A stretch of DNA of 60,391 bases, the filler included, from Sphacelaria rigidula (taxonomy: Eukaryota), in NCBI GenBank assembly GCA_964200075.2. It is 6 parts of 6 records of this genome, joined end to end, with 100 filler letters (N's around TTAATTAATTAA, not from the genome) between each part and the next. Parts side by side here need not be neighbours in the genome. Positions count along the whole stretch, not along the records: positions 20,167 to 30,149 come from CAXNAA020007369.1; 5 more parts are not named here. One strand, written 5' to 3'. The position numbers and the translations under genes are program-made. Below the pieces are notes generated by a model. The model was given only the letters and a program-made list of their open reading frames with translations, ran no database searches and was not told the origin of the DNA. Shown here in pieces: positions 1 to 60,391 of the stretch; the stretch's first letter is position 1; the number at the start of each line of letters is the position of its first letter.

Positions 1-101
1 CAGTATGGATGAGCGTTATTGATCCACAACAAGCTTGTTCGAACAACCGCTGCTGCTTTCAACGACGATCTGAGTCGAAATTTCGAGCAACAAATGGTCC
101 A

Positions 102-134
102 AAATACCCCCCACCCCCTATCGTAGGATGACTC
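102..134 (-). repeat. Terminus of a dispersed repeat (GAGTCATCCTACGATAGGGG...), probable DNA-transposon TIR
   Basis: AAATAC(C)nTATCGTAGGATGACTC recurs almost identically at 20205-20235; related termini occur at 9774 and 60328. Confidence 0.55.
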
Positions 135-657
135 TTCCAGTACTATGAGAGTAGGTCGCCAAACTGGCCCATCCGACGCCATGTGTCAATCAGATGTGAG
201 GAATAGTGTTCCCGAGCAGTTCCCAACACTGATGTTGCTGTTTCCAGGTGCTTTAGCCCATCGCGAAGTGCCTTACCCCTCTGTAGATGCGATGTGGAGT
301 ACGTTCGTTTACCAAGAAAATAATATGACGCCGGCCATTCGCGGCGACAAGTATGCTTCAGCTCGTTCCCAGTCTGCTTCTGCGCCTTCTTGGACCCCTT
401 CAGGGTCCCGCCACCGGTCTCACACTTCTCTTCGTTCCTCGTGGGTGCCCGCCTCCGTGGCTGGCTCCGTCATGAGCGTTGCAAACAAAAGAGATCCGTT
501 CAGCGCCAGTTTTGACGGATGACCATACTCCGCCGAGACTTGGGATGATGTCCACACTGTATCTACGTCTGCGTTTACTACAGATGACCCACATCTGTGG
601 AACCCCCTCCTCTCGTCTGCTGCCAGACACGAGGCCTTCAGCCGCGACGCAAATAGT

Positions 658-1029
658 TGCATTAATTGCAACACCCAAGGGCACAGTATGCGCGACTGTA
701 CTCGCTCTTGTATCAACTCTTTCGACCTCATGAACTCTGAGCTGCAGGACAATGAGCCAGCATGGCGCCGATGGCAGAAACGCATGCGTGAATACCGTAC
801 ACCCAACCGTCATTCTCGCCGCCCTTTCAGCAACCGCGACAACACTCGCTTAAATCGCGACAGTCGCCCCAACAACTACGACAACTCCGGCTCTCAGCGA
901 AGAGAAAGCTCTTCTCACCGTCACCGGAATTCCGCCGATAGACACCAGCGCACGGGGCCGAATCACGATCACTCGAACCCCAACATCAGAAACCCTGGCT
1001 CCTTTATGACTGATCGTACCGATCCGTGA
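658..1029 (+). pseudogene. gag: gag C-terminal part with CX2CX4HX4C zinc knuckle
   Basis: tgc att aat tgc aac acc caa ggg cac agt atg cgc gac tgt is in frame with ORF 688..1029 and followed by an R/N/S-rich basic tail. Confidence 0.8.
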
Positions 1030-2162
1030 CATGCCGACGCCGGCGTTTTTACGTCTTCGGCGCCGCCGACAGCACACACGAAGACTACTTCAACACCAAC
1101 CGCGGAATGAGTGACCAAACTTTCTCGCTCAACCTTCCTGGCACTTTGCAGAAGTTCTAATGACGGCCGCTCATATCGACCCCCGTCTTCACCTCTTCGT
1201 ACACAGCGTAACAGTTGCGTTGAGTCACAACTTAGCCCTACCCTTGGCTCTGGACTTGGTCCTCCGGAACCGAGCGTAAGTCTGAGGTGTGGAAAGACCA
1301 ACCGCCCGTCTCTGAGGCACCGGCTTCCCTCAGCGACCGCACGCACAGGCAGTAGTGTAATTCACTAGACTGGTTCAAGTGTCGCTGGTCAGAATTTGAC
1401 CACTTCGGACCAGGTAACACCCACCCAGGTCGAACGAGTTCATTCTTCGCGTTCATTGCACCATGCGAAGCTACCCCTGAATGGTTCCCACACAAACCAT
1501 CCTACTATACCTTCGGCTATGACTCCGCAGCCAAGCTTGCCAGCGGACAGTCCACAAGCTTCGCCCGAGCATACCCCGATGCTGATCCCATCCACTCAAC
1601 TGGACGCAGTTGGGTTTTCCCCAAACACTTTCGAAGTTCCCCGCCCTTTGTCACGGCGAGAGAGGAAGCCCCGTGAACATGCCCCCACTGAAGCGCGCGC
1701 AGCAACACGTACACCTCCCTCGAGCGGAAAACCTCGACCTCACTCTCTCCAAAATGCGTTGACTTTGAGCTCGATGAATTTATCAAGTGTCCCAGAAGAA
1801 TCCAAATCAGATTGTTTGGATATTTCTACCTCTTCTGCGGACTACACTGAACAAGACGGGTCTACTTTAGACGTTGATCCCTGCCTTCCCAACACGATCA
1901 TGTATGAAATTGCTAAGGACCAACCGAGCTGTGCTCACTCTGGGGACTGCACATCATCCACCAAGCTTTCTGGTGAGAACGTTGACCCCCCGGCGGATCA
2001 CCCGCCCTCCGTTTTCGCCGTCAACACTACTGATTCCGATCAATTTACACTGTCGAACACGGTCCGGATCTTGTCGGCGAAAAAGTGTCTGTTGACCTTG
2101 CCACTTTTACCACTCGCGTAGCGCTCCATTGTGGACCATACGCTACCACGACGGCCAAAAGC

Positions 2163-5100
2163 GTCTCTTTATTGGACAGCGGCAGCCCCCAAACATTTAT
2201 GAGTGAATCAATGGGGGAACATCTGAAATAGATTGGCGCTGCTTCAGCAGCTTGCGAAATCACCACCAAACCTCGAGTATGGGGCGGTTTTGGTGACTCC
2301 ACCGCACCTTTGACCACACGAATATCAGTTCGTCTCAGTGTGAAATTCTTTCACAACACCACTCGTTCTGCCAACCTTGCAGTCTGGGCATATGTTGTCC
2401 CCGACAGCACCATGGCTCACGCCTTACTCATGGGCCGAGATAGTTACATGCGGTTTGATCAACGCACCTACCGCACGCTACCAGCATTATCGCCACAGTC
2501 TGCGCCTCGTGGAGAACTCAACCTTGAACATTCGATACTTTTCGCGGCGCCTTGGCCTATCAAAAAGATGAACAAGCTACCGGAGCTGCTTACCTCCTTC
2601 GATACGATGGTACTACTGGTGTTACCCTCTCCGATAATCCTCAACTGTTAGAAGTTGCCTTCATTCGCCGAAATGGCATGCCTGCCCTTACGGGACACTA
2701 CCTCGCTCAAAGGCTTCCTCGGGTTGGTGCGCCTGCCGGCACAGAACACTTCGTCTCCGCAGGAAAACAACCTTTGCCACTCACGGGTCACGCTAACTTG
2801 GAACCCGGAGATGTTTTGGGTATTGCTGCTACTCCCCTCATGCACATTCCACTTGAGACATGTGCCACTGAACCCTCTACGCCCAACCCGGCGCCCCCGA
2901 CAGACAGTTCTGTCAATTTCGTCGATGAGCCTTACTTCGACGTAACCTCTTCGTCTCTATCACGTATTCACACCGTGGACCCTACACCGTCAACGGCCGA
3001 ACCTCCTGCTGAAGTGCTGCAACGCCTATCACAAGAATCTCGGTCAAGTTTCTTGCACATGTGGGATCAACTTTCACCCCATTTACGTTACATCAATTTT
3101 GACCTACACGGACCCGGTTGGGAACCCGCCGTAATCAAAGAATTGAGCGATGTTTTATTGGAGTACCAAGCCAGATTTTCTCGATCCAAAACGGATCTGG
3201 GGCATTGCAAAACGCTGTCCTTTGAAATCACCCTTCAACCTGGCGTCTCGCCAATCTCCTCTCGACCGTATCGGACAAACCCCATCCTTACCAAAAACGT
3301 TAATGCCATTTTAGATGCGTACTTGGGTGCCGATTTAACCCAATACTCCTCTTCTCCGTGGGCTTCGCCTCTAGTGGTCGTCACCAAAAAGGATGGAAAC
3401 ATACGCATCACCGTGAATTATCAACGGTTGAATCGCGTTACTGTAGTGGGAAAACTTCCCATTCCCCGCATAGATGAAGTCTTCGACTCTCTAGGCGAAG
3501 GCAAAATATTCAGTACCTTCGATCTTGCTTCTGGATTTTTCCAGAATGCCATCCACCCCGACACAGTCCCGCTGACAGCGTTCTGGACATCTTCTGGACT
3601 CTACGAATGGCCCGTATGCCACAAGGTGCCGCCACTGCACCAGGTTGTTTTCAACGCTTAATGCAACGCGTTACCGAGAATCTCGAACACGTCATCATGT
3701 ACTTGGACGACGCTATCGCATTCGATGCCTCCCCCCTTGCGCATGTACACACCCTACGAGAGTTTCTTTCTCGACTGCGAAAACATGATTTGAAACTGTC
3801 TCCATCCTAAGCTCGCCTTGGCGCGACTGAACTGGATTTTCTGGGACAATTAATTTCACCGGCGGGTCTACACCCCGAAACCAACAAAGTCAGGGCAATG
3901 ACTGAATTGCCAATGCCCACAAACATTACTCAGCTCTGCTTATTATTTGGTGGACTGTCCTACTATCGGAAATTTTTGCCTAACCTGTCCAAAAGGATTC
4001 GCCCGATTACGGACTTGCTAAAAAAAGGTGCGGCGTTTATCTTCATTGAAGATCTGGAACCTATCGTGCACGACTTGCTGAACACGCTCACCGAAAAACC
4101 GGTCCTTTGTTTCCCGGACTGGGATGCTGTACAAGACGGCTCTCGCCTCTTTCAACCACATACAGACGCGGTCCTGAATCAGCCTCAACTCGATGGCTCT
4201 ATTCGACCCATCCTTTATATCACTCGCGCCACCCTTCCAAACGAGGGCAACTGGAGTCTTCTAGAGCTGCAAGGCGGAGTCATCACTTGGGGCATAAAGC
4301 GCCTTTGACAATATTTGTTCCATGTGCCTTTCCGAATCTACACGGATCACGGAGCACTTGAACAACTCGCCAAAGGTGGCGAAAATAACCCGCGTGTGCA
4401 ACGCTGGTTGGAGTTCCTGACAGCTTCTCAGTATACTGTCAAACACCGCCCTGGCAAAACCAACGGAAATGCTGACCTTCTCTCCCGCTTGCCCCTCCCT
4501 ACAACGGCTGTGGATTTCATCCCCGCTTGCCGACTAACTGAACCCGATGAACCCGGTGTGTATCCTATCCGACGTTTCTCAACGCCCATTTACGCCCTTG
4601 ACCTTCATTGCCCAGAGACGGGTATGCACATGGGCGGCCTCCGCCCCCTGCCGTATGATGCAGTCTTGAATGGGCTACAAACCACCGACGCCGATTCCGC
4701 CGATTTCCGTACTATCCGTCCTCGCGCCAAAATTGCAGTTTCGCCCCCTCCAGTTGTCCATCTCATTTCCGACAAGACGCGCTCTCGGTCTGCCGCCCGC
4801 GCTAACCCTCCCCGCGCCCCACCGCCACCGACAACACCTGCTGCTCCAGCAAGTAGCGTATCGCTGCCTTCTCGCAGTACCGCACCACGAGCCTTGACAA
4901 CCCCCGCCACGCGCAGTTCTCACAACAAGCGCCGAGCTCGATCTCTGGCGCGCACTACTGCGACATCGCCGCCTGCCGCGGTCCCGTCGGTGCCCACCCC
5001 TTCTGATGCTTCCGACGTTCACATCGACGTTGGCACCTCCCCCCCGTCGCCTGTTCCACCGCCTCCTGAGCCACCATGTCTGGTCGGCTTTCCGGCGGAA

Positions 5101-6827
5101 GGCCAACTGCGCGAATTTCTTGCCAGTTACTCCCATCGTGATTGGCCTCGTGAACAACAAGCAGAACCATTATGCAGCGCAACCATGCGGTACCTCCGTG
5201 CTGGCTGCCCTGCTCCTATCCCGGCCAATTTATTGGCCCCGATTGGCACACTACCACCACCACACGCCGCTGAAGTGTACGAACTCGCACGTAAAGGTAC
5301 TATCTTCACAACTGATGCCGGAATCGAACTGTTTGTCCGCCGTCCTACGCCCCACCAGGGTGTAACTTCACCCGCGCCCACTGGACGCCATGCACGCCTA
5401 TTCGACGATGAACCCACTCGGATATATGTCCCATTTTTGATGCGACCGTGGGTAATGAAAGGCTGCCACACTGACCTGTCTTGCCACCTTGGTGTCTCGC
5501 GCACATTAGCGTTACTCGAACGTTTCTACTGGTAGATAGGTACGGAAGTTTCCACCCGCTTCTGGATTCGGCGCTGCTTCAAGTGTCAAGCTCGCAAAAC
5601 CTCACGACAGACTATACGTTGGCCAGTTACTTCGATGTCGGTTCCGAACGCTCCTGGTCACCTCATGTCCTTCGACTATTTTGGTCCTTTACCGCCCACT
5701 GACCGTGGCAACACCTACATCTTACTCTCTACCGACCGCTTCAGCCGTCACGCAGCCATGTACGCGGTCACCGCTGGAGACTTCACAGCAGCGGGCACAG
5801 CTAATATCTTAGCTCATGACTATATCAAGCACTATGGTTGCCCGAAACGGCTTCTCTCCGACAACGGTCAGCAATTTTGCTCCGGTCTCTCGGATGAACT
5901 GTCTACGCTCCTGGGCATTCGAAATATGGCCACAAGCGCTTACCACCCTAATGGTAACGGTGGTACTGAACGAGTTAACCACACCATGGCCCAGATAGAT
6001 GCTGTCTATGGTAGTCAACGATCGACAAAACGATTAGGATCTCCATCTCTCACATGTCATGTTGTCTTTTAACAACTCCGTCAACGCTGCTACCTCTTTC
6101 TCCGAACGAGATACATCTCGGCCGCTACCCGCGTTTGCCCATCACCGTGTTTGAGAGACACACCTTCGATGGCCACCAAGGCTTAGATCAGAATCAGATA
6201 TCCTACCATGACCTGGCGCGTGCACGCCAGCGCAAAGCTTTCACTCTCGTACGTGAACAACACGCTATCAACGCCTCGCGCCTTGAGAGGTCTAATAATG
6301 CTCTCTACGATCTGATGCACAAAAGACCTTTTTGGAAGGTTGGCGATTGGGTCTACTTTACAACAGCTTGTCAACCATTCGTCAAGGCGCTGACAGAGCT
6401 GCCAACGAGACAGTCTTAAAGACTAAGCTATCCCTCAACTGGACAGGACCATTCAAGATTCTGACCGTAGGGCCCTCGCTTTGTCGCCGATGGCTATGAA
6501 TTGGTAGCCACCCAACATTGGAAAGAAAAAATCCGCGCAAAACAGGAAATTCTCCCCAAAGGCGCCTACCTCTGGTACAAAGTCAGCGACAACCTCTGGT
6601 GGCTAGGCCAGACCCACTCCACAGACCTCATCGCGCCTGACACTTACATCGTGCGCTCCATCAATGACCCCGGACCCGTGCAGCTCAAGCTCCGCCCAGA
6701 GCTCTATACCACCAGTCCATCCGCACCAGGAAGGTCTTGGTGTCTTCAGCGACTCAAATCCAGAGGCCTCCGCCGCGGAGTCCAACATAATATCGATCGC
6801 ACACATGATGTTAAGGCACCGCCTTAA
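2163..6827 (+). pseudogene. pol: pol polyprotein pseudogene (protease, RT, RNase H, integrase, C-terminal module)
   Basis: Split over ORFs 2310-2651, 2552-3661, 3607-3810, 3898-4308, 4315-5535, 5635-6072, 6054-6419 and 6501-6827, with domain motifs in the expected order. Confidence 0.9.
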
Positions 6828-7596
6828 GCTCCCACAGACCTTCTGCTTTCCGATCTCGACATTTTTTCCTTTCTCTTTTATTTTCTTCCCGTGTCGTTTA
6901 GATATTTCCCCCTGTTTCCAACATCCAGGACACACCGGTGCCACCCATCGACTTTTTCAACAGCCTACAACCGGAGCTCCTTCGGCGCACCACCACGGAC
7001 GACGAATGGAACTTGCGTGGAGCACGTTCATCCTCGACTACTGCAGCTTTTCGTATTCTCGTTTCTGGCTTTTTATATGACTGGCACTAGACCCCTTGCA
7101 GTCTTGGAGTTGCTTATCCCCTTGCTTCCTCAGCAACCATGCGCTCGCCGCATGTGATTGACTTTTCGGCGGTTGACTTTGGTACCACCCACGTCGACGT
7201 TGTGCCCCTGGTGTGTTTTCTCTTTTGCCTCTTTATTTTTGGCTAGCACGTCGAAGCATTTTATGTTCGTCTGTTTAGTTCGCTAGCCCGCAGCAGCATT
7301 GTGTGCTTCTGCGTCTTCAAGCGCACTTGCGCCTTTCGGTAGCAGATTTCGCTCACCTTGTTTGAGGTGTGGGAGGATCGGGCAACGGAGCGAATGTTGC
7401 CCTCGTCGTCTGGGGTGTACCTTCTTCCTTTTTAGCCACTTCGGCCGAGTGCTTTCATAGCATTGAGTTCGCCTTCGTTGTCGCTCATGACTTGACGTGG
7501 AGAAAAACCTCGGTTTTTGCTGCTTTCGAGACTTCTCATCGCAACTGTAATAGAGGTTCCTCCGGATGGGCGAGTGTCATGAAGCCAGGAGGCGTC

Positions 7597-7959
7597 TATG
7601 ATCAAATCTGGGATTCTATACTTGCGGGTCTGCTTGACTAGGCCGGATGTGAGACTGATAAAAAGATACAGGCATGGGTCCTTCAGTCCTCTTGCGGTAC
7701 TCGCCCGGGTGGAGCTGATAAGCAATTGCTATAGCCGGAGAGCAGCTGAGAGTGCATTGAAAGGAGCGATAACGAATACGAGTGAACAAGAGTCCTTTGT
7801 ATCAAGCGGGTATTGCTTACTGCGTGAAGCTATTGTGGTGTTAGCTGATTTGAACACGCCTATAACCCGATCCCTTGTGACGACAGAGCCTTGGAAGTAT
7901 CTGACCTCTGACCCGACCGGCTTACACCGAGAAGGTGCATCCCGCCCAACACTATAACA
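7597..7959 (+). repeat. Possible 3' LTR of the contig-1 Ty3/Gypsy element
   Basis: A purine-rich tract GAAGCCAGGAGG (7581-7592) precedes TATGAT... and the segment ends ...ATAACA (imperfect TG..CA ends). No second copy is present to confirm it. Confidence 0.3.
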
Positions 7960-9773
7960 ACACCAGAAACTGTTCGAAATAAATCCTCATTTTGCCCACC
8001 AATACCTTGACTTGGGCAAAAAATGACTCTTATTTGCGAGCAGCTTTTGCTGTTCAAGTCCCACATACGGCACGGTATCGGTGGATGAGAGTAGAGAGAC
8101 AGCAGAAGTCGTTGAGAACTTATCCTCTTGCCCTCCATTTCATACCTTGGGCAAGCGGATCGAACTCTTCAACAGCTTCGACTGGTTTCGAATCCCATAC
8201 ACCGATTGCGAATGTATGTACACACAGAAATGCTATCTAGCTTTAGCTTGTGGTGGTGATGTCCAAACAGTAAGAACCTCGCCTATCTAAACATACAAGC
8301 TTGACAACCCCGTGGTCCGGTGTTGACCATTCGAACACCAAAGTGAAGCATTTGCTTGAGTAAAAACGCGAAAAATTATGATCGCGGTTTATCCTGTACG
8401 TTGATGGTGATATACATGATCATCACAACAATAAGCATGGTTTGATGCTGTACTGGACAGAACAATACCGCGTAGGACAGTACCATATCGTGCTTATATA
8501 CGTGCTGTACAATATACTGCAGAGTTAGCGCGGCATATGCGCCACGTGTGGCTAAACAAAGTGGATGCCTGTAACTTTGGGTGCAAAGGGGCGTTATATA
8601 CCGTGAGCTATTGAGTATAGACGATGCCCGTTCTTGCAGCGTGCTCATCGCTGTAGTCAGTAGGACGTGAAATGGAAGCGCACGAAGTACAGTACAGACA
8701 GCGTAGGACTTTATGTATGTTTTCTGCTCACAGTGCAACGTGAAAAGGACTTGAACAGTGTGCGCAGCTTTGTCTGCCTGCACTGTTCATGGGTGTGTAT
8801 GCAGTGGAACGCCGGTTGTTGCTCGCACCATACCCCGCTGCTCAAGTTCAAACTTCCACCAATAAGACATATATCATGCTCAACAACTGCAGTGTGTATC
8901 TATATCCCTGTGCCCAAGTCGTGCTCTTCGCTGCAGGGTTATCGTGGTGGTATTATAGCTGGGGATAAGTGTTGTGGGGTTTGTAATTCAATCTGTGAAT
9001 GGCGGGTGATACATATATTTTTTCTGGCGTGATGGTCCCAAAGGTCCCCTGGAAGCAGTTATAGGACACAAGTGCACAAGTGCTGATGTACACGCGGGAG
9101 GATACTGCACGGCTATGTCTTCCGGAGTCGCAACAACTGCCTTAGAGGCCACAGTCGGTCCCTCCGCCAGAGGAATGATGCTCATATTTCCCTCTAAGAG
9201 ACGTTCACGAAAATCACGTGCTCCAGTGCACCATATTTTTGGCACTCTGGAAGGATTCAGACCTCAGAAGTCACTGAAGCATCATATGCACTCTAGAGGA
9301 TTCGTTTCATGACCGGAACCGAGTATGGAATACCCTCTAGAGGGTATTTTTATCCTCCCGAGGGTCACTGGACCCTCAAGAGGGTGAAAATCGCGATAGA
9401 GGATTTTATGGGGGGTAGCCGAATGGCCGCGTGTGTAATCGTCGTCCATACCAAATTTCATGGTCCAACTCCAAGTATTGGCCGTGTAATGGGCCTGCAA
9501 ACTGCAGAATCGCTTCTCGGCTGGCCCAGCTCGTATGAGTACTGTGTCGTGCAGAACCATCTCTAAAAGGCTCAGAAGTCCTCGCCCATGCTACGCAATA
9601 ATGTCCTAACGCAAGATTGTCGCGGGTATTTCTGAGTCGAAATGCATATCGAGGGTAGATGCAACAACCCGTCAAGGTCGTGCGCTCTGAACTGTTGTGC
9701 GCTGGTAGCAATTGAACGATAGGAGAACCCAATGATAAATAGTCGTCGATGGCCGCCATTGTAGTTTCCCGAC

Positions 9774-9983
9774 GAGTGATGCTACGGTAGGGATACACAA
9801 ATATTTTCTAAGGTTAGAATTGTTAGGAGCCCTTCATCTCATCCAAAACACGTCTTATGAAAATATGCCAGTGCACGCCAGGATTACCATTTCAATGTGT
9901 TGGGGATATCCCGCAGTAATCTGCAAACGGGGATGCCCTGACCCATATTCTTGTACGTCTAGAATCATTAGGAGCCCCTGAAC
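9774..9983 (+). repeat. Terminus of the same repeat family, truncated by the contig end
   Basis: Starts GAGTGATGCTACGGTAGGG (compare GAGGAATGCTACGGTAGGG at 60328) and contains TTAGGAGCC motifs also seen at 20179 and, inverted, at 60382-60390. Confidence 0.5.
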
Positions 9984-10083
9984 NNNNNNNNNNNNNNNNN
10001 NNNNNNNNNNNNNNNNNNNNNNNNNNNTTAATTAATTAANNNNNNNNNNNNNNNNNNNNNNNNNNNNNNNNNNNNNNNNNNNN
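9984..10083. other. Artificial contig linker N44-TTAATTAATTAA-N44
   Basis: 100-nt spacer with a six-frame stop core; identical at five positions. Confidence 0.99.
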
Positions 10084-11055
10084 GGTTGAGCCTCCTGGAC
10101 GAGAAACTTTCCACAGACCTGAACCAGAGTGCATAATGAAGGAAGAAGTGTTTCATCGCGAAAGAAAGCAGAGGGCGCTGTGGGGCACGTCTATAGGGTT
10201 CAGAGAAACTGTGCAGTGTTTCTCGCGGGGATCTGGCTGTAGGATTTTTTTTGCGTCCCACAGGACGCTTCACAGGGATCAGGGAAACTGTGCAGGGTTT
10301 CCCGCGAGGATTTGACTGTAGGGTATTCTTTTGTGCCACACAGGGCGCTGCAGAGGGTTTCGTCACTCCGTGTAGAATTCATCGACGTCAATATGCTGTG
10401 CAGCCTTTGTAGCACGCATATATAATATACCCCATGCAGAATGGGCATGGTACTGGCAGAAAAAAACGTGCGAGGAGTGGCAGGGGTGAGGATCACTCTC
10501 ACGGTTTTTTGCTCGGGAGTGGGTCAGGTAGTCATTGAGCAACCTGATTTGTTGCTTATCGAGAAATTTTCTGTGTTTCTAATAACTATCAAGCGAAAAC
10601 CTCTCTAAACAAAAGCATGCGCGGTTGAGCGTGATTTTGGTAGACTGCGGACCACGGGGTTTTCAAAAGCAATGTGCACCCATATGCGAGGTACGTACCA
10701 ACGTCTTGAGCACCAAGCGTGTTATCTAAACTCGTAGGCGTGCGGACATACACTCGATCGTAAACAGTGTGTCGGATCTTCAGTCAGCAAAAGCTGTTGA
10801 GAATAATTCATCATTTCGCCCATGTGCATAGACCGGGGGGCAAAACGACGAATTACTTCCAACAATTTTTTCTGCTTGTCGGATCCCATATGCTGATAAG
10901 GGTGCAGTATACGGGATTTGCACAGCAGCTGACGCTGCTCGCTATGAATTTCTTTTCTCCCAATCTCCGGATGAATTGGAGGGGAAAGTGGATATCTATT
11001 TCGAACTTCTTCTGCTGTTCAAAGTCCAAATCTGCCAGTGTGCATGGGATTTGCG

Positions 11056-11146
11056 CAGCAGAAGAAGCTGTTCGAAACAGATTTTGTTCTCGCCCATTTC
11101 GAAAATGGGCGAAAAAAAGATCGATTCTGAACAGCTTCCTCTGCTG
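11056..11146. repeat. Imperfect ~90-bp inverted repeat (hairpin), probably a MITE or foldback remnant
   Basis: Outer arms CAGCAGAAGAAGCTGTTC / GAACAGCTTCCTCTGCTG; inner arms TCGCCCATTT (11090-11099) / AAATGGGCGA (11103-11112). Confidence 0.6.
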
Positions 11147-14100
11147 TTCGAAATAAATCCTTTTTTTTGCCGAAATAAATTGGGCGAGAAAATGATTTTT
11201 TTTTAATAGCTTGTCCTGCTGTCCAAAATAAATTCCTTTTCGCCCGATTCAAATTGGGTGAAGAGGAATTTACCTCGGACAGGAGGACAAGCTATTGAAA
11301 ATATATGAATTTACAGATTTTGTATAAAAATATTTGGAATTAAAAAAAAAACTCAGTTTTTTTTTACCAAAACACTTCCACATGACTGTGCAAGGCTTTG
11401 CCGACAAGCCTACACAGGGCTGTAAACCCAACCCTGGGGAAAACCCCATCAAAACCCTACGAGGGTACAGGTTTGGATTTTCACCGTCAGCGTTTTTTCA
11501 CGAAGACTGTGGAGAACCCTGTGCGGACCCTGCACAGTGCGCCCCACAGAGTGCTATCTGTCTACGGGTGTTGTTCCAGGTCCATCTTGGAGCAGGATGC
11601 ATTTGGTGTCTATTTGACGAAGTTATCTCCAAAAAACCGAAATCGATAGGGGATGCAGGGTGGAAAAATCTAGAGAAAAAGCTATCGCGAGAATCCGATC
11701 GCAAGAATCCTGATGCATAAAAACTATCGCAAGAACCCGATCGTAAGAATCAGGTTGCAAGAACCCTGACGCAAAAACGAAGTCGCGAAAAACCAGTCAG
11801 TCGATTCTTTACCCGCAGCAGAAACCAACTTCACTTCGTGAAATTGGAATTTTCCGACGGTTTACTGAAATCAAAAGAAGTGGGAACTTCCGGCGTCTAT
11901 GCATCCACCAGGAACAGTGATGGTTGTCGTGAGCCTGTACTAGAACAAAAATTAACCGGAGAAGAACATTCGATGTATTGGTTTTCGCACATTGATCCCC
12001 GGCGAATTCAGCCGTGGTCACAAGATAGATGTACTGCAGAAACAAGGCGGAATATTTCCTTATCGTTTCGTAGATATTCACCAAAAGGTAGCCAATTGGT
12101 AAAGAACCCCATACACAGTAGAAATACCAAATGAAAACACACACACCCGAGCGATGAATTGAACCTCAACGACATCATAAAAGAAGGTGTGCCCTAAAAT
12201 CGGCCAGAAATGCAAAAGGAAACCTGTATACACAGCAGGAGTTGAAGACAGGGAAATAGAACCGCTACACGTTTGTGCCTTGGCAAGAATGCAAGAGGCG
12301 GTAAAAACAAAGTGGATTTCACAGGTTAACTTTTCAGGGGGAAGCCTCCGAAAGAATAACCAAGGGCAGTATATAGAGACACATATCGTTGCGCTGACCA
12401 ACGCAGTGATTATACAGTGAAGGGTTCGGCATTGATACATGAATAATACGCACGAAAAAGAAGGATATGCATAGAAGTAGACGAGAAGCCCTGGCGGGTA
12501 CGGTCCACAGGCGCCGTCACGGCATCATAGCAGCAGCTGCAGTTGAATGAATTGGGATCCTCGTGAAGAGCTGGGATATTGAGGCATGATGCGGGTAAAG
12601 GCTTCTCATATATCAAGTATAGGGCATTTGGACAGTAGAATTGATAGTTATGGTGAATGCTGATTTTTTTTTGTGGTAGCCTAGCAGTAGGTCGGTCGGT
12701 CGTGCTCGCCATGTGGCACAAACGCGAGTCTCCAATCTTGACTAACTCATGTCGATGGCAGTTTCGCCATCTTTCATTTCGCCACTCCTTGTTTTTGTGG
12801 CCCGAGTCTCAGCGGCTAGGAGCTTGCGTAAAACTGTGACGGTGTTGGGTCGGTCCTGCACGTGGTAGTTTGGAACAAATGGAGAAGACACACACAACGC
12901 ACGTTTCATCGGGCGGTCAGCCTGTCGCCGTGACAACAGCGTGACATGCGGCAGAGATCGCGTGTTGCCGATGATCATCATTTTCAACGATGGCCATCTA
13001 CCTAATGCAGCGCTCGAAACAAACGCGCCAGAAGAACACCACGATCCTCCGGGGCGGCCGTTTCCCCCGCAGCATGCACGAGCTTCGTGTTTTTCTTACC
13101 GCATCCCTTGCAATCAAGAGTAAAAATTTCCCTGTGCTGAACAAGTACCGACTGAAATTTACGTAAATGACGTTCGTGCCAGCATCACGTCATCGGGAAT
13201 CGAAATGCCAGGACAAGCTGAGCGACCCCCGGCGGCAACCAAGAGGCGTACACGTCGGAAGTGGAACTACAACGGCATCAGCAACGTGCAAACCGTGTAC
13301 TACAAGCAGGACAACGTCAGGAATAGGGCTAGGGTATGAACGGAGCACTGAACGGCAACACCAACCTTGCGCTCCGCCCACTCGATGGGAGAGTAGGGAC
13401 CCTCCCCACGTGATATCCCGGTCACATCGAGGCGTGCACCAGCCTCATAGAGCTGCCGAACAAGTGCGGCATCGCCCCGCCACGCTGTTTTGACGACAGG
13501 CATGTAGGGAAGGGGGGGCGCGATTCCGGTATGATGTAAGCGATAACTCGTCCGAAATGACATACCTCATTTGTCTTCATGTAGCTTTCCACTGACGGAG
13601 ATAGTTCTAATTCCGCAGCGTTCTATAAAAAGTAGAAAGTAATGTACAGTCGAACAGAAGCCGTGCAGAGTGTTGAAAACTATGCTACGAGAAAAGGCCT
13701 CTCACCTCCAAGCATTTGCTGTACGCTAGATTGTCGGTGTGTGTGTGTGTGGAGGGGATACCAAACACGCTACAATGGCATGATCTAGTGCGTGCCTCTA
13801 CCCCTTGCTCGCATGCCGTATGAACACGACTAATGCTCACCAGCGTTCAGCAACGGAGTAAACCCTCCATCGTCGCCAGTCTCTGTGTCCCCTCTCATCT
13901 GTCTTACGATAAACTCCACCGTCTTGCGTCGCCCACAGCGCACTGTTGGCAAAAAAACGAGGGGCAGTTACAGCAGCAGAAAGTCAACATCGAGGGGTTA
14001 TAGCAATGGGCGATGCCCCAATTCCATCCGCAAAACGAACGGGAGAGCACAGTTGGTCGCCGCGTGTGGATAAAACCGCTTTTTACTGATTACGCCGACG

Positions 14101-17100
14101 GGGAGCGCAACGGTGAGAGACAAGACCACATGCATTTGTTGTACAGCATTATGATTACTACAATCCTGCGTGCCGCGGACCCATGTTCTCCACCACGTGG
14201 TGACATTGCTCTCTAGAAAATGACATGCACTCAAAGCAACCTGGGCCTTGCTAGCTCTACGACAGTTGCGTAGCGTCTGCCCAGGTGTCCCTTGCGATGC
14301 TTTTGTACACTTATCGCCCACTACCTGCAAAATTCAGCAGCGTGTTTCCCTCGTATATGCTGTGCCTGTGGTTCACGTCGAATTTCCATCGGCCTCTCCC
14401 GGCAACCCACACACAGTCTTCTTTCCGATCTTGCGGAAGAGCGCACACAATGTAAAGAAACGAGAGCGGCAGGTCAAAGCTAGATGGCACTGAGCGACAT
14501 GCCATGAATCAGGACGAGTAATTTTGTTCGCAAGCGCGTCGTGTTCCGTTACGCGTCCATGGCCTTCTCTTTCCAAGCAGATGCGTTGTTTTGGAGTTCG
14601 CGCTACACTTGCAGACGAGTCAAACCATGCCAGTACGGTCGCGCCGAAACTGGCAGCAGTCCCAAGTCAACTGTTTCACCCGGGGCACTCAGCGGCAAAT
14701 GGATCCGATCCTCACACATGTAACATATACTCCCTGCGTTTCCAGGCTGTTCGTATCAATAGGCTAGAACAGGAAACTCACGAAGTCAATATTCTCACCG
14801 CTAGCAGCAGGCTCCGGGGACGGCTTAGCCCTAGCCGACCTTCCAGGGCGCGAAGATCCCCCGCCCGCACCGGGCGCGATCTCAGCACCCTTACAACTAC
14901 TCGCTGTACCCCGGGCTTTCAACTCCGAAGTGCTTTCAACACCGCGGGTTGCCTTCACAGGATTGCTGCTACCTTGGACACCGGCACGCACACAACAAGG
15001 TAGATCAGAGGCAAGAGCGGAGCGTTTGTGTCTCGGTGCCCGATCAAGTAGGTGAGAATGCAGGAGGTAGCAGTGAACTCGAAGCACGCACCTACCTGAT
15101 GGTGCCATGTGGCACGCGTTCGCAAAAGGGATATCGACCACAGCCTCGGTTCAGTGGCGGTTTCTACCGTATATCTACTGTTCCGTAACGCTGGAAAGCC
15201 CGGGCATGGGGCATGAATCTGACCTCAGGGGCCATCACGCGGCAGGGCACGGGTTGGAAAACAGTCAATACTGACCTTATTCCCAACCCTAGAGGATGTC
15301 GTACGTGGATATTGAGGGGGTACTCACCATCTGGCACTTGCCGACTAACTCACCAGCGTTCGGTATGCCGGTCATCGTGCCCCATCGACTGCGAAGCAGA
15401 CTCTTGAGCTTTGCCACGGAATCGGTCATCCTGAAAAGTGTATATGATTCCGACAGCGTCGCATCGTGTTTAAGCCTGTTGAAGCAGGAGGACGTCGGGG
15501 ACAGGATGTCACGAGGTGACGAGCTTCTTTTCAGTTTCATGCATTTTTTCCCCAGCTTTTGCGCTTGCCTGGAATTCTTGGAATTTTTCATCTCTTTTTC
15601 TTGACACGGTGCGAGAAGCAGTCGCTCGGACAGGTTCGTGGCCTTGCGTCAGCCTCCCGTGCTCCCCCCAACGTTAGGGTACGGGGACTGAACAAATCGA
15701 GGCAACATGACCTCCGAACGGCCCTTCCGGTTGTATGTTTCTCTCCAGCCCGCACGGCCCCGCGCAAGCTGCACGTCCATCGTTACCACCAGCACTCGGC
15801 AATTCATGTTGAACCTGCAGGTATGACCTATGACTGTCAATCAATCAAGTTTGCCCAAGGCACAGTACGAAGTACACTAAAGTCGTGAGTGAGCTGCACA
15901 AAGGGAACAAGAAAACCACGCTTCTAGGAACCGGGGAGCCATTAATTACACCGCCGTCACGCGAAACGTGATCGACCAGATCTGCAAGTGCACAATCCGA
16001 GATATGCTGCGGGGTGGCGCGTCTGATTTTTTCCCGGTTGCTGCGTCGGCACCAGTATTCAGGGCCGAGGCGATGGCGAACACCTTGCTAGCTCCTGCTA
16101 CTCCGTTCCCCCTCAAACAACAAATAAATGAATGGCTCGGGAACAAGGACAGCGAGATCTCAGGAGGGAGGTACTCGGTGGGAGGTGAAAGGTCCCTGCC
16201 GAGTCTGTGCAATGACCCTCAGCTATTGCAACCTTGATAAATGACTTCAACGCGAGCCCTCTTGGATTTGCCTGTGCTGAACTTGAGCGAAGATGAGAAG
16301 TCGGCTGTGAGCCTCATCACATGATCCCACGACTGTGAGCGAATAGAACTGGATCGGCACCAGTCTACCCCAGTGTATTCACGATTATCCGCCATTACAG
16401 GGGAGGGACACTCTTTCCACCCATCCTCACCGCGGTACGGTATACTACAACTATACTACGAGTACAGCACACCAACAAAGGGGCTGGGAGCTTCCGGCAC
16501 AGGAATATAGCTAGCCCCCCACCCCATCCCTACATGATGAGGGGGTACATATGAAAATAGTCAAACGAATCAGGGGTCATTATCCAGATCGGTCTCGTGG
16601 GGGAAGAGGTTAGTGAAGTCACAGTATTGTTCTACCTGTGCGGCAAGCCTACGGTTCATACATGTGATTGTCGCATCGTTCGAGTTCGAGGAAAAAGCAG
16701 AACGTACAAAGAAACCTCAAATAAGGCTCTTACTTGAAAAAAAAAAAACGCCCCTAGCTCTGCCCCGAACTTTGGTGGAAAAAGACGAGGTTCTCCTATG
16801 GTTGCTCATAAGCACTCAACAGCCCTGTACCAGCTGTCGAGCACTCGAGCACTGACAGGAACATATACATGGGCGTAACGGGAGGTCAAGAACGGTGCCT
16901 TTGTACTTATTGTGTTGTTTATGCTATACATATGAGCGCAATTCCTCGCATAAGAAGTCTTTTTGAGGCATCGGTCAAGCGTGTCATGGCTGACAAGGTT
17001 GAAAAACATCTCTTTCTATACTTTGTTGGAACACTTCCAACCCCTCCCCTTCCTCAGGACAAACCCATGGTCTCAAGGTCTCAAGGGGTCAACTCATATT

Positions 17101-17565
17101 TCCCCCGCTACAAGCCTTACATTTTGATATCGCGAATTGGATCAGCACTCCCGCACTATGCCGACTGTCGCAAAAAAAAACGTTTGTGATACTTCCACTT
17201 TCGCGTCTTCAACCGCGGAAATCAGATCCTTTTCGGGGAAACCCTCAACTGTATCTGCCGGAAATTGAACCCGCATTTTTCCGGACTCGTGGCTTCAGCC
17301 CAACGAGACGCCGCGCTATTACACTGGCCTCATGTCGACTGATGCCGACTGTATTCAGTACATCAACTGCATCAATGACGCCACACTTCGAAATATGAAG
17401 AAAAACAAATCACCTCGCCCTGTTGAACAAGTGCACCCAGTGATGGGGGAACAATTGCGACCAAGAAAGGCCCAAAGTAGGCAAAAAACATCCACGACGA
17501 GGCTTGGGGAGCTTGGATCCGCGGGCAAAAGCCATGTGCGGCGAAACACCGGTGCTTGTTATTTT

Positions 17566-19042
17566 CAGGACTCTTCACTTTACACGTTACACGTTACGTC
17601 ACAAATGTGGCGTATGAAAAATTATACGTTACGTCACGTCACAATAGTGTACGGGTAAGTTACGTTACGTCACACTTGTGACGTATTAAAAAGTTACATG
17701 TAACGAGTAACGTATTTTGGAACGTTATTGTGACGTGTGAAGGATAAGTTACGTCACGTTTGTGACGTATAACGTAAAATGAAACGTTACACTTCGACTG
17801 TCTTGAGGGCAAATGAACGCTACGTATGGCGTTGTAAGGGTTCATGTACCGAAACTTGGTACCGGAGGTTCACGGTGGCTGCCTTGTTCGAGGATGAGGC
17901 GCGTTCTGCTCGCTATATTGACATGTGAGAATGCGTTTCAGCTAGTGTATCGCTCATGCGTCCCTGACTCACACGTTGGAATTTCAAAGAAATACATGGT
18001 TACGTAATTGATGCACGATAATCAGATAGTGAGATACCAAGATGCGCGCAGGCCATGATGTACCCATACAAACGTAAGTATGTACAGATCATACGCTAGT
18101 GATACCTGGTGGTAGGTTGGCATTTTGTAGGACACCCAACACATGGCAATCCGATTCTGTATTGTTATAATTAGTTGCTCTCTCAGCAGGGCGTGTATGC
18201 AGAAGATCTATATTCTTTATATATAATACACATGAACTGATGATCCGGTACGAATCCAGCCGCGTTCGCAGGGCGGACATCGTGAAGGTAGAAACACATC
18301 ATGACTCATTGTGCCAAGAATAGATACAAAAACTTACACAAACCCGTTCGAACAGAGACGAACGGCAGAAAAACAGAAGAACAAAACAACCCCAACATAA
18401 GGAAACAAAGAAATAAAGAACAAAACTACATAACAGCAGTGAGTGGAGCCACCGAATTTGTCCACGAGGTCACAAGCTCGTGTCACCCTTCGCACCTCTT
18501 CAAAGGCACAAGGTCTCTGATTACTTCGTGGTCCATATTTTGATACTAGTGACACCAATAAGTAAAACGGCACACGGCAACTCAAAATAATGCATACTAC
18601 AGTTGGGTGTGGTGTGGCGGTGCATGCTGCCGTGGCGCTAAACTTGCGCTTACATCGCGTGCATATTATGATGACGTATGCACACTCTTCTTGAACCCAT
18701 GTATCATATCATGCGAGTATCACATATGCTAACCCCACACTAATTGTGGCACAAGTTGGGCGTGTGACAGTCGTGACGTTCATTTAGACGTCACAAACGT
18801 TCAATAATGTGACGTGTAACGTATATTGTGACGTGGAACATATAAAATACGTCACACGTCACGGGAAACCTTTTCAAATACGTTACTGTGACGTATTCGA
18901 AAAATATACGTCACGTCACGTCACCTTTGTGACGTATTGAAAAATTGAACTTTACATCACGTCCCACTTTTTCACTGGTACGTTACGTCACACCATTGTG
19001 ACGTACGTTTGTAACGTGTAACGTGTAACGTAAAGAGCCCTG
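17566..19042. mobile_element. Non-autonomous hAT-like DNA transposon (1477 bp)
   Basis: Left end CAGGACTCTTCACTTTACACGTTACACGTTAC matches the reverse complement of the right end, CAGGGCTCTTTACGTTACACGTTACACGTTAC. Flanks GTTATTTT / GTGATTAT match at 6/8 (decayed 8-bp TSD). Both ends have dense subterminal ACGTCAC/GTGACGT/ACGTTAC motifs. No transposase ORF. Confidence 0.8.
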
Positions 19043-20066
19043 GTGATTATGCATCTGGCGTGAATTGAGGCACAAACACACACCAACTGTTGATCTCACT
19101 GTCCCAGGGTAGACAATGGATAGCTCGAGCCGCAGCTATTGCAGTCCTGCGCCAAAACAAACAAGAGCGAAAATATACCGGAATGCTCGCCCTATGTTTG
19201 TGATTGCCCGCACTTGGCCCGCATTAAAAAAAAAGCACTTTTGAACGGAAACTTATCTTGTTGATTTCTCGACCGTGGGTAAAGTCACCCCCGTGGAACT
19301 TGGTGCACTACTTGGACACAGCACAGGCAGTACGTGCACCGGAGAACAGCTCCTCTCAATCACGGAGCAAAAGAAACCATGCGAATACCGATATACCGCC
19401 GATACGCCCTCAAAACGGCGGTCTCGCGGCCCAGATTCTGTGCGCTGTGATTGAATACATATGTGGACATGGTGGTGCACTCACTTCTATATCATGATCA
19501 CCTGGGAGGGTGTAGTTCTGGCAAACGAACACGATTCAGTACTGACACACCCTCTGGATAACGACAACCTGTAGAAAAATCATTCCGGTATCGCCTGTAG
19601 AAACGCTCAGCGCAGGAGGCACGGTCATACGCGCGCTGTCGTCGCTGCAAGAGGCCGAAACTTCGGTCACATGTCATGAAAACCACAATCAACAAGCTTA
19701 TGCATCTGGTTGGGCCTTGCAACAGTGCGCGAGGGCTCAGATTCTGTTCCGATATATATATATTTATATATATATATTTTGGCGCAGGACTAATTGATCA
19801 ACTGAGTACGCCGTTTTGGCTGCGGGCAAACCGGCTTCAACTTGAATGAGACGCCATGATTTCTGTCAGACGGACGTCGTATACCACACCCACAAACGGC
19901 CAACGTCTCCATCATGAGCAACTTTTTGGACACACACACGGGCAATTGCCAACCCGTATAGCGCCTGAATTTCGCCAAAACCAGTGAAGCTGCACAGGCA
20001 CCGTAGGTAAGGTACCGTACCGAGCGTACCCCCGGTATTTACCGGGGTATCCCATACCGTGGTATG

Positions 20067-20166
20067 NNNNNNNNNNNNNNNNNNNNNNNNNNNNNNNNNN
20101 NNNNNNNNNNTTAATTAATTAANNNNNNNNNNNNNNNNNNNNNNNNNNNNNNNNNNNNNNNNNNNN
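20067..20166. other. Artificial contig linker
   Basis: N44-TTAATTAATTAA-N44. Confidence 0.99.
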
Positions 20167-20413
20167 TGTCTGACACACTTAGGAGCCTCGTTTTTCGTGC
20201 AACCAAATACCCCCCCCCCTATCGTAGGATGACTCATCTGGTGGAAACTCTGCTATCAGGACACCAGAAACTCGGGCAATGCTCCGCATTGTGGGAAAGA
20301 AAACACAGTGCCGACCAACTATCGTTCCGGACCGCTGACAGCATACGTGAGCACACACCGACAGACTACCCAGCCAATCTGAACAACGAGATGGGTGGAA
20401 GAAAGAGTACGAT

Positions 20414-23400
20414 TCACCATGAATCAGGCGTCCGATGATGAGGACTTGATACTCCCAACTCCCTCTTGACGTTTGAATTTTCCTCCACCTCTTCAAACAC
20501 CACATCGACAAATGTGCTCAGGCGTCCAGGTACCCCTGCTGGCGAACCACAGAGCCGCCCAGTACCTCCACCACCACTGCTGATAAAACCATCATGTTCA
20601 CTGCTCCAACCACTTGAAGCGGCACCCTGCTCATGACACTGCCTCATCCCATCGCCACCGTGTGTGGACGAAGGGGCCGTCAGCTCCACCTTCATTCCTG
20701 GTCCTGCTCCCGCGCGCAAGGGCACTTCATCATCAGCCCTCGAATTATGTTGTCCTGTGAGCAAAAGTGAAAGTCCCGGGGGCGAAGATGTCCTTTCCTC
20801 CTGCCCCGAACCAGCGCACAAATTACGAACACCTACCCCGTCGTTTGCACCATAACCCGAGAGTGCTGCGCGCTTGCGCTTCACTCCTCGTGCGTCAGCA
20901 GCGCTTCCTTCACCCTCACCACCCTCCGTTCTGCTACCGCCGGTGGTGCCGCCAGCAGTGTTGAGCTCGGTGGTGTCGGAAACCTTAGCTGTGCCGTGTG
21001 CACCAGCATGGTGTCGGCAAACCATTGCCTCATCCAAGTTGCCCTGGTTGAAAGATGACTTGCAGCAGCCCTCTTCGGTGCACCGCTTACTTACCATGTT
21101 CACCATTCCCGCCCTGGCATGTTTGGAACAGAACTCCGCCTTCGTGCTTCCCGCTACTCCGTACGACGGTAGCGTGGAGCAGCCCTCGTAGCCGCACTTC
21201 TTGGTTACCACGTTCACCATTCCCGCCCTGGCATGTTTGGAACAAAACTCCGCCTTCGTGCTTCCTGCCACACCATACGACGGTAGCGTGGAGCAGCTCT
21301 CGTACCCGCACTTCTTGCTTACTACATTTACCATTCCCGCCCTGGCATGCGTGGAACAAAACTCTGCCTTCGTGCTTCCTGCCACGCCATACGATGGCAA
21401 CGTGGAGCAGCCCTCGTAGCCGCACTTCTTGCGCCTCACATTCACCATTCCCGCCCTGGCATGCCTGGGGCAGTACTCCGCATTTTTGCTCCCTGCCACA
21501 CCGTACGAGGGCTGCGTGAAGCACGCCTCGTAGCCGCATTGTTTGCTTTTCACATTCACCATTCCTGCCCTGGCATGCCTGGGGCAGTACTCCGCCTTCT
21601 TGCTCCCCGCCACACCATACGACGCCTGCGTGAAGCACGCCTCGTAGCCGCATTGTTTGTTCTTCACATTCACCATTTCACCCCTGGCATGCTTGGAGCA
21701 AAACTCCGCTTTCTTGCTTCCTGCCATACCATACGCCGGCAGCGTGAAACATTCCTCGTAGCTGCACTTCTTCTTCACCACATTCACCATTCCTGCCCCG
21801 GCATGCTTGGAGCAGAACTCTGCTTTCTTGCTTCCTGCCATACCATACGCCGGCAGCGTGAAACATTCCTCGTAGCTGCACTTCTTCTTCACCACATTCA
21901 CCATTCCTGCCCTGGCATGCTTGAAGCAATACTCCGCCTTCTTACTCCCCGCGACACCATGTGTCGGCAGCGTGGAACAACCCTCGTACCCGCACGTCTT
22001 GCGCACAACGTCAACCATTCCCGCCCTAGCATGCTTGGAGCAAAAGTTCGCCGTCTTACTCTTCACCACACCATACGTAGGCAGCGTGGAACAGCCCTCG
22101 TAGCCACACTTCTTGTTTGCCACATTCACCATTCCCCCCCTGGCATGCTTGGAACAGAATTCCGCCTTCTTGCTTCCCGCCACACCATACGACGGAAGCG
22201 TGGGGCAGCCCTCGTGGCCGCACTTCTTGTCCACCACATTCACCATTCCCGCCCTGGCATGCTTGAAACAGAATTCCGCCTTCTTGCTTTCCGCTACACC
22301 ATACGACGGAAGCGTGGAGCACGCCTCGTAGCCGCATTGTTTGTTCTTCACATTCACCATTCCTGCCCTGGCATGCTTGGAGCAACACTCCGCCTTCTTG
22401 CTTCCAATCACACCATACGACGGCAGCGTGGAGCATTCCTCGTAGCTGCACCTCTTGCTCATGACGTCAACCATTCCTGCCCTGGCATGCTTGGAGCAAA
22501 ACTCCGCCTTTTTACTCCCCGCCGAACCATACGATGGATGCGTGAAGCAGCCCTCGTAGCCGCACTTCTTTCTCGTCACGTTCACCATTCCTGCCCTGGC
22601 ATGCTTGGAACAAAACTCCGCCTTTTTGCTCCCCGCCACACCATACGACGGCAGCGTGGAGCAGCCCTCGTAGCTGCACTTATTACTTGCCACATTCACC
22701 ATTCCCACCCTGGCATGCTTGGAACAGAATTTTGCCTTCTTGCTCCCCGCCACCCCATACGACGAAGTGGTGGTGCAGCCCTCGTAGCCGCACTCCTTTC
22801 TCGTCACGTTCACCATTCCTGCCCTGGCATGCTTGGAACAAAACTCCGCCTTTTTGCTCCCCGCCACACCAAACGACGAATAGGTGCAGCAGCCGTCGTA
22901 GCCACACTTATTCCTTGCCACAATCACCATTCCCGCCCCGGCATGCTTGGAACAGAATTCCGCTTTCTTGCTCCCCGCCACACCATACGACGAAGTGGTG
23001 GAACAGCCCTCGTAGCCGCATTCCTTGTGTTTCACACCGACCATTCCCGCCCTGGCATGCTTGAAACAGAACTCCGCTCTCTTGCTCCCCATCACACCAT
23101 ACGACGGCTGCGTGGAGCAGCCCTCGTAGCCGCACTTCTTGTTTACTACGTTTACTGTTCCCGCCCTGGCATGCTTGGAGCAGAACTCCGCTCTCTTGCT
23201 CCCCGCCACACCATACGACGGCTGCGTGGAGCAGCCCTCGTAGCCACACTTCTTGTTTACTACGTTCACCATTTCAGCCCTGGCATGTTTGGAGCAGTAC
23301 TCTGCCCTCTTGCTCCCCGCCACACCATACGCCGGCAGCAAAAAACAGCCCTCGTTACCGCACTTCTTGTTTACCACATTCACCATTTCCGCGCTGGCAT

Positions 23401-24292
23401 GCTTGGAACAAAACTCCGCCTTCTTGCTTCCTACCACGCCATACGACGGCAGCGTGGAGCAGCCCTCGTAGCTGCACCTCTTACTCGCGACGTTTACCAT
23501 TCCTGCCTTGGCATGCTCGGAGCAAAACTCCGTCTTCCTACTCCCCGCCACACCACACGACGAATAGGTGGAGCAGCCCTCGTAGCCGCACTTCTTTCTT
23601 ATCACGTTCACCATTCCTGCCCTGGCATGCTTGGAACAAAACTCCGCCTTTTTGCTCCCCGCCACACCACACGACGAATAGGTGGAGCAGCCGTCGTACC
23701 CACACTTATTCCTTGTCACATTCACCATTCCCGTCCTGGCATGCTTGGAACAGAATTCTGCCTTCTTGCTCCCAGCCACACCATACGACGAATTGGTGGA
23801 ACAGCCCTCGTAGCCGCATTCCTTCTGTTTCACATTCACCATTCCCGCCCTGGCATGCTTGGAGCAGAACTCCGCTCTCTTGCTCCCCATCACACCATAC
23901 GACGGCTGCGTGGAGCAGCCCTCGTAGCCGCACTTCTTGTTTACTACGTTTACCATTCCCGCCCTGGCATGCTTGGAGCAGAAGTCCGCCCTCTTGCTCC
24001 CCGCCACACCATACGAGGGCTGCGTGGAGCAGCCCTCGTGGCCGCATTGTTTGTTCTTCACATCCACCATTCCTGCCATGGCATGCCTGGGGCAGTACTC
24101 CGTCCTCTTGCTCCCCGCCACACCATACGTCGGCATCACAGAGCAGCCCTCGTTACCGCACTTCTTGTTTACCACATTCACCATTTCGGTGCTGGCATGC
24201 TTGGAGCAAAACTCCGCCTTCTTGCTTCCTACCACGCCATACGACGGCAGCGTGAAGCATTCCTCGTAGCCGCACTTCTTCACATTCACCAT
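20414..24292 (-). CDS. EsV-1-7-type cysteine-rich repeat protein (28 x 38-aa C-x4-C-x16-C-x2-H repeats, a degenerate 29th, and a low-complexity tail with KRKR)
   Basis: Uninterrupted 1292-aa ORF. Consensus KKCGYEGCSTLPSYGVAGSKKAEFCSKHARAGMVNVxx fits the EsV-1-7 motif known from Ectocarpus and its phaeovirus. The three Cys and the His are kept in all 28 units. The true start is uncertain because a broken extra repeat lies upstream. Confidence 0.88.
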   Translation of the reverse strand: MVNVKKCGYEECFTLPSYGVVGSKKAEFCSKHASTEMVNVVNKKCGNEGCSVMPTYGVAGSKRTEYCPRHAMAGMVDVKNKQCGHEGCSTQPSYGVAGSKRADFCSKHARAGMVNVVNKKCGYEGCSTQPSYGVMGSKRAEFCSKHARAGMVNVKQKECGYEGCSTNSSYGVAGSKKAEFCSKHARTGMVNVTRNKCGYDGCSTYSSCGVAGSKKAEFCSKHARAGMVNVIRKKCGYEGCSTYSSCGVAGSRKTEFCSEHAKAGMVNVASKRCSYEGCSTLPSYGVVGSKKAEFCSKHASAEMVNVVNKKCGNEGCFLLPAYGVAGSKRAEYCSKHARAEMVNVVNKKCGYEGCSTQPSYGVAGSKRAEFCSKHARAGTVNVVNKKCGYEGCSTQPSYGVMGSKRAEFCFKHARAGMVGVKHKECGYEGCSTTSSYGVAGSKKAEFCSKHAGAGMVIVARNKCGYDGCCTYSSFGVAGSKKAEFCSKHARAGMVNVTRKECGYEGCTTTSSYGVAGSKKAKFCSKHARVGMVNVASNKCSYEGCSTLPSYGVAGSKKAEFCSKHARAGMVNVTRKKCGYEGCFTHPSYGSAGSKKAEFCSKHARAGMVDVMSKRCSYEECSTLPSYGVIGSKKAECCSKHARAGMVNVKNKQCGYEACSTLPSYGVAESKKAEFCFKHARAGMVNVVDKKCGHEGCPTLPSYGVAGSKKAEFCSKHARGGMVNVANKKCGYEGCSTLPTYGVVKSKTANFCSKHARAGMVDVVRKTCGYEGCSTLPTHGVAGSKKAEYCFKHARAGMVNVVKKKCSYEECFTLPAYGMAGSKKAEFCSKHAGAGMVNVVKKKCSYEECFTLPAYGMAGSKKAEFCSKHARGEMVNVKNKQCGYEACFTQASYGVAGSKKAEYCPRHARAGMVNVKSKQCGYEACFTQPSYGVAGSKNAEYCPRHARAGMVNVRRKKCGYEGCSTLPSYGVAGSTKAEFCSTHARAGMVNVVSKKCGYESCSTLPSYGVAGSTKAEFCSKHARAGMVNVVTKKCGYEGCSTLPSYGVAGSTKAEFCSKHARAGMVNMVSKRCTEEGCCKSSFNQGNLDEAMVCRHHAGAHGTAKVSDTTELNTAGGTTGGSRTEGGEGEGSAADARGVKRKRAALSGYGANDGVGVRNLCAGSGQEERTSSPPGLSLLLTGQHNSRADDEVPLRAGAGPGMKVELTAPSSTHGGDGMRQCHEQGAASSGWSSEHDGFISSGGGGTGRLCGSPAGVPGRLSTFVDVVFEEVEENSNVKRELGVSSPHHRTPDSW
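21089..24280 (-). repeat. Coding tandem repeat, 28 x 114 bp
   Basis: Exact 114-bp period with no indels over 3192 bp. Confidence 0.95.
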
Positions 24293-25799
24293 TCTTGCCC
24301 TGGCGTGCTTGGAGCAGAACTCTGCTCTATTGCTCCCCCTACACCATGGGACGGCCAGGTGGAGCAGCCCCTCTCACCACACTTCCCAGTCACCACTTGT
24401 AACAGTCTCGCCCTGGTGGATTGAAGCCGAACTCAGGTTTGTAGGCGACGTGGAGGAGCTCTCGTTGATACACTTTATTTCAGCAACGTCGGCCGTCACC
24501 TCCTGTGGCGCTCCTCCAAGACCTGACTCTTGACGATGGCACAAATTTCATGATGGCGGAAAATACTTCGTGAGCCGTGGGCGGAAGGGAGTTGAAATAC
24601 TTCGCAGAACGAATAGGATCGTTGTTGCTGCATATACCCCGGAGAAAAAGCTTCTGTCTGCATTGAAATGAGGAGACATCCCGTGTAAGCTGACGCCAAC
24701 TCGCAAGATTATTCCAGCGAATGCGACGCCTTCTACGCTATTACCGTAGGGATCGGAAGCGGATCAAGCACTAGTGTAGGGCAATCGCAGAACCATGATG
24801 CAGGGGACATGTAAAGTGCAATGCCGATGTTAGCGATGCCCAGCTGCATCAAAAGAAATCACACAGCGATGTATGTTAACATAACAAACTGAGAGCTTAC
24901 AGATCACACAGGACGAGCCTGCTGAAACTCTAGTGCAAAATGATTGGTGAAGAAGTATGGTCCAGCGAGAGCGATCGCTGTATATCATCACATGAGCAAT
25001 AAACTTGGGTAAACCTATGAAAGGCGCGGGTGTGGCCGGGGGTGGCAGCGTTGCTGTTCAACAGCACCAGCCAAGAGGCATGTGCCGTATCATCGCTTGG
25101 GAGAAACGTCACGGTGATGTTGGACTCTCCTGCAGGGCAAAAGAGTACTAAAAAACGGACGTGTATTTCATGTACCGCAGGTTTCATTGCGGATACTGTG
25201 GAAGCCTCTACATCTCATCAGTTGTCTTTGGATGACTTGAGGACACTTGAGCGCAGTATCGATCGATCTTTCATGAAAAAGTCCTTCATTCAACGTGAAA
25301 ATTGAAGGTCCAGTTCTCCTTCGGTTTTTGGGTTGCTGGGTTCCGAGGCGATATTTGAAAACCTGAACTGAGAAAGTCAGCACGACTGTTCCTCATGGAT
25401 CGTGTGTGTTTGGGGTCGTATTTTCCACTATTGGACCTTAGACACGGTTTTTGATCCCTGACAGGGAATATCGCCATCAGACGTCTTGGATACTTTGCAT
25501 CGGTCTACTGAGAGGAGTTTAGCCCACCTTTCATATTCGCTTGGCTCCGAGGTTTCGTGGATGGCCTTTGGGCGAAAACACGGCTTGAATATAAAATGAG
25601 GTGCTTGCAGGTATCGTCGCGCGAAGGTGAGAGTACCGATCGTTTGCCCGTGCTCCACAGAATGTTCGCATTAAACGTCACCATCCGGTGCATATAGCGT
25701 TCGGGGTCTCGTGTAGACTTTCGTATGCACCCTTCTCCGTACGGCACGCGTTCCACGCGACATGGCGCTTAATCGGTGAGAAGTGATTGACCCAGGCTT

Positions 25800-27010
25800 T
25801 TTAAGCACGTGGACATCTCCCAAAAATTACACGATTGGTGAAATGCGTGCATCACGGCCCAGTTCGTGCATGTCGATGAGGTATAGTTATGAGAGCTTGA
25901 ACCCGTTTTAGGCTAGCCCATCTCGAGTATGGTTTCGATCAAATCCGCTGTAACAAGACCTGAAAGTTTCGGGCGGAAACCTTCCCAGGTGATTTCGTGC
26001 TATTAGCTTCAGTCTACGGCCTCTGTGGAAGTTGCAGCAGTGATCACGCGCTACAACGACCACGTCCCCACTGGAGGTTTATGGTCTTTGCCAAAATATT
26101 GAAGGACGTACCGCCGTGGCGGAGATCAGAATTGACGAAGAAACTAAACGATGGGTATGAATCAAGAGTACTACGACGCCAACACCTGCTGCCATCGTTT
26201 CAGTACACACTCGGTCTACATGGCACCATATGCTACGACAGCGTCGAGACGCATGCGGCGAAGAACATGGGCAGACGGCGTATTGGAGTCGAGAAAAAAG
26301 AGCGAAGTAGTCCTGGGACACGTGGTGACGCACGGACAAGCGAGAATCGGACCGCCGTCACAAACGAGAGGCTGCGGCGTCGAGCGATGCCGATCGATAA
26401 ATGCTGTGTGCTCATATTGGTTGTTGATTGTGTCCTTAGTCGGTGGCACTGGGGTGACCCCTGGTGTGTATCCAAATCTACTTTGCTGCCTTCAGTTCTT
26501 TGGGCTTCACCACTTTTGTCGTCTCCTCCCCTTTTATGCATTTTCTCCGTCTTTCTCTCCACACATGTCTTTTTTCCTGCCGGTGTATGGCAAAGCAGTG
26601 TAGTACCTCGCTTCATCGTGTTTTTTCAAGAATGAGCGGACAAGGTCCGTGCGCTAAATAGAGCGATTGTAGTAGAGAGCTGCAATATTTCCCTTCCCAC
26701 GGCCTTTGGCGTGTTACCACTGGGCATGGATGTGGTTTTGCGAAAAATATTTTCCGCTAAGCCGTGTGGTACAGATCGGCCACTTCTTCCCCTGCTTTGC
26801 TTTGCTTTTATTTCAGTTTAGTTTTCTTCGTCGTACACTTTCTAACTTCAAGTTCTGCAAGTCTGAGTCTACTGCGTTGCTCTGTTGATCTTGTCTTCTC
26901 GTTTTCATTCTTCAGCGAGTTTTTCAGCTTTGTTTTGTCTCGGGCACGTCTATCATATATCATGACGGTTGGATCCCTGGGGGTGGTCAGTGAAAGCGCG
27001 ACAATCAATC
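25800..27010 (+). mobile_element. Highly degenerate 3' end of a non-LTR (RTE-like LINE) retrotransposon
   Basis: Broken peptide remnants resemble RTE ORF C-termini (RFMVFAK.., AAKNMGR.RIGVEK). A T-rich 3'UTR ends in CGTCTATCAT..GG(A)CCC..GGGG..TCAGT.AAAG.GCGACAATCAATC, which is shared with 30693-30765. Boundaries are approximate. Confidence 0.45.
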
Positions 27011-28739
27011 GACCACTCAACCAGTCACATCACAGTCCGTGGTGAGGAAACACAGATGAACACATCGCCCAGCGCTTGCCGGCATGCTTTAGCTCAGAAT
27101 AGTGTCAAGAGTCAGTTTGGACAGGCTGCATGCTACACAGAAGCACAGCCCGAATCACCTGACGGGTGAGGGCCTGCAAAACAAGAGTCACACTCGAGTG
27201 ATCAGAAATATAGGACGCATATACATATGACCCGCATCTAAGTTGCATCGAATGCTCATGACCAGGATCGCACAAATTGACTGTATCCTGTCAAGCACAC
27301 TCACTCTGCATCACTACGCCGTACGGTGGCTACAAGGAGCAACGCACGCTATGTGCTCAGCGAGCGAGAGTCCGGACACAGTGTAACAATACCATGGTGC
27401 ACTACATAATAATGGGCGGGAGGCATTGCGTTGGTCGCGTCCACTAATCAAGCTTGGGCTTCGTTGATTTCACGAAGCGAGCGCGAGCAACGAACATTGT
27501 TGTCCATGCCGCATGAAATAGTCCACAAGTACGTAAGAGCACAACACCTTCCTGCTCAATTTTTTTCATGTAAAACATGCCGTGTTTGTTGGGAAAAACG
27601 ATTTGCGCAACATTTAGTGGAGTTGTCGTAGACTCGCCGAATACCTGACAACGTTGTGGGAAGTTGTTTGAAGCTGACAAATATCTGATGGCGCCTTTAT
27701 CCGTTGCGATCCTGTTCTATTCGATCGGTAGAAAAATAGAAAGGCACCCTGTGTGCTGGACGGCAGTTCACTCGACCGTTGAAAGCCAGCAACTTGCTTC
27801 CTCGTGCCCAAGCTGGTACGTGAACATGCGCGTGAAAACATCGATATATGTCGAATCTGAATACCATCACGCACATTTGCCGATCTGTATACGCATATAA
27901 ATAGTGTCTCCGTTCCTTAGTCGTACGTGTGTACGTACTCATGTTCAAGGACTACAACCTAGTACTCCTCAGTCAGGCTGAAACTGCAGAGGAATCCTGG
28001 AGTAGTCAAATGACTGGTTACAAAGAGAAAGTTGGGCCACGTGGTGCTTGTTGTGGGTGGCTTGAATCTCGGATATTCTTGCTCTTATCGTCCCTATATG
28101 TACAGAAACTCGGAGAAATCCAAAAACGTTCGAAAAAACTGAGTCAGATTTCTGAGAACGTTCCGGAGAGTTGTTCCGATATGGCGAAATATAGGGCTGT
28201 GAACTGGACCAGTTTATACTGACGATTAAACTGGAACTGGTGATGGGGACTCTAGTTCATCCAGTTTATTCAAAGCTTGCTGTTACCGGCTATGTTGTTT
28301 ATACCAATTCTAGTATTGTGAGTTTGTAACCAAGATGCTTACATCACTACGAACAAAGTAACAGTAGAATTGGGGCCTGCACCTGACAGCAATACAGAGA
28401 GTACTCGTGGTACGAGCTTGGCCAGCCTAGCAGCGGATTTGAGGTTTGCAGGCTCATTCGCAATGTTATACTTTGGGTTGGACTCCAAAATTCTGTATGG
28501 GCAATCAATACCGTATAATTCAAAAATGATGCGTGAATGGGCCTTTTTGTTTTTTTCATGACTTGACGGCATTTTGCTGCAACCTGAAAACCGATCATTG
28601 CCTTCATCTCATGAGAAAAAAAAAACTTACGGTCCACGCATAACTTTTCAAGGGCAGGTTGAGTAGAGCATACTCAATATCAAGTATTTTAGATAAGTCA
28701 AATTTGCCAAATCAGCTCGACTCGAGCATATCGCTGTGA

Positions 28740-28850
28740 ACGGCACGCCCACCTGGTAATGCACGGCACCGCCGCTGGTAGATTGGCGAAGTTTTGGCGA
28801 TAATGTTACTGTACTGCATTGAGTACCGGGAACGTCTCGTGTCGTTGCGT
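28740..28850 (-). repeat. Dispersed repeat copy, homologous in inverted orientation to 37875-37965
   Basis: Reverse complement ...CAGTACAGTAACATTATCGCCAAAACTTCGCCAATCTACCAGCGGCGGTGCCGTGCATTACCAGGT aligns with CAGTACAACATCATCATTGCCAAAATCACGTCAATCGAACAGCGGCGGAGTCGTTCATGACCAGGT. Confidence 0.6.
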
Positions 28851-29129
28851 GATGGCGTGTCTGATGACGTTCCGTTTCACGACATGCGGTGAAACTACGG
28901 TACGGAATTGCGCCGCACAGACATGCGTTGACTCGACATTCCCAGGCAAAAGCACACTGGTACGAGTTGTGCTGTAAGATGGCATCAAGGTTGTCAATGG
29001 CTTCATCATGGGAGAGAACCTCCCAGCCGACGGTCATTTACCATCGGAAGAGGGAGAAGTTCTACCTCAAACGGCGCTTTACACCCCCCAGATGCAAGGC
29101 GCGATGCCAGATTTGCGCAAAAACAGATG

Positions 29130-29197
29130 GTCGTGTCGGGATTCGAACTCGTGAGCTGTCATAAGAGACGGTTCTACCAGTTTGACCACCGCGTGCC
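29130..29197 (-). repeat. tRNA-like Pol III A/B-box remnant (possible SINE head)
   Basis: The minus strand has TGGTCAAACTGG (A-box-like) followed by GAGTTCGAATCCC (B-box-like), but there is no complete cloverleaf. Confidence 0.3.
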
Positions 29198-30149
29198 AAA
29201 CGAAAAAATGGATGCGGTGGGTAATTCGAAGAGTGAGCCGCTAAAATTTCGACACAACATATTCATCATCACTACGCACGACATTTTTGGAAGTGCATCC
29301 GTATTTCTTTTTTTCACGGAGTTATCTCGTTTTTCTAGTTTCTGCAGCAACTTGAAATCGCTCAAACTTTATGGGGGGGGGGGCGGGGGGGCTTTTTTCC
29401 GATACAACTCGAGAAATGTTGTGCGTAGGGATGATAAAAATATCCGCACCGCGGAGCGACTTGTCCTCCGTACACATCCCTGCTAAATAAGATGAATAGT
29501 TTTAAAAAGTATTTTTTAATTAATTAAATTAAAGATTGTTTGAGGATGGATGGTTGGATGGTTGATTTATTTTTTTGAGCAAGGGAAAGACAACATATTG
29601 CTGCAGTGAAAACCTAAAAACAACCGACCAAAGGGAATGAACGCAGACACACGAGAGGAATGTCACATGCTGTATAATTTCAAATTCCACTGGTATCAAA
29701 AAAGTCACACGCTGTATAATTTGGGGCTTTAGGAAACCCTAACTTGATGCCCTCACGCTTGCTGCAACTTGAAGAAAATTTATCAGAAGCCATCTAGGAA
29801 CGTTGACTTAAAACACTACATGTGAAGTCTTGAACTGATAGGCACTGGCGAAAAAAATCAAATTCCTGGAGATTGACCCTGGCGTGTGGGTCAAAAAGCA
29901 CGCCGAAGTGATGCCGTTGACGGGTGGTAGACCATGCCGGTTGTTGACGGTCGACTATTATATCTGAAGTTTTGACAGTTTGAAGTTTCTGTTGTGGGCT
30001 GTTCAGACGGAAAACGTACTTTCTCAGGTACCGCGGATGGACATGATGTCATCGGGCACGCAAATAACATGGGAGTAGAAGGCGGGCGGGGAGGAGGTGA
30101 GGCGAGGGAAGGGGAGGGGTTCGTAGATTATTGTGTTGTCTGCGGCACA

Positions 30150-30249
30150 NNNNNNNNNNNNNNNNNNNNNNNNNNNNNNNNNNNNNNNNNNNNTTAATTA
30201 ATTAANNNNNNNNNNNNNNNNNNNNNNNNNNNNNNNNNNNNNNNNNNNN
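30150..30249. other. Artificial contig linker
   Basis: N44-TTAATTAATTAA-N44. Confidence 0.99.
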
Positions 30250-30389
30250 AGTGTGGGGAAAGCACTGTTTTAGGCTTGAGCCTCATCTCGAAGTTAAACC
30301 TCAATTCTCACAATTTGTTGTTATCAGTTGACTTGTGCGTGGGGTGTTCGGCTCGTCATGGAACCTGGGCAACACACTATACGTGCACA

Positions 30390-30765
30390 CTCTTTTCTTT
30401 CTTTCTTTTTTTTCCCCCCATCGTTTCATTGTTTTTATTTTATTTTATTTTATTTACTTCGTAATCTCCTCCTGTTTTCCTTTTTCTTGCTTCAGGTCGG
30501 CCATTTCTTCCTGTGCTTTGCTTGTGTTGACTTTTAATTACTTTTTTTGTCACGACTTAGTCTGCTATGTCATCCTGTTCGACCACTCTCTTCTTTTTTT
30601 TCTGTTTCTGTTCCTAATTTTTCTCTTTCTGTTTCTTTTTTCTTTTTTCTTTTTTTCTTTGGAGCGTGTTTGAGTTTCGTTTTTTTTGGGTACGTCTATC
30701 ATGAGACCATGGCTGGACCCCAGGGGGTCAGTTAAAGTGCGACAATCAGTCAATCAATCAATCAA
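30390..30765 (+). mobile_element. 3'UTR and (TCAA)n tail of a LINE-like element
   Basis: T-rich tract sharing TCGGCCA.TTCTTCC..TGCTTTGCTT with 26776-26802, with a terminal motif as at 26948-27010 and a (TCAA)n tail. Confidence 0.55.
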
Positions 30766-32009
30766 AGTTATCCCTTGGCCATGTGACGCGTTGGTCTGTT
30801 GGCGTGCCGTCACGACGATATCATCTCATATTGGGACAGAATTTTCTTTGAAGAAGAATGGCGAGTGATCCCTGCTTCACATGAAGGTCCGAATCATCAC
30901 GACCATCGTCAACGATTACAAGTTTGATGAAAAATCATCTTTCGACGAGACACGGCCTGTGATAAACACCCTTCACAACAGCAACAGCCAACGGGATGTT
31001 ACAAATTGGGGATGGATATTCATTGGGGGATGAGGAACCCGGAGAAATAAAACCTCCGTATCCACCCCAAATCTTTGAAATATGGTTCCATTTCTTCACC
31101 TACTGATAACTTTTGACAACTGTCACACGCCATGAGTTTTGATTTCGATCACCGAAATGTTGGGGTCCTAGGTGAAAAACCAATTTCAGAACCATTTTGA
31201 TGTCCGTTCGGACACGCGGAATTCCCCAAAATTGGTTCTTTATCAGAAAGTGAAAAAATGTGGAACCATGTTTCGAAGATTTGGTGTGGATACGAAGATT
31301 TTAAGTCTCGAGGTTTCTCATTCCCCAAAAGAGATCCATCCCCAATATGTAAGATCCCGTGTTCAACGCGCCTATCAACAGTGCATCGGGTTAGATAACG
31401 GTGTGTTGTTGGCTACGGGGTATATTAATGGCAGCCGGTGCAGTGAAAGTGTGGATCTACACCACTCGTGTATGTATGCGTGATAAAAATCGAATATAAA
31501 AAATAAGATGCTGCTTGGGATGCGAAGGTTCACGAGTACGGTGGCCTCGACAGTAAATTCCAAAACCATCACGGGTCGGAAGGATTGATGATTCGGCTGG
31601 AACCTAATTGATTTTTGTTTCAAGAGTTTCCGCTCAGTCCACCTTCGGTACATGTATCAGGTAATAACGGGTTGGTCTCTCGGGGATCAGAAATGTTGTG
31701 ACAACCATTGACCATCAAACACACCACTGCAGAGAAATCAACAGCACACGGGAAAAGGTGTGATAAAGCTTGTGCTGCAGTGCAGAATAGCATCACGTGT
31801 ACATCGCTCATTTCCTCATTGAAGATCTCCTCGATTTTGGTCGGATGTTCAAAACGGGTGCACATTTCGATCAGAAACCCGCCCGTTGATTAAATTACGA
31901 AATCTTGGAGGCCACGTCTGTTCAATATACGCTCAACTTGTTCCATGGGAGTTGGTTCCATAAAGGGTTTGAATATAGCCGCGATTTTGATTTTGAACGG
32001 CTCCCATCG

Positions 32010-35000
32010 AAGCTGTCACTGAGATCCGACGCCCTCGCGCTGTTCACTACAATGCAGGGGAGGTACACGGAGGCAGAACCACTGTATGAGCAGTGCCAGA
32101 GGATCCAGGTGAAGGTGCTAGGTACTAAGCACCCATCGCTGGCTACAACGCTCCACAGCCGTGCGATGTTGAAAAAATCTCAGGTAAGAGCCGATAGAGG
32201 CATTGGAATGTCGTATGTTGATGTGTCAACGGTCGTGTGTGGTGTTCGATGTTGTTCGCTGATGCTGTGAGCCCATGCTAGTGAGACAATGAGTGCGGCG
32301 CAATCAATTTGCTGTACGTGAGAGATGTGAAGAATGGACGTAGTAACGTTGTTTGTGAGCTCACAGCTCTCACCGCCTGAACATGCGGGCGGGGTGTTGG
32401 AGCGAGCGTGTCACCGCAGTACTGGGTGGAGCTGTGACGGAGACACGACGCCCTCGCGCTGTTTCCTACAATGCAGGGTAGGTACATGGAGGCGGAGCCA
32501 CTGTACGAGCAGTGTCAGGCGATCCAGGTGCAGGTGCTGGGCCCCGAGCACCCGGAGTTGGCCACGACGCTCCACAACCGTGCGGGATTGTATGAAGCTC
32601 AGGTGAGAGCCCATGGAGGCTTTTGGTAGTCGTGTGCCGACGTGTCACCACAGTTGTCGGTGGAGCTGTGCCAGAGACCCGACGCCCTCGCGCCGTTTAC
32701 TACAATGCAGGGTAGGTACGCGGAGGCAGGGCCACTGTACGAGCAGTGTCAGGCGATCCAGGTGAACGCGCTAGGCACTGAGCACCCTTCGTTGGCCACG
32801 ACGCTCCACAACCGTGCGGGATTGTATAAAGCTCAGGTGAGAGCCGACTAAGGCTTATGGTTGTCGCGTGTTGACGTGTCAAAAGCCGTGCCTGGTGATC
32901 GATGTTGTTGGCTGATGCTCTGGGTCACTGCTAGTGAGGCCATAGATGCGGCGGAGTCAACTGTTTGCACGTGAGAACCGTGAAGAATGGGCACTGTACC
33001 GTCGGTTGTGAGCTTACAGCGCCTACCGCCTGCATATGCGGGTGGGGCAGTGGAGCGAGCGTGTCACCGCAGTTGCAGGTGAAGCTGTGACTGAGATGCG
33101 ACGTCCTCCTGCTGTTTACTATACTGCAGGGTAGGTACGTGGAGGCGGAGCCACTGTACGCACAGTGTCAGGCGATCCAGGTGAAGGTGCTAGGCCCTGA
33201 GCACCCGTCGTTGGCCACGACGCTCCACAGCCGTGCGGGATTGTATCAAGCGCAGGTGGGAGCCGATAGAGGCTTGTGATTGTCGCGTGCTGACGTGTCA
33301 ATGATCCTGCGTAGTGTTCGATGTTGTTCGCTGATGCTGTGGGCCCATGCTAGTGATGCTCTATTTGCGGCGGAGTCAACTAGTTGTACGCGACAGTCGT
33401 GAAGAATGGACGTAGTACCGTCGGTTGTGAGCATACAGCACTCACCGCCTGCACGTATGGTCGGGGTGGTGGAGCGAGCGTTTCACCGTAGTTGTAGGTC
33501 AATCGGTGACTGAGACAGGACGCCTTCGCGCTGTTTACTACAATGCAGGGGAGGTACGCAGAGGCTGAGCCACTATATGAGCAGTGTCAGGCGATGAAGG
33601 AGAAAGTGCTAGGCCCTGAGCACCCGTCGTTGGCCACGACGCTCCACAGCCGTGCGGCATTGTATCAAGCTCAGGTGAGAGGCTTGTGGTTGTCGTGTGT
33701 TGACGTGTCAACGGCCGTGTGCGGTGTGTAATGTCTGCTGATGCTGAAGGCTAATGCTAGTAGGACCATAGGTGCGGCGGAATCAATTGTTTGTACGTCA
33801 GAGCCATGAAGAATAGGCGTTTTAACGTTGGTTGTGAGCATACAGCACTCGCCGCCTGCATAAGCGGGCGGGGCGGTGGAGCGAGTGAGTCACCGCAGTA
33901 TTAGATGGAGCTGTGACCGAGACACGACGCTCTCGCGCTGTTTACTACAATACAGGGGCGGTACACAGAGGCAGAGCCACTGTACGAGCAGTGCCAGGAG
34001 ATTCAGGTGAAGGTGCGAGGGCCAGAGCACCCGTCGTTGGCCACGACGCTCCACAGTCGTGCGGGATTGTACAAAGCTCAGGTGGGAGCCGATAGAGGCA
34101 TTGGAATGCCGTGTGTTGACGTGTCAACGGCCGTTTGCGGTGTTCGATGTTGTTCGCTGATGCTGTAGGCTAATGCGAGTGAAGCCATAGGTACGGCGGA
34201 ATCAACTCGTTGTACGCGAGAGCCGTGAAGAATAGGCGTAGTACCGTCGGTTGTGGGCAAACAGCGCTCACGGCCTGCACATTGGGCGGGGCGATGTAGC
34301 GAGCGTGTCACCGCAGTTGTAGGTGGAGCTGTGACTGAGGCTCGATGTCCTCGCGCTCTTACTACAATGCAGGGTAGGTACCCGGAGGCGGAGCCATTGT
34401 ACGAGCAGTGCCAGAGGATCCAGGAAAAGATGCTAGGCACTGAGCACTCGTCGTTGGCTACGACGCTCCACAGCCGTGCGGAATTGTATAAAGTTCAGGT
34501 GAGAGCCGATGTAATTTCTTTTTTGTCGTGTGTTGACGTGTCAACGGTCGTGTGTGGTGTTCGATGTTGTTCGCTGATGCCGTGGGCCGATGCGAGCGAT
34601 GCCCTAGTTTATGCGGAATCAACTCGTTGTACGTGAGAGCCGTGATGAATGGGCGCAGTACCTGTGCTTGTAAGCTTACAGCGCCTACCGCTGGCAGATG
34701 CCGGTGGGGTGGTGGAGCGAACGTGTCACCGCCGTTATAGGTGGAGCTCGAACTCACACCCGACGCCCTCGCGCTGTTACTACAATGCAGGGTAGATACG
34801 AGGAAGCGGAGCCACTGTATGAGCAGTGCCAGGCGATCCAGTTGAAGGTGCTAGGCCCTGAGCATCCGGAGCTGGCCGCGACGCTCCACAACCGTGCGGG
34901 ATTGTATCAAGCTCAGGTGGGAGCCGATAGGGGCTCTGGAATGTCGTGTGTTGACGTGTCAACGGTCGTTTGCGGTGTTGGATGTTGTTCGCTGATGGTG

Positions 35001-37480
35001 TGGGTCCATGCTAGTGCGGCCATGGATGCGGCGGAATCAACGCGTCGTACGTGGGAGCCGTGAAGAATAGGCGTAGTACCCTCGGTTGTGAGCTTCCAGC
35101 ACTCACCGCCTTCACATGCGGGCGGGACAATGGAGCAAGCGTGTCACCGCAGTCGTATGTGGAGCTGTGACTGAGACATGACGCCCTCGCGCTGATCACT
35201 TCACTGCAGGGTAGGTACGTGGAGGCCAAGCCACTGTATGAGCAGTGCCAGGCGATCCAGTTGAAGGTGCTAGGCCCTGAGCACCCGGAGCTGGCCACGA
35301 CGCTCCACAGCCGTGCGGGATTGTATCAAGCTCAGGTGAGAGCCGACAGAGGCATTTCATTGTCGTGCGTTGACGTGTCAACGGCCGTGTGTGATGTCCG
35401 ATGTTGTTCGCTGATGCTGTGGGCCAATGCTAGTGAGGCCATAGATGTGGCGGAATCATCTCGTTGTACGCGAGAGCCGTGAAGAATAGGCGTAGTACCG
35501 TCGGTTGTGAGCATACAGCACTCACACGCCTGGACATGCGGGCGGGGCGGTGGAGCGAGCGAGTCACGGCGGTTGTAGGTGGAGCTGTAACAGAGACACG
35601 ATGTTCTGGCGCTTTTTACTGCACTGCAGGGTAGGTACGCCAAGGCGGAGGAACTGTATGAGCAGTGTCGGGCAATCCAGGAGAAGGTGCTAGGCCCTGA
35701 GCACCCGTCGTTTGCCACGACGCTCCACAACCGTGCGGGATTGTATGCAGCTCAGGTGAGAGCCGATGGAGGCTTTTGTCTATCGTGTGTTGACGTATCA
35801 ACGGCCGTGTGTGGTGTTCGATGTTGTTGGCTGGCTGACGCTGTGGACCAATGCTAGTGCGCCCATAGGTGCGGCGGAGTCAAGTCGTTGTACGCGAGGG
35901 GCGTGAAAACTAGGCGTGGTACTGCCGGTTGTGAGCATACAGCGCTCACCGCCTGCACATGCGAGCGGGGTGGTGAAGCAAGCGTGTCACCGCAGTTGTA
36001 GGTCAAGCTGTGACTGAGACCCGACGCCCTCGCGCTGTTCACTATCATGCAGGGGAGGTACACGGAAGCAGAGTCACTATATAGGCAGTGCCAGACGATC
36101 CAGGTGAAGGTGCTAGGCATTGAGCACCCGTCGTTGGCCACGACGCTCTACAACCGCGCGAGATTGTATCAAGCTCAGGTGAGAGCCGATAGAGGCTTGT
36201 GGTTGTCGTGTGTGGTGTTGGACGTTGTTCGCTGATGCTGTGGGCCACTGCTTGTGAGACGACAGGTGCGGCGGAGTCAAGTGGTTGTACGTGAGAGCCG
36301 TGAAGCATGGGCACAGTACCGTCGGTTGTGTGCTCTCAGCGCTCACCGCCTGCACATGCAGGCTTAGCCTTGGAGCTAGCGCGTCACCGCAGTTGTAGGT
36401 CGAGCCATGACTGAGACACGACGCCCTCGCGCTGTGTACTACAATGCAGGGTCGGTACGTGGAGGCGGAGCCACTGTATGAGCAGTGTCAGGCGATCCAG
36501 TTGAAGGTGCTAGGCCCTGAACACTCGGAGTTGGCCACGACGCTCCACAACCGTGCGGGATTGTATCATTCTCAGGTGAGAGCCGATAGAGGCTTGTGGT
36601 TGTCGTGTGTTGACGTGTCAACGGCCATGTGTGGTGTTCGATGTTGTGTAGGTGCGCCGGAGTCAACTGGTTGTACGCGAGAGCCGTGAAGAATGGGCGT
36701 AGTACCGTCGGTTGTGAGCTTTCAGCGCTCACCGCCTAAACATGGTGGGGCGGTGGAGCGAGCGTGTCCCCGCAGTTGTAGGTGGAGCTGTGACTGAGAC
36801 ACGACGCCCTCGCGTCGATCACTACAATGCAGGGAAGGTTCGAGGAGGCGGAGCCACTGTATGAGCAGTGCCAGGCGATCCAGGTGAAGGTGCTTGGCAC
36901 TCAGCACCCGTGGTTGGCCACGACGCTCTACAACCGTGCGAGATTGTGTAAAGCTCAGGTGAGAGCCGATAAAGGCTTGTGGTTGTCGCGTGTTGACATG
37001 TCAACGGCCGTGCCTGGTGTTCGCTTTTGTTCGCTGGTGGTGTAGGCCAATGCTAGTGGGGCCATAGGTGCGGCGGAGTCAACTCGTTGTACGTGAGAGC
37101 CGTGAAGACCAGGCGAGCTACCGTCGGTTGTGAGCTTACAGCGCCTACCGCATGCACATGCGGGCTTGGCGGTGGAGCTGTGACTGAGACACGACGCCCT
37201 CACGCTGTTTACTACAATGCAGGGTAGGCACGTCGAGGCGCAGCAATTGTATGAGCAGTGTCAGGCGATCCAGCTGACGGTGCTAGGCACTGACCACCCA
37301 TTGTTGGCCACGACGCTCCACAGCCGTGCGGGATTGTATCATTCCCAGGTGAGAGCCGATAAAGGCTTTTTGCTGTCTTGTGCTGACGTGTCAACGGCCG
37401 TGTGTGGTATTGGAGTGTCGCTGATGCCGTGGGCCAATGCTAGTGCGGCCATAGGTGCGGCGGAGTCAACTCGTTGTAGT
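32010..37480 (+). repeat. Tandem exon+intron duplication array (14 units, mostly ~380-420 bp)
   Basis: The introns are homologous to one another along their whole length (GTGAGAGCCGATAGAGGC ... GACGCCCTCGCGCTGTTTACTACAATGCAG). Confidence 0.92.
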
Positions 37481-38598
37481 CTCGTGAAATTGCATCGAGC
37501 GCATTATCAATACTAATATTGTGAAACCTTCATCATGGACAGTCAATCATGATCCGAAACCGAAACAACCGTATGCGTTGGAGTATCTACATTGATGCGT
37601 CCTGTTCGAGTAAGCTCGCGAAAAGTCTCTCCTGAGGGAACCACGCTCAATTAATCGAGGAAACGCATTGCAGCCCAGTTCCAGTTGTTTACTTGTGCCT
37701 GCTCTTCTTATACATGACAGTCGGCTCCGAGTCTCTCTCCCATGATGGAGCTGCTGACGAGCTTCGTGCCATCCCGCAGCATTCCCAATGCACTTGTGAC
37801 GGTACGCGTCGAAGTTGTCGAGCGTACTCTCGCCGAGTTTTATCAACGAAGAAGCTTAAAACACGCTGCCACGAAATGAGACGCGCTCAGTTCAGTACAA
37901 CATCATCATTGCCAAAATCACGTCAATCGAACAGCGGCGGAGTCGTTCATGACCAGGTCGCGACATACTCACACCGGGCTGAGTCAGAAAACGTTTCATA
38001 GTTGTTGTGTGGTCAGAGATTTTACATTTCACGACTGGCCCACAGCGCACCCCACGGCGCGCTGGGAAACGTCTCAGTCGCGTTGTCGTGAGATAATCCC
38101 CTGTCGTGCTGGCTGACCGCTGACCTGATGCTTCGCCGATGTGTGGGCTCGGAAGCGAAGACCCAGGGGTGTACCCCCTGGTTTGCGCGATCAGCGGCAC
38201 GTCCTGTACCCGTCATGTCTCTTGCCACCGCTGTGGACAGTGGCTACGTTCTGCTCCGGCTCCGACTCCAGTATCCGGCTCTGGTCTCTACAGCTTGCAT
38301 TGCCTCCGTCACTTGATGTAGGCTTTCGGCAACGCTCAGTCCCGATCCATGAGCAGCACACCACGATACGCCTCGATGCTTTCACGTGTCCTATTCGCCA
38401 ACTCGTGTGCGTGTCCGCTGCTCGCGTGTTTCACGCATTCGTGTGCCCTCTAAACACGTGTAGGGAATGATCAAGGAGGCCGTAGCGAGCTTCGAAAAGG
38501 CCTTGGCGATTCGCAGGAAGTCACTGGGGGGAAATCATCAAGACACCGTTGCCACGAAACGTATGCTGGATGACATGAGAAGATTGCAAGTTCGTTGA
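32058..38598 (+). CDS. TPR-repeat protein, 3' portion (kinesin-light-chain/NB-ARC-TPR-type 42-aa repeats, one per exon); 5' exons absent from the contig
   Basis: Fourteen 126-nt exons, each CAG|GG...CAG|GT, phase 0 and stop-free: 32058-32183, 32477-32602, 32711-32836, 33130-33255, 33549-33674, 33956-34081, 34373-34498, 34791-34916, 35210-35335, 35630-35755, 36053-36178, 36450-36575, 36833-36958, 37223-37348. Consensus GRYxEAEPLYEQCQAIQxKVLGPEHPxLATTLHxRAGLYxAQ. Terminal exon at 38464-38598. Confidence 0.9.
38464..38598 (+). CDS. Terminal (capping) TPR exon GMIKEAVASFEKALAIRRKSLGGNHQDTVATKRMLDDMRRLQVR*
   Basis: TAG acceptor at 38461-38463, phase 0, typical 'EKALAIRRK.LG..H.DT' TPR signature, and TGA stop at 38596-38598. 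Confidence 0.8.
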   Translation, partial: GMIKEAVASFEKALAIRRKSLGGNHQDTVATKRMLDDMRRLQVR

Positions 38599-39747
38599 TG
38601 AGGCAAGGCAGAGGACGGATCGTAATTTGGTGGCTCAACTTTTATCGTTGAGTCATGTCTTCGTCTTTGAGAAGTGCGGATCTCTAGTAGCATATGCTGC
38701 TCATTGTCAGCATTCTCTAGGCCTACCGCTCTCGATGGTTGCTACGTGGGACATTTACCTGACGGAGCCGCAGCTCGATGACTGGCACGGAATCAAATAT
38801 CTCGTTCCTCTTGGCAGGTGGCACCGCATTTATGAGCACGGGCAAGACCTTCCGAATGACCGCTGCGACGGCCGATGTTGGCCAGAACAATCGAGACTGT
38901 CTTTCTCGTCCCTGGAGACTGGCTCATGTGAACGGGGACTCACTTGGAAACTCGGGAGCATCAGTATCGAACGGGCGATTAGGTCACGGAATTGTTTGAC
39001 GGAACTGCATCCAGCAGAGCGCCTCTACATTCGAAGCGCCTCTATACTCTGAGCATGCTTGCACTGAGCGTGTCCTCGTGTACCATCAAGTCAAATGCCT
39101 CCCAGAAGCATGATGCCGAACAATGTAGACGATGCGTCGATGTGGAATAATACTGAGAACCGACATGAAAACATGAGAGTGAAAAGTGAATAAGCCGATC
39201 GGCCCGAGCGTTTTTCTTTTTTAGCTCGTTCGTTTAGGTATAACCGCATCTTGTGGATAGAAGAAACCGCTGTAAATACATTTTTCTCGAGATTTTTTTG
39301 CCAAAACCACACCATGGATGTTGAGTTGTGCATGTTTTAGGTCCGGGGGGGCTACGGTCTCGCAGCGGTCGACCTATGCATGCCAACAATCCAATGAGCT
39401 TTTTGTGGCGGTCGAAGCTCGGCAGCCACCCAGGGCCCCCTCTTGATAGAGGGTAGCTTTGCTCCTGTAGTGTGCCCGTATCAACTAAGGCCGTGTGTTG
39501 ACAACACAAAATATGTCAAGAGTGAAATGATGAAAGTCACATAATAGTGAAATGACGGTTGGCATCATGTTCATTATCACGAGAAATGGCGCGCGCCGCT
39601 CCAATCTAGGGGGAAAATGTAGCGCTACTGAAAACGTAATGTAGTGCACATGTACATGGATTACTTCGGGTACATAAAGGGGCAGATTGACGGTATTTCA
39701 AAGGTACGAGATATTGTGTCATGGCTGAGTGAATGACATATGAGGGG

Positions 39748-39779
39748 GTGCAAAGTGCAAAGTGCAAAGTGCAAAGTGC
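39748..39779 (+). repeat. (GTGCAAA)n 7-mer tandem repeat, ~4.5 copies
   Basis: Directly visible in the sequence. Confidence 0.85.
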
Positions 39780-40231
39780 CCATCAACCGTACTTGTTTTG
39801 CACAATGCATTTCTACACTGGTGGTGTGAACGCAGCTCGGGTGGAGCTCGCACGGTTAATGTTGGGTGAGTGAAGGGTACAAGAAACTAATGCTAAGAGC
39901 TACTACACATCCGCTCTGTTCAAAGCACGTCATTTTAGAGGCCTTCATTCGTTATTATCTATGCGGTGCAAAATACGATATGAATTTTCAGCATTCAAAG
40001 CGTCAGGAATCTCAGGAGGACTCTTTCTAATGTAGCTTGCCCCCCGCCCCCCACGTGCTCCGTCTCGGAAGCGATACGTGGTCAATTGTCAAGCGACGAA
40101 GGGAAGCAACAAATGAACACGCTCCCCTCCCCACTTTGGCAGCGGTTGTTTCACGAAGGACTGCTGCCGAGGTAGTCCCCCCCCCCCCCGTCCCCCTCAC
40201 CTCTAGACTCTTGGGTTGGCGTCGAGTGGCA

Positions 40232-40331
40232 NNNNNNNNNNNNNNNNNNNNNNNNNNNNNNNNNNNNNNNNNNNNTTAATTAATTAANNNNNNNNNNNNN
40301 NNNNNNNNNNNNNNNNNNNNNNNNNNNNNNN
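40232..40331. other. Artificial contig linker
   Basis: N44-TTAATTAATTAA-N44. Confidence 0.99.
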
Positions 40332-40395
40332 CGAAAAGACCCTCCCCACGCCGTACCGACAAGACCGGTCATGGCCTTCGTCGGAGGACGGGGCG

Positions 40396-43300
40396 GTTAT
40401 TATCGGGAGCAAAAGTCTGGCGAAAATCAGCATCAATATCAACAATGATCTGGGCGCATGCGCGCAAGCAGAACACCCTTCTTTGCAGGGCATCGAAACG
40501 CCTGAGTTCCGCGAGTACAGGCGTGTGAGTCTCGCGGCGGAGGAGCTCCAGGAGACGACCGGTCACGAGGAACCGGTGGATTCGTCTGTCGAGCAATTGG
40601 TGTCACGGGGTCCGGATATGTTTATGCCACCAGAGCAAAAGCTTGTTGAGCGCAAAGTGGCGCTTGAGGAGGCGGTGCAAGCGGCGGCGGATAATGGCAT
40701 GTCGGAGCGGGGTGATCTAGCTCCGAGAAATTGTCGGCCGTCGGATCCATGCTTTTCGACGAGCGTTGCAAGGTGGTCCGCCTGCTCGCGTGGAGCCTTT
40801 GCAGGTGCGCTTCAAACCGGGGGCTAAAACAGTCAAGGCGAGCCCGAGAACATACTCTCCAGTGAAGAAGAATTGGTTGGCAGCGTGCATGGCTACGCTG
40901 GTGGTGCTGGGGTTGGTATCCCGCAATATCCAGGCGGTGTGGGCAAGCGCAGCTATGGCTGCGCCCAAGAAGGGCAGCTATCGTCTGGTGAGTGATTACA
41001 GAGCAGTCAACTGGCAGCTCGGGAAGGTTCCCAGTGTTATGCCGACTCATGAGACGGAAATGGCCGATTTGTTGGGTGCATCGTGTTTTGGGAGACTTGA
41101 CATGCTACAGGGGTACTGGCAGATGCCGCTGGCGGCTGAAGCCCAGGAATTTTTCACCATTGCGACTCCCGACGGACTTTTTATCCCCACGAGGGGGCCG
41201 CAAGGCGTGCTCAACGCTACCGGATATTTTCAACAGATGATGATGGGACTGTCGACTGGACTCGACTGCAAGGTATGGGTTGATGATATTTTGTGGTGGG
41301 GGAAAGATGAGGATGACTTTCTGCGCACGCTGGATGCGATTTTGGGCCGATTGGAGGACGTTGGTCTGTTTGCTGCTGCGCACAAGTGCATGTTTTATGA
41401 TACGCAGATCACGTGGTGTGGGAAGGTTTTTCAGGTGGGCAGGTCGCTCATGATCGCGACCGACTGACCGGATTGGCCAACCTGCGTCGCCCACGTACGG
41501 CGGGTAAGCTGATGCAGTTTTCACAGGCTGATAATTGGCTGCGAACCTCTCTACCGCGTTTGGCGGAAACGGTGGAGCCACTGCGTGAACGTTTGGAGGA
41601 ACATCTGCGGGGAAATGTCCGCCGCACTAAGCGAGTGGCGTCCAACCTTATAATCGAAGATTCGGCGTGGACATTTCAGCGGGGTCAGGTATGGCATGCT
41701 GCGCAAGATTTGGTGGCGCATGCTGTCGCTTTGTCGTGTCCAAAGGAGAGGTATGAGGTGCTGATATTTCCAGATGCATCGGATCTACATTGGGGCAGTT
41801 TTTTTACGAAGGTGCCGGCCGCTGAGTTGGATGGGCCGCTGGCGGTGGAAGACATGAGTCACGAGCCGATGGGGTTTTTCAGTGGGACTTTTCGTGGGGC
41901 ACAAGTTCGATGGGCTACGGTGGAACAGGAAGGCTACGCCATTGTGAGTAGGTTCCGAAGGTTGGAGTATTTGCTGTGGGGCGGAGTGCATATTTTCACT
42001 GACCATTGTAATTTGGCATACATTTTTAATCCTGAGGCGTGCGTGGCATCGTTGTCTAAGACTGCTGCCCAGAGACTCGAGCAATGGAAGGCTGTGCTCG
42101 GGCAGTATGATAACACTATCAGGCACATTTCTGGGGAACGCAACTGCTGGGGAGACTTGCTGTCAAGGTGGGTAAATGTTCCGGCGGTGTCTGTTCGTGC
42201 TCTGGCGGTATTCGCGAGTGGTGAGCCGGATGACACACTACCGTCAAAGGACGACATTCGAGCAGCTCAAGAGCAGGCTCGCGCAGGGTTCGGGGTGATG
42301 GTTGATGGAGCTACCCCGTTTACTGCCGCTATTGGGCGCGTTTCGAAAGACAGTTAGGGCTGGTTTCGCGGGCACGTCGCAGATAAGCATGTGTTGTGGA
42401 TCCCGCCGCAAGACGAAGAATTGCAAACACGTTTGATGGTGTGTGCTCACATGAAGGGGGCAGGCCACCGCGGGGTTGTGGCCACATTGCAACGATTACA
42501 GGAATACTGCTGTTGGTACCAGGTGGAGCTTCACGTTACTGATTTCGTGAAAAAATGCTTACACTGCATGGATTCGAAAGCTCGGGAGATGGTCCCGCGA
42601 CCGTTAGGGGAGACCGCTCATGGTATACGGCCCGGTGAGGTGCTGCACTTTGATTATCTCTACGTTGGTGAGAGTGGTCCCTTGGGCAAGAGCGGATTGG
42701 ATGAAGGCGATGGATACAAGTACATTTTAGTGATGATGGAAAACCTGAGCAATTTCGTGTGCTTGGAACCCACGGAATCTTGCACTGCTGCCTTGACGGT
42801 GCAGCATTTGTTGACATGATGCAAAACTTTGGGCCCACCGGAGGTTTGGGTTAGTGATACGGCGTCGCATTTCAAAAACCGTGTGATGCGAGCGCTTGAA
42901 AAGGCGGTGAAACTGGACAGGAGGTTCACGGTCGCCAACTCGCCGTGGTCCAACGCGACGTGTGAACAGATGATGCAAGAAGTTGTCCGTACTCTGAAGG
43001 CAATTCTTCAAGAGGAGCGGCGCGATGTTCATGACTGGGTGGGACTGGTGCCTGCGGTGGAGCGGGCGTTGAATACGGCATTCCGCGAGCGATATGCCAG
43101 AACCCCCTACCGTGTAATGCTTGGACGCGCGCCGCGCACGAGTTTTTCGACACTGGCCTCGTCGACCGGCGGCGAATGGCGACTTGATGTGCTGGATGAA
43201 GGGAGGCTGCGGCAGAAGGTGGCGTCAGTTGTTGAGGCGCAACAATAAGAGCTGCATAACGAGGTGGTGCAGCGTGTGGAGAAGACCCGTGAGTTACAGC

Positions 43301-43806
43301 GACGCGTTGCCCGTAGGGGACAGTTGCCTAATTTCATGGTTGGTGATTACGTGTTGGCGGCAAGAGTTAGGCGTTCCAGCACAATGCCGAAACTCGTCAG
43401 TACGTGGACAGGACCGTGGAGAATCGTGGCAGCGGAGCATCAGCATCTGTACGAGATTCAGAACATCGTCACCAGAGAGGTGAAGGACGCGGATGTCTCC
43501 CGTCTACGGTACTACGCGGACAAGGAGCTGGAGGTCACTGCGGACCTGAAGGAAGTGTTCCAGTACGCGTTTGCTCAAATAGAGTTCGAAATGGAGGCTC
43601 AAGACGGTGATGGATTCGTTGTCCACGTGGAATGCGTAGGTTTCGGCAAGGACGAGAGCTCGTGGGAGCCACCGGAAACTATTTTGGAACGAGCCCCGCA
43701 GTTTGTACGTTCTAAATTGCGTAAGTTGCGACTAAAAAGGAGGTACGGGCGCGTTTGCTGGCGAAGTATGGCCTTAAGTTCTGATTGGTTGGTTTTCAAG
43801 CTGTGA
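40396..43806 (+). pseudogene. pol: Ty3/Gypsy pol pseudogene (end of protease, RT, RNase H, integrase, chromodomain)
   Basis: VIIG protease tail; RT motifs YRLVSDYRAVN, LDMLQGYWQ, PQG and WVDD; RNase H motifs FPDAS, IFTDH and NCWGDLLSR; integrase H..GH..CLHC, LHFDY, SDTASHF and WTGPW; chromodomain-like VHVECVGFGKDESSWEP. In-frame stops end at 42357, 42819 and 43248; frameshifts near 40720 and 41425. Confidence 0.93.
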
Positions 43807-44065
43807 TTGGTTGTTGGCGCCGCTCGTGGATTCTACTATGCAAGTTGGTGTTCGTTGAGTATACCGCTTGATTATTGTTTGCCTAACATGTTGGAGTAGC
43901 TCGTGCTGGTGTTTTAGGATTATACTGGGGGGGACATCGTTATTTGATCTGATGCGGTCTGATATTGAATGCTTGTCCCTTGTTGACATCGTAGGGTACT
44001 GTCGGTGTCTACTGTTTTGTCAAATTCGCTTTCTACTTCGAGTAGTGCGAAGTTTTGGAGGGTGC

Positions 44066-44313
44066 TGTAGAGTAGTCCATCTACAGTATACATGCAACAT
44101 GTAGATATGCGGTGGATCCTGGATTTGGTTGGAGGGTGACTATTGGATGCGTAACATATCGTGTTCGTGAGGAAAGCCCATGAAGCTTACTTCCGGTTTA
44201 ATTAAGGCAACTGTTTGTTTAAGTGCTCTGTCTTGAAGTCGCTGAAGTCCTGCTGGGGAGGACGCCTTTGGAGCAAGCACTTAGACCTTGTTCTGATTCC
44301 AGACAAGTCTACA
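44066..44313 (+). repeat. 3' LTR (248 bp, TGTA...TACA), preceded by a purine-rich PPT-like GGAGGG
   Basis: Direct repeat of 48327-48572 (about 16 substitutions and one 2-nt indel by manual count); followed by GGCG. Confidence 0.92.
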
Positions 44314-44930
44314 GGCGGAAATACGGCCTACAACAAGGGCGGTATGATTGGTCATTCCCGGGGGAACACTTGGCCACGAGCAACGGAACGACACAAGAGA
44401 ACACATCCGTGTCGCCAGCTGACCAGGCTGCGCCACGGGATAGGGGTAGAACAAACAACCGAACACATCCAGATGAATTGTCGAAATGCAGTATCTCACT
44501 TCACCCTGAAACAGTCGTCGGGAATAAATACGGCCTATAACAAGAGCGGTATCAATAGCGGTACACGGTGTAACTAAGGACCCGTGCAACAAGACGATGT
44601 AAGGGAATACCTCCGTGCGGCGAGATCTCTTGGCTGGCGGCAGGGGGTTGAGCAGTGACAACAATGAACACATCCAGAGAAAGAGTCATCAAAATTCCAA
44701 ACATGCGGGAGGCTGGACTAATTCTACAGTCTTCTCATCGCGTAAAGAAACCTCGAAGACAAAAAGAAAAAACACTAGATGCTCAGGGGACACGGACAGA
44801 GATGCGAAAGCGACAAGAAATGTGACTACGGTTACTAGAAACGGAGTCACCGAGAAGGTGAACTTAGCACAAAGAAACACGGTACCAAACCTGTGGGGGG
44901 CTACAATGCAGCAAAGGGGAGGGGGGGATG

Positions 44931-45141
44931 GGGGGGCTACGATCTGATATCTGACCAGATCCGTTTGGGGGCTACGATCTGGTATCTGACCAGATCGCAT
45001 TGAGAGGTTCTGAAATCCGCCAAGGTGAGCTCATCGCTCGCCGCATCGCTGAGGGATGCAGACGGTGTGTCGTAGCAACTCAAGTATAGGCCTACGATAC
45101 AACCGGTGTTGGGGGGCTACGATCTGATATCTGACCAGATC
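44931..45141 (+). repeat. Three copies of GGGGGCTACGATCTG(A/G)TATCTGACCAGATC
   Basis: Copies at 44931-44961, 44967-44996 and 45111-45141, each with GATCTG...CAGATC inverted arms. Confidence 0.85.
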
Positions 45142-45409
45142 GGAGGGGGGGGATGCTGGGAAGCAGCCAGGGCAGCGGCATATGGAACGGGCACGTGAGC
45201 TGTGTTCGAAGGCGTCTCTTCTACAAGAGAAAATATTCAAGCTCGAGTATATTGCCAAAGTACAGCAGAGGATTATACTTTGCCTGATAAGGGGGGACAT
45301 GGTGCGCTAGAAAACCCTGCGCGGTTACGGGACCATTTCTCTCCTCCTGACAAGGGGCGGGGACCATCTGATACTACAAGGAAAAACTCAATCGGGCCGG
45401 ACTGAGGTG

Positions 45410-45635
45410 GTGTCAAACATCGTGAGGTGATCTCGCAAAACTTGTGGGCTTCCATCCGAGGGCAATGTTTTGTCGCTAAAACCACAGTTCTCCCGACGGG
45501 AGTCATCTGTGAATGCAGGAAAGAGTGAAAGAGTCAATCAGGCCTGACTGAAGTATTGTGAGCAAACGTCGAGGGGGTGGTCACGCAAAACTCGTGGGCT
45601 TACATCGGAAGGCAAATTTTGTCGCTAAAAGCATA
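45410..45635 (+). repeat. Imperfect ~75-bp direct repeat
   Basis: 45410-45486 and 45558-45635 share CGCAAAACT.GTGGGCTT.CATC..A.GGCAA..TTTTGTCGCTAAAA. Confidence 0.7.
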
Positions 45636-47661
45636 ATTCGACAGTTATCAGGCGAGTCCTGAAAAGAGGCTCGACTTGTAGTACCGTTGACGGAAAACAA
45701 AAACAAGCACCATGACAAGGAAATCGGTCAGGCGGCGTTGTCCCAGAATGGCGGAAATCAGCTACGGTAGACTCGAATCAATTGTATCAACGTCAAGAAC
45801 GCGACGTCCGGTATTGCATACGTGTGCTGTCACAGGAGGGAGCTACCGTCTCCACGACTGACGGCTCAGCTTCCCACATCTCAGAACCATGCTGCTCGGT
45901 GGGGTACCACAACACATAAAAGGGCGGCCGGGGGGGAAGGGGGGGGGGGTTGCGCATCTACTTATATTCGAGGTGCTCGCCGAGATACAGGGGAGGCGTT
46001 TTTATTCGGCACGAGGCAAATCAACCATATGCTACTACAGCATGGGCCGTCGAAATCAACTATCAACCATCAATGTAGTAGTGGTCGGCGGGCACACAGT
46101 TTGCACGAGGCGCAGTGGCGCGTGCGATACCCTGTTCGAAAGCAGAGTGAACGCACTGCAGTGAGACAGAATAACGGTTGGCTACATGCACAAGGCGGAA
46201 GTTGAAGGCAGTCCCGGCCAGATCGATGCGTAGTCGGGAAACCAACAAAGTACGTCACCATGGCACTTACGCGGGTGTAAACAAGCGGGAACAGGACCAA
46301 AGGGCAGCTACAGCAAATTGCTCAGCAAGTACAAGCAGCGTACCAACGGGGGGGCAGATACGTATCATTAATACGCGAAGCGGGGGCAACGTATAGCAGC
46401 CCTCATTACCATTGTACAGTGCAACCAAACTCAGAGTAAGCTGACGCCCATGACAATCAGAATAGCACAGGTGGGCCTCAATAAATACACGTAAAAAAAA
46501 GCAGAAAAATAAAAGGCGAGTTACTGACTACAGCTTGAGCAGAGAAACACAACGCCAAGCGACACAAAGACTTCCTAACCAAGCAGAACAATGTCCGTTT
46601 ATCGACGCCACTTGTCATAATGATGGGACAGCTAATGCACTGGCTGGGGTCTCTCAGTATGAGGGCCAGGGGATGCCATGGTGCCAATCCACCAAGCTCC
46701 CACGTGGGCAACATCACACAGACCTATAGCTATCCATCATCAACAATCACAGAGTAGGTTCATTCATGTGTACTGCCGATCGAGAACTCACGTGCTTCAT
46801 AGCGTCATGTTATATCTACCAGCAGCTCTCTTACTCAGTACAGCCGCGGCGCAGCCATAGGAACAGAGCGTAGTGATGGCCTAGAGTAGAGACCAAGGCA
46901 AGGTAGTACCTGATCGAGGTGGCTCGGGGCAGCCTCTGGCTGTTTCCGAACAATCCTAACTAATGACAGTAGCAAACACAGAAACAACGCGTCACGGAAC
47001 TCGGTATCTGCGAGCAGACCCGCACAGTGTATATCTCGCAACGCCTCCGAGCTTCATCACACTAGCCCATCCTAGACGAGCCCCTATGCAGTTGAATCGT
47101 CATCACCTCGGTACAATGTCATTGCGCCGAGGAACTTCAAAGCTTTACGAGAAAGGGCTCTTCTACACTACACCCGTACAAAAGCATGAAGCGAAGAAAA
47201 AATAAATAGAGGTGTGTCACGGATCGATCCAGGAATCTTTCCAGGTCCCGAGGCAGCATGACGTCTTCCTCCGTTTGCTAGGACTTGATATGTGACATGT
47301 TCCAGTTTTAGCAATCAGAGGGGTACCCCCCGAGGATCACTTCGTTGTCGAGACTTCCTTCCGAGTCTAGGCCTAGCATCAGCAATAATCAATACACGGC
47401 ATCACGACTCTGCAATCCTGGGACTCGTCTTATACTGCTTCTACTGCCTCATCACTGAGGATCCGCTGACCACATCCTTACTGAGCTCTCGGGTCAACTA
47501 TCTTATACCCAGAAGGCAATCGCATACAGGTACCTCGTGACGGCTTGGGCTTACGGGCAAGGCATCTAGAGGCAGCCAGCTGTACATCAAGACAGCTGCT
47601 GTTGAGAAGCCTTGCCAATACTCTGGGTATGCGCCAGGCCTTTTTCTTATGATCTGTTTCA

Positions 47662-47732
47662 TGGTGTCCAATCCGAGAATCGAACTCGGGTTTCCACAGC
47701 CACAACGTGGTGTACTGGCCACTATACTAATT
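47662..47732 (-). pseudogene. tRNA-His(GTG) retrocopy: encoded CCA, 5'-truncated, flanked by a 14-bp TSD
   Basis: Minus strand reads AAT-TA-GTAT-AGTGGCCA-GTAC-A-CCACG-TTGTGGC-TGTGG-AAAC-CCGAG-TTCGATT-CTCGG-ATTGGAC-A-CCA. D, anticodon and T arms are intact, but the first 4 nt of the acceptor stem are missing. TATGATCTGTTTCA occurs at 47648-47661 and 47736-47749. Confidence 0.88.
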
Positions 47733-48326
47733 ATCTATGATCTGTTTCAGATACTCTCCCACACCTCTCATAGGCGAACATCGCTGCGATCTGACACATC
47801 ATCAAACATTCAATCCACAAAAAGGAAAACGTTGTATCTACGTGACACTCACGCACCTATGTTGAACAAGACGACACACACGCAAGTCCATCTACAAAGT
47901 AAAGCACTAAATGGTACGCACGCGTAGACTTCATCTGCCAACGGAACAAGGATGGAATGAAAGACAGAGTGGCACCCCGCTCGTTTCCTTGGCAGGGCGT
48001 TTGAAGTATCAAGCCTGCCTTGAAAAAGGCGTGCAGCGTGAAGTACAATGCGAGGGGGGGGGGACTACGCAGCAACAGGGAGATGAAAGCCGGGATGCAG
48101 CCGAAGGTCAGGTTTAGTGTGCCCAAAGTGCAAATTCAACACCTCTGCGGGGGTGGGCACGAGCCCATCCAAGACGACTCTCAGGGTAAGAAGCCAAAGG
48201 TCGTTAGTGAGAACTTTTCGTTCAGCACGGCGGATCAACTATCACGTGTTATGAGCAAAAAGTAGATGTCAATTCAAAAATCAATTCGTCATGACGCAAT
48301 ACCCAACTCAAAACAATCGTCCGGCG

Positions 48327-48572
48327 TGTAGAGTAGTCCACCTACAGTACATGCAACATGTAGATATGCGGTGGATCCTGGATTTGGTTGGAAGATGACT
48401 ATTGGATGCGTAACATATCGTGCTTGTGAGGAAAGCCCATGAAGCTTACTTCTGGTTTAATGAAGGCAACTGTTTGTATAACTACTCTGTCTTGAAGTCT
48501 CTGAAGCCCTGCTGGGGAAGAAGCCTTTGGAGCAAGCACTTAGACCTTGTTCTGATTCCAGACAAGTCTGAA
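48327..48572 (+). repeat. 5' LTR of the contig-5 Ty3/Gypsy element
   Basis: Homologous to 44066-44313, preceded by GGCG, and followed about 130 bp later by the gag ATG. Confidence 0.9.
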
Positions 48573-48699
48573 GTAAACGTTTACTCGAGAAACTTGTGGT
48601 TTCTGAACGGCGTCGCTGAACCCTAAAAAAAGCGAGGACGCTCGTTGAATAACACGGAGGTAGTGCGACGGAGCACGGAGTGCAGGAAACGTTTGAAAC

Positions 48700-49700
48700 A
48701 TGGCGCGAACGAAAGTGAGCAAGGACTCTAACTCTGACAAGGAGGGGTACGACAAAGAGGTGAAGTTCAGTGTAACAGATTTGATCGCGGGGGGATCGCT
48801 CAAGGCGCCTGAGTATGGGCGCTTGTTTAGTGAGCAAGCATCGCGACGGTTTCTGCAGAAATATCAGGAGTACGAACAAGCTGTTCTGCGACGAAACAAG
48901 ACTCGAACTGTAAAGAGCGCACTGTTGACCATGGAGGAGCTAGTGCCTCGGCATGTACAAGATGTTTTGTCGGACACTAATTTTGATGGCACTGGGCTCT
49001 CTAACGCCGGGATTAGGGAAGGGATCGCACGGCATGCGAAATGCTGGGTAGGAATGGAAATGGACCCAACTGAGGCCGCAGCCGGTGTGAGAAAGGCACT
49101 TGCTGCACGATCCGATTCAACTGCCATGCGCCGAGTGAAGGACAGTGGAGTGACTTGTAAGAATATTTCAAGGAGAATGAGGGTGCTGAGCGTGTTTTCC
49201 GCGAAATGGACCGTACCTATAAGCCAGGCACGGCACACATCATCACTAGAGCCATGATTGTCGGCCTGACCCCTCCGGAATTCAAAACTAAAGGCCAACA
49301 CAAACTGCAAATAACGGGGGGGTGGAAAGAGCAACCGAGAACTGTATACGATGTCTCTCGTGAGGTGGCGGAACTGTGGCGAACTGTCGAGGAGGTTGAT
49401 AAGCAGCGCAGATCCGCTCCACAGAACGAGGTGGGTTCGCAAGGACAGAAGAAACTGTTGACAGCAGCTAGCGCGGCAGCCGCGACTGTTGTATCCGGTG
49501 ATAGCGGATCGAAATACAGAAAATCTCGCAGACCCGGCCCTGATCACGCAGGATGTTTCGAGTGTGGGGACAAAGGTCATTTTAGGAAGGACTGTAAGAA
49601 GAAAAACAAGCCTGCAGCTACCGGAGGTGGGGATGGCGAACACGTGAAGCCGCAGCAACAACAACAGCAAACGGCGCAAGCTCCGCGGGGCGGGAGCTAA
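48700..49700 (+). pseudogene. gag: gag (frameshifted) with zinc knuckle CFECGDKGHFRKDC
   Basis: Overlapping ORFs 48700-49257 and 49206-49700; CX2CX4HX4C at 49554-49595; lies between the LTR and the protease. Confidence 0.85.
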
Positions 49701-49772
49701 GGTCTTACCCCTACCCGGGCTGTTTTTCCAGGGGATGGTCATCAAGGGGACACCAACGGCGCTGATAGCACG

Positions 49773-50257
49773 TTGCAGCCCGTGCCGACTGTTCCGGCTT
49801 CTACCGTACAGCCTCAGCCGTCGACAGAGACAATTCCGCCATGGACATCGGCGGCAGTGCCGGCGTCGCGGGGCTTACACACTGCGTCCGAGGTGGCAGA
49901 GCTGGAGGCCGAGGGTTTGGACGTGGAAAGTAGGCAGCAATGCTGCCGAGCTGATCTGTCTGTCCCAGGTTCCGCCGTACAGACAGTCTGTCCGGTCAAG
50001 GCTGTGTTGGGCTCTGGAGCTGGGATAACCATTATGTCTGAACGGGTGGCGACCCAGTTGGAAAACGCGTTTCCTGGAGTATCAATTGCCACATCAAAGG
50101 TACGTGGACACCCGGTAAGGCTGGCTGACGGTAACGTAAAAATCATGCACTCGAAAACGTGTTTGGTTCGTACGGCACTCCACACGAGCTGGAGGCCGGT
50201 GGTTCTTGAGCCCTGCCGGTATGCGATTATGCCCGGCGCTGACGATGTGGTTATTAT
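49773..50257 (+). pseudogene. pol: Retropepsin-type protease N-terminal part, catalytic Asp mutated (AVLGSGAG)
   Basis: KAVLGSGAGITIM and VRLADG flap motif; the frame ends ...DDVVI at an insertion and resumes at 40396. Confidence 0.8.
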
Positions 50258-50313
50258 TATTATTATTATTATATCCATCACATTAGCTCGATCTCTCGAA
50301 CCCGTGGTCACAG
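50258..50313 (-). mobile_element. 3' end of a non-LTR retroposon with a (TAA)n tail, inserted in the protease gene; its other end is at 40332-40394
   Basis: Minus strand reads CTGTGACCACGGG...GCTAATGTGATGGATA(TAA)n; GGTTATTAT is duplicated at 50249-50257 and 40395-40403. Confidence 0.7.
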
Positions 50314-50413
50314 NNNNNNNNNNNNNNNNNNNNNNNNNNNNNNNNNNNNNNNNNNNNTTAATTAATTAANNNNNNNNNNNNNNNNNNNNNNNNNNNNNNN
50401 NNNNNNNNNNNNN
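50314..50413. other. Artificial contig linker
   Basis: N44-TTAATTAATTAA-N44. Confidence 0.99.
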
Positions 50414-51330
50414 GGAGCACGCCGGGTTCTCGCCGGACCAGGCTAAGGATCCCTCGGGGGGGGGGGGGGGTACCCCACCCTCGACGTCGCCTCCTTTCTG
50501 CAGGATTCAGTATAGGATAGGTTTTAGAGGAGTTTGTGTAGCGTTTGGGAGGGGGTAGGGGTGTGTGTGCGGAAGGTGGTCTAGTACCCTACCCCCCTTC
50601 CCCCTGACGGGTCCAAAAGCAAAATGGGCACATAGGTGTGCGTGATTCTTTTTTGGTGCACCACTGGCGCGGTGTAGATTACAACCAGCCCTCGCACTTG
50701 GGATTTAAACCTGACTAACGTTTGTCAAAGCTGCCAAAAAGCGATACACCGAACACACTGATCCAAAAGCGTCGAACGTGAAGAAGTCTGACCTGACCGT
50801 CATTATTTCTTCAGCTGTACAAGTAATCACTAGCACCATTTCCTATAAAGCATTGAAACCGATCATATCAGCCACTGTGCTGTACGTTCGACAGATATTG
50901 CACGTATATGTGTGGAGGTGTTAGATTTAACCTTGCCGTCACCGGTAATGGGTGTGCTTGAATGTATCCATCACCCACCACGCACGAAACACGACACAAC
51001 AACGCCAAATTTACCCGCGCTTCGATGATTCGGAGGCGTTGTCCCTTGTTCATCAAGTTACGCCGGTTCTCCAGTGAACCGATTAAAGCGACTATAAAAA
51101 ACGATTTGACCTTTTTTTATTTTGAGAATAACGTCCCCTATCTAGTAACCAGTTTTCACTTTTGGTTGACGGTGCCCATCCGTACTCGTCAGTGAACGAG
51201 TCTCCGGTAGAGGAGTAGTTTGCTGTCTTCCGTTGAGTCGTGGCGAAACATTTTCCGTAGTCGGATGGTCAGTATATGGATCGTCCGCGACGAAGACATG
51301 AATGGTGAGGTCGTCTACTACCAACCTCAC

Positions 51331-54300
51331 CTGTAGGGGAGTCGTCGGTAGTGGCGTCATCAGTGATCGGGTCGTCGGTAGTGGCGTCGTCTGCAGTCGG
51401 GTCCGCAGTGGTGGAGTCGTCCGTGAATGTGTCATCCATGGCCGAGTCGTCAGGGAACGTTTCATCAGTGGTTGCATCGTCAGTGGTCGAGTTGTTGGTG
51501 AATGCGTCATCAATTACCGTGTTACCAGTGGTCGAGACGTCAGGCGACGAGCCGTCAGTGGTCGCGTCGTCAGTGGTCGAGCCGTCCGCGGTCAAGTCGT
51601 CCGCGGTCGAGTCGTCCGCGGTCGGGTCGTTAGTAAACGAGCAGTCATTCGTCGAGTCGTCTGTGGTCGAGTCGTTTGTGGTCGAGTCGTTTGTGGTCGA
51701 GTCGTCTGCGGCAGGAAGGTCTCTGTGGGATTCGTTCATGGTTACCTCGCCCGTGATCAAGATTTCCGTGAGCTAGTGGCCACGTCGTCCGTCATAACTC
51801 GTGTGTGGTCGAGTACTTCCGCTAAATCATCTGTGGTCGACGTATTCGCGGTCAACTCTGTGGTCGACCCGTCAGTGTATAGGTCGCCGGAAGTCGAGTC
51901 GTTCGCGGTGGAGCTGTTTGCCTTTGAGTCGTAGAGGGAGGTCATCCGTGGTCAAATGGTCATCTATTGGATGGTCCATAACGAGAGCATCAACGGTGGG
52001 GCCGTCTGTTACTAACTCACCTGTAGTGGAGTCGTCTGTGGTGGAGTCATCAGCGATGGAGTCGCCAGGGATGGAGTCATCAGTGGTGGAGGCGTCAGTG
52101 ATCGAGCGGGCGGTAGTGAAGTCGTCCGCAGTCGCGTCTGCAGTGTTCGAGTTATCCGCGGGTATCGTTCGTCACCGAGTCGTCAGTGAACGGGCCATCA
52201 GTGGTCGAGCCGTCGGTAAATGAGTCGTCATTGAACGAGTTGTTAGTGGACGAATTGTCAGTCAACGAGCCGTCAGTGGTCAAGTCGTCAGTGGTCGAGG
52301 CGCCAGTGGCTTAGTCGTCCGCAGTCGAGTCGTCCGCGGTCGAGTCGTCATTGAACTAGTGATCATCGATCCAGTCGTCTGTAGTCGAGTCGTCTGTGGC
52401 GGGATATTCTCTGATTGTTTCATTCGTGGTTGACTCGCCCATGATCAAGAGTTCAGTAAGCGAGTCATTCGCTCGTCCGTGATAGAGTCGTTTGTGCCCA
52501 ATAATACTTGGGCTGCATCATCTGTAGGAGAGTTATCCGTCGTCGATTCGGTGGCCGACTCGTCAGTGAAGGAGTCTGAGGCATTCGAATCGTCAGTGGT
52601 CGTGTCGTCGGTGATCGAGTAATCGATAGGGGAGTCATCATTGGTGGTGTTGTCAGTGGTGGAGTCGTCAGTGGTAGAGTAATCGGTAGTGGAGTCATCA
52701 TTGGTGGAGTCGTCAGTGGCGCAGTCGCCCGTGATCGAGTCGTCGGTTGTGGCATCGTCTGCTGTCGAGTCCGCAGTGGTGAAGTCACCGTGAGTGGGTC
52801 GTCCGTCGTCGAGTCGCCAGTGAAGGAGGCATTAGTGGTGGCATCGTCAATATGCCAGTCGTCGGTGAATGAGTCGTCGTTGAACGGGTTGTCAGTGGTG
52901 GAATTGTCAGTCAGCGAGCCGTCAGTGATCGAGTCGTCAGTGGTCGAGTCGTCAGTGGTCCAGTCATCAGTGGGCGAGTCGTCGGCGATCGAGTCGTCAG
53001 TAAACGAGTAGTCATCGGTTGAGTTGTCTGTTGTCGACTCGTCTTTGTCCAAACTGTCTTTGGTCGCCTCAATCACGGCTGACCCGTCCGTGATCGAAGG
53101 TTCAGTGTGCAAGTGATCGGGTCGTTTGCAGTATCGTCGTGTGTGACGGAGTAATCAATGATAGAGTTTATGGTTGTCAATTTGGTGGTCGACTCGTCAG
53201 TGTAGGAGCCTAGGGGGGTCGATGCGTCAGTGAACGAGCTTCCGGTAGTCGAGTCGTTCGCGATTAGTCTGACCGTCTGCCGTTGAGTCGTAGCGGAACG
53301 TCATGCCTGGCTGAGTCGTGAGTTGTTGGGTGGTCCATGACGAAGGCATCTATGGTGAGGTCGTCTGTCACCCACTCACCCCGTCGGGGAGTCGTCAGTG
53401 GTCGAGCCGTCAGTGGTGGAGTCAGCAGTGGTGGCGTTGTCGGTGGTGGGCATATCGGTGGTTGGGTCGTCAGTGGTGAAGTCGTCAGTGGTGGAGTCGT
53501 CAGTGGTTGAGTCATCAATGATCGAGTCATCGGTTGAGAAATCGTCTGCGGTCGAGTCCGCAGTGGTCGAGTCACCGTGACTAGATCGTCCGTCGTCGAG
53601 TCGCCAGTGAACGAGTCATGAGTGGTGGCATCGTCAGTGGTCCAGTCGTCGGTAAATGAGTCGTCATCGGGTTGTCAGTGGCGGAATTGTCAGTCAACGA
53701 GCCGTCAGTGGTCCAGTCGTCGGTGGTCGAGTCGTCGGTGGTCGAGTCGTCAGTGGTCCAGTCGTCGGCGATCGAGTCGTCAGTAAACGAGTAGTTATCG
53801 GTCGAGTCGTCCGTTGTCGACCTGTCTCTATCCAAATTGGCTTTGGTCGCCGCCTTCACGGCTGTCTCGTCCGAAATCAAGAGTTCAGTGAGGGATTGAT
53901 CAGGTCGTTTGTAGTACCGTCGTGTGTGAGGCAGTACACGTCTGCTGAATCATGTATGGTGGAGTTTCTGGTGGTCAAGACACTTTCGACGATAGCCCTT
54001 TCCCGAAAAGGGGATGGTTCTACGAGGCTAAGTATTCACGTAAATCGGAATGGGAGAAGCCGAGCACAACGAGCAACTGGGAATTCCCACGATTGGACTC
54101 GTTCTCGCCAATATTGCCAGCATACTGTGCTTCATGCAGCTTGAACCCAAACGTCAGGCGTTGTATGGCCATTGTTTTCGCGACACGTTTGCGCCGATTT
54201 TGGAGGGGGGCTATGGTAGAAAGTGTGCCAACTTGGTGGTACACTTGTCAGGGGAGGCGTTTGGGGGTTCGATGCGTCAGTGAACGAGTTTCCGGTGGTC

Positions 54301-57300
54301 CACTCGCTCGCGGTCAGTTACATTATTTACCGTTGAGTCGAAGCGAAACGTCTTGCCTGGTTGAGTCGTGAGTTGTTGGATGGTCCATGACGAAGGCATC
54401 TATGGTAAGGTCGTCTGTCACCAACTCACCTGTCGTGGAGTCGTCAGTGGTGGAGTCATCGGCGGTGGAGTCGTCAGTGGTGGAATCGTCATTGGTGAAG
54501 TCGTCAGTGATCGAGTCGTCGGTCGTGGAGTCGTCTGTGGTCGAGTCACGGTGAGTGGGTCGTCCATTGTGAGTCGCCAGCGAATTAGTCATCAGTGGTG
54601 GCATCGTCAGCGGTCTAGTCGTCGGTGAGTCAGTCGTCATTGAACGAGTCGTAAGTGGTGGAACTGTGAGTCAATGAGCCGTCAGTGGTCGAGTCGTCGT
54701 CGATCGAGTCGTCAGTAAACGAGTCGTCATCGGTCGAGTCGTCTGTTGTCGACCTGTCTTTTTCCAGGTTGTCCTTGGTCGCAGCCTCCACGGCTGTCTC
54801 GTCCGTGATCAAGAGTGCTGCGAGCAATTGATCAGGTCGTTTGTAGTACCGTCGTGTGTGATGAAGTAGTATATGGTGGAGATTCTGGTTGTCAAGTTTG
54901 TCGTCGCCTCGTCAGTGGAGGTTTCTAACGGGGTAGATGGGTCAGTGAACGAGCGTCCGGTAGTCGAGTCGCTCGCGATTATTAAGACCGTCTGCCCTTG
55001 AGTCGTAGCGGAACGTCATGCCTGGTTGAGTGGTGAGTTGTTGGATGGTCCATGACGAAGGCATCTATGGTGAGGTCGTCTGTCACCAACTCACCCGTCG
55101 CGGAGTCGTCAGTAGTGGAGTCATGAATGGTGGAGTCGTCAGTGGTGGAGTCGTAAGTGGTAGAGTCGTCAGTGATCGAGTCGTCAGTGGTGGAGTCGTC
55201 AGTGGTGGAATCGTTATTGGTGGAGTCGTCAGTGATCGAGTCGTCAGTCGTGAAGTCGTCTGCAGTTGAGTCCGCAGTGGTCGAGTCACGGGGAGTGGGT
55301 TGTCCATCGTGAGTCGCCAGCGAATTAGTCATCAGTGGTGGCATCGTCAGTGGTCCAGTCGTCGGTAAGTTAGTCGTCATTGACCGAGTCGTCAGTGGTG
55401 GATTTGTCAGTCAACGAGCCGTCAGTGGTCGAGTCGTCCACGATCGAGTCGTCAGTGAACGAGTCGTCATCGGTCGAGTCGTCTGTTGTCGACCTGTCTC
55501 TGTCCTAATTGGCTTTGGTCGCCACCTTCACGGCTGTCTCGTCCGTGATCAAGAGTGCAGTGAGCAAGTGATCAGGTCGTTTGTGGTACCGTCGTGTGTG
55601 ATGAAGTAGTATATGGTGGAGATTCTGGTTGTCAGCCTTGTGGTCGCATCGTCAGTGGAGGTGTCTAACGGGGTAGATGCGTCAGTGAACGAGTTTCCTG
55701 TTGTCGAGTCGTTCGCGATTAGTCAGGCCGTCTGGCCCTTGAGTCGTAGAGGAACGTCATGCCTGGTTGAGTCGTGAGTTGTTGGATGGTCCATGACGAA
55801 GGCATCTATGGTGAGGTCGTCTGTCACCAACTCACCTGTCGTGGCGTCGTCAGTTGTGGAGTCGTCAGTGGTGGAGTCAGCAGTGGTGGAGTCGTCGGCG
55901 GTGGAGTCATCAGGGGTGGAGTCGTCAGTGATCGAGTCGTCAGTTATGGAATCGTCAGAGGTGGAGTCGTCAGTGATCGAGTCGTCGGTCGTGGATTCGT
56001 CTGCGGTTGAGTACGCAGTGGTCGAGTCACGGTGAGTGGGTAGTCCATCGTCGAGTCGCCAGCGAATGAGTCATCAGTGGTGGCATCGTCAGTGGTCGAG
56101 TCGTCGGTAAGTCAGTCGTCATTGAACGAGTCGTCAGTGGTGCAGTTGTCAGTCAATGAACCGTCAGCGGTCGAGTCGTCGGCGATCGAGTCGTCAGTGG
56201 TCGAGTCGTCATCGGTCGATTCGTCTGTTGTCGACCTGTCTTCGTCCAGGTTGTCTTTGGTCGCCGCCTTCACGGCTGTCTCGCCTGTGATCAAGAGTGC
56301 TGTGAGCAAGTGATCAGGTCGTTTGTAGTACCGTCGTGTGTGATGAAGTAGTATATGGTGGAGATTCTGGTTGTCAACTTTGTGGTGGCCTGGTCAGTGG
56401 GGTTGTCTAACGGGATCGATGCGTCAGTGAACGAGCGTCCGGTAGTCGAATCGTACGCTGTTAATCAGACCGTCTACCCTTAAGTTGTAGCGGAACGTCA
56501 TGCCTGGTTGAGTGGTGAGTTGTTGGATGGTCCATGACGAAGGCATCTATGGTGAGGTCGTCTGTCACCAACTCACCTGTCGTGGAGTCGTCAGTGGTGG
56601 AGTCATCGGTGGTGGAGTCGTCAGTGGTGGAGTCGTCGGTGGTAGTGTCGTCAGTGGTCGAGCCGTCGGTGGTGGAGTCGTCAGTGATCCAGTTGTCGGT
56701 CGTGGACTCACCTGCGGTCGAGTTCGCAGTGGTCGAGTCACGGTGAGTGGGTCGTCCATCGTCGAGTCGCCAGCAAACGAGTCAACAGTGGTGGCATCGT
56801 CAGTGGTCCACTCGTCGGTAAGTCAGTCGTCATTGAACGAGTTGTCAGTGGTGGACCTGTCATTCAACGAGCCGTCAGTGGTCGAGTCTTCGGCGATCGA
56901 GTCGCCAGTGAACGAGTCGTCATCTGTCGAGTCGTCGGTTGTCGATCTTATTCTATGCAAATTGTCTTTGGTCGCCGCCTCCGCGGCTGTCTCGTCCGTG
57001 ATCAAGAGTGCAGCGAGCAAGTGATCAGGTCGTTTGTAGTACCGTCGTGTGTGATGAAGTAGTATATGGTGGAGATTCTGGTTGTCAAGTTTGTCGTCGC
57101 CTCGTCAGTGGAGGTTTCTAACGGGGTAGATGGGTCAGTAAACGAGCATCCGGTAGTTGAGTTGTTCGCGATTTAGTCAGACCGTCTGCCCTTGAGTCGA
57201 AGAGGAACGTCATGCCTGGTTGAGTCGTGAGTTGTTGGATGGTCCACGACGAGGGCATCTATGGTGAGGTCGTCTGTCACCAACTCACCTGTCGTGGAGT

Positions 57301-60133
57301 AGTCAGTAGTGGAGTCATCAACGGTGGACTCGCCAATGGTGGAGTCGTCAGTGGTGGAGTCGTCAGTGGTGGAGTCGCCAGTGGTGGAATCATCAGCGGT
57401 GGAGTCGTCGGTCGTAGAGTCGTCAGTGATCGAGTCGTCAGTCGTGAAGTCGTCTGCAGTTGAGTCCGCAGTGGTCGAGTCACGGGGAGTGGGTTGTCCA
57501 TCGTCGAGTCGCCAGTGAACGAGTCATCAGTGGTGGCATCGTCAGTGGTCCACTCGTCGGTAAGTCAGTCGTCATTGAACGAGTCGTCAGTGGTGGATTT
57601 GTCAGTCAACGAGCCGTCAGTGGTCGAGTCGTCGTCGATCGAGTCGTCAGTAAACGAGTCGTCATCGGTCGAGTCGTCTGTTGTCGACCTGTCTTTTTCC
57701 AGGTTGTCCTTGGTCGCAGCCTCCACGGCTGTCTCGTCCGTGATCAAGAGTGCTGCGAGCAATTGATCAGGTCGTTTGTAGTACCGTCGTGTGTGATGAA
57801 GTAGAATATGATGAAGTTTCTGGTTGTCAACTTCGTGGTCGCCTCCTCAGTGGAGGAGTCTAACGGGGTAGATGCGTCAGTGAACGAGCGTCCGGTAGTC
57901 GAGTCGTACGCTGTTCATCAGACCGTCTGCGCTTGAGATGTAGCGGGATGTCATGTCTGGTTGAGTGGTGAGTTGTTGGATGGTCCATGACGAAGGCATC
58001 TATGGTGAGGTCGTCTGTCACCAACTCACCTGTCCTGGAGTCGTTAGTGGTGAGGTCATCGGTGGTGGAGTCGTCAGTGGTGGAGTCGTCTGCGGTCGAG
58101 TGCGCAGTGGTCGAGTCACGGTGAGTGCATCGTTCATCGTCGATTCGCCAGCGAAGGATTCATCGGTGGGGTCATCGTCAGTTGTCCAGTCGTTGGTAGG
58201 TCAGTCGTCATTGAACGAGTCGTCAGTGGTGGCATCGTCAGTATGCCGGTCGTCATTGAACGAGTCGTCATCGATCGAGTCGTTTGTTGTCGACCCGTCT
58301 CTGTCCAAATTGTCTTTGGTCGCCATCTTCATGGCTGTCTCGTCCGTGATCAAGATTGCTGTGAGCAAGTGATCAGGTCGTTTGTAGTACCGTCGTGTGT
58401 GGTGGGGTAGTATATGGTGGAGATTTCGGTCCTCAACCTTGTGGTCGCCTCGTCAGTGAAGGAGTCTAACGGGGTCGATGTATCAGCGGACGACCTTCTG
58501 GTGATCGAGTCGCTCGCGATTAGTCAGACCGTCTGCCGTTGAGTTATAGCGAAACGACATGCCTGGTCGAGTCGTGAGTTGTTGGATGGTCCACTACGAA
58601 GGCATCTATGGTGAGGTCGTCTGTCACTAACTCACCTGTCGTGAAGTCGTCGGTGGTGGAGTCATCAGTGGTGGAGTCGTTAGTGGTGGAGTCGTCGGTC
58701 GTGGAGTCGTCTGCGGTCGAGTCCGCAGTGGTCGAGTCACGGCGAGTGGGTCGTCCATCGTCGAGACGCCAGCGAACGAATCAACAGTGGTGGCATCGTC
58801 AGTGGTCCAGTCGTCGGTGAATCAGTTGTCATTGAACGAGTCGTCAGTGGAGCAGTTGTCAGTCAACGAGCCGTCAGTGGTGCAGTTGTCAGTCAACGAA
58901 CCGTCAGCGGTCGAGTCGTCGGCGATCGAGCCGTCAGTAAACGGGTCGTCATCAGTCGTGTCGTCGGTGGTCGACGCGTTTTTTGTTCGAACTGTCTTCG
59001 GTCGCTGCCTCCACGGCTGTCTCGCCCGTGATCAAGAGTGCTGTGAGCAAGTGATCAGGTCGTTTGTAGTACCGTCGTGTGTGATGAAGTAGTATATGGT
59101 GGAGATTCTGGTTGTCAACTTTGTGGTGGCCTGGTCAGTGGAGTTGTCTTACGGGGTCGATGGGTCGGTGAACGAGCGTCCGGTAGTCGAGTCGCTCGCG
59201 ATTAGTCAGACCGTCTGCCTTTGAGTCGTAGCGGGACGTCATGCCTGGTTGAGTCGTGAGTTGTTGGATGGTCCATGACGAAGGCATCTATGGTGAGGTC
59301 GTTTGTCACCAACTCATCTGTCGTGAAGTCGTCAGTGGTGGAGTCGTCGGTGGTGGAGTCGTCGGTGGTGGAGTCGTCAGTGATCGAGTCGTCAGCGATC
59401 GAGTCGTTGGTCTTGGAGTCGTCTGCGGTCAAGTCCGCAGTGGTCGAGTCACGGCGAGTGGGTCGTGTATCGTCGAGTCGCCAGCGAGCGAATCAATAGT
59501 GGTGGCAACGTCAGTGGTGCAGTCGTCGGTGGATAAGTTGTCATTGAACAAGTCGTCAGTGGAGCAGTTGTCTGTCAACGAGCCGTCATGGGTTGAACTG
59601 TCAGGCCACGAACTGTCAGGGGTCGAGTCGTCGGCGATCGAGTCGTCAGTAAACGAGTCGTCATCGGTCGAGTCGTCGGTGGTCGACGTGCTTCTGTTCG
59701 AACTGTGTTCGGTCGCCGCCTTCGTGGCTGTCTCGCCGGTGATCAAGAGTGCTGTGAGCAAGTGATCAGGTCGCTTATAGTACCGTCGTGTGTGATGAAG
59801 TAGTATATGGTGGAGATTCTGGCTGTGAACTTCGTGGTCGCCTCGTCAGGGAAGGTGTCTAACGGGGTCGATGCGTCGGTGAAGGAGCGTCCGGTAGTCG
59901 AGTCGCTCGCGATTATTGAGACCGTTTGTCCTCGAGTCTGAGCAGAATGTCATGCCCGGTTGAGTCGTGAGTTGTTGGATGGTCCATGACGAAGGGATCT
60001 GTGGTAAGGTCGTCTGTCACCAACTCACCTGTCGTGGAGTCGTCAGTGGTCGAGTCATCGGTGGTCGAGTCGTCAGTGATGGAATCGTCAGTGGTGGAGT
60101 CGTCAGTGATAGAGTCGTTGGTCGTGGAGTCGT
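51331..60133 (-). CDS. Hypothetical spliced Asp/Ser/Thr-rich (DDSTT)n protein, internal phase-1 exons only
   Basis: Stop-free blocks bounded by CAG| and |GTGAG on the minus strand: 60029-60133, 58636-58710, 58030-58089, 57289-57453, 56577-56711, 55836-56000, 55095-55259, 54430-54534, 52021-52137, 51331-51390. No start or stop exon was identified and there is no transcript evidence. Confidence 0.35.
53979..54228. mobile_element. 250-bp MITE (PIF/Harbinger-like by its 3-bp TSD) inserted in the repeat array
   Basis: TIRs GACACTTTCGACGATAGCCCTTTCC and (reverse complement) GCACACTTTCTACCATAGCCCCCCTCC; CAA is duplicated at 53976-53978 and 54229-54231, where sister units read GTCAACTT. Confidence 0.8.
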
Positions 60134-60327
60134 CTGCTGTCGTGTTTACAGTGGTCGAGTAACGGCGAGTGAGTCGTCCATTGTCGAGACGCCAGCGAAC
60201 GAATCAACAGTGGTGGCATCGTCAGCGGTCCAGTCGTCGGTGAATCAGTTGTCATTGAACGATCCGTCAGTGGTGGAGTTGTCAGTCAACAAGCCGTCAG
60301 GGGTTGAACTGGTCGTCAACTTTGTGG

Positions 60328-60391
60328 GAGGAATGCTACGGTAGGGGTGCACTTTTTTCGCGAAATTTTGTCTGGTTCAGAGGCTCCTAAC
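60328..60391 (+). repeat. Repeat or transposon terminus truncating the array at the window end
   Basis: GAGGAATGCTACGGTAGGGGTGCAC..., related to 9774 and to the reverse complements of 102-134 and 20205-20235. Confidence 0.55.

What the first reader, a model, noticed from the sequence alone, without database searches (positions are those of the whole stretch)
20414..24292. 28-finger EsV-1-7 array with two hypervariable clusters: a candidate modular (TALE/zinc-finger-like) recognition code
Seen: 28 exact-length 38-aa repeats with invariant C3, C8, C25, H28 and G15. Variation concentrates at residues 9-13 just after the second Cys (position 11 is L, M, Q, N, Y, T or H; 12 is P, S or A; 13 is S, T or A) and at linker residues 37-38 (VN, KN, KQ, TR, IR, AS, KH, AR, MS, VD, AN, VR, VK, KS, RR, VS, VT). 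The repeats are basic and the tail has an NLS-like VKRKR. Known: EsV-1-7 repeats occur in phaeoviruses and form an expanded family in Ectocarpus (e.g. IMMEDIATE UPRIGHT); to my knowledge their ligand is not established. Inference: a fixed Zn-binding scaffold with a few swappable residues is the architecture of programmable nucleic-acid binders, so this could be an undescribed repeat-code system, possibly in host-virus conflict.
Basis: partly seen in the sequence, partly recalled or inferred. Interest (0 to 1): 0.72.

Follow-up and report, generated by a model that had tools for sequence, protein, structure and literature searches.

The report
Brown-alga gene with 28 zinc repeats
A brown-alga-type gene strings together 28 copies of a small, known but functionally unexplained zinc-binding repeat (EsV-1-7), and giant-virus relatives that join the same repeats to a DNA-cutting domain suggest that such arrays bind DNA, although nothing yet shows a readable code.

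Summary
Window 20414-24292 (-) is a 1292-aa ORF with 28 exact 38-aa EsV-1-7 repeats (Pfam PF19114, 28 stretches), a degenerate 29th repeat and a 190-aa tail. The zinc ligands are invariant, and variation peaks at columns 38, 37 and 11.

It is an oversized member of a known family. The closest named relatives are Sphacelaria rigidula proteins with the same tail but only 1-7 strict repeats. The array grew by internal duplication, including a 6-7-repeat block.

The whole array is under purifying selection (omega 0.26). The hypervariable columns evolve at about the neutral rate (omega about 1.06, not significantly above 1).

The same columns (11, 13, 37, 38) differ from repeat to repeat in 154 other arrays.

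98 of 180 stored relatives, and at least 547 giant-virus loci, join such arrays to a Vsr-like PD-(D/E)xK nuclease. This supports DNA targeting. Earlier agents of this scan had noted that fusion on other DNA.

A TALE-like code is neither shown nor excluded. Verdict: new member of a known kind, of moderate interest.

The parts
20414..24292 (-). Whole ORF, 1292 aa plus stop codon: EsV-1-7 array protein
   Evidence: the ORF listing; Pfam PF19114 E=0 with 28 stretches
21089..24280 (-). 28 canonical 38-aa EsV-1-7 repeats (residues 5-1068), pattern C-x4-C-x16-C-x2-H. Ligands are invariant in 28 of 28 repeats. Net charge +92.
   Evidence: A 6-repeat AF2 model has pLDDT 89.5. It matches the BFVD model of EsV-1-7 (Q8QNQ2) at E 6.1e-25.
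22685..24280 (-). Repeats 1-14: two copies of a 6-7-repeat block. Pairs 1/8, 2/9, 3/10, 4/11, 5/12 and 6/13 are 83-96% identical in DNA.
   Evidence: Pairwise identities and the lag-7 peak of 0.835
24293..24387 (-). Frameshifted 'repeat 0' remnant in the upstream leader. It holds a 2-codon uORF (ATG at 24347, reading M-V-stop). The main ATG at 24292 is the Met of its GMVNV.
   Evidence: Contigs of runs X1, X6 and X3 cover 24297-24524 or beyond with 0 differences; X9 covers it with 2 substitutions and no indel.
20987..21088 (-). Degenerate 29th 'cap' repeat (KRCTEEGC...VCRHH), also present in the Sphacelaria paralogues
20417..20986 (-). Acidic, Gly/Ser-rich tail (190 aa, pI 5.5) shared with 9 shorter paralogues
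20870..20884 (-). VKRKR, an NLS-like basic motif (RG-x-KRKRA in paralogues; R115 of the alignment is invariant)
   Evidence: Reading it as a nuclear localisation signal is my inference.
20684..20695 (-). MKVE. Its K and E are invariant in 10 of 10 aligned tails. It fits the psi-K-x-E sumoylation consensus, which I recall rather than tested.
20459..20470 (-). VKRE within a conserved C-terminal [NSD][VM]K-x-[ED] stretch (consensus SNVKLELGVS): a second psi-K-x-E-like motif, present in the 8 tails that reach this point

Best explanation
The gene is an intact, selectively maintained nuclear gene of a brown alga. Its closest named relatives are Sphacelaria rigidula proteins. [quoted passage not shown]

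Each 38-aa unit most likely holds one zinc ion through C3, C8, C25 and H28 (inferred). In the model it forms a small knuckle with a short strand, a C-x2-H turn and a further short strand. The units stack into a continuous, strongly basic rod.

The protein most likely enters the nucleus through its KRKR motif and binds DNA along a long or reiterated target, with the conserved tail as a regulatory or effector part (all inferred).

The array grew by tandem and block duplication inside the gene. The positions that differ from repeat to repeat (2, 9, 11, 37, 38) are the ones that are individualised in all EsV-1-7 arrays. They are therefore the best candidates for ligand contacts. In this gene they have drifted at about the neutral rate since the duplications.
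For: Family membership. Pfam PF19114 matches 28 stretches at E=0. The 6-repeat AF2 model (pLDDT 89.5, pTM 0.57) matches the BFVD model of EsV-1-7 itself (Q8QNQ2, E 6.1e-25, TMq 0.66, 46% identity) and 28 further giant-virus proteins at E<=1e-3, four of them named 'Endonuclease'.

Selection. Over all repeat pairs dS is 0.60, dN is 0.157 and omega is 0.26. Non-hypervariable columns give 0.175. The ligands are invariant in 28 of 28 repeats.

Subfamily. Nine shorter relatives of 268-484 aa share the tail and are 48-63% identical over the matched stretches. Eight of the nine are named Sphacelaria rigidula. They carry 1-7 strict repeats.

In-gene growth. 20 of 28 repeats have their nearest relative inside the array, 5 tie and 3 are nearer a paralogue repeat. 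A block duplication is visible.

DNA targeting, by association. 98 of 180 stored relatives end in a conserved R-P-D ... E-x-D-E-x-Q-H ... R-x-N-P-D domain. Its AF2 model (pLDDT 89.6) matches the FASTKD4 FAST/RAP module (9gek_A, Z 8.1, rmsd 3.3, 108 aligned), Vsr endonuclease (1cw0_A, Z 8.0, rmsd 5.8, 123 aligned), a putative endonuclease-like protein (3hrl_A, Z 7.8, rmsd 2.8, 92 aligned) and the homing endonuclease I-Bth0305I (3r3p_B, Z 7.1, rmsd 4.1, 97 aligned). The top Foldseek rows are almost all PD-(D/E)xK nucleases, although none reaches E<=1e-3. At least 547 such loci lie in IMG/VR, many on contigs labelled as giant-virus genome bins. In I-Bth0305I the part N-terminal to the Vsr-like domain is the DNA-binding part (PMC3239194, passages read). 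An Ectocarpus transposase carries an N-terminal EsV-1-7 domain (PMC12477816).

Charge. The array has net +92 and pI 9.33.

Family-wide individualised columns. In 8 viral orthologue pairs, columns 2, 11, 13 and 38 give omega 0.70 against 0.36 for the rest of the array. So in the viral genes these columns are not free to vary.
Against: No binding to zinc, DNA or anything else has been shown for any EsV-1-7 protein in the papers I could read.

The window's protein has no nuclease domain, so the DNA inference is by association with distant relatives that are 30-45% identical.

The repeat model has no significant match to any solved fold. Foldseek's best row has E 0.5. VIA-align's only row is a RING domain at Z 2.2.

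Column 11 is Leu in 14 of 28 repeats here, whereas the paralogues mostly have K, Q, R or H there (28 of 39 repeats). Leu is an odd choice for a base-reading residue.

The hypervariable columns evolve at omega about 1 in this gene.

The 5' end is uncertain. A frameshifted repeat and a uORF precede the ATG.

Expression is not shown (see Tried and rejected).

The nuclease-fold Z scores (8.1 or less) are in the range that the tool calls middling.
Confidence: 0.55

Rival explanations
1. Modular recognition code. Each repeat reads one or a few bases through the residues at columns 9-13 and 37-38, so the order of repeats spells a DNA or RNA target, as in TALE, PPR or C2H2 arrays.
For: Columns 11, 13 and 38 (and 37 to a lesser degree) are individualised per repeat in 154 arrays. 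They are also the most variable columns within 47 viral nuclease-fused arrays. The alternation of variable 9/11/13 with conserved T10/P12 fits an extended segment with one exposed face (sequence only). In three closer viral orthologue pairs the hypervariable columns are conserved (omega 0.15-0.29). The fusion to a nuclease has the architecture of natural targeted nucleases.
Against: Omega is about 1.06 at columns 11, 37 and 38 in this gene, with no significant excess (p 0.15). Within-protein diversity is also 0.5-0.67 at many other columns, so there is no crisp two-residue code. Model geometry could not be inspected. An earlier agent of this scan reported no TALE-like fixed-position code in one viral array (e1-5531500; not re-tested here).
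Confidence: 0.12
2. Protein- or RNA-binding scaffold. The array is a zinc-stabilised rod that recruits proteins (as LIM, B-box or RING-like modules do) or binds RNA, and DNA is not its ligand.
For: The only row in the wide fold search is a RING domain, which is weak (Z 2.2). Leu dominates column 11, as would suit a protein interface. Pfam found no DNA-binding domain in the protein. The one characterised family member, IMM, is described as a protein of unknown function (PMC7457493, passage read).
Against: More than half of the stored relatives join the array to a DNA nuclease, and an Ectocarpus transposase carries the domain. The strong positive charge of the array suits a polyanion, although this does not tell RNA from DNA.
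Confidence: 0.2
3. Runaway tandem expansion with little or no function. Unequal crossing-over inflated an ordinary paralogue of a few repeats, and the gene is drifting towards a pseudogene.
For: The gene has 28 repeats, while the paralogues have 1-7 strict repeats. There is a recent block duplication. A frameshifted repeat and a uORF lie at the 5' end. The setting is rich in transposons, with retrotransposon remains at 2.5-6.1 and 40.7-43.8 kb. The hypervariable codons evolve neutrally. A long ORF is weak evidence here, because the opposite strand of the array is also open for 1025 codons.
Against: Omega is 0.26 over the array and 0.175-0.25 outside the hypervariable columns, at dS 0.60. There is no stop, no indel and no lost ligand in 28 repeats. 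The tail motifs are conserved with the paralogues.
Confidence: 0.1

Closest known systems
EsV-1-7 cysteine-rich repeat family (Pfam PF19114; EsV-1 gene 7; Ectocarpus IMMEDIATE UPRIGHT)
   Same: Same C-x4-C-x16-C-x2-H motif and 38-aa period. The Pfam score is far above the cut-off. The model matches the predicted structure of EsV-1-7. The family is greatly expanded in brown algae, and 2018 members have been catalogued (10.1101/2024.02.19.579948, passages read).
   Different: This gene has 28+1 repeats. EsV-1-7's IMM has five, and the longest array among the 180 relatives stored here has 16 by a loose motif count. Its tail is specific to a Sphacelaria-type subfamily.
Unnamed Sphacelaria rigidula proteins (P0035, P0036, P0038, P0042, P0044, P0046, P0076, P0122)
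   Same: They share the repeat type, the cap repeat and the tail motifs RG-x-KRKRA, MKVE, GRLCGSP and SNVKLELGVS. They are 48-63% identical over the matched stretches. Six of the eight gene models also start with MVNV.
   Different: They are 268-484 aa long with 1-6 strict repeats. Their column 11 is mostly K, Q, R or H rather than L.
Giant-virus EsV-1-7 array joined to a Vsr-like PD-(D/E)xK nuclease, with the architecture of I-Bth0305I and the 'EDxHD' homing endonucleases (PDB 3r3p; PMC3239194)
   Same: Same repeat, same period and the same individualised columns.
   Different: The window's protein has no zinc ribbon and no nuclease domain. It ends instead in an acidic tail with an NLS-like motif. 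The viral arrays hold 2-12 strict repeats and are 30-45% identical to this one.
C2H2 zinc-finger arrays and TALE repeats (comparison of how it may work, not of membership)
   Same: Tandem small modules with a fixed scaffold and a few repeat-specific positions; basic; and in relatives joined to a nuclease.
   Different: Ligand spacing and predicted fold differ. The model shows short strands and a 3-residue turn, with neither a beta-beta-alpha finger nor a two-helix repeat. The repeats are only 73% identical in protein, and variation is spread over many columns. No target or code is known.
SBP (SQUAMOSA promoter-binding) domain, first zinc site
   Same: As I recall, not from a call, its first site is also C-x4-C-x16-C-x2-H. 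The Pfam SBP profile (positions 1-38 of 75) hits six repeats at E 7.4e-6 with 26.6 bits.
   Different: The score is below the 27-bit cut-off and no single stretch passes. Clearly spurious families score higher on the same query (Phe_ZIP 2e-9). No SBP chain appeared in the PDB profile searches. The second SBP zinc site is absent.

Membership tests
EsV-1-7 repeat family (PF19114) | Match to the Pfam model above the gathering score | tested here: met
   1368 bits against a cut-off of 25, with 28 stretches
EsV-1-7 repeat family (PF19114) | C-x4-C-x16-C-x2-H ligand pattern in tandem units of about 38 aa | tested here: met
   28 of 28 repeats. The 38-aa spacing is also the commonest in relatives.
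EsV-1-7 repeat family (PF19114) | Predicted fold like that of EsV-1-7 itself | tested here: met
   BFVD Q8QNQ2: E 6.1e-25, TMq 0.66, rmsd 5.4 over 228 columns. Both structures are predictions.
EsV-1-7 repeat family (PF19114) | One zinc ion bound per repeat | not testable with these tools
   Inferred from the invariant Cys3His only; needs metal analysis
TALE repeats | Helical 33-35-aa repeats that are near-identical except for two adjacent variable residues (features recalled) | tested here: not met
   38-aa units with short strands and no long helices. Mean protein identity is 73%, and 58% of the variation lies outside the flagged columns.
C2H2 zinc fingers | C-x2-4-C-x12-H-x3-5-H beta-beta-alpha finger (features recalled) | tested here: not met
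   Different ligand spacing. No C2H2 family appears among the Pfam hits at E<=0.01.
SBP domain (PF03110) | Match above the Pfam gathering score and two zinc sites | tested here: inconclusive
   26.6 bits against a cut-off of 27, 0 single stretches, only profile positions 1-38 of 75. No SBP chain in the PDB searches.
Vsr-like (EDxHD-type) homing endonucleases | C-terminal Vsr-like PD-(D/E)xK catalytic domain | tested here: not met
   Pfam names no nuclease in the window's tail, and the tail does not contain the R-P-D ... E-x-D-E-x-Q-H motif (tail sequence). 98 of 180 relatives have the domain.

The most novel reading that the evidence does not exclude
EsV-1-7 arrays are a further natural class of modular DNA-reading repeats. 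Each 38-aa zinc unit would read a short step of DNA through the patch formed by columns 2, 9, 11, 13, 37 and 38. Giant viruses would use short arrays to aim Vsr-type homing nucleases. Brown algae would have domesticated and multiplied them as regulators or as a defence against integrated viruses and transposons. On this reading the 28-repeat protein reads a very long or tandemly repeated target, such as a satellite or viral DNA.
Probability: 0.12. Interest if true: 0.85.

Novelty: new member of a known kind. Interest (0 to 1): 0.45.

Why it matters
EsV-1-7 proteins form one of the largest gene-family expansions in brown algae. Denoeud et al. call it one of the most remarkable amplifications they detected (passage read), and a 2026 preprint reports that the largest orthogroup across brown-algal genomes consists of these genes (10.64898/2026.04.27.720984, passage read). 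The family includes the developmental regulator IMM. The molecular role of the repeat is still unknown in every paper I could read.

This gene is the longest array I met. Its internal duplicates (repeats 1-6 against 8-13) are natural near-isogenic variants that differ mostly at the candidate contact positions. That makes convenient material for a binding assay. Together with the viral nuclease fusions it turns the question 'what does the EsV-1-7 repeat bind?' into a direct experiment. If a code existed it would be a new scaffold for programmable DNA binding. If not, the gene is simply an oversized family member.

Tried and rejected
No genome. No whole genome is held for this window.

Tail search. 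A search among proteins of 710-2261 aa found nothing. This was an effect of the length limit: shorter relatives with the same tail appeared in the index-free search.

I did not reconstruct ancestors and used pairwise counts instead.

Fold of the repeat. Foldseek against the PDB gave no row at E<=1e-3. The best row was the coronavirus nsp13 helicase at E 0.5. VIA-align against 48,161 chains gave one row, the RING domain 2yhn_A at Z 2.2. This does not show that the fold is new.

PDB sequence profiles. The profile of A2 gave only two chance rows. The single-repeat profile A4 gave plastocyanin copper loops at E 0.29-0.56, which is not significant.

Other Pfam hits. Phe_ZIP, WCCH, the PfEMP1 domain and the nsp13 zinc-binding domain are summed weak matches to a Cys-rich repeat, in most cases with no single stretch passing. 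I treat them as spurious.

Naming the viral C-terminal domain by sequence. Pfam names nothing. PHROG phrog_9084 'homing endonuclease' reaches only E 0.0027 and 0.076.

Contact inference by mutual information on 770 repeat pairs. It was swamped by subfamily signal, with the same column covarying in neighbouring repeats.

Protein Atlas for the tail. The best score was 0.79, to EsV-1-7 clusters, which is below the level of a lead.

Rfam on 18000-27000. No match.

Expression. No RNA holder is listed. Runs X1 and X6 are only guessed to be RNA and come from one study. Their contigs cover 20215-24530 at depth about 55. They have depth 0-2.6 over 24619-25466, where X3 and X9 go on. With one study and a guessed library type I do not count this as evidence of transcription or of a start site.

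Strain differences. Run X9 shows 8 differences inside the ORF: 3 synonymous and 5 replacing. One replacement is T to N at column 11 of repeat 12. These are too few to test. The ninth place computed, 22160, differs in all four runs, in many contigs of the repeat, so it is not a strain difference.

Papers not held. Macaisne et al. 2017 could not be read, so what I say of it comes from citing papers. The supplements of the bioRxiv preprints are closed. Table S17 of 10.1101/2024.02.19.579948 may list this gene or longer arrays, and Fig. S11 of 10.64898/2026.04.27.720984 marks a long Ectocarpus gene that I could not see.

Searches in print. Of the 11 papers that hold 'EsV-1-7' (9 listed), I read the passages of six, and none mentions a nuclease fusion. 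A search for 'giant virus', 'homing endonuclease', 'zinc finger' and 'Vsr' listed none by title or abstract start.

Full report
OBSERVATION. The minus strand of window 20414-24292 carries a 1292-codon ORF. Cut every 38 residues, it gives 28 exact-length units followed by a divergent 29th unit and a 190-aa tail. Tandem Repeats Finder reports one 114-bp array (21064-24370, 29.1 copies, 81% matches, score 3614). Pfam PF19114 (EsV_1_7_cys) matches with E=0 and 28 stretches.

Entropy peaks at column 38 (2.46 bits), 37 (2.26) and 11 (2.11), then 2 (1.60), 9 (1.42) and 7 (1.26). Columns 12 and 13 are only moderately variable (0.96).

So variation is concentrated but not confined. The array has net charge +92 and pI 9.33.

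GENE ANATOMY. The array continues upstream of the ATG. A 'repeat 0' (about 24293-24387) reads K-C-G-E-R-G-C-S-T-W-P-S-H-G-V-G-G in another frame and then shifts into the ORF's frame. The start codon is therefore the Met of that repeat's GMVNV. The only other ATG in the 248 bases upstream opens a 2-codon uORF at 24347.

Contigs of three runs of the same coded organism, from two studies, cover 24297 to 24524 or beyond with no difference. A fourth run, an algae metagenome, covers it with two substitutions and no indel. So the frameshift is not a local assembly slip, although one of these runs may be the window's own source.

Most gene models of the nearest relatives also begin MVNV. Residues 1069-1102 form a cap repeat (KRCTEEGC...VCRHH). 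The tail holds VKRKR (1137-1141), MKVE (1200-1203), GRLCGSP and VKRE (1275-1278).

RELATIVES. No close orthologue exists in either protein collection. Among proteins of 710-2261 aa the best is 50% identical. An index-free search of 1.84 billion representatives gave 6345 hits at E<=1e-3.

The best hits that also cover the tail are nine proteins of 268-484 aa, 48-63% identical over the matched stretches. Eight are labelled Sphacelaria rigidula and one has no name. They have 1-7 strict repeats, the same cap and the same tail motifs. K and E of MKVE are invariant in 10 of 10 aligned tails. The SNVKLELGVS-type end is present in all 8 that reach it.

Both K-containing motifs fit the psi-K-x-E sumoylation consensus, and RG-x-KRKRA looks like a monopartite nuclear localisation signal. 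Both readings are recalled, not tested.

Among the 180 proteins stored at that point the longest array had 16 repeats by a loose motif count. So 28+1 is the longest I met.

HOW THE ARRAY AROSE AND EVOLVES. Mean DNA identity between repeats is 0.80. Identity peaks at lag 7 (0.835). Repeats 1-6 pair with 8-13 at 83-96%, which marks a block duplication. Pairs 22/23, 24/25 and 27/28 are recent neighbours. 20 of 28 repeats have their closest relative within the array, 5 tie and 3 are closer to a paralogue repeat.

Nei-Gojobori counts over all pairs give dS 0.60, dN 0.157 and omega 0.26. Outside six variable columns omega is 0.175. Column 11 gives 1.4 and columns 37-38 give 0.92. In ten independent sister pairs, columns 11, 37 and 38 give omega 1.06 and the remaining columns (also leaving out 9 and 13) give 0.25. 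The excess of replacement changes over the synonymous rate is not significant (16 of 70 sites against pS 0.174, p=0.15).

So the gene as a whole is maintained by selection, and its variable positions change at about the neutral rate. That fits relaxed constraint or mild diversification equally well. A tree-based site test was not possible.

STRUCTURE. AlphaFold2 on repeats 3-8 with 72 aligned rows gives pLDDT 89.5 and pTM 0.57. Each unit shows a short strand at columns 14-16, a bridge at column 24, a three-residue helical turn at columns 26-28 (the C-x2-H) and a strand at columns 33-35. In some units columns 2 and 11 are each marked as single strand or bridge residues.

The model matches the predicted structure of EsV-1-7 itself (Q8QNQ2, E 6.1e-25) and 28 further giant-virus proteins at E<=1e-3. 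It matches no solved structure convincingly. So whether the variable residues share one face remains open. The alternation of variable columns 9, 11 and 13 with conserved T10 and P12 suggests an extended segment with one exposed side.

THE FUNCTIONAL LEAD. The consensus of the alignment of relatives revealed a conserved C-terminal domain. 98 of 180 stored relatives carry it, always after 2-16 repeats and, in most of them, a C-x2-C ... C-x2-C element. Its invariant residues are R-P-D ... E-x-D-E-x-Q-H ... R ... R-x-N-P-D. Pfam does not name it and PHROGs gives only a weak 'homing endonuclease' hit.

Its AlphaFold2 model (P0157, pLDDT 89.6) has an alpha-beta-beta-beta-alpha-beta core. The wide structural search puts the FASTKD4 FAST/RAP module (Z 8.1), Vsr endonuclease (1cw0_A, Z 8.0, rmsd 5.8, 123 aligned), the endonuclease-like protein 3hrl_A (Z 7.8, rmsd 2.8, 92 aligned), BpuSI, the homing endonuclease I-Bth0305I (3r3p_B, Z 7.1) and McrC on top. 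Foldseek's list is filled with PD-(D/E)xK nucleases at E 0.004-0.07. The scores are middling but the answer is consistent.

In I-Bth0305I the region N-terminal to the Vsr-like domain is the DNA-binding part (PMC3239194, passages read). By analogy the EsV-1-7 array is the targeting part of these viral nucleases. An Ectocarpus Tc1/mariner transposase with an N-terminal EsV-1-7 domain points the same way (PMC12477816, passage read).

Earlier agents of this scan had reached the same reading of the viral genes on other DNA. I saw those notes only.

IS THERE A CODE? Across 154 arrays with five or more strict repeats (1049 repeats), two repeats of one protein differ at column 11 with probability 0.81. 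Two repeats from different proteins differ there with probability 0.86, a ratio of 0.94. Columns 38 (0.91), 13 (0.90) and 37 (0.85) behave alike, as does column 35 (0.93). Columns 15, 29, 33, 24 and 23 are uniform within a protein (ratios 0.35-0.58).

In eight ungapped viral orthologue pairs, columns 2, 11, 13 and 38 give omega 0.70, against 0.36 for the rest of the array and 0.25 for the nuclease domain. Three closer pairs give 0.15-0.29 and the more diverged pairs give 0.6-1.6. So in the viral genes these residues are partly conserved between orthologues.

Against a crisp code, many other columns also vary within proteins (0.5-0.67). In the window's gene half of the column-11 residues are Leu. 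No target is known for any array.

SURROUNDINGS. No second EsV-1-7 unit lies elsewhere in the window. 28 of 29 strict six-frame motif hits are in the array and the other is a chance match. The flanks hold decayed Ty3/gypsy-like reverse transcriptase, RNase H and integrase ORFs (2.5-6.1 kb and 40.7-43.8 kb) and a gag-type zinc knuckle (49.2-49.7 kb). There are also long tandem repeats. None of the 16 flanking ORFs that I scanned matched a giant-virus family in Pfam. I did not scan every ORF. So the gene does not appear to lie in an intact provirus.

VERDICT. The thing is a very long, selectively maintained member of the known EsV-1-7 family and of a Sphacelaria-type subfamily with a conserved tail. 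The literature already proposes that the family may be a new class of zinc finger or transcription factor.

The most likely mechanism is a nuclear, zinc-stabilised, basic rod that binds DNA. It rests on association with viral nucleases and a transposase, not on any assay. A TALE-like code is a legitimate but unsupported extension (about 0.12). I rate it a new member of a known kind, with interest 0.45.

Noticed in passing
window 21347-24424 (+): A 1025-codon ORF runs antisense to the array, and several shorter ORFs lie in other frames. They follow from a repeat unit that lacks stop codons in those frames, not from a second gene.
   Followed up: partly
window repeats, columns 25-33 (F-C-S-K-H-A-R-A-G-M-V): The C-x2-H-x4-M spacing and the A-G-M-V letters mirror the copper-binding loop of plastocyanin (Y-C-S-P-H-Q-G-A-G-M-V). 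The PDB profile hits have E 0.29-0.56, which is not significant. Met33 is nearly invariant across the family: 27 of 28 here, and within-protein entropy 0.01 in the viral arrays. This is probably a coincidence plus a core residue.
   Followed up: partly
window 32407-37478: Long tandem repeats with periods of 234, 383-419 bases, up to 9.6 copies at 80% matches. Their nature is unknown.
   Followed up: no
window 51300-60300: Many arrays of a 15-base unit (GAGTCGTCAGTGGTC-like) recur about every 700-1500 bases. On the minus strand they read as Asp/Ser/Thr-rich D-D-S-T-T runs. Pfam finds nothing in one such ORF.
   Followed up: partly
window 2528-6072 (+), 40721-43806 (+), 49161-49700 (+): Decayed Ty3/gypsy-type retrotransposon ORFs: RVT_1, RT_RNaseH, the integrase zinc-binding domain, rve, and a gag zinc knuckle.
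   Followed up: partly
window 9984-10083, 20067-20166, 30150-30249, 40232-40331, 50314-50413: Pairs of 44-N blocks separated by 12 letters recur about every 10,083 bases. The regular spacing suggests masking rather than assembly gaps. One pair lies 250 bases downstream of the gene's stop codon.
   Followed up: no
L030 and L045 (giant-virus contigs, genes at about 375-1760 and 5992-7377): These two viral array-nuclease genes are 94.7% identical in DNA but only 91.6% in protein. The pN/pS ratio is 2.39 in the non-hypervariable array columns and 0.97 in the hypervariable ones. This may reflect diversifying change in one array, but the counts are small.
   Followed up: partly
L002 and L003 (one IMG/VR contig of 74,273 bases): Two copies of the array-nuclease gene lie about 16 kb apart on one giant-virus contig. 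This is in line with a multi-copy, possibly mobile gene.
   Followed up: no
P0003, P0012, P0019, P0030, P0032, P0034: Eukaryotic gene models join EsV-1-7 repeats to other Pfam domains. P0003 carries PF00443, PF13423, PF06337 and PF01753. P0019 carries four EF-hand-type families. P0030 carries PF00078 (RVT_1). P0034 carries PF05183. Some of these may be gene-model fusions.
   Followed up: no
window 20205-20240: A run of C residues just downstream of the gene draws a very high contig depth and many loose ends in all four runs. It is a low-complexity effect and not a feature of the gene.
   Followed up: partly
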